NCBI RefSeq assembly: GCF_009914755.1
Contig: NC_060933.1
Origin: the human T2T-CHM13v2.0 reference genome, Homo sapiens
Length of the DNA stretch: 64,000 bases
Direction: 5' to 3' (one strand)
The first letter of the stretch is position 1, and each line of letters begins with the position of its first letter. The notes under the pieces were generated by a model. The model was not told where the DNA came from. It made no database searches and worked only from the letters and a program-made list of their open reading frames with translations. A program made the position numbers and the translations under genes. Of the stretch, positions 1-64,000 are shown in pieces.

Positions 1-211
1 TATCTTAAGAAAGTGGCCGACAGCCAGAAAAGAGAATCAAACTGTGCTTGCGAATTTATCACAAGATGTTTTGTAGATGAATATTGTTTTTCTTCTTAAA
101 TATTGTTTTTTAAAGCATGTGCCTTTTCAATGGGAAGGAAGTGCTGATATTTATCAACCATGAGCATAAATCCTCCATGAATAGTAACTATTATGCATAT
201 CGCATAAATTT

Positions 212-529
212 CAGTTATTCCTTGGTATGCACAGGGAATTGGTTTTAGGACCCTGCAGATATCAAAATGTGTGAGTTCTCAAGTCCCTTATATAAAATGG
301 TATAGTATTTGCATATAAGCTATGCAAATACCTCCTATATACTTTAAATAATCCCTGTATTACTTATAATACCTAATACTATATCAATGTTATATAAATT
401 TTTGTTGTACTGTATTATTTTTCTATTTGCTTTATTTTTAATGTTATTTTTATTTTTTGAAAAAATACTTTTGATCTGCAGTTTGTTGAATTCTCAAACA
501 CGGAAGCTGTGGATATGAAGGGCCAACTG
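212..529. mobile_element. MER2 (TcMar-Tigger) DNA transposon fossil
   Basis: Ends cagttattccttggtat... and ...ggatatgaagggccaactg are degenerate TIRs. Internal ctcaagtcccttatataaaatgg matches the recalled MER2 consensus. Confidence 0.75.
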
Positions 530-1146
530 CATTTTTATTATAAAATAAACGCACAGCAAAGGTTATTTTATCCCCATTTTATAGATGAAAGAATCACGGC
601 TCAGATTAAGTAACTTTATTAGCATCAATTCAGCTAATAAATGCTGAAGGCAGGATTTCAACCTGTATCTACTATATTCCAAGGATTTTTTCTCCAAATT
701 TTTAACTGTTGTAAATACATATAACATACAATTTACCATCTTAACCATTTTTAAGTGTTCACTTCAGTGATATTAAGTACACTCATAATGTTATGCCACC
801 ATTACCAATATCCATATCCAGAACTCTCTTCATCTTGTAAAACTGAAACGCTATGCTATTAAACAAAAACTTCCCTTTCCCCTGTCTTCCATACCATCAA
901 TCCCTATTCTACTTTCTGTTTCTATGGTATTAACTAATCTAAGGACCTAATATAGGTGGAATCACAGTATTTGCCTTTTTGTTACTGGATTAGCTCAGTT
1001 AGAAAAATATCTTCAAGAATCATCCATATTGTAGTGCATGTCAGAATTTCATTTCTTTTTTAGGCTGACTGATAACCTATTGTATCTATATACCACATTT
1101 TGCTTACCTATTCATTCACTGGATGAATAGGTGGACATTTGGGTTG

Positions 1147-1572
1147 TACTATAGTTTGGGTGTTTGTCGTCCCAAACCTCAGGTTGAAATCTGATCCCCT
1201 GTGTTGGAGATGGGGCCCACTGGGACGTGTTCTGTTCATTGGTGCAGATCCCCTAAAAATAGATTAATGCTCTCCACTGTAAGCAGGTGAGTGAGTTCTC
1301 TGTTGGCTCCTGGGATAACTGGTTGTTGAAAAGAGCCTGGCACCTCCTTCATCTCCCTCTTGCTTCCTCTCTTGCCATGGCATCTCTGCACTTACTGGCT
1401 ACCCTTCACCTTCTGCCATGAGTAGAAGCAACCTGAGGCCTTTACCAGACACAGATGCTGGCACCATGCTTTTTGTACAGCCAGCTAAATCGTGAGCCAA
1501 ATAAACCTATTTTCTTTGTAAATTACTTAGCCTCAGGTATTCCTTTATTACACCACAAAACAGACTAAGACA
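1147..1572 (+). mobile_element. MST-family (MSTB-like) MaLR solo LTR
   Basis: Runs tactatagtttgg...gccaaataaacc...cagactaagaca. 5-bp TSD GGTTG at 1142-1146 and 1573-1577. Confidence 0.85.
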
Positions 1573-2813
1573 GGTTGCTTCTACACTTCAGCTGTTGTGA
1601 GTAATGCTTGTATGAAATTGGGTATACATATGCTTTTCAAGGTCCTGCTTTTAGTTCTTCTGGGTATATACCCAGAAGTGAAACTGCTAGATTGTATAGT
1701 AATTCTATTTTTTAATTTTTTGAGGAACTTTTATCCTCTTTTCCAAAGCAGGAGTACCACTTTATTTTCCCACTAATAGTGCAAAAGTTTTTAATTTATC
1801 TGCATCCTTGCTAACACTTCTTATTTTCTGTTATTTTGATAGTTGTCATCTTAATGGGTGTGAGATGGTATCTTGTTGTAGTTTTGACTTTCACCCTAAT
1901 AATTATTAATGTTGATCATCTTTTCAAGGGCTTATTGGCCATTTTTATACATGTTATTTGGAGAAATGTTTAAGTCCTTTGTACCTTTTTGAATCAGTTT
2001 TTTTGGTAGTTAAGTTTTAAAAATTCTTTATATATTCTAGATATTAATTACTTATCAGTATATAATTTGTAAATTTGTTCTTCTACTCCATGGGTTGCCT
2101 TTTTAACTATGTTGATATTGTCCTTTGATGGACACTTTTTTTATTTTAATGAAGTCCAAATTGTCCATCTTTGTTGTTTTTGCCAATGCGTTTACTGTCA
2201 TATCCAATAAATTATTGCCAAATCTGTTGTAGACATTTTGCCTTGTTTTTCTAAGAGTTTTATAATTTTAGGTCTTATGTTTAGGTCTTCAATTAATTTT
2301 GAGTTAATTTTTGTTCATTGTGTTACATCAGAGTCCAATTTTTTTCTTTTGTATGTAGATATCCAGTTTTCCCAGCACCATTTGTTGAAGACTATTCTTT
2401 CCCCACTGAATGGTCTTGGCACCTTTGTAAAAAATCATTAGACCATATATGTGAGGGTTTATTTCTGGGCTCTTTGTTCTGTTCTATTGTCATATATGTT
2501 TTTTATGCCAGTACTATATTGTTTTGATGATTGTAGCTTTGTAGTATATTTTCAAATGAGGAAGGATGAGTTCTCTAGCTATGCTCTTTTTCTCTTTTGT
2601 CTTCAAGTTTGCTATTTTTTCCAAGATTGTTTTTGTCGTTCTGAGTCCCTTGAGATTCCATATAAATGTTAAGATGAGTTTTTCTAGTTCTGCAAAAACA
2701 TTATTGGAAATTTAATAAAGATTGGATTAAATCTATAGACTGCTTTGAGTAGTTTTGATATCTTAACAATACAGCCTTCCAGTCTGTAAACATGGAATGT
2801 ATTTATTTCTTGA

Positions 2814-3191
<378 letters not shown>

Positions 3192-4210
3192 TAGTTAATT
3201 CCTAAATATTTTATCCTTTTCGATGCTATTGTAAATGGCTTTATTTCTATAATTTCCTTTTCACGTTCTTTATTATTAGCATATAGGAATGCAACTGATT
3301 TTTTTGTGTTCGTTTTGTATCCTGCTATTTTGCTGATTTCATTTCTTAGTTCAAATATTTTGTGTTTGTGTGGAATCTTCAGGGTTTTTCTGCATATAAG
3401 AGCATATCATCTGCAAATAAAGATAATATTAGTTTTTCCTTTTGAAGTTGGATGCCTTTTATTTATTTTTCTTACCTGTTTGCTCTGGCTAGAATTTCCA
3501 ATGCTTTGCCAAACAGAAGTACCAAGAACAGGCATTCTTTCTTAAGCTTTAGGTCTTTCACCATTGAAAATTATGTTAATTATGGGGTTTTCATATATGG
3601 CTTTTATTATGTTGAAGTGGTTTCTTCTATTCCTAGTTTGTTGAGTATTTTTTATTTGAAAGAATGTCGAATTTTGTTAAAAGCTGTTTCTGCATCAATT
3701 GAACAGATCATGTGGCTTTTTCCTTTCATTTTGTTAATGTGAGGTATTACATTCATAAACTTTCATATGTCGAAGTATTCTTGCATTCAAAGAATGAATG
3801 CCACTTTGTCATGGTATATAATTTTTTTAATACACTTCTGAATTCAGTTTGCTAGCATTTGGTTGAGAATTTTTGGATTAATATTGATAGGGAATATTGG
3901 TCTGTAGTTTTCTTGTAGTGTCTTTGTCTGGGTTTGGTATCAGGGTAATGTTAATGTCATAGAATCAGAAAGTGTCCCCTCATCAATTTTTTTGAAAATA
4001 TTTGAGAAGGATTAATGTTCTTCATTCACTCATGAAGACAATAGGTCTAGGGATTTTCTTTGTTGGGATTTTTTTTTTCCTACTGATTCAATCTGCTTAC
4101 AAGTTACATAGGTCTACAATGTAGTCTGGTTAGGTTTTGTGTTTCCAGAAATTTGTTCATTTCATCCCGGGTTATTCCATTTATTGGCATAAAATTGTTA
4201 ATAGTTCCAG

Positions 4211-4454
4211 CAGCGTGATCTCAGCTCACTGCAACCTCCGTCTCCCAGGTTCAAGAGATTCTCATGCCTCAGCTGCCTGGGTCACTGGGATTACAGGCAT
4301 GCACCACCATGCCTGGCTAAATTTTTGTATTTTTAGTAGAGATGGGTTTTCACCATGTTGGCCAGGCCAGTCTCAAACTCCTGACCTCAAGTGATCCACC
4401 TACCTTGGCCTCCCAAAGTGCTAGGATTACAGACATGAGCCACATCTCCCAGCC
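4211..4454 (-). mobile_element. AluS lacking its 3' end and tail
   Basis: Runs gtgatctcagctcactgcaacc...cccaaagtgctaggattacag, with no poly(T). Confidence 0.85.
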
Positions 4455-6428
4455 TATTTTCCTATTTTTTATTTCATTTATCTCTGCTCTTTATTGTTTC
4501 TTTCCTTCTAGCCTTTGGTTCAGTTTGCTCTTGTTCTAGTTCATTTTTTAATGTGTTTATAGTCATAAATTTCTCCCTTAGCGCTGCTTTCCCTGTGTCC
4601 TATAAGTTCTAGTATGTTGTATTTTGGTTTTCATGTATCCCTAAGTATTTTCTAGTGTTTTTTTCTTGTGATTTCTTCTCTTATATATTGGTAGCTTAAG
4701 AGAGTGTTATTTAATTTTCACAATTTTGTAAATTTTTTCAGTTTTATTTCTTTTACTTCTGCTGATTTCTAACTTTATCCTATTGTAGTTAGAGAAGGTA
4801 TCTTGTACAATTTATGTCATTTAAAATTTACTGAGACTTAATTTATGGCCTAACATATCATCTATCCTGGAAAATAGCTAATGTATACTTTTGATAAATG
4901 TGCGTGTGGTATGTTTGGATAGTGTTATGTATATGTTTGTTAGATCTAGTTGATTTACTGTGTCAAGTCTTCTATTTTCTTAATTATCCTCTCTCTGGTT
5001 GTTCTATTCATTATTGGATTACTGACATCTCCAACTATTAATGTAGAATTATCTACTTCTCTCTTCAATTTTTTTGTTTTACTTTATATATTTTGATTGT
5101 CTGTTATTAGGTGCATATTTATAATTGTTATTTGTTGTATCTTCTTGCTGTATTGAACCATTTATTAATATGTGTTTTTGTTTCTCATACCTTTTTTGAT
5201 TTGAAGTAATTTTGCGAGAAGTTAGCATTGCCTATTCTGCTGTCTTTTGGTTAATATTTATGTGAAATATCATTTTCTGTCCTTTTACTTTTAATCCTTT
5301 TGGCTCCTTAAATCTCAAGTGAGTCTTACAGACAACACATAATTGGATTATGTTTTTTAAGTCCAGTCTGCAAATGTCTGTCTTTTGATTGGAGAATTTA
5401 GTTCATTTACATTTTAAATAATTACTAATAAATACTTCCTTCTGTCATTTTGTTATTTGTTTTCTATATGTCTTGCAGCTTTTTTGTCCCTCGTTTTCTG
5501 CATTACTGTCTTTTGTGTTTAGTTGATTATTTTGTACTGAAAGGTTTAAATTCCTTTCTCATTTCATTTTGTTAATATTCTATAGCTATTTTCTTTTACT
5601 TACCATGAAGATTACATTTAATATCCTAAAATTATAGACTCTAATTTAAACTTATGACGTCTTAACTTGAATAACATGTAAAAACTTTACTCCCTTAAGA
5701 GCTCCATCCTCACTGCTTTCAGTTGTTCGTGTCACAAAATTGTATCTTTATACATTGTGTGCTCCAAAACACAAACTAATAATTATTCTAAATGCATTAG
5801 TCTCTTAAATTATGTATGAAATATTGTTTTACAAACTAAAGTTACAATAATGCTAGCTTGCAGAGTAATAATTGTTTTTAAAATGTATTAGTCTCTTAAA
5901 TTATGCAGAAACCAAAAAGTGGAGTTACAAACTATTTTTGCAAATAATACAAGATTTTATAATTGCCCATGTATCTAACTTTAATGAGATCTTTCTACAG
6001 CTTCAAGTTACTTTTTTAGTGCCCTTTCATTTCACCCTTCATGACCTCTTTGGTATTTCTTGCAAGGCAAATCTAATGGTAACAAACTCCTTTAGCTTTT
6101 TTTTACCTGCGAATATCTTAATTTCTTCCTCACCTTTGAAGGACAGTTTTTTCCTTGGATTTTTTGATTTTTGTTTTGTTTTGTTTTTCTTTTGGCACTT
6201 TGAATATATTGGCCCATTGCCTTCAGGGCTTCGCTTCTTTTGAGAAATCTGGATAATCTTATTGAGAAATCTGGATCCTTGTACGAGACAAGTTGCTTCC
6301 CTCTTGTTGTTTTCAGGTTTCTTTTTTTGTCTTTTGAAAGCTTGATTATAATGTGTCTTGATGTGGTTCTCTTTTTTGTCTTACTTGGAATTTATTTGAT
6401 GTCTATATTTATGTATGTTATGCAAATT

Positions 6429-6643
6429 GGTCACAACCATCCTGGACAACAACCCAAAACCCTGTCCCTAACAAAAACATTAAAAAAATATTAGCCAGGT
6501 GTGGTGGTACATCCTTGTAGTCCCAGCACTTTGGGAGGCTGAGGTGGGAAGATCACTTGAGTTTGAGGTTACAGTGAAATATGATTGCACACTGCACTCT
6601 AGCATGGGTGACAGAGCAAGACCCTACCCCTAAAATAAATAAA
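6429..6643 (+). mobile_element. Partial AluJ-like element
   Basis: ttagccaggtgtggtgg...tgggtgacagagcaagaccct followed by an A-rich tail. Confidence 0.75.
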
Positions 6644-8699
6644 GACATAATTTAAAATACCAATGTTGGGAAGTTTTCAACCATTATTTTCTCAAGTACA
6701 TTCTGTACCCCAAATATTCCATCTCTCTCTTCTCTTTCTGAGGCTTCCATAATGTTAATGTTTCTCTGCTTGATGGAGTAACATAGGTCCCTTAGACTCT
6801 GTTCACTTTTTTTCTTTTAATTCCTATACTCAATAATTTCCATTGTTCTATCTTCAATTTTGCTGATTTTTTTCTTCCACTTGCTCACATCATCCTTTGA
6901 ACTCCTCTAGTGAATCTTTCATTTCAATTATTGTACTTCTTAGCTCCAGAATTTCTTTTTTTAGGTTGTCAGTCTCTTTATTAGTATTTCCATTTTGTTC
7001 ATACATTGTTTTGTTCTGTTTTACCTTCTCCACATCTTCTTTAGTTATTTGACTATCTTTAAGAAAATTATTTTAAATATTTTGTCTAGTAGATGCTTGT
7101 ATGCCTTGTACTTTTCTTTAACTCTGGAAATCAGATTCTCCCTCTTCTCCAGGGCTTGCTGCTTTTTGTTATTACTTTTTATGGTTTTTGTTTCGATTGT
7201 CGTATGTTCTCGGTGCCAGTCATCAGAGTGAGGTATAAACTTAAGGTCTTTTTGGATATTTTCTGATCCTGTGCTTTTTCCTGGGTATGTATGGTCACTT
7301 TCTAATTTTTCCTGTATGTACAGTTGTTTTTTAATGTTTTTTAATATCTGACTCACAAAAGGGAAAAATAAGAGTAAAAAGAGCACTGGCCCTCTACATG
7401 TCTTTGAGTTCACTTCAGCTGGAGAGAGAGAGGCTCACAAACATAGGACAAACAACAACAGCCGCTGGCCTGTTTTTCTACACCTCTCTAACTAAATGCA
7501 GCAATTGGTGGTCAGAACACAGATGCCTGCTATTTGGAGAATAGGGTATTTTTTTTGCTCATCCTGACTCCTACAAGCTGTGTGCAGGTTGCTCCAGGAA
7601 CACATGCACAGCTGCCATGGGGCTGAGGGTGGGGGATAGGTGGCTGCTACTGTGCAAAGAGCTGAAATGGGCTAAAACTAATTACAGTTTACTATCCAAG
7701 CCTTCTCTTTGAAGTTGCAAGCCTTCGATAGACTCCAGAATTTCAAAATAGTTACATCATATTCTGTCAGTGCAATTTTTTTCTAGATAGGGAAATTACT
7801 AGGGCTTCCTATTCCACCACCTTCCCAGAACCCCTTTTAGGATTTTTGTTTTTTTTCCTTCTACATGATATTTTCATAGTCAATAGACTTTGTACTTTTA
7901 GTTAATTTTCTCTCAAATGATATAAATCTAGCATTTATCCAGCCATACTCTCATGCTTGTCTGTTAGCCAATAGTTCACAGTTTTGAACTTGCTGGATAG
8001 GTTAGGACAATCTAGAATCATGACACACACATTTTGTTTGTTTTTTTATGCAGTTCAAACCCAATACTTTAACTTTCATGATCTAACCCAGAGTGAAAAA
8101 GTCCCTATGTCTCATCTATCTCCTTTATTTCCAATTATCAGTAGAAAGACAATGTTTATAATAAATAAATTGAGAGACAAAAATTATTTTGGTTGCCCCA
8201 AAATTTAACAAGAAAAATTTATTTAACAAATGGTAGCATCATTTAATAGCTCACCCAGCTATGATTGAGTAGTCACTACCACATAAACATTATATGTAAT
8301 TGCATGTCATTCCCAAGATCCTCTGAGGTCTGACAGTGAGCTGGATCCTGTATATTGACAAACACAGCTGAATGCTTGCTTTTTTTTTTTTTTTTTTTTT
8401 TACATTTTCATCAATAATTTTCAGTCTAACCCTATGATTACATGCTTGCCACCTGCCCCCCAAAATAAGTGGTCTATAGCCTTGTTAGCAATTCTTCACA
8501 ATGATACTTATCATCAACTGGACATACTTCTACATTTCAATTTCAAGATCTATAAGTGGAATTTTAAACATAGTTTTTTTTTTTTCATTTTCAGTAATGA
8601 TACAGAACAGATGTTCACCATCCAAAGTATGGCAGGCTTTCATATTTTTAATACTAACTTATTTTAGCCATGTGTATATATATGCATAGGTAAGAGTCA

Positions 8700-10740
8700 T
8701 TAATTAAACTTTATTGACATATAAAAATAGGAAAAATGCACAAAAGTAAAGGTACAGCTCCTTTACTTTTTTTTACTGAAAAGTAGTTTTACTACTAAAA
8801 AGCAAACACTTTTGAAATGAAATCTAATTAAAAAAAAAATTACTAGCACAACGGAAATGTGCTTTTTGTTCTCCTAATCAGTACCTACCTTTCTGCTCCC
8901 CAAAACTACCAGGTATACAGTATACATTTTTTGTGTATGGCATTTTTTGCTCAATGTTGTGTTTGCCAAACTCATTCACTGCTGTATAGTGTTTCATTGT
9001 GTCATTATACCACCATGTATTTATCCATTTCATTGTTGACAGAAACTTATGTTAGAGTTCTTGGCTCTATGAGTAATGTTGAAATGGACAAACTATTATT
9101 TATGTCTCTCATTCACACGTGCATGCATTTCTACTTGTTACATAGCTACAATTGGTATAGCTACTGAATAAAATGTGCTTATATCCTACTTTAATATGTA
9201 ATACTCAATAATATTTCAGAGTGCTTGTAAAATTGCACTCTAGCAAGCATTGTGTGACAGATGTATTACTCCACATTCTCACCAACACTTGGTATTGCTA
9301 GTCTTTTTAATATTAGCTGTTCTTGTGAGCATGTAGCTGTGCCACATTGTAGCTTTAATTTGCATTTCCTTGATTACTTGTAAAACTGAGTACTTCTTCA
9401 CATATTTTTGAGCAATTTAGCTATCCTTTTTCTGTGAAGTATCTTTTTAGGCCTAATGCCTAATTACATTGGATATTCTGGTTTTTTTTAATTGATTTAT
9501 GTGACATGGAACCTTTGTTATAATGGTTAATATTGGTAAGAGCTGAAGCACTATACTCCTTTCAAGTTTCTGATGTGAATGATTTGTCCATTGCTTTTGT
9601 TTAAATCATTTTGCTAGGGTTTATCAATTTCATTGCCTTTCAAATAATCAACTTTTAACTTTAATCTTTGTTGCTATCCTCTATTGAATAATTGTTTGCA
9701 ATTAATTTTTTTCTCTTGTCTTTTTTATTTCCTTCTTTCTTGAGGGGCAATTAGCTGTTGTTTTTTTAATTTGTAAAAAATAAGATCATTAGCTTTTAGC
9801 CTTTCTCATTTTCTAACATATGCATTGAAAGCTATAAATTTCACTGTAAAACCCATAAATTTTGATATAATTTCATAATTTTATCATAATTTATTATTTC
9901 CATTGGGATTTTTTTTCTGTGAGCTATTGGCTTTTAAAAGTTATTTCTTAATTACTACATAGAGGGCTTTTCTAACTATCTTTGTTATTGATGTCTAGTT
10001 TAACTATTACTGTGGCCAAAGAACATATTTCACATTATTACAACTCTTCAAATATGTTGAGACTTGCTTTATGGTCCAATTTCTAGTTAATTTAGGTAAA
10101 TGTTTTAAATGCTTTTATAAATAATGTATATTTTTAAGTTATTGAATTTAGTCGTCTACATAGCTCACTTAGGTAAATTTTGTTAATCAGCTTGTTCATA
10201 TCTTTTATACCCTTACTGAAGTTTTATTTGGTTTGTTCATTTTATACGTTAATAAGAGAAGCGTTTAAAATCTCCCATGATAGCTGTAGATATGTATGTA
10301 ACTCCTTTAAGTTCTATTTTTGTTGTCTACATTTTGAGGCCATGTTATGAGGTTCATACACACATATAATTGTCACATCTTCCTGGTGCATTGAAGTTTT
10401 TCATCGGAAACTGACCCTTTTATTATTTGGTAATGGTATGGCTGATATTAATATAACTCAGTATAGCTTTCTTTTGGCTATGTTTCCATGGTATATCTTT
10501 TGCATCCTTTTACTTTGAGTAGCCTCATGTTCTTACAAGCATTATATAGCTAGGCTAAAAATCTGCATCTTTAAGTTGAATATACTTTATTTACATTTGA
10601 AGTAATTACTGTTTTAAATTTTAAATCTCCCATATTACTTTCTATTTGCCCCCTCCTGTCCTAGATTCTCTTTTCTCTTCATTCTTGCCTTGTAAATTGA
10701 TTTTTTAAAAATTATTCTATCTTCTCACATATTTCAAAGC
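8700..10740 (-). mobile_element. Ancient L1ME/L1MD-like fragments
   Basis: Degenerate antisense L1 motifs (ctccacattctcaccaacacttggtattg; gctataaatttc; gttgagacttgctttatggtcc). Confidence 0.55.
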
Positions 10741-11799
10741 ACCCACAATTTGCTATTTTGAAATACTTATTGTAAAAATTTTAGAAAATGTACGAAGTGC
10801 AGCAACAAAATTTTATCACACAGTATCATTTAATAATTATATTTCTTTCCAGTCACTTCTTTGCTTTAAGATGTGTACATAATTTTATATCCCTTCTTGA
10901 AAAGTATATTATAATAATTTTTAATGTAGCTATCTTTTTTCCAAAACACTATTTAATAGTGAAATGCTAATGCATTATAAATGGCATTATGGTGTGTATG
11001 TAAAATAATATATGTAAAATTACATGTAATATATACATTACATATATGTATTGTATATATAACTGTAAAACATTTTTACACATACACAATTTTACATATT
11101 TTAAGTCTTTTTGTATTATTAAACACAAGATTTCACAGGTCTTTGCCTATTTCCTCAGAATTTGCAGAAATTATTTTAAACATTATAAAGTTAAATATTT
11201 CTCAGATTCATAATTTTACCAATTATTGTAATTAAAATTCTCATAAAGTTTAATTATGGATACAATTAAGTGAAAGTCCCAAGCTTATAGTTATTATTAA
11301 CTATTAATTCTGTGTGTGTGTGTACATGTATACAATCAGATCATATTTGTTATTCTTGGTATTCTATCAGATATCTGTTTAAAGTTATGAATCACAAGGA
11401 ACAAAATATCAAATCTGATACACTTCGAAGTCTCTGTCCTGTTTTTACACAATCAATCAATAGGGTGGTCATATCTGCAAAAGTAAAAGCCAATTAGGTG
11501 AAGTGGAAAAAGAGGAGTCTGGTTGTTCATTCAATAACAGGATTTCCAAAATAATGTTTGGATAATGGAATTGTTTTATTCTGTCATCATTTCTAACAAG
11601 TAGTTTTAACATTACCAAGCATACCTGTGCTTTGCCTTATGTTAACAAATTAGGCTGATCAGCAGCCAGTTGTTGGTCCCACAATATTCACTGGGGTTTG
11701 GCAAAGGGACAGCCACCTTAAACCCTTCTGGATTTGATAACTCAATGCACACATTCTCGCCTTCTGTCCATACTTGTGTTCCTGAGATCATCGCTTACC

Positions 11800-12170
11800 C
11801 CAAGACAGGTTCAATTAGGATCAAGAAGAATTCACTCCATTCTAGGACTTTTGGTTGTGTTGTTGGGGGAAGTAAACTCTTCCACTTGTCTGCTCTGTGG
11901 TGTTATGATCCCAAAGCTTCCAGGGACTACAAAAAGGGAGTTTAAAATTGAAACTGTGAAAGTAGAATCAGGCTGGATGATGGGAAGAGACATCACGTCC
12001 TGAAGGCATCACTGAGCCCTGAATCAAGTTATGCCTGAAGATGATGTATTCCTACTCTTCTAGTAAATGAGTCCATTCCTAATCTTTTAGTACATGAGTC
12101 AGTAAACGCCTTTCTTTTCCTGTAGACCAATTTGAGTCAGACTTTCTGTCACTCACAATTGAAAGTCCTA
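11800..12170 (+). mobile_element. Old MLT1-type LTR fragment
   Basis: gagccctgaatcaagttatgcctgaag and ccaatttgagtcagactttctgtcact resemble the MLT1J/K/L 3' end. Confidence 0.45.
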
Positions 12171-12801
12171 ACTTCAAGGATCCTACACTTTCCTTCATAG
12201 CACTGGTCCCATGTGATGTTACTATTACTTCAGTGCCAACCTCTCTCAGTAGACTGTAGTCTGTATGCAAACAGCAGCAGTATCTCATTTGTTCAGAGCT
12301 GCATTTCCAATACCTAGAACAATTCTGACCCATTATTGGTACTTGATCATATTGAATTACTGAATAAATAACGCAAACCAAGTATTTTCTTAGCCATGTT
12401 CCCAAAGGTATGAATAAATTAACACTATGGAGCTATTTTTATGTGCATGAAAGTTGTTTCGAGATGAAAATACATACATACATATAGATGTATATATACA
12501 GTTGTGCACTTAAATTTCTATATAGTAATCTTCCACAGAATCAAAGATTGCCTGTGATCTCTGATATGAATGAAAGCAATGCCTCTTTGTTCTGTGAACT
12601 TGGAAAAACTATTTCTCTGAGTCTCTGTTTGCTTACCAGTGAAAAGTGCTTACCTCAAGGTAGATATTTGTAAACAGTAGTCTCTCGGTAAACAGAATTC
12701 TTACTAGTACAAGGAACTAACTAGATAACCAGAAGAGAAGAGAGAACAAATAGTCAGTTCAAAACCAAAGTGTTTGCATGGACAAAAGCAAAGGCCAGGG
12801 C

Positions 12802-15800
12802 TGCATAACACTGACATTTTTATTAGAATTCATTTGTAACAAATGGAACTTGTGTCAGCAAAGAACTGATTTTCATACAGACTTCTTTCGCCACCAATGT
12901 AACGAAGTAAGAAAATAAAAAGCACGCCTTTCATTCTGTAAAACATTTACGCGTACTACTAATTAGAGGTAATTGTATTTTTTAACAAGCCATTTTACAA
13001 GTTATTTGTTTTAATTTTTCAGTCTATGCATCCAAAACGAGAGCAAAGAACACAACTGTTATTATCTTTGTAAAGACACTCCAAGCTGGGATGGCAAAGC
13101 CACATAACGGATGGATAGAATGGATCTGTAGCCTTCTGATCTCTGCTGGAGTATCAGGGCACCCATAAACCCAAAAGGAACCAAAACCCAAAAAGAAAAA
13201 CAAAAAGGGAATTAAAAATAAAAGGACTTAAAGCAAAACCGAAAATAAACAGGAAAGAAAAAAAATACGTGCATTACTGCAGACTTTTTTCCCTTCCTGT
13301 TTCTATGTTGTGTTATTTACATACACACAAATGAATTTCCGAAGCAGTTTCTTACAGATGGGTTCAAGTAATATCATTATTGGGTGTAGAATCAATAGGG
13401 CAGTGCATAGTACAAAGGTATAGAAAGTGCAAAGTTCCCTAGAGGCCCTTCCCTCCCCTGGCTGTCCTCGCCGTTTTCTAACCATGCAAATCATTTTTAA
13501 AAAAGAGCTAAAATAAAGTTCTGTACAAATCACTTTTTATATATTTTGATTTTTTTTACCATTGTAACTAATTACAAAATTATACATAACTACACGTACA
13601 TAGGTAAATAATAGCACCGTACTGGTTATGATGATGAAAATAACTGGAAACTTGAAAGCTTGTGGTAATGGCAGATAAAGATGGTTCACCTGGGAAATTA
13701 AAACTTGAATGGTTGTACAGAAAAGCACAGAGTGGAATGCACATCAATGACAGTAAGGGAGTTAGTTCTAGGAACAGCTCCTGAACAGTAAGATTCCCGC
13801 AATAGTCTCCGCCTCGTTCGTCTATGGTATGCATCCCATTCATTTTCTTCTTCTGATTATTGTCATCTTTCCCTTTGCCAAATGGGCAGTTATTGTTTCA
13901 GGGAGAGAAGCTGCTCATTGGCCAATCATTCTGGTGTGCAGTGCTCCATCGGATTCTACATGTCCAACAAGGCATGTCTGGATGATGCAATGTCTGTCTG
14001 ACCCCCTTTGTTTAACTAAAAGAAAATTATAGCACTGAGTAATCTGGCACTTGGATAAATCTCCAAAAAGATACAAACTAAAAGAAAATAATGATAACAG
14101 ACCCACATAGTGCACATTCTTCTCTGGTTCTGATGTAGGTTAGAGAGTCTCATTCTGAGGTAGCCTTCTAGATACTTTTTTTTAGTATTATATATATTTT
14201 CTTTTTTTTCTTTTTCTTTGTTTTTTACAAAAGTGCTCAAATACAATGCTTGCAAATGTTTGGTCTCTTGGATTTCACTCTGCTAGCAATGGGAAAATGT
14301 GGAAAACAAAAATCCTTCCATGCAGAACATCCATGAAGCTAAAATTAAACCAAAGTAGTATACTCATACCAAAACTCTTTAAGAGTTCCTTGGGTATTTT
14401 GAGGATTATTTAAAATCATGTAATATGTGGCAAACTTATGCCATCATCCATGGCTTCCTATAGAAATTCTGTTGGAAGAATTGGGGGTAAGATACATATA
14501 TATATATAGTTTATTTCCCCTTTTAGAAAAATCCTAATGGAATATCAAATATATTCCAAAGTTGCCAATGATATTTGTTACTAAAATAAGTTTGGTGCAG
14601 TTACTGCATGTTCCAGAGCGGATTTGGAAGGGAATATAAATAAAACAAGTAGCTTTTTCTGATGTTGATGATTGATTATAAAAGGAAGAAGGGCCCTGAT
14701 TATCCAAGTGCTTTGGGCTGGTACAATCACTAACATCCCCGACTTGGCTGAAAACTAGGAATGCATATTATTCAAAGAGTTTTTGTACATGTGGTAAACA
14801 GATAATGCTTTAATAGAAAGTAACAGATACGAACAGTGAATGGAAATACGAACCAAAAGCTAAAAAGAAATGCTATTAAAATAGGCATCAATTATAAGGC
14901 ACTCTAAATGCAAAACTAAAACCAAAACGAAACAAAGTACAGCACTTCCCAGGAATGCTGTATGCCACAAAATGTTTCTGACTGAACAGAGTAACATGAA
15001 TTTGGCTTTGCCCCTGTTACATATCATAAATGCAAATTTCATAGCACATACTATAGACAATATACGATTGAATACACTTTTTTTAAACAACTCGATAGCT
15101 GATATATTACAACATTCTCCCCTCCTAAAGGGATATGCACTGACCTTTCCCACATGCACACCTCTTAGCTATTTAATAATAATTTTTATTGCACTAGAGT
15201 GTTAGAAATATTGAACTTTGTTGGAAGCCTGACTAACAAACAAACAAAACAATTTGTGGATGTGATTGATTGGTTAGGTGGGGGTAGATTAGGTAGGAAA
15301 TCAGGGGGTGAGGTTTGACAATCAATCACTGATGTGCATTCCTCATTTCCCTTTAAAGAAATACCAATATGTCAAAAAATTAAGAATAAATGGAAAGAGA
15401 TGTTTACAATAGCTTTTCTACGTTTAAAAAAACTAAATCATGGAAGAACTGACTGACTGATAACTGTATCTATTTTTTGTGTGGACACACTGTCTATATA
15501 TACATAGACACCCTTATAAAATATGGATATATATGTATATATGTTAGCAGCAACTTTATACTTTGCGCCTCCCTGTTGATTCCAAAAACAAAACAAAATA
15601 ATAATTATCTTTGATTATTTGAAGAGAATGGGTACTTTCTCACCAATCAAAACTGAAGTGTAAAATTAATATATCTGACGAGACTGATACTGTAGATTGA
15701 GTTTTGCACAAAAATGTGCAAATTTTCAAATGATTTGATATTTCTACAGCAAGATATTACAGATAACAGTTCTACAGCTTAAAAAAACCTACGATTTGGA

Positions 15801-16429
15801 AATAAAAAAATGAAGAGTTATGTAACTTTTTTAAAATTCACTTTATCGAATGATACATTTTGTTAAAAAAAAGTTTACACAGTTAGAAATGAAGCACAGG
15901 TCAGCAGTATCTTTACAATACTAAAAAACTAAATCAAGGACTTTCTTTTTAAACATTCCCTCCCCTTTCCCCCTAAAATGTTATTATGAGCAGTATGGTG
16001 GGAAGGGGCGATGTCAAAGCAGAGTCCGTTTCATTGTGAGAAGCCACACCAGCACATATCTTGTGCTGAACTGCAGCATTCTGGCAATTTCTCCTTGCAC
16101 CTTTCAAGCAATCCTGAATAAGATGGTGGTTCTTTGCTGTGATTTCTTCTTCCCTTGATTTTGAATCCTTGAGGTATCTGTAAATAAAATCCTTCAGATG
16201 CCTCATCAGTCAGGATTCTCTTCATTATTTTTCAGGTTAGATTATTAAACTGTGAATTCTTGGTCCACCTGGAATAATTTGTTTTTAATTTGTTTTGTGT
16301 GTAATAGTCCCACTAAGTAGTTGTTAGCTAGAAGTTAAGAAGGACTTCTCAAGTGCCCTGTATGGCTCAGAAGAGACTCCATGGATATTGAAGGGCCTGT
16401 AGTAAAAATCCAGAATGGGTCAGGGGTTT
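12802..16429 (-). other. PTPRD: PTPRD 3' UTR (~3.6 kb; distal end approximate)
   Basis: AU-rich sequence with no recognisable interspersed repeat runs from the stop codon to a poly(A) hexamer. Old repeats resume below ~12700. Confidence 0.85.
12819..12824 (-). terminator. Distal polyadenylation signal AATAAA
   Basis: Plus-strand tttatt. A U/GU-rich element (cctttgcttttgt on minus) lies ~25-40 nt downstream. Confidence 0.8.
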
Positions 16430-16498
16430 CTACGTTGCATAGTGGTCAAAGCTGCCCAGGTACTCTAGTGCGGCACGATAGGAAAACTGATATTGATC
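16430..16498 (-). CDS. PTPRD: PTPRD last exon, coding part with stop codon
   Basis: cctgcag|GAT CAA TAT...GCA ACG TAG. Translates [22 protein letters not shown], the LAR-family C-terminus. Confidence 0.97.
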
Positions 16499-18386
16499 CT
16501 GCAGGAGACAATGAATGGGGAGAAGCAAAAGAAGGGACCATGAGCATATTTTAATAGAAAAATAAAAATCAATATTGCATAACAAAATAACATCTATATA
16601 GGGGCAAAATCACTACTTTCGTCAACTGGTCTAATCCAATGACCAATTGTTTATAGTGAACAAAGAAAAAGCCACATGGGGTGTTGATTAACTTTGCCAA
16701 TCAATTTGACTAAAACGATCTCCCAATTCCAAGCAGTGGCAGGTCGAGTGAACATTACCTTCCCAGACAAGTGTTTTCCAAGTAGTATCAAACCATTACC
16801 ACCAATTGAACACATAAACTTCTTACATGCCTTATAAGCAGATAATGATGAAAATCATCCTTTACAATTATCTGCTTATTCAAGATAACTAATTCTCAGT
16901 TTAAATATTTAAGAGAGGCTGATACAGACACAAACTGTCCTGAGAAAAATCTGAATTTACTTATCTTCTGAACTACTGCCAACAGAATTTGAATTTTTAA
17001 AAAATTATGTTTGGACAGTAGAGCTTGCAGTGAGAATCACTCACAGTCATTTCAGCTACCCTTTGGCTGTCTCTCTCACTTACATATGATGTTCATATAC
17101 AGCCAGAAGGTAGCTGGTGCGGCACACCAGGCACACAAATCCATTTACACAGGGCACTGGACTTCCAAGCTTTCCATCCCTGAAAATGGCTTCACAGGAC
17201 TGGCTGCCCACATCAAAAAATACCTGTAAATTCAGCCCAATTCTGTGTGATTGCTAGTTGTCTGTTTTAGAGAGGCACACACTAAAAAAAAGCAGTATGA
17301 AGCATGGCCTTTTTCAGACAACGAAGAACACTATCATATTGGAATAAATTGAAGCATTGTTGGAGAGATGGAAAAATCACAATTTACAGCTCTCTATAGG
17401 GATGAGGAAAAGGATTTTCCCCATAAAAGAAACCTATTTTCAGTGGCCAATCGGGCTGAAAGTAGACAGATAGTTTCTATTTTGCTTAAATGTGCATTTT
17501 TCTGTAATAAAAATGGTTGGTAATGCAAAATAAATGGTGTTTACTTTCCTATCTTGTCACAGTAAGTTGCTTGGCTGAGTGTTAAGGCTTTTTAAATGTC
17601 CAATTTCCCTCTGTAACCCCTAAGACCCATTAAGTTTGTCAAGCTGGCATAATGTTTTGACTATTGCAAGCCAAACACTTGCACTACTTTGAAATCCGTC
17701 TGAAAGATACTGTGGATGATGAATTGAGGAACACATATAAGTTGTATAATTTGGTGGCCTTTTGCAGAACATAAACTCTATCAGTAATATTATCTTTAGA
17801 AATGAATGCTCAATAGACCAGACTGGCTATATCATAAACTCTTATTATTACGAGAAATATCCAAATTTCCATATTAATTATTGGAATAGGAAATGAGGGG
17901 CTAATATTAATATCTCTAGGCTTATCCAGAATCAAAATGTTTTGAATGGCCATTGTTAAGACATGAAATATAGAAGAGCTGATACCTCTGTAGGCATACA
18001 GAGGGAGAATGGAGAAGTTAAATGGGCTGAGATTATATTATGTACTAAATATTATGCTTTCTATATATTTATATATTTATATTATAGGACTATGAATATA
18101 ACGAATTTTATGAAATTGCCATTTTATTGGTCAAAAATGGTCCAGTAGTAAAATTTAACATAGCTCAATCTAACATATAATCTCACATAATTTCTATAGC
18201 AACACTAAGACACTAATAATCTCATCCCATTTAAAAAGGGGGAAAATGAGGTTCAAAATTATTAAACAGTTTGATGCTTTCCCCACAGTATTTTGTGTCT
18301 GGTGTTGAGAGAGTATGGAGTCCGGGAGGTCCAGGCTAGCAAAACGTAGGCTCTTGAGATGCGAAAAATGCAATGGATTTTCTCAC

Positions 18387-18522
18387 CTCTGTCTGTACCA
18401 TAGCTGGTCGTTGTGTTCTTAACATTTTGACAGTCTGGAAGATATCTACAACTCCTTCATATCTCATTCTTTCCAAAACAATGCTTAGCGTTATGAAGAC
18501 TCCAGTTCTTCCAACGCCCGCG
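18387..18522 (-). CDS. PTPRD: PTPRD penultimate coding exon (136 nt), D2
   Basis: tgtggcag|C GCG...ACA GAG|gtgaga. Translates [45 protein letters not shown]. Confidence 0.97.
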
Positions 18523-20017
18523 CTGCCACAATAACAAAGGCGATGTTACTGGGTGAGATGTTCACAGTCTTGGCCACATTTGCTTGGGTGTGGACATACT
18601 TCTACCAGCTTCCACACTCCGTATCTCTTTATAGCCATATTCAGGAAAACATGGTATCACATTCATCAAATGATTACTCTTGGGATACTGAGTTGTAACA
18701 GCATGTGATAATGAGGATGAAGTAATTAGGAGTAAGTCTAATAAAAGGTCTTTTCAATGGGGATTTATACCATTTTAGAAAGACCAAGGAAACATAACAA
18801 ATGAAAAGAAAGGGTAAATAACATATAGGTTTATAATATTCATGGAGATTCTGAAATTTACAACCTGCCTACTTAATATTTTTAAAGTATGAAATAATTC
18901 AGAATAAGGTGAAGTGAATTTGGCATCTTCAACTTTTCTATCACACTGTTCACATTTTGCAGTTACTTAAAATACATATGCGATGCCCATAACCTAAATG
19001 TATTTGCCTATAACTAGTCAAATGTTTACACTGGTTTTATTATGAGAAAAGAGATGGTATAACAGGGTATATACGTGATTTTCACTTAGTCTTCAGGAGG
19101 GTTTATGACTATCCTGTAAGTGTACGTACACATGAAGTAAATACTATGTTGTTTTCTTATTTCTTGAGACTTAGAACTTTCAACAGATTCTCACAGGGGT
19201 CTCTAATCTTAAAAAAAAATGGTTAAGAGCCATTGATCTCTGAACTTAGCTACCATTTTTACATGATCAGCAACTAAAACCACATTAGAAAGGTTTTGAG
19301 TTTCTCTCTGTTGTCTTCATTGTTTTAAGATAACTCCAGAATCTTCACGGTAGCAAGAAAGAAAATTAATTCATAGCTCTTGTGCACTTAAGGAGGAAAG
19401 CAATGGGAAGTTCAGATAATGAGGGAAACAGTGAATAATCTGAAAAATCCCTGCATTTTTGGATCCTAATTAAACAGCATGTGTAACACTTGGGCACGGG
19501 CTGTAGAAAATAGATGGATTCATTTACTGGAGGGTGTAGCTGACAGGCATATATAAATAGTGTGTCCCTTTATAAATGGGGTTTCTACAGTCTAAACAGA
19601 AATGTTAAGTGAGGTTTGAAAATCCAAGCGGAGTCAGTCTTTAAGAAGTGATTGAAGATGTCTAGCGGCAGTGAAACCTTCTGTTAAGATGAAGCAGATG
19701 ACCTTGAAGGTCCCTTTTAACCTTGAAAGTCTCTCTTAGTTGTGAGAAACTGAGATTTATTATCTTTTTGTTGAATGATCTAGGTACTCCAGAGTCTATC
19801 TTACCTTGCCAGAGTCTATCTTACCTTGATTTGATAGCTCGAATGCAACAAAAACATTGGGTTACTTTCTACTAAGTATTTTCAAAAAAAGAACAGACAT
19901 TGGACTCACAACTTTTCAATTTACTGGTTTTATCATCTTACTTTAATAAGTTATAAATAAGAAAAGTGGTATTTTCAGAACATTCCTAAATAAGAGGAAA
20001 TATATAGAAGTCTTCTT

Positions 20018-20083
<66 letters not shown>
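20018..20083. repeat. Compound (TG)n(TA)n microsatellite
   Basis: Directly visible: ~13 TG units followed by ~20 TA units. Confidence 0.97.
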
Positions 20084-20087
<4 letters not shown>

Positions 20088-20360
20088 GTATATGCATCGC
20101 AATTCCTTTAGCATTATACTAAAGGAATATTAAAATTATTTTATGACAAAAACAATGAGAACAGGCACACATAACACATTTATGTACCTATACATATAAG
20201 GATGCCTAAAGTTAAGAAGATGTATTAAATTAAAGATACTCTTTTCCTTAGAGATTATTTTAGAAAAGTTTAAATTAGCATTTGGGCAAATTATGAGTAA
20301 AGATAAAAGAAATATCCAGGTAATTCAATCCCAATATATACCATCTACTTTGTCTGAATA

Positions 20361-22657
20361 TGGGTATACACTGTTTTATTGTGCTATACTTTATGGAGTT
20401 TTGCAGATACTGTGTTTTTCACAAATTGAACGTCTGTGTCAATCTTGCATTGAACAAGTATATTGGTGCCATTTTTCCACCAGCACATACTTGGTTTGTG
20501 TCTCTGTGTAGCAGTTTGGTAATTCTTGTAATATTTCAAATTTTTTCATACTATTACATCTGTTAAAGTGATCTGTGATCACTGATCTTTGATGTTACTA
20601 CTGCAATTGGTTTGGGGTGCCATGAACCATGACCATAAGACAACAAACACTTAATTGACAAATGTGTGTGTTATGACTGCTTCACCAACCAGCAGTTTCC
20701 CCATCTGTCTTTTTCTCCTCAGGCCTCCCTATTCCTTGAGACACAACAATATCGAAATTAGGCCAGTTAATAACCCTACAATGGCCTCTAAGTGTTCAAG
20801 TGAAAGGGAGAGTCGCGTGTATCTAACTAACTTTAAATCACAAACTAGAAATAATTAAGCTTAAAGCCCAGATGTGCTGAAAGCTAGGCCTCTCGCACCA
20901 AACAGCCTAGTTGTGAATGCAAAGTTCCTGAAGGAAATTAAAAGTGCTACTCCAGTGAACACATGAATGATAAGGAAGTAGAACAGCTTTACTGCTGATA
21001 TGAAGAAAGTTTTAAAGGCCTGCATAGAAGATCAAATCATTTACAACATTCCCTTAAATCAAAGCCTAGGCCAGAGCAAGGCCCTAACTCTCTTCAATTC
21101 TATGAAGGCTGGGAGGTGAGGAGGCTGCAGAAGAAAAGTTTGAAGTTAGCACAGGTTGGCTTATGAGGTTTAAGGAAGGAAGCCAACCCCATAACATAAA
21201 AGTGCAAGGTGAAGCAATAAGTGCTGTTACAGAAGCTGTAGCAAGTTATCCAGAATATCTAGCTAAGATCATTGATGAAGGTGGCTACATTAAAAAAGAG
21301 ATCTTCAATGTAGACAAACATCATTATATTGGAAGAAGTTGTCATCTAAGACTTTGATAGCTACAGAGGAGGAGTCAATGCCTGACTTCAGAACTTCAAA
21401 GAACAGGCTGACTCTCTTGTTAGGGGCTCATGCAGCTGGTGACATTAAGCTGAAGCCAAAGCTCATTTACCATTTGAAAATCCTAGGGCTCTCAAGAATT
21501 ACACTAAATATACTCAAGTGAAAGGAAGAGTTATACATCTCTCATTTTAAGTCAAAAGCTTGAAAAAATTAAGTTTTAGTAAGGAAGGCACGTTGAACAT
21601 CAAGACAGGCTGAAAGCTCGACCTCTTGTACCAAATAGCCCAGTTCTATAAATGGAACAAGAAAGAATGGATGATAAGACATCCGTTTATAGCATGGTTG
21701 ACTGAACATTTTAAGGCCACTCTTGAGACCTAGTGCTTAGAATAAAAGATTCTTTTCAAGATAATACTGCTCATTGACAACATACCTTGTTACCCAAGAG
21801 CTCTGGTGGAATGTACAAGGAGATTAATGTTCTCATGCCTGTGAACACAATATTGATTCTGCAGCCCAATGGATCAAGGAGGAATTTCAACTTTAAAGTT
21901 TTGTTATTTAAGAACTACATTTTATAAGGCTATACATTCTATAGATAGATAGTGATTTCTCTGATAGGTCTGGGCAAAGTAAATTGAAAATTTACTGGAA
22001 GTAATTCACCATTCTATATGCCATTAAAAACATTTGTGATTCACGGGAGAAGATCAAATTATCAACAGTAACAGGAGTTTGGAAGAAGTTGATTCCAATC
22101 TTCATGGATGACTTTGAGGGGTTCAAGACTTCAGTAGAGGAAGAAATTGCAAAAATGGTGGAATAGCAAGATAACTAGAACTAGAAGTGGAGCCAGGAGA
22201 TGGGACTGAACTGCTGCAATCTCATGATAAAACCTGAATACATGAGGAGTTGTTCCTTACGGATGAGCAAAGAAAGTGGCTTCTCAAGATGGAATATACT
22301 CATGAAGATGCTGTGAACACTGTGGAAATGACAACAAAGGATTTAGAATAGTACATAAACAAAGTTAATAGAAAAGCAGCAGGGTTGCAGAGGAATGACT
22401 CCAATTTTGAAAGAAGTTCTACTGTGAGTAAAATGCTATCAAACAACATTGCATGGTGCAGAGAAGGCTCTTGACTTTGTCACTTAGTCACTTGATGTGG
22501 CAAACTTCATTATTATTTTCTTTTAAGAAATTGCTACAGCCACCTCACCCTTCAGAAACCACCGCCCATCGATTAGTCAGCAGCCATCAAAATAGAGGCA
22601 AGACCCTCAACCAGCAAAAAGATTAAAACTTACCGGAGGCTCAGATGATGATTAGCA
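20361..22657 (+). mobile_element. Tigger1 DNA transposon, 5' part (decayed transposase)
   Basis: TA then tgggtatacact...ttttattg. ORF-track peptides [18 protein letters not shown]... and [21 protein letters not shown] are pogo/Tigger1 transposase remnants. Confidence 0.9.
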
Positions 22658-25600
22658 TTTTTTTTTTTTTTTAAACTTTAAGTTCTGGGGTAGATGAGAA
22701 AAAAGTGCTGGTTTGTTACATAGGTATAAATGCACCAGGGTGGTTTACTGCACCCATCAACCCATCATCTACATTAGGTATATCTCCTGATGCTATCCCT
22801 CCCCCAGGCCCCCACCCCCTGGCAGGCCCTGGTGTGTGATGTTCGCTTCCCTGCGTCCACGTGTTCTCACTATTCCACTCCCACTTATAAGTGAGAATAT
22901 GCGGCGTTTGATTTTCTGTTCCTGTGTTAGTTTGCTGAGAATGATGGTTTCCAGCTTCATCCATGTCCCTGCAAAGGACATGAACTCATCCTTTTTTATG
23001 GCTGCACAGTATTCCATGGTGTATATGTGCCGCATTTTCTTTATCCAATCTATCATTGATGGACATTTGGGTTGCTTACAAGTCTTTGCTATTGTGAATA
23101 GTGCCACAATAAACATATGTGTGCATGTGTCTTTGTAGTAGAATGATTTACAATCCTTTGGGTATACACTCAGTAATGGGATTGCTGGGTCAAATGGTAT
23201 TTCTGGTTCTAGATCCTTGAGGAATCACCAAACTGTCTTCCACACTGGTTTAACTAATTTACACACCCACCAACAGTGTAAAAGCATTCCTATTTCTCCA
23301 CATCCTCCCCAGCATCTGTTGTTTCCTGACTTTTTAATGATCGACATTCTAATTGGTGTAAGATGGTATCTCATTGTGGTTTTGATTTGCATTTCTCTAA
23401 TGACCAGTGATAGTGAGCATTTTTTCATATGTTTGTCTGCCGCATCAGTGTCTTCTTTTGAGAAGTGTCTGTTCATATCCTTCGCCCACTTTTTGATGAG
23501 GTTGTTGTTTTCCTGTAAATTTGTTTAAGTTCTTTGTAGATTCTGGATATTAGCCCTTTGTCAGATGGATAGATAGCAAAAATTTCCTCCCATTCTGTAG
23601 GTTGCCTGTTCACTCTGATGGTAGTTTTTTATGCTGTGCAGAAGCTCTTTAGTTTAATTAGATCCCATTTGCCACTTTTGGCTTTAGTTGCCATTGCTTT
23701 TGGTGTTTTAGTCCTGAAGTCTTTGTGTATACCTATGTCCTGAATGGTATTGCCTAGGTTTTCTTCTAGGGGTTTTCATCATTTTACATCTTAGGTTTAA
23801 GTCTTTAATCCATCTTGAGTTAATTTTTGTATAAGGAAGGGATCCAGTCTCAGTTTTCTGCATATGGCCAGCCAGTTTTCCCAACACCATTTATTAAATA
23901 GAGGAGCCTTTCCCCATTCTTGTTTTCCCTCAGGTTTGTCAAAGATAAGATGTTTGCAGATGTGTGGTGTTACTTCTGAGGCCTCTGTTCTGTTCCATTG
24001 GTCTATATCTCTGTTTTGGTACCAGTACCATGCTGTTTTGGTTACTGTAGCCTTGTTTGAAGTCAGGTAGCATGATCTCTCAAGCCTTGTTCTTTTTGCT
24101 TAGGATTGTCTTGGCTTTGTGGGCTCTTTTTTGGTTCCATGTCAAATTTAAAGTAGTTTTTTCCCATTCTGTGAAGAAAGTCATTGGTAGCTTGATGGGG
24201 ATGGCATTGAATCTATAAATTACCTTGGGCAGTATGGCCATTTTCACGATATTGATTCTTCCTATCCGTGAGCATGGAATGTTCTTCCATTTGTGTCCTC
24301 TCTTGTTTCATTGAACAGTGGTTTGTAGTTCTCCTTGAAGAGGTCCTTCACATTCCTTGTTAAGTTGGACTCCTAGGTATTTTATCTTTTTTGAAGCAAT
24401 TGTGAATGGGAGTTCACTCGTGATTTGGCTATTATTGGTGTATAGGAATGCTTGTGATTTTTGCACATTGATTTTGTATCCTGAGACTTTCCTGAAGTTG
24501 CTTATCAGCTTAAGGAGATTTTGGGATGAGATGATGGGGTTTTCTAAATATACAATGTTGTCATGTGCAAACAGAGACAATTTGACTTCCACTTTTTCTA
24601 ATTGAATAACATTTATTTCTTTCTGTTGCCTGACTGCCTTGGCCAGAACTTCCAATACTGTGTTGAATAGGAGCAGTGAGAGAGGGCATCCCTCTCTTGT
24701 GCTACTTTTCAAAGGGAGTGCTTCCAGTTTTTGCCCATTCTGTAGGATAGTGGCTGTGCGTTTGTCATAAATAGCTCTTCTTCTTTTGAGATACGTTCCA
24801 TCAGTACCTAGTTTTTTGAGAGTTGTTAGCATAAAGGGCTCATGAATTTTGCCAAAGGCCTTTTCTGCATCTATTGAGATAATCATGTGGTTTTTGTCAT
24901 TGGCTCTGTGTATGTGATGGATTACGTTCATTGATTTGTGTATGTTGAACAAGCCTTGCATCCCAGGGATGAAGCCGACTTGATCGTGGTGGATAAGCTT
25001 TTTGATGTGCTGCTGGATTCGGTTTGCCAGTATTTTATTGAGGATTTTGGCATCGATGTTCATCAGGGATATTGGCCTGGAATTTTCTTTTTTGTTGTGT
25101 CTCTGCCAGGTTTTGGTATCAGGATGATGCTGGCCTCATAAAATGAGTTAGGAAGGAGTCCCTCTTTTTGTATTGTTTGCAATAGTTTCAGAAGGAATGG
25201 TACCAATTCCTCTTTGTACCTCTGGTAGAATTCGTCTGGTCCTGGACTTTTTTTGGTTGCTAGGCTATTAATTACTGCCTCAATTTCAGAACTTGTTATT
25301 GGTCTATGCAGAGATTCAACTTCTTCCTGGTTTAGTCTTGGGAGGGTGTACGTCTCCAGGAATTTATCCATTTCTTCTAGATTTTCTAGTTTATTTGCAT
25401 AGAGGTGTTGATAGTATTCTCTGATGGTAGTTTGTATTTGTGTGGGATCAGTGGTGATTTCCCCTTTGTCCTTTTTTATTGTGTCTGTTTGAGTCTTCTG
25501 TCTTTTCTATCTATTTTGTTGATCTTTTCCAAAAGCCAGCTCCTGGATTCATTGATTTTTTGAAGGGTTTTTCGTGTCTCTATCTCCTTCAGTTCTGTAG

Positions 25601-28600
25601 TGTTCTTAGTTATTTCTTGTCTTCTGTTAGCTTTTGAATTTGTTTGCTCTTGTTACTCTAGTTCAATTGTGATGTTAGGGTGTCGATTTTAGATCTTTCC
25701 TGCTTTCTCTTGTGGGCATTTAGTGCTATAAATTTCTCTCTACACACTGCTTTAAATGTGTCCCAGAGATTCTGGTACATTGTGTCTTTGTTCTCATTGG
25801 CTTCAAAGAACATCTTTATTTCTGCCTTCATTCTGTTATTTACCCAGTAGTCATTCAGGAGCAGGTTGTTCAGCTTCCATGTAGTTGTGTGGTTTTGAGT
25901 GGTTTTTTTTTTTAAATCTTGAGTTCTAATTTGATTGCACTGTGGTCTGAGAGACTGTTTGTTATGATTTCTGTTCTTTTGCATTTGCTGAGGAGTGTTT
26001 TACTTCCAATATGTGGTCAATGTTAGAATAAGTGCAATTTGGTGCTGAGAAGAATGTATAATTCTGTTGATTTGGGTGGAGAGTTCTGTAGATGTGTATT
26101 ATTAGGTCTGCTTGGTCCAGAGCTGTGTTCAAGTCCTGAATGTCCTTGCTAATGTTCTATCTCATTGATCTGTCTAATATTGACAGTGGGGTGTTAAAGT
26201 CTCCCACTATTATTGTGTGGGAGTCTAAGTCTCTTTGTAGGTCTCTAAGAACTTGCTTTATGAATCTGCATGCTCCTGTAGAGGGTTCATATATATTTAG
26301 GATACTTAGCTCTTCTTATTGCATTGACCTCTGTACGTAATGCCCTTCTTTGTTGGTTTAAAGTCCGTTTTATCAGAGACTAGGATTGTATCCCCTGCTT
26401 TGTTTTGCTTTCCATTTGCTTGGTAAATATTCCTCCATCCCTTTATTTTGAGCCTATGTGTGTCTTTGCATGTGAGATGGGTCTCCTGAATACAGCACAC
26501 TGATGGGTCTTCACTCCTCTTTATCCAATTGGCCAGTGTGTGTCTTTTAATTGGGGGCATTTAGCCTATTTACATTTAAGGTTAATAAGGTTATGTGTGA
26601 ATTTGATCCTGTCATTATGATGTTTGCTGGTTATTTGACTATTAATTGATGCAGTTTCTTCCCAGCATCGATGGTCTTTACAATTTGGTGTGTTTTTGCA
26701 GTGGCTGGTACCAGTTGTTCCTTTCCATGTTTAGTGCTTCCTTCAGGAGCTCTTGTAAGGCAGGCCTGGTGGTGACAAAATCTCTCAGCATTTGCTTGTC
26801 TGAAAAGGATTTTATTTCTCCTTCACTTATGAAGCTTAGTTTGGCTGGATATGAAATTCTGGGTTGAAAAGTCTTTTCTTTAGGAATGTTGAATATTGGC
26901 CCCACTGTCTTCTGGCTTGTAGGGTTGCTGTCGAGAGACCTGCTGTTAGTCTGATGTGCTTCCCTTTGTGGGCACGCCGACATTTGTCTCTGGCTGCCCT
27001 TAACATTTTTTCCTTCGTTTCAAGCTTGGTGAATCTGATGATTCATTGTGTGTCTTGGGGTTGCTCTTCTCGAAGAATATCTTAGTGGTGTTCTCAGTAT
27101 TTCCTGAATTTGAATGTTGGCCTGTCTTGCTAGGTTGGGGAAGTTCTTCTGGATAATATCCTGATATCCTGAAGAGTTTTCTCCAACTTGGTTCCATTCT
27201 CCCCTTCACTTTCAGGTAAACCAATCAAAGTAAATTTGGTGTTTTCATATAGTCCCATATTTCTCGGAGGCTTTGTTCATTTCTTTTTACTCTTTTCTCT
27301 AATCTTGTCTTCATGCTTTATTTCATTGAGTTGATCTTCAATCTCGGACATCCGTTCTTCCACTTGATTGATTTGGCTATTGATACTTGCGTATGCTTCA
27401 CGAAGATCTTGTGCTGTGTTTTTCAGCTCCATCAGGTCATTTATGTTTTTCTCTAAACTGCTTATTCTAGTTAGCAATTCCTCTAACCTTTTTTCCAGGT
27501 ACTTAGCTTCCTTGCATTAAATTAGTAACATGGTCCCTTAGCTCGGAGGAGTTTGTTATTACCCACGTTCTGAAGCTGACATCTGTCAATTTATCAAACT
27601 CATTCTCTGTCCTGTTTTGTTCCCTTGCTGGCGAGGAGTTGTGATCCTTTGGAGGAGAAGAGGCGTGCTGGTTTTTGGAATGTTCAGCCTTTTTGTGCTG
27701 GTTTCTCCCCATCTTCGTGGATTTATCTACCTTTGACCTTTGATGATGGTGACCTTCAGATGGGGTCTCTGGGTGGACGTGCTATTCCTTTCTGTCTGTC
27801 TGTTTGTTATTTTCCTTCTAACAAACACCCAGGCCTCTCTGCTGTAGGTTTGCTGGAGGTCTATTCCAGACGCTGTTTGCCTGGGTATTATCAGCAGAGG
27901 CTTCAGAACAGCAAAGATTGCTGCCTATTCCTTCCTCTGGAAGCTTCATCCCAGAGGAGCACCTGCCAGATGCCAGCCAGTGTTCTCCTGTATGAGGTAT
28001 CTGTCAGCCCCTACTGTGAGGTGTCACCCAGTCAGGATACATGGGGGTCAGGGACCCACTTGAGGAGAGAGTCTGTCCCTTATCAGAGCTCGAACACTGC
28101 ACTGGGAGAAATGCTGCGCTCATCAGAGCTGCCAGGTGGGGATGTTTACGTCTGCTGAAGCTGTGCCCACAGCTGCCCCTTCCGCCAGGTGCTTTGTCCC
28201 AGTGAGATGGGGGTTTTATCTGTAAGTAAGTCTGTGATTGGGGCTGCTGTCTTTCTTTCAGAGATGCCCTGCCCAGGGAGGAGTAATCCAGAGAAGCAGT
28301 TGGCCTTGCTGAGCTGCAGTGGACTCAGCCCTGTTTGAACTTCCTGCTGGCTTTGTTTACACTGTGAGGGTAAAACAAACAGCCTACTCTAGCCTCAGCA
28401 ATGGCAGATGCCTCTCCCCTCACGAAGCTCGAATGGCCCAGGTGGACCTCAGACAGCTGTACTCGCAGTGAGATTTTCAAGCCAGTGGATCGTATCTTGC
28501 TGGGCTCTGTGGGAGTGGATCGTATCTTGCTGGGCTCTGTGGGGGTGGGACACACCAAGCCAGGCACTGGAGGGAATCTCCTGGTTTACCAGTTGTGAAG

Positions 28601-28880
28601 ACTGCGGGAGAAGTGCAGTATCTGGGCCAGAGTGTACTGTTCCTCGTGGTACAGTCTCTCACGGCTTCCCTTGGCTAGGAAAGGGAAATCCCCTGACCCC
28701 TTGTGCTTCCTGGGTGAGGCAACGCCACACCCTGCTTTAGCTCACCCTTTGTGGGCTGCACCCACTGTCCAACCAGTCCCAATGAGATGAAATGGGAAAC
28801 GCAGAAATCCCCTGCCTTCTGTGTCAATCTCACTGGGAACAGCAGACCAGAGCTATTCCTATTCAGCCATCTTTCCAGCT
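22658..28880 (-). mobile_element. Full-length (~6.2 kb) decayed L1PA (L1PA6-8-like), same strand as PTPRD
   Basis: Poly(T) at 22658-22672 and 3' UTR. ORF2 fragments (24308-25063 RT; 25063-25371). ORF1 fragments (26678-26983 ...TTRPALQELLKEAL; 27503-27712 MGRNQ...). The 5' UTR ends at aagatggctgaatagg. Many frameshifts. Confidence 0.95.
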
Positions 28881-29051
28881 CTTGTAAGTACATTGTTGTT
28901 TGTTTAGACCTAATGCTATTGCACACTAAATAGACTATAGTATAAAGTAAACACAACTTTTATATGCACTGGGAAACCAAAAAGTATGTGTGACTCCCTT
29001 TATTGTGGTAATCTGGAACTAAACTCCCATAACGTCTCTGAGGTATGCCTG
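28881..29051 (+). mobile_element. Tigger1 3' end, separated from the 5' part by an L1 insertion
   Basis: taatgctattgcacact...gcactgggaaaccaaaaa...tctctgaggtatgcctg followed by TA. Confidence 0.88.
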
Positions 29052-30137
29052 TATTTGATTCCATGTGTCATTTCCTACAAGCTCTTTGGTTGGTTTGCAA
29101 AGGATGTTTAATAACTCAATAGAAAGTAGAAAGCAAATGTACATAGATAAAGGTTTGCTTCTTATAACATGCCTGAGAAACAAAGGATGCTAGAAGGGAC
29201 TTTAAACCTCAGCTAAGATAACTGAAGTCCAGAGAAACTTCATTATCATAGAGCCAAATAATAGAATTGAGATTAGAACACAGCTATCTTAGCCCAAGTC
29301 TAATATTTGTCCTATTTTGAGATCCTGCCTTCTATGTCGTAAAGAACTATAGTTTTCTTTGATGTGCTGAAGCAAAATATATTTTTTAATAAACTCTCTC
29401 AAGAGTTTCACCATAAAAAGATTAGATGTCAAGTTGCCAGAACCCTAAAATATATTAGTTTAAATAAAATTAGATGAATTGCTTTTGTTAGAAGGTTTTT
29501 GCATAGCAACTTCCAAAAACACTAAATTTATGGTGAATGTCTGAACTATTTACTTGCTATTTATTTCTATTAACTTCAATGACTTGAGTTATAAAATGCT
29601 CTAGAAACTATTGAAAATAATTAACTTGAAGGTGCTTCATTTTCTGATATAGCAACAATTTTCAAGCAAATTGCATTTTTTAACTGAGGTACCATACTAA
29701 GCACTTATTGACTGGCAGAACTTAATATTGTCATTAGGATTTATTTGATAGCTATTCATGAGGTTTTCACAAACAGAAGAAAGACAGTTATCAGTGCATT
29801 GCTATGAAAGCAAAAGCAAATATGAAATGATTAACAACGAATTATTACTAGGGGAGGTACCAACAATTCCCATTAAGGTAAAATTGGTAATTTGGTTTGT
29901 CTAATAGGAAGCAAATTTTTTGGGGGATAAACATTTTTTTGGGGCTAAACATTTTCCTCTGATTATTTTCACTTATTTTCACTTTATGAAAAGAAAGAGA
30001 AATCAATCCTGCTTTAAGTTTTGTAATACATTGCCAAGAATAAAATTTCAAATAAGCAAACTTACTACAAAAAGTGTATACAGACAATGAAGAAACACCA
30101 CCACTTATCACTGCTTTATTCACAAATGGAAACTTAC

Positions 30138-30292
30138 CTGCAATGGACTGAAATGGGTCCATCTTGGCCAAACTGTTCTTTTGTTTTATGGACTTGGCCG
30201 ATGAAGTCAATAAATCCTTCTCCGGACTTTGGCACTCCTTGCTCTGGCCAGTCAGTGAACTGGAACTGCCTTACTGTTCGGGACTGGCCGTC
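30138..30292 (-). CDS. PTPRD: PTPRD coding exon (155 nt): D2 WPE loop and VHC
   Basis: ttctaaag|GAC...TGC AG|gtaagt. Translates [51 protein letters not shown](S). Confidence 0.97.
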
Positions 30293-31974
30293 CTTTAGAA
30301 GGAAAGCCACATACCCGGCCGCAAAGGAAGACGCCAGGAGGATTCAGCAAGCATACGGACCACAAGAACAATCATTTTCATTTCCCGAAAACAAAAAGGG
30401 TAGAAAAAGTTAGGAACATGTTTAAATAGAAACTTAGTTATGGTTTATCTGCTATAAATATTGTCCACACTCACATACCTTTAAATCCTAAATTTATTTA
30501 CTCTTGAAATCCTAAATTTATTTACTCTTGCAGTGCCCAGTTAAAAACCTGGTTCTCGTTAGTAGCCATCCACATAGTTCCCCCATTAACAAATGTTTCT
30601 GAGACCCAAAGTGGGGGTTCGTAACCATTCATCATGTCTGCATTCCTTCCAAAATGGAACATATAAAATGGAACATATATATTCCATTTCAAAAATTTCA
30701 GAAACTAATTACTTTGTAATAAATATTGAAACAAGCACCTAGGCATGTCATCCAGACCAGAGCTTTTGCAGTTGTCGCAATAACTTCACATCTGCTGTGC
30801 TTGCGTATTTCTACCGTTGTCAAATGACAAATGGTGAAATTTAAAGTATCTGACACAAACCCGGTAGTTGCTGTTAACCTGGATGCCCCCCATGTCTCAG
30901 AGGAATACCATTTCTAGCCATGGCAGGGGACATAGCATGAACCATATGACTGTGCTGTTAAGTGGGAAGTAAAGCATCCCTCAAGGATACCAACGACTAT
31001 TAGCAAACAAATGCCCTTTTCTGAAAAAGAGCTCTCCCTGGCTGACCACAGGAATTAACAGTCTGTGGAGAGCTTTAACATAGATAAACCAAAAGGTAGA
31101 AAAAAAAGCCAGATTGAAGAGCAGTCTTTCTTTTTTAGAGTGATTAGGTAAAACTGCTCTGACTCACGAAGTATATCTGGGTTGAAAAGAAGACACTAAG
31201 GCATTTCTGATCTTCTGATCCCTTGTGGAAATTTAAGGTGTTTCTAGAAGTACAAGAAAAGTGGAAGGGAGCCTCTGTTTATAGAAGCAGAAATAATACA
31301 TTGCCCATCAACCTTCTCCCCTGACTCATCAGCAGAGAGAAATAATCCAAGCTTAGAGAGACCGATCTCATTTCTCATTTGAAGAGGTCCTACTCCTAAA
31401 TGGTCTCTTCTCATTAAAGAGCCTTCAACTTGTTCCTCCATTGTTTCTGTTAACACATTATTTCCTCATCAAACTTTTTTTAGATACACGTGTGCATGTT
31501 CCCAAGGTTCTGGGTAAGTGAACAGGGACTCAATCCTTTATCATTCACTCATATTGAGAAGAGAGAGGATCTCAGTGTGAGATGAGCACTCATCACCTCG
31601 CCTGGTGGTTTTCACAGGGACATGCCAGATTCCTGACTGATGTTATTTGGGGATGGAGATAAACAGGAAGATGACACCAAGTGTGTGGGAATACTGAGAA
31701 ATAGAGAAAACTATTTGGCCCCATAAGTACTTTATGGATGGTTACCATGGAAGCATGATTTACTTCCCTCTGTTTCTGGAAAAGATTTGGAAAGCACAGG
31801 AAGGAGACCCAGAAGCTAGGTAATACAGATTTATTCTCCTCTGAATGTCCTGGGGATTTCATTTCTGACCACAGTTGCTTTCAATAGCAAGAAGAGGTCA
31901 TGTGTGCAAATACCTTCTATTTGGAGGAGAGACTGCCTGACTTCATTTAAAGGTTACCTGTTTAACAATACTGT

Positions 31975-34900
31975 AATTTTCAACCCAGAATTGCATATCC
32001 AGCCAAATTAAGCTTCATAAGCAAAGGAGAAATAAAATCCTTTACAGAAAAGCAAATGCTGAGAGATTATGTCACCACCAGGCCTGCCTTACAAGAGCTC
32101 CTGAAGGAAGCACTAAACATGGAAAGGAACAACTGGTACCAGCCACTGCAAAAACATACCAAATTGTAAAGACCATCAACGCTATGAAGAAGCTGCATAA
32201 TTAATGGGCAAAATAACCAGCCAGCATCATAATGACAGAATCAAATTTGCATATAACAATATTAACCTTAAATGTACATGGACTAAATGCCCCAATTAAA
32301 AGACACGGACTGGCCAATTGGATAAAGAGTAAAGACCCATCTCACACGCAGAGATACACATAGGCTCAACATAAAGGGATGGAGGAAGATCTACCAAGCA
32401 AATGGAAGGCAAAAAAAAAGAGCAGGGGTTGCAATCCTAGTCTCTGATAAAACTGATGACTTTAAACCAACAAAGATCAAAAGAGACAAAGAAGGCCATT
32501 ACATAATGGCAAAGGGATCAATGAACGAAGAAGAGTTAACTATCCTAAATATATGTGACCCCAATACAGGAGCACCCAGATTCATAAAATAAAGCAAGTT
32601 CTTAGATACCTACAAAGAGACTTAGACTCCCACACAATAATAATAGGAGACTTTAACACCCCACTGTCAATATTAGATCAATGACACAGAATATTAGCAA
32701 GGACATTCAGGACTTGAAGTCAGCTCTGGACTAAGCAGACCTAATAGACATCTACAGAACTCTCCACCCCAAATCAAGAGAATATATATTCTCAACACCA
32801 CATTGCACTTATTCTAACATTGACCACATAATTGGAAGTAAAACACTCCTCAGCAAATGCAAAAGAAAGAATGGAAATCATAACAAACGGTCTCTCAGAC
32901 CACAGTGCAATCAAATTAGAACTCAAGATTAAAAAAAAAACCACTCAAAACCACACAACTACATGGAAGCTGAACCACCTGCTCCTGAATGACTACTGGG
33001 TAAATAACAGAATGAAGGCAGAAATAAAGATGTTCTTTGAAGCCAATGAGAACAAAGACACAATGTACCAGAATCTCTGGGACACATTTAAAGCAGTGTG
33101 TAGAGAGAAATTTATAGCACTAAATGCCCACAAGAGAAAGCAGGAAAGATCTAAAATCGACACCCTAACATCACAATTGAACTAGAGTAACAAGAGCAAA
33201 CAAATTCAAAAGCTAACAGAAGACAAGAAATAACTAAGAACACTACAGAACTGAAGGAGATAGACACACGAAAAACCCTTCAAAAAATCAATGAATCCAG
33301 GAGCTGGCTTTTGGAAAAGATCAACAAAATAGATAGAAAAGACAGAAGACTCAAACAGACACAATAAAAAAGGACAAAGGGGAAATCACCACTGATCCCA
33401 CACAAATACAAACTACCATCAGAGAATACTATCAACACCTCTATGCAAATAAACTAGAAAATCTAGAAGAAATGGATAAATTCCTGGAGACGTACACCCT
33501 CCCAAGACTAAACCAGGAAGAAGTTGAATCTCTGCATAGACCAATAACAAGTTCTGAAATTGAGGCAGTAATTAATAGCCTAGCAACCAAAAAAGTCCAG
33601 GACCAGATGAATTCTACCAGAGGTACAAAGAGGAGTTGGTACCATTCCTTCTGAAACTATTCCAAACAATACAAAAAGAGGGACTCCTTCCTAACTCATT
33701 TTATGAGGCCAGCATCATCCTGATACCAAAACCTGGCAGAGACACAACAAAAAAGAAAATTCCAGGCCAATATCCCTGATGAACATCGATGCCAAAATCC
33801 TCAGTACTGGCAAACCGAATCCAGCAGCACATCAAAAAGCTTATCCACCACGATCAAGTCGGCTTCATCCCTGGGATGCAAGGCTTGTTCAACATACACA
33901 AATCAATAAACATAATCCATCACATACACAGAACCAATGACAAAAACCACATGATTATCTCAATAGATGCAGAAAAGGCCTTTGGCAAAATTCAACACCA
34001 CTTTGTGCTAACAACTCTCAATAAACTAGGTACTGATGGAACGTATCTCAAAATAAGAAGAGCTATTTATGATAAACGCACAGCCACTGTCATAACGAAT
34101 GGGCAAAAACTGGAAGCATTCCCTTTGAAAACTGGCACAAGACAGGGATGCCCTCTCTCACCACTCCTATTCAACACAGTATTGGAAGTTCTGGCCAGGG
34201 CAATCAGGCAAGAGAAAGAAGTAACGGGTATTCAATTAGGAAAAGAGGAAGTGAAATTGTCTCTGTTTGCAGATGACATGATTGTATATTTAGAAGACCC
34301 CATTGTCTCAGCCCCAAATCTCAAGCTGATAAGAAACTTCAGCAAAATCTCAGGATAAAGAATTAATGTGCAAAAGTCACAAGCACTCCTATATACCAAT
34401 AACAGCCAAATCATGAGTGAACTCCCATTCACAATTGCTTCAAAGAGAATAAAATACCTAGGCATGTGAAGGACCTCTTCAAGGAGAACTGCAAACCACT
34501 GCTCAAGGAAATAAGAGAGGACACAAATGGAAGAACATTCCATGCTCACGGATAGGAAGAATCAATATCGTGAAAATGGCCATACTGCCCAAGGTAATTT
34601 ATAGATTCAATGCCATCCCCATCAAGCTACCAATGACTTTCTTCACAGAATGGGAAAAAACTACTTTAAATTTGACATGGAACCAAAAAAGAGCCCACAA
34701 AGCCAAGACAATCCTAAGCAAAAAGAACAAGGCTTGAGAGATCATGCTACCTGACTTCAAACAAGGCTACAGTAACCAAAACAGCATGGTACTGGTACCA
34801 AAACAGAGATATAGACCAATGGAACAGAACAGAGGCCTCAGAAGTAACGCCACACATCTGCAAACATCTTATCTTTGACAAACCTGAGGGAAAACAAGAA

Positions 34901-36149
34901 TGGGGAAAGGCTCCTCTATTTAATAAATGGTGTTGGGAAAACTGGCTGGCCATATGCAGAAAACTGAGACTGGATCCCTTCCTTATACAAAAATTAACTC
35001 AAGATGGATTAAAGACTTAAACCTAAGATGTAAAATGATGAAAACCCCTAGAAGAAAACCTAGGCAATACCATTCAGGACATAGGTATACACAAAGACTT
35101 CAGGACTAAAACACCAAAAGCAATGGCAACTAAAGCCAAAAGTGACAAATGGGATCTAATTAAACTAAAGAGCTTCTGCAGAGCAAAAAAAAAAAAAAAA
35201 AACTACCATCAGAGTGAACAGGCAACCTACAGAATGGGAGGAAATTTTTGCTATCTATCCACCTGACAAAGGGCTAATATCCAGAATCTACAAAGAACTT
35301 AAACGAATTTACAGGAAAACAACAACCTCATCAAAAAGTGGGCAAAGGATATGAACAGACACTTCTCAGAAGAAGACACCGATGCGGCAGACAAACATAT
35401 GAAAAAATGCTATCACTGGTCATTAGAGAAATGCAAATCAAAACCACAATGAGATACCATCTTACACCAGTTAGAATGGCGATCATTAAAAAGTCAGGAA
35501 ACAACAGATGCTGGGGAGGATGTGGAGAAATAGGAATGCTTTTACACTGTTGGTGGGTGTGTAAATTAGTTAAACCACTGTGGAAGACAGTTTGGTGATT
35601 CCTCAAGGATCTAGAACCAGAAATACCATTTGACCCAGCAATCCCATTACTGAGTGTATACCCAAAGGATTATAAATCATTCTACTATAAAGACACATGC
35701 ACACGTATGTTTATTGTGGCACTATTCACAATAGCAAAGACTTGTAACCAACCCAAATGTCCATCAATGATAGATTGGATAAAGAAAATGTGGCACATAT
35801 ACACTATGGAATATTATGGTGAGTGAGTATTCCATAAAAAAGGATGAGTTCATGTCCTTTGCAGGGACATGGATGAAGCTGGAAACCATCATTCTCAGCA
35901 AACTAACACAGGAACAGAAAACCAAACACTGCACTCAAAAGTGGGAGTTGAACAATGAGAACACACGGACACACGGAGGGGAACATCACACACTGGGGCC
36001 TGTTGCGGGTTTGGAGTCTAGGGGAACGATAGCATTAGGAGAAATACCTAATGTAGATGATGGGTTGATGTTGCACCAAACCACCGTGGCACATGTATAA
36101 TTAAATTATGTAACAAACCTGCATGTTCTGCACATGTATTCAGGACTTA
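31975..36149 (+). mobile_element. 5'-truncated L1PA (ORF1 C-terminus through 3' UTR), antisense to PTPRD
   Basis: Starts aattttcaacccagaat. ORF2 fragments at 32832-33185 and 33789-34358 (LFADDMI). 3' UTR runs to cacatgtattcaggactta. Confidence 0.95.
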
Positions 36150-37477
36150 CACTCCAGGAGCACAGACAAACAGCAAATGTAGTAGCTAAGAAAATTATAC
36201 AATCACAGGGAGACTTTAAAAAAAAAAAGGTGAGCAACTTCCGGTTTCAATCTTCTTTTGTTTATTGTGATCAGATTTAAGTTGTGCATGTGTGGAATAG
36301 GAAAGGTGTCTCTGCCATTGGTGGGGCCTGGTGCCTTTTCTTTATCACCAGGAATAGTTGGTGAGTTTACTCAAAATGCACTTTCTATTTTCACTCACAT
36401 ACCTAGCTTCAAATTCTGAAAGAGCACTATTTTTTTTTTTTTTAAACGGTGGGGCAGGTTACACTCAAGACCTAGAGATTTAACTGCTGCCTTGAATACT
36501 GTCACCTTCAGAATAGTTAATATAACTTTCTGGGATTAACAGGTCTGTCACCTAGGCCAACCCTCCTGCTAACCAATTTCTCTTTCACTTAAGGTCAACA
36601 GCCAGGGCCAGGCTTTGGGGATTAGCAGACAATCTCCAAACCTAAGTTTGGAGAAAGCTGCTTTCCAGAAAAAACAATGGATCAACTAAATAGCTTTACC
36701 CTGGAGTTTTATTCAACCCACCCACTGTGACAGTTCCAAACACAAGGCAGGTCTTTGAACTGACCTGGTCTCCCTTAAGATGTGTTTGTAATCATGGGTT
36801 GAAAGTGGCCAAAGGCGAAGATATCAGAGTTTATGCATAGAACATCTTACATCAGGGCTGAACCTTGGACTCAACAATCCAGATAAGAAATGCAGGATGA
36901 AAATTAGCCAACAAGGGTCATGGGAGCACAGCTCTCATGGACAGACACATTAGCACACTGAGGAATAAGCCATGCCAGGAATCAAATTAGAATGTGCAAA
37001 GCTTGTCAGATTTTTCTAAAGAATGCCATTTGCTCTGCGGTTTTAAAATCATACCAAATTAACCTCTGGGTCCATATGACCTAAAGGGCTTTGCAAAACA
37101 ACAACATATTTAGAGCCTCAAGTAATGAAGAAGTCAAAAAAGCTCCAAAGAGCATGAGCTGAGAAGGTGAATGTAAGCACAGCCAACCAATCAGTAAACA
37201 CTTCCCAGCACGAACACTCACCAAGTGCATCCCCAAGGTTGAGCTGCCAGATGTTATGTTTGAATGAAAGCCAAACTAAGGTTTGTGAGAAAGCTTGCCA
37301 GACAGAGGAAAAGTTACTCTTACATATTAAACATAAAAAAAAACGTTCTCCAGAATGAATGATTTCTCTTTGGGACAACAGTCAAGTGGCAAGTGCTTCT
37401 CCCAGAGAGAGAGAGAGAGAGGTATCTTAGACTACTTTTCAGCTAATGGTTAAGAGTTGAAGACTGTGCCAACTTAC

Positions 37478-37603
37478 CCTGGCATCTGTGACCTTGAATT
37501 CCCTTAGGATATACTGTGGCATGTTGTACTCAGCCATGGGATCTACAACAAAGTACTGGTATCTTGCAGACCGTTCTGCTGGCCAGTATTGGTGACATTT
37601 CTC
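37478..37603 (-). CDS. PTPRD: PTPRD coding exon (126 nt), D2
   Basis: cttttag|GAG...GCC AGG|gtaagt. Translates [42 protein letters not shown] (KCxxYWP motif). Confidence 0.97.
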
Positions 37604-38898
37604 CTAAAAGGAGAGAAGATTAATGTTAAACTATGCAAAGTATAAAGAACATTCTGTATATTATCTATCTATCTATCTAATCTATCTAATTTCCTTATCC
37701 CATTAATAAAATTTCAAAATTCAAGGCAATTCCAATTGCATATGACTCATTTCCTCTTAGAAACCATGAGCTCCCTTCATAGGGAAACCCTTTGGTTCAG
37801 TATTTGCCTATGGCATCCAGCACGGTCTCTGGCAGATAGTAGCTGCTTAATATACACGAGTTGAATTGAGAATTGAATACTTTCATAGGGTAAGCATCTT
37901 CATACCTACAAGTTATCCAAATAATTACATCAGTCCTTGGACAATGCTGGCCATGACAATAACACATTGCACCACCACAGCATACTTGCACCACTATGGT
38001 TTGGAATGAAGAGAACCATCAGTATGGACATAGAAAGAAACCTCCGAATTGATTTGTTCCAATCTTACTTGTCAAGGAAACGAGGGGCCCAGTCCATTTT
38101 AATGACTTGGCTAAACCCTGCAGAGTCATTGGCCAAATCAGAGTAAGTCAGTTACTTTCCTCGTCTGATATTCTTTTTGTTCTCTCCGGGGGCTCTACAA
38201 GTTGGGCTTTAGCTGCACTTCTATTTAATTTACACAAAGAAGACAGAAAGAAAATATCTGAAGCAAATACGAAATAATGCTTACATCAAGTCAATCTAAG
38301 AGGTATCTCTAAATAATATTAGGTCATAGTGGTAGAGCAGTATTAATAGTAGAAACCTTAAGTATTTCTAATACTATTTTATGTGTATTTCAAAAAAAAA
38401 CAAACCACTTTTTTCAAAAGTGGATCTGGGATTACCAGGTTATATCCTTAGAAAAACTATGTTGCTTTCCAACACTTTATTCAATGGGAGTGAAAGGTAG
38501 GCAAGTAAGAATTTGCCTCAGGAAGAAAAGAAAGTCAAGTTCCTTCATAAGTAGAAATGATGGCACATCAAACTCTAGCCTGTCCAGAACAAAAGGCAGT
38601 AAGAATATGCTAAAAGAAGTCCGACATAAGTCAAACGGGGACACCTGCTACTCATTTGTCTCCATGCTTGTGCTTCACTGGAAACAAATCACTAGATCTT
38701 TCTTTAAAACACATAAATTTAAACACTTGATGTGGCTTTACAAATTTAGAAACTAACAAGGAATGATGGTCCGGATTATGTCCAGAGTGCACTGCATTTC
38801 AAAAAAAATGATCTAGCACAAGAGTTATTGAAACAAAGTCTTCATTTCTCCACAGAGTAAATGTCTTATGAGGAGACACACAAGGGCCACACACTTAC

Positions 38899-39025
38899 TC
38901 TGCCCATTTCACGCAGCTTGGTGAGCATCACAACTATGGTGGAATTGTGTTCCCAGAGCATCCGCCAGAAGTCTTCAGTGGTCTCTGCCAAGGGCCCCTG
39001 GGTAGCGATGTAGGCTTTCTGTTGT
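38899..39025 (-). CDS. PTPRD: PTPRD coding exon (127 nt), D2
   Basis: ttcag|A CAA...GGC AGA|gtaagt. Translates [42 protein letters not shown] (YIATQGP, DFWRM motifs). Not listed in the ORF track. Confidence 0.97.
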
Positions 39026-39645
39026 CTGAATTACAGAGAATGAAAAGAATGTGTTAAAGTATTTAGAGAACATGCAAAAGCTCACACTGGATACATAAAC
39101 ATCAACCTGCTAATAAAAAACGAAAACATATTATTAATGCAATTGAGGTAAATTCCTGCTAAGATTAAATAATCAAATAAGAGCATTTAATACATTTTGG
39201 GGACTTCGCAAACTAAATTGCTTGTTAATATTATGATGTATGTCTTTATCATTATTATTTGAATTTTAGCGCAATGCTAATAGCTCAATTTCATTGTCAT
39301 ACAAATTACTTAAGAAACACTTAGATGTGCAGCTTCATTTTCTAGAAATTATTCTCACACAATCTATTAAATTTATGAAATATGGTACAAAACAGATTCT
39401 TTATTAACTACTTACATATCCAATTGGCTTATGAAAGAAGAGTGCAGAAGGCCAGATTAAACACTTCATAACTACTACTCCTAACTCCTATCCAAAATAA
39501 CAAAAAAACAAATACCAAGGGACTAAATGATGACCTATGCAGAAAGAAAATGTCTTTGAATGGAGATGAAATTTATTCTGGTTATTAAACTAGGGCACAT
39601 GTAAATATCAAGGCTTTGGATAGTCAGGGGAGCAAAAGTAGATAC

Positions 39646-39824
39646 CTGTATCCATCAATAAAACTGGCATTGATGTAATCAGATCCTTCTACTCCACGGA
39701 TAGGCTGCAGGCATACCCTTGTGGATTCATATGGCATAATATTAACAAGGCGATTTTTGAATTTATTACATGGAAGATTGGCACTGATAAACCTTGAGGT
39801 GTGAGCTTTTGAGCTGGCTAGACG
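39646..39824 (-). CDS. PTPRD: PTPRD coding exon (179 nt): start of D2
   Basis: caacag|CGT...TAC AG|gtatc. Translates [59 protein letters not shown](R), with KNRL and DYINAS motifs, in phase with flanking exons. Confidence 0.97.
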
Positions 39825-40248
39825 CTGTTGAATAGGAAAAAAAAAAAAGGAAAAACCCAACAAAGATCATTTTCACCTACAGTTTGAATGCAGTGTACCC
39901 CAGATTTCCCTTTTAGATATAAATCTTTTGTTTACTTAAAGTAAATGACTATTCAAATTGTACTGCTTTTCACATCTACCTAATCACTCTCTATAGCCTA
40001 TTGGATTTCTATATATTTTCTGAAAGTATAGTCTCTCAAGTTAGGAGACATAAGGGCTCAAGATATTGTTAGGAAGCAAAGAATAGAAGAGGAAAAGGGG
40101 AGGAATACATTTTATAATCATACACCTGAGGGAAAGGTCAAATGAATCTTGTACTTCACAAATTTGAAAGGTTAAAGTAAAGCCACGACTCAAAGACAAA
40201 CCCAGAATGACTTGCTCCTGAATAACCACATCACATCCAATACCATAC

Positions 40249-40534
40249 CTTAAATTCGAGCTCCATTCCTGTGACATTCTCTCCCGTTTCTATTTGTGTC
40301 AGCTTCTGAATGTAGGCATACAAGTTTCTAGCTGGCACTTCGGTATTTCCACAAGTCACTGCTTCTAACAGTGCATCATGGATAAAGATGTATTGGTCTT
40401 CTGTTTGAACCATATAGTTCCTCTGGGCTCTCATTAAAGTTACATGGCCATAAATATCTACAGTTTTTTCATGCTTTATTCTTTCTAACATGGCATCTAT
40501 GACGATGAAGCAACCAGTCCGGCCAACTCCCGCA
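40249..40534 (-). CDS. PTPRD: PTPRD coding exon (286 nt): end of PTP domain D1 and D1-D2 linker
   Basis: Acceptor tcatag| and donor AAG|gtatgg. Translates (S)[48 protein letters not shown]...GMELEFK, containing the second half of the PTP signature and the Q-loop of a LAR-family RPTP. Confidence 0.97.
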
Positions 40535-43500
40535 CTATGAGGAAAATAGAGAAGAAAAGCCCAAATAAACCTATCAGAAAATCAATACATAATAAAAGTA
40601 TTTTTATTATTCTTATTAACTAGACCTTACATCCATTACTTCTACTCAAATAGCTATTGGGATGACTTTGTAATACTCTAAAGTCAAAAGTATTATCTAG
40701 GCACCATAATCAGAGGACAGGGAACAAAAGACTGAGTAAAATTAGTTTAGTTTTAAAATGTAAAAAATATTAAATCCATAATCACTATGTTCCTTGATCA
40801 TGCAATACAAAGTGAACATTATTTCGAAAACTTTTGAAGTCATTATGAAAAAAATACAAACATTTAGTCTGTCCATATTTAGAAGATAGTTTTATATATT
40901 GGTCCAGATCTGGCTAGGCTATAGTTCTTGCAAACTCTCTCAATCTGTTTTCGTCCCATGTACAAAACATAAAGATTGTTTTTACAGTCTCAAGCTAAAC
41001 CTCGCATGCTTCCTATTTATCAAACCCTTCAGGCTGAGGACATTTATGTGTCAAGTATGGTTCAATCCAAAATACTTTCTCTTCCTGATCATGCGGGTTT
41101 ATCAGGCTGGTAAACATGTCATCAACAGGAATAGGTATATAATAGGTGTATATTACCATCTTAGGTAACAGGCAACAGACAGCCTCCTTCATTTGCTACA
41201 TGCTATGTTTCCTGTCATCTGTGTATCTATGTGTTCATTTATTGTCCATCCCTCATTGATCTGTCCATTTCTTCATTCAATAAACAATGAAGTACTCTGC
41301 TAAGTGAAATAGGGGATACGACATAAAGATGACTTAGATGCTATCTCTAAAGAGCTCAGAGTGTATCGAAGGGACATAATACTTTATACACAGCTATTTC
41401 TAAACAAGAAAGAAAAAGGATGTATTAGTTTTGTATATGATGTGGCATTTGAAGTAGGACTTGAAGGACAGGAAGGATGAGGAATTAAAGATGTTGTAGT
41501 ATGAACAAAGGACGGATGGCTTTGGTAATCACACTGCTGGCTCTGGGAGCTACATGTGAAATTTTCATAGGTCTGGCAAGGCACCTTTGCAACGAAGATA
41601 CCAGAACTCCAAAACAAATGAGTTAATGCTCACCAGGGTGCCTGTCTCAACTGAAATGGCAGTTTCTGTTTGGTATCATAGTGGCTGCAAGGCAGTAAGA
41701 GATCATTTTTTTTTTAAACAAAATAATACCTTTATTTAACTGCTGAACAGTGTATATCAAAGCTAGCTTGCATACAGGAGCTCTGTGGTTTACAGACTGG
41801 GCTAACTAGCTGGGAATTTGATATAACCACTACTTTAAAATAGGTTACTTTTTTATGTCCTATGCCAGAGGGCTCCTGAATACTGATGCCAAGAATCCAA
41901 TCCCAAGTATAAACCCACAAATTGACATGACATTGATATATCATGCAAAAGCCTTCTGAGACAGAGAGTCCTACAAATGATAGCACATACCTTAGCACAG
42001 ACCAATTGGCAACCTGATGCAAACATTAATATAGAGCAAAGTCGGCCTGGTGGTTCCAGTTCCTTGAGATCCATGAAGTCTCATTTTATTTAGTTGGTTC
42101 TAAAGAAACCTGTTAGATGGCGAGTTTTCCCTGACATTCCCCATTCCTACCCTCCCAGGTGGTTTTAATCATCCTCTGCCTCAGATCCCTGGTTGCCCTC
42201 AAATACCCCTTTACTACAATTCTAACCAAATTATATTATTAATTTAGGGCAGCCATCCATAAACAACAGCATACATCTTGAGAGCAGGAACTGCATTAAA
42301 AAAAATATTTGTGTGCCCTACACAAAGCATGCAGTAAGTGCTCAACAGTGTTTGTGAAATAAGTAAACAAATTAGTGACTGGCTTGAGATGCCTGCAGTA
42401 ATGAGCAGCCCGTCCCGGTAAGGTAAGCCTACTTAGGAAGCAGGACTCTTCAGACCATGCAAAATCCTACATTTGACAAGGGTTTGGAATTATGTAAGGA
42501 GTACCCGAGGACTCCTCTGCATAGTGTTTGATCAGGAATAAAGAGACAGGAAAATCACTTTAAGTAGTCTCTTTGCTGGTCTCCTGATATGCCATCAGAT
42601 TGCAGTTAAAGGAACCTAAGTCAGACTCAACCTGGAAAAGATTTGTCTTTCTGGGTTTCTTTCAAACTCCATGTTTGGCAGGTCCTGAGACTCCAAGTAA
42701 CATCTTTCGTTCTTTCTGTGTTGTCTTTCTAAATTGTCTTCATTGCAGCTGTGAATCGTTTCTCATGGACACAGTTTTATGCAGTTCTTCCCAGTGGAAA
42801 CCACACTGTAAACCTTAGAACTGAGCCCTATACATCAAGTCAATTCTAGATAATGGCAGGACTATTTTCTCAAAATATGCATCAGGGACCATTCAAATGT
42901 CTGGATGATGCATGGTTCTATATTCTGGCAGAAAGATACTACAGAATCTTGCAAAATTGGTAGGAATAACTCCAACTCTAAACAGTATCAACCTTTTCAT
43001 AATGGTGATTTTTTTTTTCCAAAAAATAAGGGAAAAAAATCAAATACGTGTGAGTCCAAATCATGAATTGTGGGATGAAAAGAAATAACAGAGGCTATGA
43101 CTTGAACAAAACCTATTTTTTCCCCCACAATTCAAAATATTGTTAACTGCCCAATCCTGCTATTCATATGGAAGATAGGGAAGGAGCTGACGTTTGGAAC
43201 TTAATGTGTTACCTTCTTCTAGGATGAAGAATTCTTGAGGGATTTAAACATTAAATAAGTGTTTTCGCTTGAAGCAAGACCTTGAGGCTTAAGGTACCTC
43301 TTCAGACATCAATGGCTGTGTGTCCTTGAGAAAGACATTTTAACCCCTTCCTTATATTCCCATATTTCTTAAATGATAGTGACAGTTAACTCTTATTAAC
43401 GTTAATTTTCTAGTGAGTCTAATTATCCAGTAAGTCTTAAGGCTAAATTAAAAATACCAAGTGTTTTGCAAACATAATGGAAAAGGCAGTTACTTTCTAG

Positions 43501-44943
43501 GTACAAACTCCATTTTAACATTCAGTCTCTAAAGCTGACAATGAGAAACAAGCAATGTAATGCTGGGAAAATTATGACAGAATTACTTTAGAAACATTTG
43601 AGATTTGGCTTTTAAAATCTTGCTTTCGTCTACTCTCTCAAGCTGCTCTTCCTTTCCTCTGCCTTCTTTCCAATAAATGTGCCTTATACCTGAGGAGCTT
43701 TCTGCGTTCACATTTATCATCGTGGCAAATGAGATGGCAGGCAAGGGCCTTCCTACCACAGTGCTTGACACCTAAGAAGCATTCAGTAAATGTTGGTTTC
43801 CTTTCCCCTTCTCTGACAACACTTGGGAACTGCCCTGAAGTCCTACAGTCATGCACGCCATACCTGGATAGCAGAGAAGACTCAAATGCAGGTTCTGAGG
43901 TGTTAAAATTTAGCACCCTGTTCCCAGCACCCCCAGTGCTTCACAATGCTTTCCACCATTTAGGTCAGCAGTCATTGCCAAATATGGTGACTTTCCTGTA
44001 GAGCGCTCGTCTGTGATATTTCATTGGCAGCATTTGACTATCCCTAATGCAGGTTCCTAGAAAAGCTTTCTATCCTTGGTTTTAAGGACACTAGTCAAGG
44101 GAGTATGGGAAACATCAGATACTCCCTTGGGGTTAATGGTAGCAAGGGTGGAGATTGTGTCATTACTCCAGACACAAAATAATCCAAAACAGGTAGTACA
44201 CGAAATCAGCCCAAAATAATTGTATCATGATCCTGTATCACGGTTCCATTGATTCTGTAACAGGGTAGAATTCCTACCACGTTTGAAATCGAAATCAAAG
44301 ATGAACTCTAAATGTCATCTTCAGAAATCTACTGGCATCCGTTCAGACTGTGCCTCAGTATGTTTCGTTTTGTTTTTTTTATTTGACTCCAGTGCTAATT
44401 CTCTACCTGCCTCTCTGGATTCTTCCATCTGTATCAATTTCACGGATTACATATCTCTGCCAGTCCCCAAAATGTAGATAATGCTCCAAAAGTTCTGTCC
44501 TTCTTTCTCTCAGTAGTAGTCTCCAAAGGATTCCTAAAGTGATGCCTTTCTTTTTCAGCACAAGTGGAGATCTATATTTCAAACTGTCTTCAAGTTTATC
44601 AAAAATAAAGATTCTAAGCTTAATCAGTATCTTCTCCTTTCAAATCTGCTCCTCCCACTCTCAGGCTCTCCTTGACACTCAGGTTTAAAACTGAAAAATC
44701 ATCTTAGACTCTTTTTGCCTCTTACCCTGCAAAATAATAAATTATAAATTGTTATGTATTCAAACTCCACGATTATCTTCAACTCCCCATCAGTGGTGTG
44801 CTAGAGCTAGCAAAAGCCAATCCTTACATTTTCAGGGATTATTTGCTGAAATAAATATATTAAAAATAAAGGTAATATATAAAACTCATTGTTTCTTAAT
44901 TGTTTCAAATTATTTTATGCTCTTGAGGTGAAAACATCATATA

Positions 44944-45660
44944 GAGTAGTCCCCTTTTATCTGTGGTTTTGACTTTCTGCAATCTCAGTTATTTGCGGTT
45001 AACCACGGTCTGAAAATATTAAATGGAAAATTCCAGAAATAAGTTTTCAATGACATACTTTTCTGAAAAGTGTGGTGAAATCTCAAGCCCTCCCTTTCCA
45101 TCCAGCCCAGGGTGTGAATCAATCCCTTTGTCCAGTGTATCCATGCTATACAGGCTGCCTGCCTGTTAGTCACTTAGTAGCCATCTCGGTTATCCGATGG
45201 ACTGCCCTGGTATTGTAGTGTTTGTCTTCAACTAACCCTTATTTTACTTGATGGCCCCAAAGTGCAAGAGTAGTGATCTGGGCAATTTGGATATGCCAAA
45301 AAGCAGCTGCAAAGTGCTTCCTTTAAGTGAAAAGGTGAAAGTTTTCAATAAGGAAAGAAAGAGAAATCGTATGCTGAGGTTGCTAAGATCTATGGTAAGA
45401 ATCAATCCTCTATATGTACAATTGTGAAGAAGGAAAAAGAAATTCATGATTGTTCTGCTGTTGCACCTCAAACTGCAAAAGCTACGGCCACAGTATGTGA
45501 TAAGCACTTAGTTAAGATGAAAAAGGCATTAAATTTTGGGTGAAATACATGAACAGAAACATGCCATGACTGATGGCAAGTGAGCTTGGTACTCTCTGGG
45601 GACTCAGGCATCCACTGGGGATGTTGGATCATATCCCCTGCGGATAGAGGGGGACTACAC
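44944..45660 (+). mobile_element. MER44 (Tigger7-derived) DNA transposon
   Basis: TA-flanked. TIRs agtagtccccttttatctg and gcggatagagggggactac. Internal atggccccaaagtgcaagagtagtgat. Confidence 0.85.
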
Positions 45661-46140
45661 TAATAATGTGCTGGTGATCGTCTCTCTCTAGTGACCTCAT
45701 GTTTGTAGCTTGAAATCATCCATGGGAATATTTACACCAAAGAAATCAGGAAATACTACTTTTTTTCTCCCCAGAGAGCAGGTTTTTACATATTTACCAG
45801 CACATATGACTATGCTAAAGCATCCATTCCCACCATCCAGGGACAAAGAGGAAGAGTTCCTAACTTTGTTCTTCCATCCATATTTGTTGTATTTTCATGA
45901 CTCTGTCGCCTACTATTCCACAAACATTTACTGAGTGCCTACCATGTGCTGAGACATCGAAGAAGGAATGAGCAGAACAAACGTGATCTTTCCTGTCGGA
46001 GCTTACAGTTTAGTGGGGGAATCTGACATTAAATAATCACATGAATAAACATCTAATTACAAATCTCAAGCGGCGCTGTGAGGCAAATGTGAAGGATGCT
46101 GGTAGAGCACCTTTGAGGAAGTGCCATTGAAACTGAAATC

Positions 46141-46535
46141 TGTTATGGGCTGAATTGTGTTTTTCTTCTCAAAATTCATATGTTGAAACGCTAACCCCCA
46201 GTGTGACTGTATTGGACACAGGGCCTTTAGGGAGGTAATTAAGGTTACATGAAGTCACAAGGTGGGAGCTTTAATCAGATAGGATGGATGTCCTTGTAAG
46301 AGGAAGAGACACCAGAGATCTTTTTCTCTATGCATACACAGAGGAAAGGCCGTGTGACGGCACAGTGAGAAAGTAGTCATCTAAAAGCCAGGAAGAGAGG
46401 CCTCTCCTGAAACCAACTCTGCCAGCACCTTCATCTTGGACTTCCAGCATCCTGAATGGTGAGAAAGTAAGTTTCTGTTGTTTGAGCCACTCAGTTCGGA
46501 GTATTTTGTTATGGAAGCCCCAGCAGACTAACGCA
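46141..46535 (+). mobile_element. MLT1A-like MaLR solo LTR, inserted in an L2 remnant
   Basis: tgttatgggctgaattgtgt...gtattttgttatggaagccccagcagactaa. L2-like aaacatttactgagtgcctaccatgtg lies at ~45921. Confidence 0.8.
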
Positions 46536-49379
46536 ATACCTAAAGGTCAAGTAACTGTTTGCTAAATAAAGAGGGTGGAAAAGCTTTTGAAAAGATATCC
46601 TAAAAAAAAGTGCTAGAATAGACAACATAGCACATTTGAATAACTAACAGAAAGCCATCGGCTGAAAGGCAGTGAGGGAAAAAGAGGGCATGTTCCACAT
46701 AGTTATTTTCCATTTTAGGGACTGGCTATAACATTTTTATTAAACTTATAACCACATCAGCAGCATTTATTTAGAATAATTCTGCCTCACATGTTTCACA
46801 GTTTATCTTTCTGACATGGCTCATCTATTCTTGAGTTTATTTTGATGCATCTATTGGTTGGCTGGAATATGTCTTTGAATAATGCTTTATATAAGATATG
46901 CATGGATGCCACTTTTTCTGATGCCTTATATATCTGAGAAACCCTTTGTGGGTTTCTTTTTTTCTTTACATATGACCAACAACTTGGTTTTGTGCAGGAT
47001 TACTGGGCTCCAATATTATCTCTTCAAACTCTAAATACATTGCTTCACGGTCTTTGTTGTCCTTTGACAAAGTCATAGGCCAGTCTGGTTTCTGGTCTTT
47101 TAATAGTAATTTTTGCCCCAAGTAATTGGGGGTTGTTTCTTTAACTTGGAGGTTCAAAAATTTCATCTAGATATGCTTTAGGCATTGATCTCACTGTTAA
47201 AACCGCAGGGCCCTCAGGTAATATTTTCATTACAAGATTCTTGGCTGTTCCTCAGCACTAGTTCAAATTAAACATGTTTTATGCTTTCCCACCTCTGGGC
47301 GTTTGTGACGCTGGACCTTCTACCTCCTTCTCATCTGTTGACATGTACTTTCCTTCAAGATTCACCTCAACTGCTGCACCCTGAATCAACATTTCCTTTT
47401 GATTTATTCCTCCTTGGACTCTTTTGACAATTTATAACTATTTTTTCAGCAACTGCCTTACTTTAGTTTTGTTTTCTGGTTATTATCCTTATGCCAGTTG
47501 GCGCTCTCCTCCAGGGAAAAGACAACAGCTTCGTTGTCTCTACTGTTTGGCAATTTCCATGCCAGGGAAATTGAAGGTGCTCAACTCGAGTGACAAAATT
47601 TATAAAAAAAAAAAATTTAAAAAACTTTAAAAATAGGAAGCCCTCTCCCAGATCAATAACACATAGGGGAACATTTCCCCGAAGCCCCCAGCATGGGAAA
47701 ATTCCTTTGATACATGTTTACAAAGATAAAGTAATGCTTATAATTTGATGAGATGCAAACAACCTGTGCTTATGCTTCACTCCAATTGCTGAGAAATAAC
47801 AAACCTCCGGCACTTATTTTTCCTTAAGAAATTGAATGTTGAAAATTCAGAGCTTTTAAAAGTATCCCAGCCTACTTTTGTTTGAATTTCCAAGTTCCCA
47901 CAGCAGCATATATTTATTTTGTTTCCTTCTCCAATTTACTCTTTTTTTGTTCACCCATCAGTATCTGAGTGCAGTGCACCTCTCAAAATGAAGGATTGTA
48001 CTTCTAAAAGCAAATGCATTTTTCTTTGATCCTGAAAAACTCAGCTCTCCATTGCAGTGATAATGACGGAACCCTATTTAGTGCTGTTTGTTTTTCATCA
48101 TTTCAACAGCCTTCAACTTGAAACATGATAAGAACAGCAAAACTGATAAACCACCCTTATTTTTATCTGTTTTCTGTCAGAGTAGTTGCCAAGCACTGAG
48201 ACAGATTTTTCTAAATATCTTTTTAAAAAAGGAGTGCATAACCCTGTGCTTCAGGCTGAGGCCAGCACAATTTAGTACATTTATTATGTTATGTTACAGA
48301 AAATTCCAGCAAAAAGAGAACGGCAAGTTTAAATGGAGTCTAGCATTATGTTGGTCTCTGTTATCCCTAAAGTAAAATCAACTTTTTATTTTCCGGTGAG
48401 GACAACTATTCCACTAATGAGAATCAGAACACAAACTCTATATTTGTTTGACTTCAGCAGCAAACCAAATTATTGCTAAACTTTAGTGGTTTTTTTTTTT
48501 TTTTTAAATTTCAGTAAGTGATAGACGTTCCAGTGTTTACAAGCTGAAAGACTATGCAATCCATTAAACAAGTATGCCTACTAGGAAATTGTTATTACTT
48601 CAATATTATCATTCATCCAGTTACAACATTTGTTTTCAATTTCTAAAAACATGATTGAGTTAGTCCCACGAGTTGAAACGGGCTTAATGTCCCGTGATGT
48701 GATACAGTAGTAATGTGCAAAAAGAAAAAATTAAGAGGCATACAGGGACTGTTTTATGCTAAAGTCATTCTGGAGATGTGTTTAAAAGTTGGCTTTTCTG
48801 ATTAATGTGGTGGAGTTTTAATGCTGACCCTTTCCTGGTACTTCACTGATCTGGCAAAGAAAGACAATAGAATTAGGATATTTCACACATCATTTAGTTG
48901 GGTGCCAAGACAGTAAAATATGGACTAAAAAAATCATTGTGAGCATTTTGTACATATGTCAGCTTATAATTTGATTGGATATAGTTCACCTATCATAATG
49001 GTATATGAACTACAAGTATTTGACATCTATGAGAAAAGATTGAGTTTTACGACTCAGGTTTATAAGATTAATTAGGTGACTCTTTTAATAAAACTGTGAT
49101 GTGACTCTGATGAGGCTGCCATTGTGAAAACCTTCTTTCATTCTTTGATAAAAATCAACATTTAACTTTATAAGCAGATACTGGGCATCTCTACGATATT
49201 TGGGGTTCACTACAAAAAACAGACCCACAGATAGGTTAGTTTCTTCTAGCATCTCTTTTACCTAGGATAACTAGAGAAATTATATTAATTTCTTTGACAA
49301 AATATTCAGCTGTCTAACTTTTATATATTACAAAATTAAAATGAAAAAAAATTGAACAAATTGTCATTGATACGCAGTC

Positions 49380-49980
49380 AAATTTGTCCATGCTATTCAA
49401 CATACACTATATCCCTATACTAATTAATATATAGTAGTTATAGCAGTTTTAAGGGGTAGTTTTGCAATCTTCATTAAAATTTCAAATGCACATACTCTTT
49501 GACCCAGCACCTCCAACTCTAGAAATCTAGCACGGAGGTCTATCTACACATATGCACAAAGAGAGTAGAAAGAGATTTTATTGTAGCATTGTTGATGTAG
49601 CAAGTTAACTTAGTAAAACAATCATGGCTAGGGAACTAGTTGAATAAACTATGGTATATCAATACCATGGATGTGATGTAGCAGTTAAAAAGAATGAAGC
49701 GAATCCATGTATTGACCCTCTCCAAAATAGCATCTAAGACATTGTCAAGCCCACTTAAATATATTGCAGAACAATATATATAACATAACACCACTTACAT
49801 TGTTTTAAAAGTCCATTCAGGATTACATATCTCTATTTGTACACATGTTAATGCACAAAACATGGTCTGAAAAGATACACAAATCAGAATAGTTCTGAGA
49901 AGGATCGGTAATGGTGGCAGTACAGATAAACTTTCACTTTAGTTGAAGTATTTTTTTGTAGCTTTTTTTTTTAACAAGGA
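49380..49980 (+). mobile_element. Ancient L1ME 3' fragment
   Basis: ctttgacccagcacctccaactctagaaatcta, gaataaactatggtatatc, gcagttaaaaagaatga. Confidence 0.6.
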
Positions 49981-50295
49981 TAACATAATAATCTAATAAT
50001 GGAATTAAGAAGAAATATAAAGCAATGGGTAAAAAGTTACTATAATAAATATCATAATTACAGTTCAATAAAGAGTTGAGGCTCCAAAGACACAGAGAGA
50101 AAAGATGGAACCTAATTAACTCTAGCTCAGGAATACTGCCTTGCTCAGTGATGGACTGTCAGAAGTCTGGGTGATGTTGGCAGCTCCTGTGTAGCCCAGA
50201 CTTAGTCCTGCCATCTGGTGCTGGCTTTTAAAGAGTGGATATCAGAAAGTAAGGGGATATAGGAGTCATTGTAGAGAGGAGACTGCTTGGCAAAG

Positions 50296-50331
<36 letters not shown>

Positions 50332-51386
50332 AGAGTTAGGGAGATGACCCAGAGCCATGATCACTCCAGAAAGGTAAAATGTAGTACACTTGAGTGGTGT
50401 CTTCTGAGGATAAAGGAAGTTCACATTTCATCAACAGAGAAGGGGCAGAAACTAAGCACAAAGTTCCCAAACTGCCTGATAAGGATCCTTGTATAGAATA
50501 CTGAAAGATCAGGGATGAGCTACCAGGTTATATCCCTTTGGGTGTTTTATTTTTCCATGCTGGGTGAAAAGGTAATTTCCTAAAAAACCAAAACTCCGTC
50601 TCGAGAAAGAAAAAAAAAATCCACATGGGCCTAATCTGATTTTTTTTTTTTCAAATATGTAGACTCAAACTAAAATCTTCCAAAGACTTCTGCATGATCT
50701 TGGCTTTGTCCCAATATTATCTGCTGAACACACTCCCTATTATTCTTAAAATGTGATTCTCATGATAAATTAGAAGGCTAATGTGTTCGCGTAAAGAACA
50801 CCTGAATATGCCGCAGCAGGTCTCATTTTACAGATGGATAGAACAGGCCATTAGGCATGGATAGAGCAGACTCAGCTGGCTCTGATAATTGGTAGTTGAC
50901 TTGAATCTGAATAGAGGTCAATCAAATGATGCTACGGAAGTTTAGAGAACTATATCATTCACACAGAGATTTTCCTTGTAAACCATACCAGCTCACTCCG
51001 TATTCTAAATTCTGTTTAGAGTGATACAAAATTGCCCACTTTTTGAAAGAGGAGACAACCATTTACCAGGCCTGCCAAGTAAAGCTGCGTGGGTTGTATA
51101 CTGCTCAACCCAAAGGAAGTTACAATCACATGGACTACGTACAACGTGTGCAACCTGCTCAGTCCACACAGCAGGCTTGTCATTAGAAATATAAATGCTA
51201 TTACTCCTGATTCAGGTTAAGCAAGATTCAAAGAGAGGAGCCACTGGAAGGTACTTGGAGGGCATTTGAACTTTAGCAACTTTGATTAGTTTGTAAGGCA
51301 TATCATTTTCCCACACAGACAAGATTTTACTATGTACACAAATGCCAGGAGTTTTTTGGTTTTTCTTTTTAAAAAATGCTATTATT

Positions 51387-51692
<306 letters not shown>

Positions 51693-51956
51693 CTATTATC
51701 GTTATTTAAATGGTATTGTCCAATAGTTTGGAAGGCTCTAAATCTGTGGTTCCTTGTTTCATTTTGTCCTTTTGTTTGACTCCTGCAAGCTTTTATAAGG
51801 CAGTGAGAATCTCACTCTCAATACAATCAGTTTATGATTGTTTGCAACACCCTAGCAACCTCCAGCAGGCCTTTGTGTTGGTTTTGTAGAGGCCTGTTAT
51901 GGCTTCTGATCCGGCTTCTTAAACTCATGGGTTTCTGAATTATGAATCAGTATGCC

Positions 51957-52629
<673 letters not shown>

Positions 52630-53553
52630 TAAATATGTCTTTTATTTATTACATAATAAATTGAAATTTTTAATACCTTATTTATATTTATCCAAAACTT
52701 AGAAGTTTAAGATCATTGCTAAGTACTCCTTATTCTTTTTTTCACTTTTTCATAACTTTTCTATTGTAATTATAAGGTGCTAGAATCCATAGTTCATCAA
52801 TGCAAAATGTAAAATGGGATTCACTTCCACAAAGTCAAACACAAGAAGTAACAGCAAAATAAACAGAAAAACTTTATGTAACACATTCATCCAATGAAAT
52901 AACTATCTACCATGACTGGTAATGGTTGTCCTACAAGATGGACGAAAATTTCATGAAATAACACCAATACGAAAAATTTAAATAATAGTAATGTTTCTAC
53001 TTTTCAATTATAAATGGCTATCCACATAACTGAATTTTCTTCTAATCTGCTTCAAGACTTAAAGAATTTTCTTTTTCTTTCCTGTACTAATCATTGAACC
53101 TCAGTTTCTAATAAATTTTGGAGCATCTGGGCCTTTGAACTCCTTGAATAAAGGTACTGTTAAAATACTAAGGTTTTCCTGTTTGTTGGTTGGTTTGACT
53201 CAAGTAGTTGCATATATTTACAGGCTTAAGAATTTGATGAAGATCACGTGGCTGTCACTAGGGAGCTAAGACTTGGGTCCACGTCTCCCCTTCCACCAGA
53301 CTCTCACTTCCACCAATGGGAGTTTTACTATGAACAGATGACAGTTTTCCTTGGAGCTCCCCAGATGGACCCAAGGTCCACGATTCTATCAATCAATTTA
53401 GGCTGTAAGAATGTTGGTCCAAGAGAGAAATGCTGTTCCTGTAATTGTCTTTTATTCATGAAACATTAGCTCTCCCACTCTACTGCACTACTGAAAAATA
53501 AATGAATTAAGTGGTTTTTAAAGCACTGCCAAAATAGGTCTTTGTGAACCTGG

Positions 53554-53916
53554 TGATATAGTTTGGATATGTGTACCCTCCAAATCTCATGTTGAGATAT
53601 GATCCTCAATGGTGGAAGTGGAGCCTGGTGGGAAGTGTTTGGAGCATGGGAGGTGGATCGTTCATGAAGGCTTGGTGCCCTCACGGTGGTAATGAGGGAT
53701 ATTGAGTTTACATGAGAACTGATTGTTTAAAATAGTGCGGCACCTCTCCTGTCTCTCTCTTGCTCCCTTTTGCCATCTGATACACTGGCTCCCCTTTTGC
53801 CTTCCACCAAACTTCCTGGGGCCCTCAACAGAAGCAAATGCCAGTATCACGCTTGCTGTACTGCCTGCCAGAACAGGTTGTAGGCCAAATAAACCTCTTT
53901 TCTTCAGACTAACATA
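53554..53916 (+). mobile_element. MST-family MaLR solo LTR with internal deletions
   Basis: tgatatagtttggat...ccaaataaacctc...cagactaacata. TSD CCTGG on both sides. Confidence 0.85.
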
Positions 53917-54274
53917 CCTGGTTATGTATCAGCTAGTTACATTTATGTCAGCTCTATCTCTTTTAGAATATTTTGGTCTATGGTTGACCTTTTAGTTCGA
54001 GTGGTATGCATACATACTGACGAATAAATAAGAGCTAGTATTAAGTGTATTTAGAATAACCTACTGGTCATGTTTAAGGATGACAGTAGAGAGGACAGGG
54101 TTTGCCTCTCATGCAGAATAATACTAGAAGATGGGAAACAGTTAAGAGACTGTGACACCAAAGAGCTGAAGGTTAATATTCAATAATTCAACTCAATGGA
54201 TGCAAAATGGGAGATTCCTCTTCTATGTATCAATCGCCATGCAGTGTACCCCAGGCATATATACATTATATGTT

Positions 54275-54440
54275 CAAGTAGTCTGAACATGCTGCTAGGG
54301 ACTGTGAGAGCACGGAGACCTGGGCTCTGTCCCAGAGGTTCTTATTCAGTAAGTCTGGGGTGGGACCAAAGATTGTGCATTTCCAACAAGTTCTAAAGCC
54401 ATGCTGATATGGCTGGTCGCTGGGCCACACTTTGGGTAAT
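54275..54440. mobile_element. MER5A-like (hAT-Charlie) fossil
   Basis: attcagtaagtctggggtgggacc...gcatttccaacaagttc...ccacactttgggtaa. Confidence 0.7.
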
Positions 54441-57402
54441 GAGGATACAGGCACATTGCTAACATTTTTATATGTAAATACAGACAAAAAGGTGCACAGA
54501 ATACACTCATAATAATGTACATATGTGTGTGTTTACATACATACACATAAATTTAAAAAAATCAAAATCTCTCATTCATAAGGATTTTTTGTCCTTAGCA
54601 ATGTAAAGTTCAATGGAAAGGAGAGACCGCAAAGGGCTGCTTTCAAAAACGCAAAGTTTGCTTTTCATTTTTTTTAAGACCAAATACTTTACTATCTCCA
54701 GATACCTGAAAATATATGGAATTATCTTGTAATAAAACTCAGATGCCCAAAGCCCACCTTTTGAGTTTTCTTTGCAAGAAACAACCCCAAATGCGAGCAA
54801 ATCAGATACCATGTAATAAGACCTAAAAGTATTTTTCCAAAGACAGAAAGAAAAATATCTAAGCAATAGAACCCAGATTGGAAAGACACCAAACAAAGAT
54901 AACAGAACTATTTTTAAGCCTCATTTTATGACCAAGGGGCACAGCAAAATAGTTTGAAATAGAAAGTTTTCATGCTGATTACATGAAATCAAAATACACA
55001 CTGTTCAAAGGCAGCCAACATTATTATTTTTTAAATGCAGTCTAGTTCATGCAATAAGTTTCAGTGTTCTTTCAGTCTGGGAACATTTCAAAATACATTG
55101 CAGGTACAGCTGGGAAAACTCAGTGATACCCCTGTCCAGATCTCAGCTATTAGGTTATAAAAATATTTTCACATTTCCTGCAGATGTCTAGATTCCTTTC
55201 TTTGGTAGTAATTTTAATTCAGACCTCATTATTGACAGCTGTTTGTTCTGATAGAACTTAATTGCTCTTCTACCAGACTCAGCTGCAGGCAGGCTGATTT
55301 CCTTTCCTTATAGAGTATATTACATATAAACACAGGCAGGAAAAAAATAACCAATTAACTAAATACGTGTGCATAAAATGATTCATTGAGAGCTCTGATC
55401 AAGTAATGTATCCAACTGCAACATAGGTCAAAGGAAATTACAGCACTTATAGTTTACAGTATTAAATATAATTATATAGAAATACTCAAAAGCACTAAAA
55501 TATATAGATGATGAGTGGCAGCATCTGAAAATCTACTTTTATCAAAGAAATTTATAAAATTACTATATTTGAGTAACTGGAAGGGTATTTATTCTGCTGA
55601 CGGATTAACTCATGGATATCTATTTTACATAAGCTATACGCTACAAAGAACCTGAGATGCCTTCCATAACTGACAAAGTCATGAGGAACCCAGCATGCTG
55701 TGGGATCACACTGCAATGCCAACAATTCTTCTTCGAAGGGCAGAGTTTCTGGGGACACACCAACTCTTTTCCTCATTCTCCAGTCACTGCTGTGGATGAG
55801 CTGCTTTTCCTAACTTTACCAGAAAATGAATACAAATTCTTTGAAGTTAAAGCTATTCCCTCTGTTTGAAGACAATGCCTCATTTTAGCAGCTCACCAAG
55901 AGATGCAGGAATAGCTTGGCAATTTTCATTCTATCAAATGCCTTGGCAGCCTCACTCATGGAGTCTAGGCCTATTTGGAGACCCCAAGCTGCCTTCCTTA
56001 CTGGACTGGAACCCCTGAAGAGGGATAAACCGAGGGCTGAATTCATCAAAGAACATATAAGCAGCAAATATACTGCATTTGAGACAAGCAATAGTTCCTT
56101 TTATTGGCTCTGTCTGTTTTGGAAATGGAGAGAATGTGGTGAGCAGGGAAGAACAAACTGCTCCTTAGTAAGGAACCCACTCAAGGAAAATGAAGTTTTT
56201 TTCTTAATACTAGGGACGCTATATGGTGCATCCCTTTTCGGGGCCAATAAATGCTTCTCTTTGCAGACTTAATCTACCTCATATAGGGAGGAAGATATTG
56301 GGAATAGGATGCTTATTACCCTGATAATTCTCAGGGATGCAGCATACATTTCCATTAATACTAGGCATAATGCTAATTACAATGCAAGCCCCACACTCAA
56401 CATTTACAAACCCTGACAAAATGAATGTAAGTATCCTACAGGGTTTGGTATCCACAAAATCTGGTCAATAGCCTACTCCCAGTCCCTCCCTTTCCCCTAA
56501 GTAACAAAGGAAACCAATACTTCTTGGTCTTTGAGAGTAATTCTACTAAGTCCCGTATTTTTTAGTCTATACATACAGATCATTATACCCTTCAGATTCT
56601 TGCATGGTATGACTCCTGGCATCGTTTTGGATTGTGACACTTCTACTCTAATGCTCACTTTATTTAGTGTCTGTTTCACACATGGCATAGTTCTAAGGGA
56701 GGATGCAATGTGACCTCATAGACACCATCTCCAACCACGTATCTCTAACGGTTGAAAGTTACAGCCTGGGGAAGAAATTCAGTTTTGGCTCATGGAATTA
56801 AAGACTTACTACACTTTAAAATTCCCCCCATCATTTTTTTTTTTCTTGAAGGTTCACTTCTTACTGGTTAAAATAGTTTAAACATAATTTAAAGTCCTGA
56901 CTGAGTTGATGATACTGACTATTTTGTTTTCAATTAAGCATAACAGAGCAAATGGTCTTTGATGTGATGTACTCATTTTATGAAAGAACCAGGCTGGCAA
57001 ACAAAAATTTTATGGAATTTAGAGATACTAACTCTGGCTCTTCCACCTGCAGCTTGTATCTTAAATACATCATTTATTTATTCTTCCAGAGCCTCTGTTT
57101 TCTCACCTGTAAAATGTAAACCTATTTCCTAAGTTTTCTATGATACTGTCAGCAAAATACATTTTAAATAATAGCTTCTTGATCAATGTTAATTTCAGTA
57201 CTCTTTTTTCTATGAATTGAGGACCTAGAATTGAATATTTTAATTCAGTTAGCCTAACCACAGAGTAGATATGCAACCTTCCTATTCTTGCATAGTTTAT
57301 TAGACTTCTACTAATAAATTTTATGAAACCAATATTTAACTTTATTTTCTGGTTTAAATCCTCTCAGGAAAAAAAAATGTAATATAAAATTGAATCAGAT
57401 TT

Positions 57403-58250
<848 letters not shown>

Positions 58251-61200
58251 CCCATCAAGCCATTCTCTTGCATTTTACAGGTGGAGAGACTCAGGAACAG
58301 AGACTAAAATAAAATCTCTGTATTTCAGTTGCATTGCTTTGTTTGTGTCAAAGTTCTGTTTTCCTCCCCTTATCTCAAGTACCACTTAGTGTTTGTTCCA
58401 TCATTTCTTCCTTTCCTTAGGCATATGGCTATCAATATGCATGGTCTTATCTGACTTCCATTTAACCAATTTAACTCAAGCTTTCCTTTTCCTCCAAAAA
58501 GCTCCTCCCATTGCTTACTGCACTAGGTCAGCTCAATGTTTGTTAGGAGGCTACTCTCCAGGTTGTCTGTGGCTCTAGAATGTTTGTGGTGTCATCATGT
58601 TTATTCCAAAAATAATCAGTCATTTCATTTAAGTAATGTAATTCTTAGATAAAATGACGAGATATAGTTACAAAATAAATGAGTTGTTTCTGTAAAAACC
58701 AAGTTAATTACTTTGGAAAGATAGACGTAAAAGTAATTTGTGTCCCGTCATAGCCAATAAAGTACCATTGAATTAGGTAAGGGTGACACAACTGCAGGTA
58801 AATGGAAAAATATTTATAAACATCTAGATGGATTCTAAAGTTGCTTAACTTTAGAAACAAACTACTGTTTGCTGTTGATATTAAAAACACTAAATCTGCT
58901 AATCATTGGTCATACTCAAATAAGAGTTCTTAGTCCCAAATTTTAAAAACTGGTGAATCTAATATACAGTTATGCATTTGAGGTTAATGTCAACTGTATA
59001 CATACATTTTAGGGTTCTTTGCTTCACTTGAGGTTTTGTCTAAATGATCAAGTCTAAACTGAACATATAGATCAAGGTTCCTTCTGAATGGTCTTGATTG
59101 CTTTAGATCTCTTCATATATGATGATTAAGCTTTTTGAAGGAGATACCATACTCTATAACCCACAGTTTTGCACAGTGAAGTTGTAATAAATATTTACTG
59201 GTTATATTTATATATACATTTTATTGAATGTTGCTAATTGATTAGCCAATTACACTTAGTAGTTCATCATCTCGTTTTATTACTGTGAGCCAAATTATCC
59301 AGGCTATGAAACATTTCTTTTATGATAGCACTTCCTGGAGTCCTTAGAGAAATTCCAAGGGGGGACAAATAGTTCTATAAATTTCCTCTTGAAGGCTCAC
59401 AATGCATTAGGCTGAGAAACCCTGCTGTAAAGAAACCAGTTAAACTTACTTTTACCCATACTTATTTGACTACAGAAATTCACCCCCCTGCATCAATTAA
59501 TAATCCATGATTCAATGTGCACATATATTGATGAGGTATCCCAAATTTTCTAAGTGATTTTCATTCTTATGTTCAAACCTTTTTTTCTGTTTCTGTAGAT
59601 TTTCTCATACTTCTTATAACCCAGAATAGGTGTGAATTATGTATGCCAATTATGAATGCGTCAGATTAAATGGTCAACATACGGATTTGTAAAACTTAGA
59701 TTGGTAAAACTGCTATTTTTTTCTATTTTCTTCTTTCTTCTCAATGAAGTAGCAGAACATTTTAAATCTAGCTCTGCTTTCACAGATTAAAAGAAAAATT
59801 TTAGCAGGGGAATGTGAAACTTAGAATGTCAAATAACAGGCAGTGGTGGAGGCTTTGATGAACTGAGCCTAATTAAAAGTAAAGGTGCTGAGTGAAAATT
59901 TTAAAAGACTGCAAGCCAAATGTTGCTAAGGACAATTTGGGGTACAAGCTTTCCAAAGAGGGAGGTGGTTTTAATACTCTGTAATCATTTTGAAACTTCA
60001 TGCTATAAAAGACTTCAGATGTAGAAAAGCAGTCTAGGTATCAGATTATAACAGCATAGGACACCTAGTCTAGGAGCACTCAACCTGGAGTCGAGAAAGC
60101 AGTAATAAATGCCCTTTACACTACCTCTGTCCATGGAAATTGAATATTTACCTGAGATAAGGTTGCCCAGGCTATTAAAATCTCAGATGTTGAATGGCAG
60201 TTATGTAATGAGTTTCTTTGAAAAACAGAAAATGAATTGCCATTTAACAAACACTGCCTGGAATGTTGATAATTGAAGCTGTGTGATGCGTGCTTGGGGG
60301 TTCATTATACATTCTCTCCACTTTGGGGTATGTTTGAAAATGACCAAACTAAAAAAAATTCTGAAAAAACAGCCTCCTTTGTTCCCGCTTAAGGTAAAGC
60401 ACTTTCTAAGTGTACAGAAGTCCCCCACAGGGCAGAAATAACAAAGAGGATCGTGTTCAGACCCACTCACCTTCTTCCAATAGCTAGGACTGGACTATTG
60501 GTTTCTTAAGCCATAGCCAAACTGTGATATGGTGAAGCTTTAGCAGAAAACCATGTGACTTGATGAGATTGCCCATGCAGAAATGCAGGCAAAGAATTCA
60601 GCAAGAGGTATGTAGACCACCTTGGGAATTTGTACCTTTGTACAGTATGCAGGCCACAAAGCTTCACTCTAAAAATGACTTACATGTAGAATTATTATCT
60701 CAGATTTTAAAGATGTGTTTATTCCTAAGCCTTTAGAAAATATAAACACAACAACAAAGGCATACATACCTATCTCTTGTAACTGGACTACATTCACAGA
60801 GCTCCTTACTAAATTCTGGAAGAGGTTTTGCTAAGCTTGTAGCTTTACTATTGTACCCTACAAACCAATAAGTTTGAGTTTAATTGAACCAAGATAGCAA
60901 ATGGATTTCAGACTATAGTACCTCAGAGAAAATAGTCTGAAACCAGGTCAATCATTTTCAGACACACGAAAGAGGGATGAAATATTAACCATAGATTGTA
61001 GAGGAGGATTTTTGTGGTTTGTAACATGATTGGTTATGGTTTTTCAAATCTAAGTAGCAAGCATGAGTCCAGACTGAGAAAGCCTCTGCCCAATTGATTA
61101 GAATTGGAGTTGGTTCAGGTTGACAAAGTGAGAGTTTAGGATGTGAAGAATGACTGACCACCTATAAACCAAAATTTGGACTGAAGTTGTTTCTTCAAAG

Positions 61201-64000
61201 AAACAGATTTCTAGAAAACCAATCACCATCATCATAATCATCATCAGAGTAAACAAGCATTTAATCTATCTGATTTTATCCAGTTTTCCTCTGAGAAGAT
61301 GCCATTGGCAAATGACCAGACTGTTCTCTACCTTTCTACAGAGCTATAACTTCAGTCAAGTGAGTGACTTGCACAAGATCATACAGTTTTATCCAATATC
61401 TCTTATTTTTCTACATTTCTACAATTATCATTTTTTTGATCCTGAAAGCTAAGTATGTAGTGAAAGTCATGGAATTCAGAGTTGTTTTTATTAAGACACA
61501 CTTAAAATGAAGATTTAAAGATCCAGGAGCTTGATTTATCAGTTTAACATTTTAAAATTGCCTACTATATATGCAATTGCCTACTGCTTTAGGAAGTATT
61601 TGATTTTTACTAGGGTTTTTGAGCATGTGTAAAACATAGATTATATCTGGAGACCATTCGTGGTCTCTGTTTGTCCATACAAAAATCCAACAACCCTAGC
61701 TCTTGATAAAATTTGGAGGCTTACCATTGTGACCATTTGAGGTTGCATCTTATATACATTTATCTTCTGCATTCATTTACAGTATTCACTCTTAGCTTGG
61801 AGGACAGTATAATTTAAAAAACCCAGCATCTTCAAATAATCTGTATTTAGACAACACATAGGTCAAATCTCAATATAAGCTCTGCTTCAGTGACAAGGAG
61901 GAGCCTTACCGCAGTGAAGGGAAAAATCACAGAAAAAGGCACTCCAATTCACAACTCTTCTATACACATCTAGGGGTAGTTAGGGATTCAAGAGGAAAAA
62001 GCAAATCAACCAGGTGAAAATGGCAACAACAACAAAAAAGATCAGGTGGCTGTTCTGAAAAAAATTAAAAGGCCCTTTTTCCTCCTCTCTTACCTATTTT
62101 ATAGATTGACCAAAAAACCCTCAGTTTGGGTTGTACTTGGGGGTTTTGCTCTTCTCATCCAGTCCTGTGAAGGAAATTCACATTGCACTTAACTGGGTGA
62201 TCAGAATAGAGCAGTGAGAAAGAAATTAATAAGCCTTTGCAGGCTGACCAATGTCCTATTGGGGCTCAAAAGTTTGATGGGATAACTTGGAAGGTCCAGC
62301 AACTTAGGAGAGTTTGAAGACAGACAGCCCCCACCCCCAGCTATGTTTTGTATCCAAAAAGAAATTTTTGCTAGCTGAATTCATCATCATTTACTTTGTC
62401 CTCAGCACAGAGACTGCTTGCATATGCAAGCTTTTATTTCAAAAGGGATTCTCTTCTGATTTTGGTGTCACTTTATACATTTCTGTAACAAGAAATTCTC
62501 TCGGCAGCTGTACTTATGTTAGAAACACAAATGTACCTTATTAATGCCAGTTATCAAGGCAAAGGGTTTGAAAATACTTGCTAAACATTTGTTTATTTAT
62601 ATACAATATTTCAGAGTTTTACACAGCTAAATACTGGCATATAACAAACACTGTGAGTGTGTGAAAGAAATATAAATGATTCCAGCAGATGGCATGGTCA
62701 GAAGCAAAGGGTTTGCAAGTGCAAGAAATAGCACAAATCCAAATTGAGAAATCTGAATGGCTGTAATTGTAACACATCTACAATGGAATCAAGAAGGTCA
62801 TTTACATTACGTTAAGAAATACAGAAGCAGAGTCTTATATAAGCGTGTTACACAAAATGGAGATTTGGCACATGGGTTATCATTGGACAGTGTACCACAC
62901 ACAGTTTTTATTTCGGTTCCAGCAGAAAAACAATATTGACAAATTTCTTTCTCTCTTTGCTTCCTACTTTATCGAATAGAAGAGGTAACAATAGCATCTG
63001 CTGCAGCTGGCTGGAGCCTGAGATGAGGAAATTGTAGCTGATGGGCCTCCCAAGCATATCGACACTAAAAAGCTCATGCTACAGCCACGGCACAGCCAGG
63101 CTAGCACTCCAACGGGAGCGGCAGATACACAAGGCAGCCACTGTGAACCAGAGCAGGGCCTGCCAAGACAGCATGTCAAGTAATTTTTAGTGGCCTGAAG
63201 TGGTTTCCACCATCACAGCTCCAGGCACTGCCGCAAGGCAGGACAAGTTTATCTATCTCTGACATCTTCTCCATCTCCCTTTGGCATCGCTCTACGATTT
63301 TCTGCTGCGGTAGCCTCACTGACCAAATTGGTACCCAGTGCATTCAGGGTGCTCCCTGGCTACCCATCAGCCTTTCTTCCCATTATTCATGGGCTTGAAG
63401 ATCTGGGATGCTTAATTGGGTCTAATGTGTCAAAATTACCTACTCCAATCATCTTGGTGTCAAACATAACACTTCCTCTCAATATACAGGTGCTTTCTGG
63501 TTATTTTCCTAATGCATCTAGAAAATGTTAAGGGACCCTTTAATCAAATTGATTTGAACAAAATTTTAAGGACCATACTGCAGTGGAAAACATACTAGAC
63601 CCGCAGTCTGAAGACTTGAGTCCAGCAGAAGCCTATGGGAAAGCTGTCAACCTCATTGGCCTAATTTTGTTTTCTCAACTCAACTCTGAAATTTAAAAAA
63701 AAAATTAAAAAAAGAGAAGGCTGCAGGAGGGGAAGTGGTCTGAGAGTCTGGAAATGTCCCTTCCACGGCTATGATTCACTGTGAATGAATCATAGTCCTG
63801 TTTCTGAGTTCAAAAAGAGGCCCACTAGCCCCAGTAAATCTTGAATTACAGGAAGATGTAAAGAAAATATTTTTGAGTTAGGATGTAAGGAGAGTTAAGA
63901 GCACAAGTTTCTCCTACCCACAAGCTAATATTTTACCAGAAGTAATCAGGTAGCAGTTATGAAATGCATTTTTGAGAATGGACTTTTTTCCTACTTTCTT

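What the first reader, a model, noticed from the sequence alone, without database searches (positions are those of the whole stretch)
22680..36150. Inverted pair of sequence-homogenised L1s brackets a single PTPRD exon: candidate giant hairpin element
Seen: the minus-strand L1 (paired part 22680-26870) and the plus-strand L1 (31977-36150) form a ~4.2 kb inverted repeat centred near 29420. The ~5.1 kb loop contains only one exon (30138-30292). The ORF track gives identical junk peptides from both arms (23708-23890- = 34927-35109+; 23864-24070+ = 34747-34953-). The arms share deletions relative to the recalled L1 consensus: gacttcaaa^caaggctac, cccttcctt^atacaaaa, ggaccaga(t/c)g^aattctacc, aaaatagatag^aaaagacagaag, ggacacaa^atggaag. 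Independent insertions of an old L1PA family should not share these or be ~98-99% identical. Established: long intronic inverted repeats promote exon skipping, back-splicing and ADAR editing, and are NAHR substrates. Inference: the pre-mRNA can fold into a multi-kilobase near-perfect duplex that loops out the D2 WPE/VHC exon.
Basis: partly seen in the sequence, partly recalled or inferred. Interest (0 to 1): 0.9.

Follow-up and report, generated by a model that had tools for sequence, protein, structure and literature searches.

The report
Gene-converted inverted L1 pair in PTPRD
Two old L1 retrotransposon copies that face each other across one PTPRD exon have been partly copied onto each other by gene conversion, a known DNA process that here makes a rare, long, near-perfect inverted repeat inside a gene; any effect on the RNA is untested.

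Summary
The inverted repeat is real: 22706-26870 pairs with 36123-31977. It is 91.8% identical overall, not 98-99%. It is a mosaic. Three tracts, 56% of the arm length, are 97.6-99.1% identical: 23051-23640, 23641-24330 and 24941-25990. The rest is 87-91% identical, like unrelated L1 copies.

The identical tracts carry variants private to this pair: 67 of 1732 sites against 15 of 1260 in the divergent tracts.

The two elements differ. The left is a full-length minus-strand L1 of about 6.2 kb. The right is truncated at 31977, lies on the plus strand and has a different 3' end. They look like independent insertions partly homogenised by non-allelic gene conversion, most recently within about 0.1-6 Myr.

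The pre-mRNA could form a very long duplex around the 155-nt D2 exon, with perfect runs up to 336 bp. Nothing here shows that it forms or matters. The exon has consensus splice sites, and skipping it would shift the frame.

Verdict: a clear new example of a known process. The "giant hairpin element" idea is unsupported speculation.

The parts
22660..28880 (-). Left L1, apparently full length (about 6.2 kb), in the same sense as PTPRD. Poly-T (the poly-A tail on the minus strand) lies at 22660-22674, and the 5'UTR-like end is near 28880.
   Evidence: Sequence read. Pfam RVT_1 in 24308-25135(-) at E 1.9e-34; L1 ORF1 domains Tnp_22_dsRBD in 26678-27019(-) at E 7e-35 and Tnp_22_trimer in 27277-27516(-) at E 9e-7. 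The 5' end is placed by my recalled knowledge of the L1 5'UTR start and is approximate.
22706..26870 (-). Left arm: the part of the left L1 that pairs with the right L1 (4165 nt)
   Evidence: blastn HSP; MAFFT pair alignment
31977..36150 (+). Right L1, 5'-truncated inside the ORF1 C-terminal domain and antisense to PTPRD. L1 homology ends at about 36123-36150. About 70 nt of other sequence and an A10 run (36218-36228) follow.
   Evidence: Pfam RVT_1 in 33783-34358(+) at E 1.9e-28.
23051..23640 (.). Converted tract T1 (pairs with 35772-35177): 2.4% substitution differences, 16 shared-private sites. Probably an older conversion.
23641..24330 (.). Converted tract T2 (pairs with 35176-34487): 6 differences in 690 nt, 34 shared-private sites. 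Holds shared deletions d1, d2 and d5.
24941..25990 (.). Converted tract T4 (pairs with 33896-32851): 9 substitution differences in 1042 aligned nt, 32 shared-private sites. Holds shared deletions d3 and d4.
24331..24940 (.). Unconverted tract T3 (pairs with 34486-33897): 9.2% substitutions, 28 left-private and 19 right-private sites. A small interleaved patch near 24741-24900 may be an old short conversion.
   Evidence: With either arm's tract as query, the partner arm is not among the 40 scored genomic matches.
25991..26700 (.). Unconverted tract T5 (pairs with 32850-32147): 11.6% substitutions and 11 indel events.
   Evidence: The best unrelated copies are 87% (left) and 87% (right) identical, and the partner arm is not among the 40 scored matches.
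22706..23050 (.). Unconverted tract T0 (pairs with 36123-35773), in the 3'UTR region: 13.4% substitutions.
26871..31976 (.). Spacer or 'loop' (5106 nt): about 2 kb of the left L1's 5' part, then about 3.1 kb of non-L1 intron sequence with the exon.
30138..30292 (-). PTPRD coding exon of 155 nt, encoding the D2-domain WPE..VHC segment. The 3' splice site reads ttccttctaaag|G and the 5' splice site CAG|gtaagt. It lies 1684 nt from the right arm and 3267 nt from the left arm.
   Evidence: Hub annotation

Best explanation
Two L1 retrotransposons inserted independently, tens of millions of years ago, into the two introns that flank one PTPRD exon. They lie in opposite orientation, 5.1 kb apart.

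Since then, repeated non-crossover recombination between them (non-allelic, intrachromosomal gene conversion) has copied stretches of 0.6-1 kb from one copy onto the other. Each stretch carried the donor's private substitutions and small deletions with it. The result is a mosaic: about 56% of the 4.2-kb overlap is now 97.6-99.1% identical, and the rest keeps the roughly 10% divergence normal for unrelated copies of this age.

The youngest tracts have 2 differences in 1252 core bases, which puts them within roughly the last 0.1-6 Myr. The mutation rates behind that figure are recalled, not computed.

A crossover between the arms would invert the exon and break the gene, so only conversion products are expected to persist. 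That step is inference.

As a by-product, the PTPRD pre-mRNA contains two complementary 4.2-kb segments with perfect runs of up to 336 bp. These could pair, be edited by ADAR, or bring the exon's splice sites together. That step is inferred only. I see no sign that it is selected or that it regulates the exon.
For: Shown by calls:

1. The identity profile is a mosaic. The differences are far more clustered than chance: longest identical run 336 against at most 142 in 2000 shuffles, and variance per 100 columns 91 against at most 14.

2. Sites were classified against 28 and then 56 unrelated L1 copies from the same genome. Sites where both arms share a base carried by at most 15% of the other copies number 67 of 1732 in the high-identity tracts and 15 of 1260 in the low-identity tracts (Fisher p = 4e-6). 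The ordered site series shows unbroken runs of shared-private sites in T2 and T4, and only arm-private sites in T0, T3 and T5.

3. The five shared deletions lie in T2 and T4 and are absent from 25 of 28 up to 49 of 49 other copies.

4. In the converted tract 25041-25940 the partner arm is 99% identical and the best unrelated copy 89%, among 40 scored of 7597 candidates. In the unconverted tracts the partner is not among the 40 scored matches, and the best unrelated copies reach only 86-91%.

5. Independent origin. The left copy is full length with ORF1 domains; the right is truncated at 31977. The 3' ends differ. Homology stops at the L1 boundaries (first and last rows). In T5 the two arms have different sets of nearest genomic relatives.

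6. Known process. Gene conversion among transposon copies is elevated within 10 kb (passages of PMC6598467 and PMC8230782). Intrachromosomal gene conversion in L1 has been described (passage of PMC1920257).
Against: - Only one assembly was examined, and no other primate or other human haplotype. The timing, the direction, and the claim that the divergent state is ancestral are therefore inferred, not observed.
- Target-site duplications that would prove two separate insertions were not detectable above a random control.
- The background set is 56 copies chosen by similarity out of thousands of candidates. The 15%/50% thresholds are my own.
- 15 shared-private sites also occur in the 'unconverted' tracts, mostly at 24741-24900, so the tract map is not clean.
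- The age difference between T1 and T2 rests on a weak test (14 of 576 against 6 of 690, p = 0.04).
- No PRDM9-type hotspot motif lies in the arms, so nothing points to a specific initiating site.
Confidence: 0.85

Rival explanations
1. Functional RNA hairpin. The inverted L1 pair is a selected cis-regulatory element. Its duplex in the pre-mRNA loops out the D2 exon to control exon skipping or make a 155-nt circRNA, and the homogenisation is maintained because pairing matters.
For: - The arms lie in the two introns flanking the exon and are the only long complementary pair there.
- Predicted duplex energies are -1369 and -1225 kcal/mol for two tracts, against about -220 to -270 with a shuffled partner. 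There are 27 perfect runs of 30 bp or more, covering 2550 nt.
- Long duplexes more than 96% paired are rare and mostly intergenic (2,018 of 5,134,754 predictions, 88% intergenic; PMC11838218 section 10). An intragenic one is therefore unusual.
- Inverted repeats in flanking introns are the known driver of exon circularisation. That is recalled knowledge; LINE1-like reverse-complementary pairs appear in the abstract of 10.1101/100578, seen in the listing.
Against: - No expression, editing or junction data could be consulted.
- Nothing in print was found for this exon (searches; passages or supplement text).
- The exon has a consensus 5' splice site, is 155 nt so skipping shifts the frame, and encodes the core of the D2 domain.
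- 44% of the arm remains about 10% divergent with many indels. The converted tracts show no relation to the exon.
- Neutral gene conversion explains the pattern fully.
- The upstream arm is transcribed about 9 kb before its partner is complete, so the upstream intron may be spliced first (inference).
Confidence: 0.07
2. Single origin. The right copy is an inverted segmental duplication, or a nearby daughter retrotransposition, of the left L1. The divergent tracts are patches later overwritten from distant L1 donors.
For: Shared private deletions and substitutions could be inherited from a single parent. Both arms carry private changes in the divergent tracts, which this model also predicts.
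Against: - The homology is bounded exactly by L1 landmarks, the 3' end and a 5' truncation point, not by unique flanks.
- The 3' ends differ.
- At least three separate overwriting events from distant donors would be needed. No closer donor exists for either arm's divergent tracts: the best is 86-91% among 40 scored of about 6,500-8,000 candidates each.
- The 8-, 7- and 4-bp deletions break ORF2, so such a parent could not have copied itself autonomously (inference).
Confidence: 0.04
3. Assembly or polishing artefact. Reads from one arm were used to correct the other, creating false identity in T2T-CHM13.
For: Only one assembly was seen. The identical runs are long.
Against: - The whole structure is 13.5 kb, within the span of single long reads (inference).
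- The tracts have intermediate states: T1 at 2.4% and edge differences.
- The flanking tracts keep about 10% divergence and many indels, which would anchor reads unambiguously.
- This could not be tested here.
Confidence: 0.03

Closest known systems
Non-allelic gene conversion between neighbouring transposon copies (shown genome-wide for Alu; Aleshin and Zhi 2010, as cited in passages of PMC6598467 and PMC8230782)
   Same: Copies less than 10 kb apart. Non-diagnostic (private) mutations are shared between neighbours. Conversion is partial, leaving mosaics. The starting identity of about 89-90% falls in the range the PMC8230782 passage gives as optimal (89-100%).
   Different: These are L1 elements with tracts of 0.6-1 kb, not 300-bp Alus. 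The passage in PMC8230782 says most transposon studies looked at Alu. The arms are inverted and bracket a coding exon.
Long, highly paired predicted dsRNAs formed by inverted LINE pairs (dsRNAscan preprint PMC11838218, section 10 read); depletion of long near-perfect dsRNA (Barak et al. 2020, PMC7006430, passages)
   Same: An inverted LINE pair with stretches longer than 300 bp and more than 96% paired. T2 and T4 meet that criterion by sequence.
   Different: This pair is intragenic in a large gene, while 88% of that class is intergenic. Its near-perfection comes from gene conversion between old elements, not from young insertions; the phrase 'gene conversion' occurs 0 times in the main text of either paper. 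Barak et al. discarded pre-mRNAs over 1 Mb, which would exclude PTPRD.
Exon circularisation or looping by inverted repeats in flanking introns (inverted Alus in human: recalled, no call; LINE1-like reverse-complementary pairs in maize: abstract of 10.1101/100578 in the listing)
   Same: Complementary repeats in the introns on both sides of an exon, with no stronger within-intron competitor.
   Different: No back-splice junction is known for this exon. The arms are 4.2 kb rather than 300 bp and lie 1.7 and 3.3 kb from the splice sites. The exon is only 155 nt.
Large palindromes with arm-to-arm gene conversion on sex chromosomes (recalled; PMC11168930 seen only in the listing)
   Same: Inverted arms kept similar by intrachromosomal gene conversion.
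   Different: Those arms are segmental duplications of unique sequence, tens to hundreds of kb long and uniformly over 99% identical. Here the arms are two separate transposon insertions, identical only in patches.

Membership tests
LINE-1 (L1) retrotransposon copy | ORF2 reverse-transcriptase domain | tested here: met
   Pfam RVT_1 in both arms, E 1.9e-34 (left) and 1.9e-28 (right)
LINE-1 (L1) retrotransposon copy | L1 ORF1 domains | tested here: met
   Tnp_22_dsRBD (E 7e-35) and Tnp_22_trimer (E 9e-7) in the left element only. The right copy starts inside the dsRBD-like domain.
LINE-1 (L1) retrotransposon copy | 3' poly-A tail and flanking target-site duplication | tested here: inconclusive
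   The left copy has T14 at 22660-22674. On the right, the A10 run at 36218-36228 is separated from the last L1-like base by about 70 nt. No target-site duplication scored above the random control: 14 and 15 against a random mean of 14.7 and a 95th percentile of 19.
LINE-1 (L1) retrotransposon copy | Thousands of dispersed related copies in the genome | tested here: met
   6,496 to 11,823 first-look candidates per query tract
Non-allelic (interlocus) gene conversion tracts | Discrete high-identity tracts within otherwise diverged paralogues, more clustered than chance | tested here: met
Non-allelic (interlocus) gene conversion tracts | Private (non-family) variants shared by the two copies, confined to those tracts | tested here: met
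   67 of 1732 against 15 of 1260 sites; five shared deletions; site series
Non-allelic (interlocus) gene conversion tracts | Tree incongruence: paralogues within a species closer than orthologues between species | not testable with these tools
   No primate genome other than the window's own assembly is held
Inverted-repeat-driven exon circularisation or skipping | Complementary sequences in both flanking introns, not out-competed by within-intron pairs | tested here: met
   Self-comparison of the window. The L1 pair is the only repeat pair of 120 bp or more touching introns 18523-30137 and 30293-37477.
Inverted-repeat-driven exon circularisation or skipping | Observed back-splice or skipping junction that depends on the repeats | not testable with these tools
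   No RNA data are held. The literature searches and passages found none for this exon.
Palindromic segmental duplication | Arms include unique non-repeat sequence and are uniformly near-identical | tested here: not met
   Homology ends at the L1 boundaries and identity ranges from 65 to 100 matching columns per 100
Long highly paired dsRNA class (over 300 bp, over 96% paired) | Length and pairing of the predicted duplex | tested here: met
   T2: 690 nt with 6 differences. T4: 1042 aligned nt with 9 substitution differences and 4 indel events. Perfect runs of 336, 329, 295 and 288.
Long highly paired dsRNA class (over 300 bp, over 96% paired) | The duplex forms in vivo (editing clusters or structure probing) | not testable with these tools
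   No RNA-seq, editing or structure-probing data are available

The most novel reading that the evidence does not exclude
Gene conversion on the human lineage has 'rejuvenated' two roughly 30-Myr-old, mutually diverged L1s into an intragenic dsRNA with perfect runs of about 290-340 bp. It sits around an essential PTPRD phosphatase exon and belongs to the rare class thought to be selected against even in pre-mRNA. On this reading the tracts are human-specific or still polymorphic. They create a heavily ADAR-edited intronic duplex in neurons that measurably alters inclusion or circularisation of the D2 exon. More generally, gene conversion rather than young insertion would be what generates many of the genome's long near-perfect LINE duplexes.
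Probability: 0.12. Interest if true: 0.6.

Novelty: new member of a known kind. Interest (0 to 1): 0.35.

Why it matters
This is a clean, well-controlled example of L1-L1 gene conversion. Private substitutions and deletions of one copy have been written into a neighbour 5 kb away. Most such work has been done on Alu.

Three practical consequences follow:
1. Divergence-based dating or subfamily calling of either element would be wrong in the converted tracts.
2. Perfect inverted homology of about 290-340 bp on both sides of a coding exon is a substrate for an inversion that would inactivate PTPRD. The locus is therefore worth a look in long-read structural-variant sets.
3. Conversion can regenerate long near-perfect dsRNA from old repeats. 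Neither of the two genome-wide dsRNA surveys I read uses the phrase 'gene conversion' in its main text.

None of this shows a function for the hairpin.

Tried and rejected
- Target-site duplications for each L1: best local matches scored 14 and 15, no better than 200 random flank pairs (mean 14.7, 95th percentile 19). This gave no information.
- PRDM9-type 13-mer (motif recalled): one match in the window, at 56485 and outside the arms, with 0.57 expected by chance.
- Rfam over 22000-37000: no family at gathering score.
- hsa_circ_0086354 (host gene PTPRD): the main text and the two held supplement files of PMC8783515 give no coordinates, so it cannot be linked to this exon. PMC10619537 mentions PTPRD only as an mRNA.
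- Search for 'PTPRD' with 'inverted repeat': 12 papers, 10 listed, none about this locus judging by titles and abstracts.
How common such homogenised pairs are therefore rests on the published count only.
- Subfamily assignment (L1PA6-8) and comparison with a family consensus: no repeat library is held. I compared the arms with individual genomic copies instead and built no consensus.
- Direction of conversion (which arm was the donor) cannot be inferred from one genome.
- Rivals considered and rejected (see the rival explanations): inherited sub-lineage or daughter copy, palindromic duplication, and overwriting from distant donors.
Full report
**1. The observation**

The repeat finder returns ten collinear inverted pairs between 22755-26870 and 31977-36070. 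A gapped blastn joins them into one alignment: 22706-26870 against 36123-31977, 4230 columns, 197 mismatches, 148 gap columns, 91.8% identity. The midpoint is 29423 and the spacer is 5106 nt.

The exon 30138-30292 lies in the spacer. It translates to [51 protein letters not shown], so the "WPE/VHC" description is right. Two pairs of ORF remnants from the arms are identical in translation.

The claim of about 98-99% identity is not right for the arms as a whole. In 100-column windows the match count ranges from 65 to 100.

**2. Anatomy**

Both arms are L1. Pfam finds RVT_1 in each (E 1.9e-34 and 1.9e-28). The two elements are not alike:

- **Left element.** It is on the minus strand, the same sense as PTPRD. 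It has a T14 run at 22660-22674 followed by the reverse complement of an L1 3' end. It continues inward past the end of the repeat, through the ORF1 domains Tnp_22_dsRBD (26678-27019) and Tnp_22_trimer (27277-27516), and through 5'UTR-like sequence to about 28880. It is an essentially full-length copy of about 6.2 kb. The 5' end is placed from my recalled knowledge of the L1 5'UTR.
- **Right element.** It is on the plus strand. It begins abruptly at 31977, inside the ORF1 C-terminal domain. It loses L1 similarity at about 36123-36150. About 70 nt of other sequence and an A10 run follow.

The repeat therefore ends inward at the right copy's 5' truncation and outward at the L1 3' ends. About 2 kb of the "loop" is L1. 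Target-site duplications could not be found above a random control.

**3. The mosaic**

| Tract | Left coordinates | Substitution differences | State |
|---|---|---|---|
| T0 | 22706-23050 | 13.4% | divergent |
| T1 | 23051-23640 | 2.4% | converted, probably older |
| T2 | 23641-24330 | 0.87% (6 of 690) | converted |
| T3 | 24331-24940 | 9.2% | divergent |
| T4 | 24941-25990 | 0.86% (9 of 1042) | converted |
| T5 | 25991-26700 | 11.6%, plus 11 indel events | divergent |

A short segment at 26701-26810 has 3 differences in 110 nt. T1, T2 and T4 make up 56% of the arm.

The differences are much more clustered than chance. The longest identical run is 336 columns, against a mean of 73 and a maximum of 142 in 2000 shuffles. 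The variance per 100 columns is 91, against at most 14.

**4. Is the high identity just family conservation?**

No. The window's own genome could be searched.

- With 25041-25940 as query, the partner arm is 99% identical and the best unrelated copy 89% (40 scored of 7597 candidates).
- With 22900-23640 as query, the partner is 95% and the best unrelated copy 92%.
- Across the arm, 28 unrelated copies match the left arm at medians of 83-93.5% per 100 bp in windows covered by at least 17 copies. That is the same range as arm-to-arm identity in T3 and T5.
- With the T3 and T5 tracts of either arm as query, the partner arm does not appear among the 40 scored matches. The best unrelated copies reach 86-91%.

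**5. The decisive test: shared private variants**

Each aligned site was classified by how many of the unrelated copies carry the arm's base. A "shared-private" site is one where the two arms agree but at most 15% of the other copies do.

- With 28 background copies, shared-private sites number 67 of 1732 in T2 plus T4 against 15 of 1260 in T3 plus T5 (Fisher p = 4e-6). Arm-to-arm substitutions number 15 of 1732 against 132 of 1260.
- With 56 background copies, the ordered series of informative sites shows unbroken runs of shared-private sites through T2 and T4. T0, T3 and T5 show almost only left-private or right-private sites.
Unrelated copies have extra bases there: 46 of 48 (an 8-bp deletion), 49 of 49 (7 bp), 29 of 29 (12 bp), 25 of 28 (a variable region) and 44 of 48 (4 bp).

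Mutations that arose in one decayed copy are therefore present in the other, but only inside discrete tracts. That is the signature of gene conversion. It is not the signature of conservation, of a common defective parent, or of a simple duplication.

**6. Rivals**

- **Inverted segmental duplication.** It would include unique flanks and be uniformly similar. Neither holds.
- **Daughter copy or shared sub-lineage.** It would share private variants along the whole length and should have other relatives. The best unrelated copy is 89-92%.
- **Identical copies later overwritten from distant donors.** This needs at least three such events, and no closer donor is found for any divergent tract.
- **Polishing artefact.** It cannot be excluded with one assembly. 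It is unlikely given the divergent anchoring tracts and the intermediate state of T1.

**7. Timing (inference; rates recalled)**

Arm-private sites in the divergent tracts run at about 4% per arm, consistent with insertions tens of Myr old.

The cores of T2 and T4 (23672-24305 and 25248-25867) have 2 differences in 1252 nt. At 0.5e-9 to 1.7e-9 substitutions per site per year, that is about 0.5-1.6 Myr, with a Poisson range of 0.06-5.8 Myr. T1 gives about 7-24 Myr. T1 differs from T2 only weakly (p = 0.04). So "at least two episodes" is likely but not firm.

**8. Mechanism**

Non-allelic gene conversion between transposon copies is elevated within about 10 kb and favoured at 89-100% identity (passages of PMC6598467 and PMC8230782). 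Intrachromosomal conversion in L1 has been described (passage of PMC1920257). This pair is 5.1 kb apart and about 89% identical where unconverted, so it fits.

A crossover would invert the spacer together with the exon. That should be deleterious, and it would explain why only non-crossover products are seen (inference). No PRDM9-type motif lies in the arms.

**9. RNA level**

PTPRD is transcribed from the minus strand. The pre-mRNA therefore carries the right L1 in antisense (upstream intron, 7185 nt) and the left L1 in sense (downstream intron, 11615 nt). The arms lie 1684 and 3267 nt from the exon.

- Predicted duplex energies are -1369 kcal/mol (738-nt tract) and -1225 kcal/mol (664-nt tract), against -220 to -270 for shuffled partners.
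- Perfect runs reach 336, 329, 295 and 288 bp. There are 27 runs of 30 bp or more, covering 2550 nt.
- No other repeat pair of 120 bp or more lies in these two introns.

Evidence that it is used is nil:

- The 5' splice site is CAG|GTAAGT and the 3' site has a pyrimidine tract with AG.
- Skipping 155 nt shifts the frame.
- No paper found links a circRNA, skipping or an inverted repeat to this exon.

**10. Context**

The dsRNAscan preprint (PMC11838218, section 10 read in full) counts 2,018 of 5,134,754 predicted human dsRNAs as both longer than 300 bp and more than 96% paired. Most are between inverted LINEs, and 88% are intergenic.

Barak et al. (PMC7006430, passages only) report depletion of such duplexes even in pre-mRNA. 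They discarded pre-mRNAs over 1 Mb, which would exclude PTPRD.

The phrase "gene conversion" occurs in the main text of neither paper (0 occurrences). I could not see their supplements.

This locus is thus a member of a rare but described class. What this analysis adds is that its near-perfection was produced by gene conversion between old copies.

**11. Limits**

- One assembly only.
- 56 background copies, chosen by similarity.
- My own classification thresholds.
- No repeat-family library, so no subfamily name.
- No RNA data.

**Verdict**

It is a new example of a known process. The proposed hairpin function remains speculation.

Noticed in passing
window 36123-36228: The right L1 loses L1 similarity at about 36123-36150. 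About 70 nt of unrelated sequence and then an A10 run (36218-36228) follow. This could be a short 3' transduction or a decayed or rearranged tail. The left L1 has an ordinary 3' end with T14.
   Followed up: no
window 28485-28544: A perfect-looking tandem duplication of about 30 bp (two adjacent copies) lies inside the 5'UTR-like part of the left L1, seen while reading the sequence.
   Followed up: no
window 2830-3146, 4215-4454, 51368-51690, 52003-52289, 57405-57704, 57878-58209: Six Alu-sized repeats are 73-85% identical to one another. They include two adjacent inverted pairs only a few hundred bp apart (51398-51666 with 52003-52278 at 80%; 57407-57683 with 57878-58164 at 77%). These show no homogenisation, unlike the L1 pair. 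The family name was not verified.
   Followed up: partly
window 52374-52521: An AT/GT-rich microsatellite: period 8 (ATATATGT), about 18 copies, 84% matches.
   Followed up: no
window 24741-24900 (pairs with about 34096-33940): Inside the otherwise unconverted tract T3, shared-private sites are interleaved with left- and right-private sites (series 'RSSRSLSLSRSR'). This may be an old short conversion patch or patchy mismatch repair.
   Followed up: partly
window 25991-26700 and 32147-32850: In this unconverted tract the two arms have different sets of nearest genomic relatives. For example, the copy at G000:C6:120023069 is 87% identical to the left arm but 82% to the right. This hints that the two L1s came from different source lineages.
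   Followed up: partly
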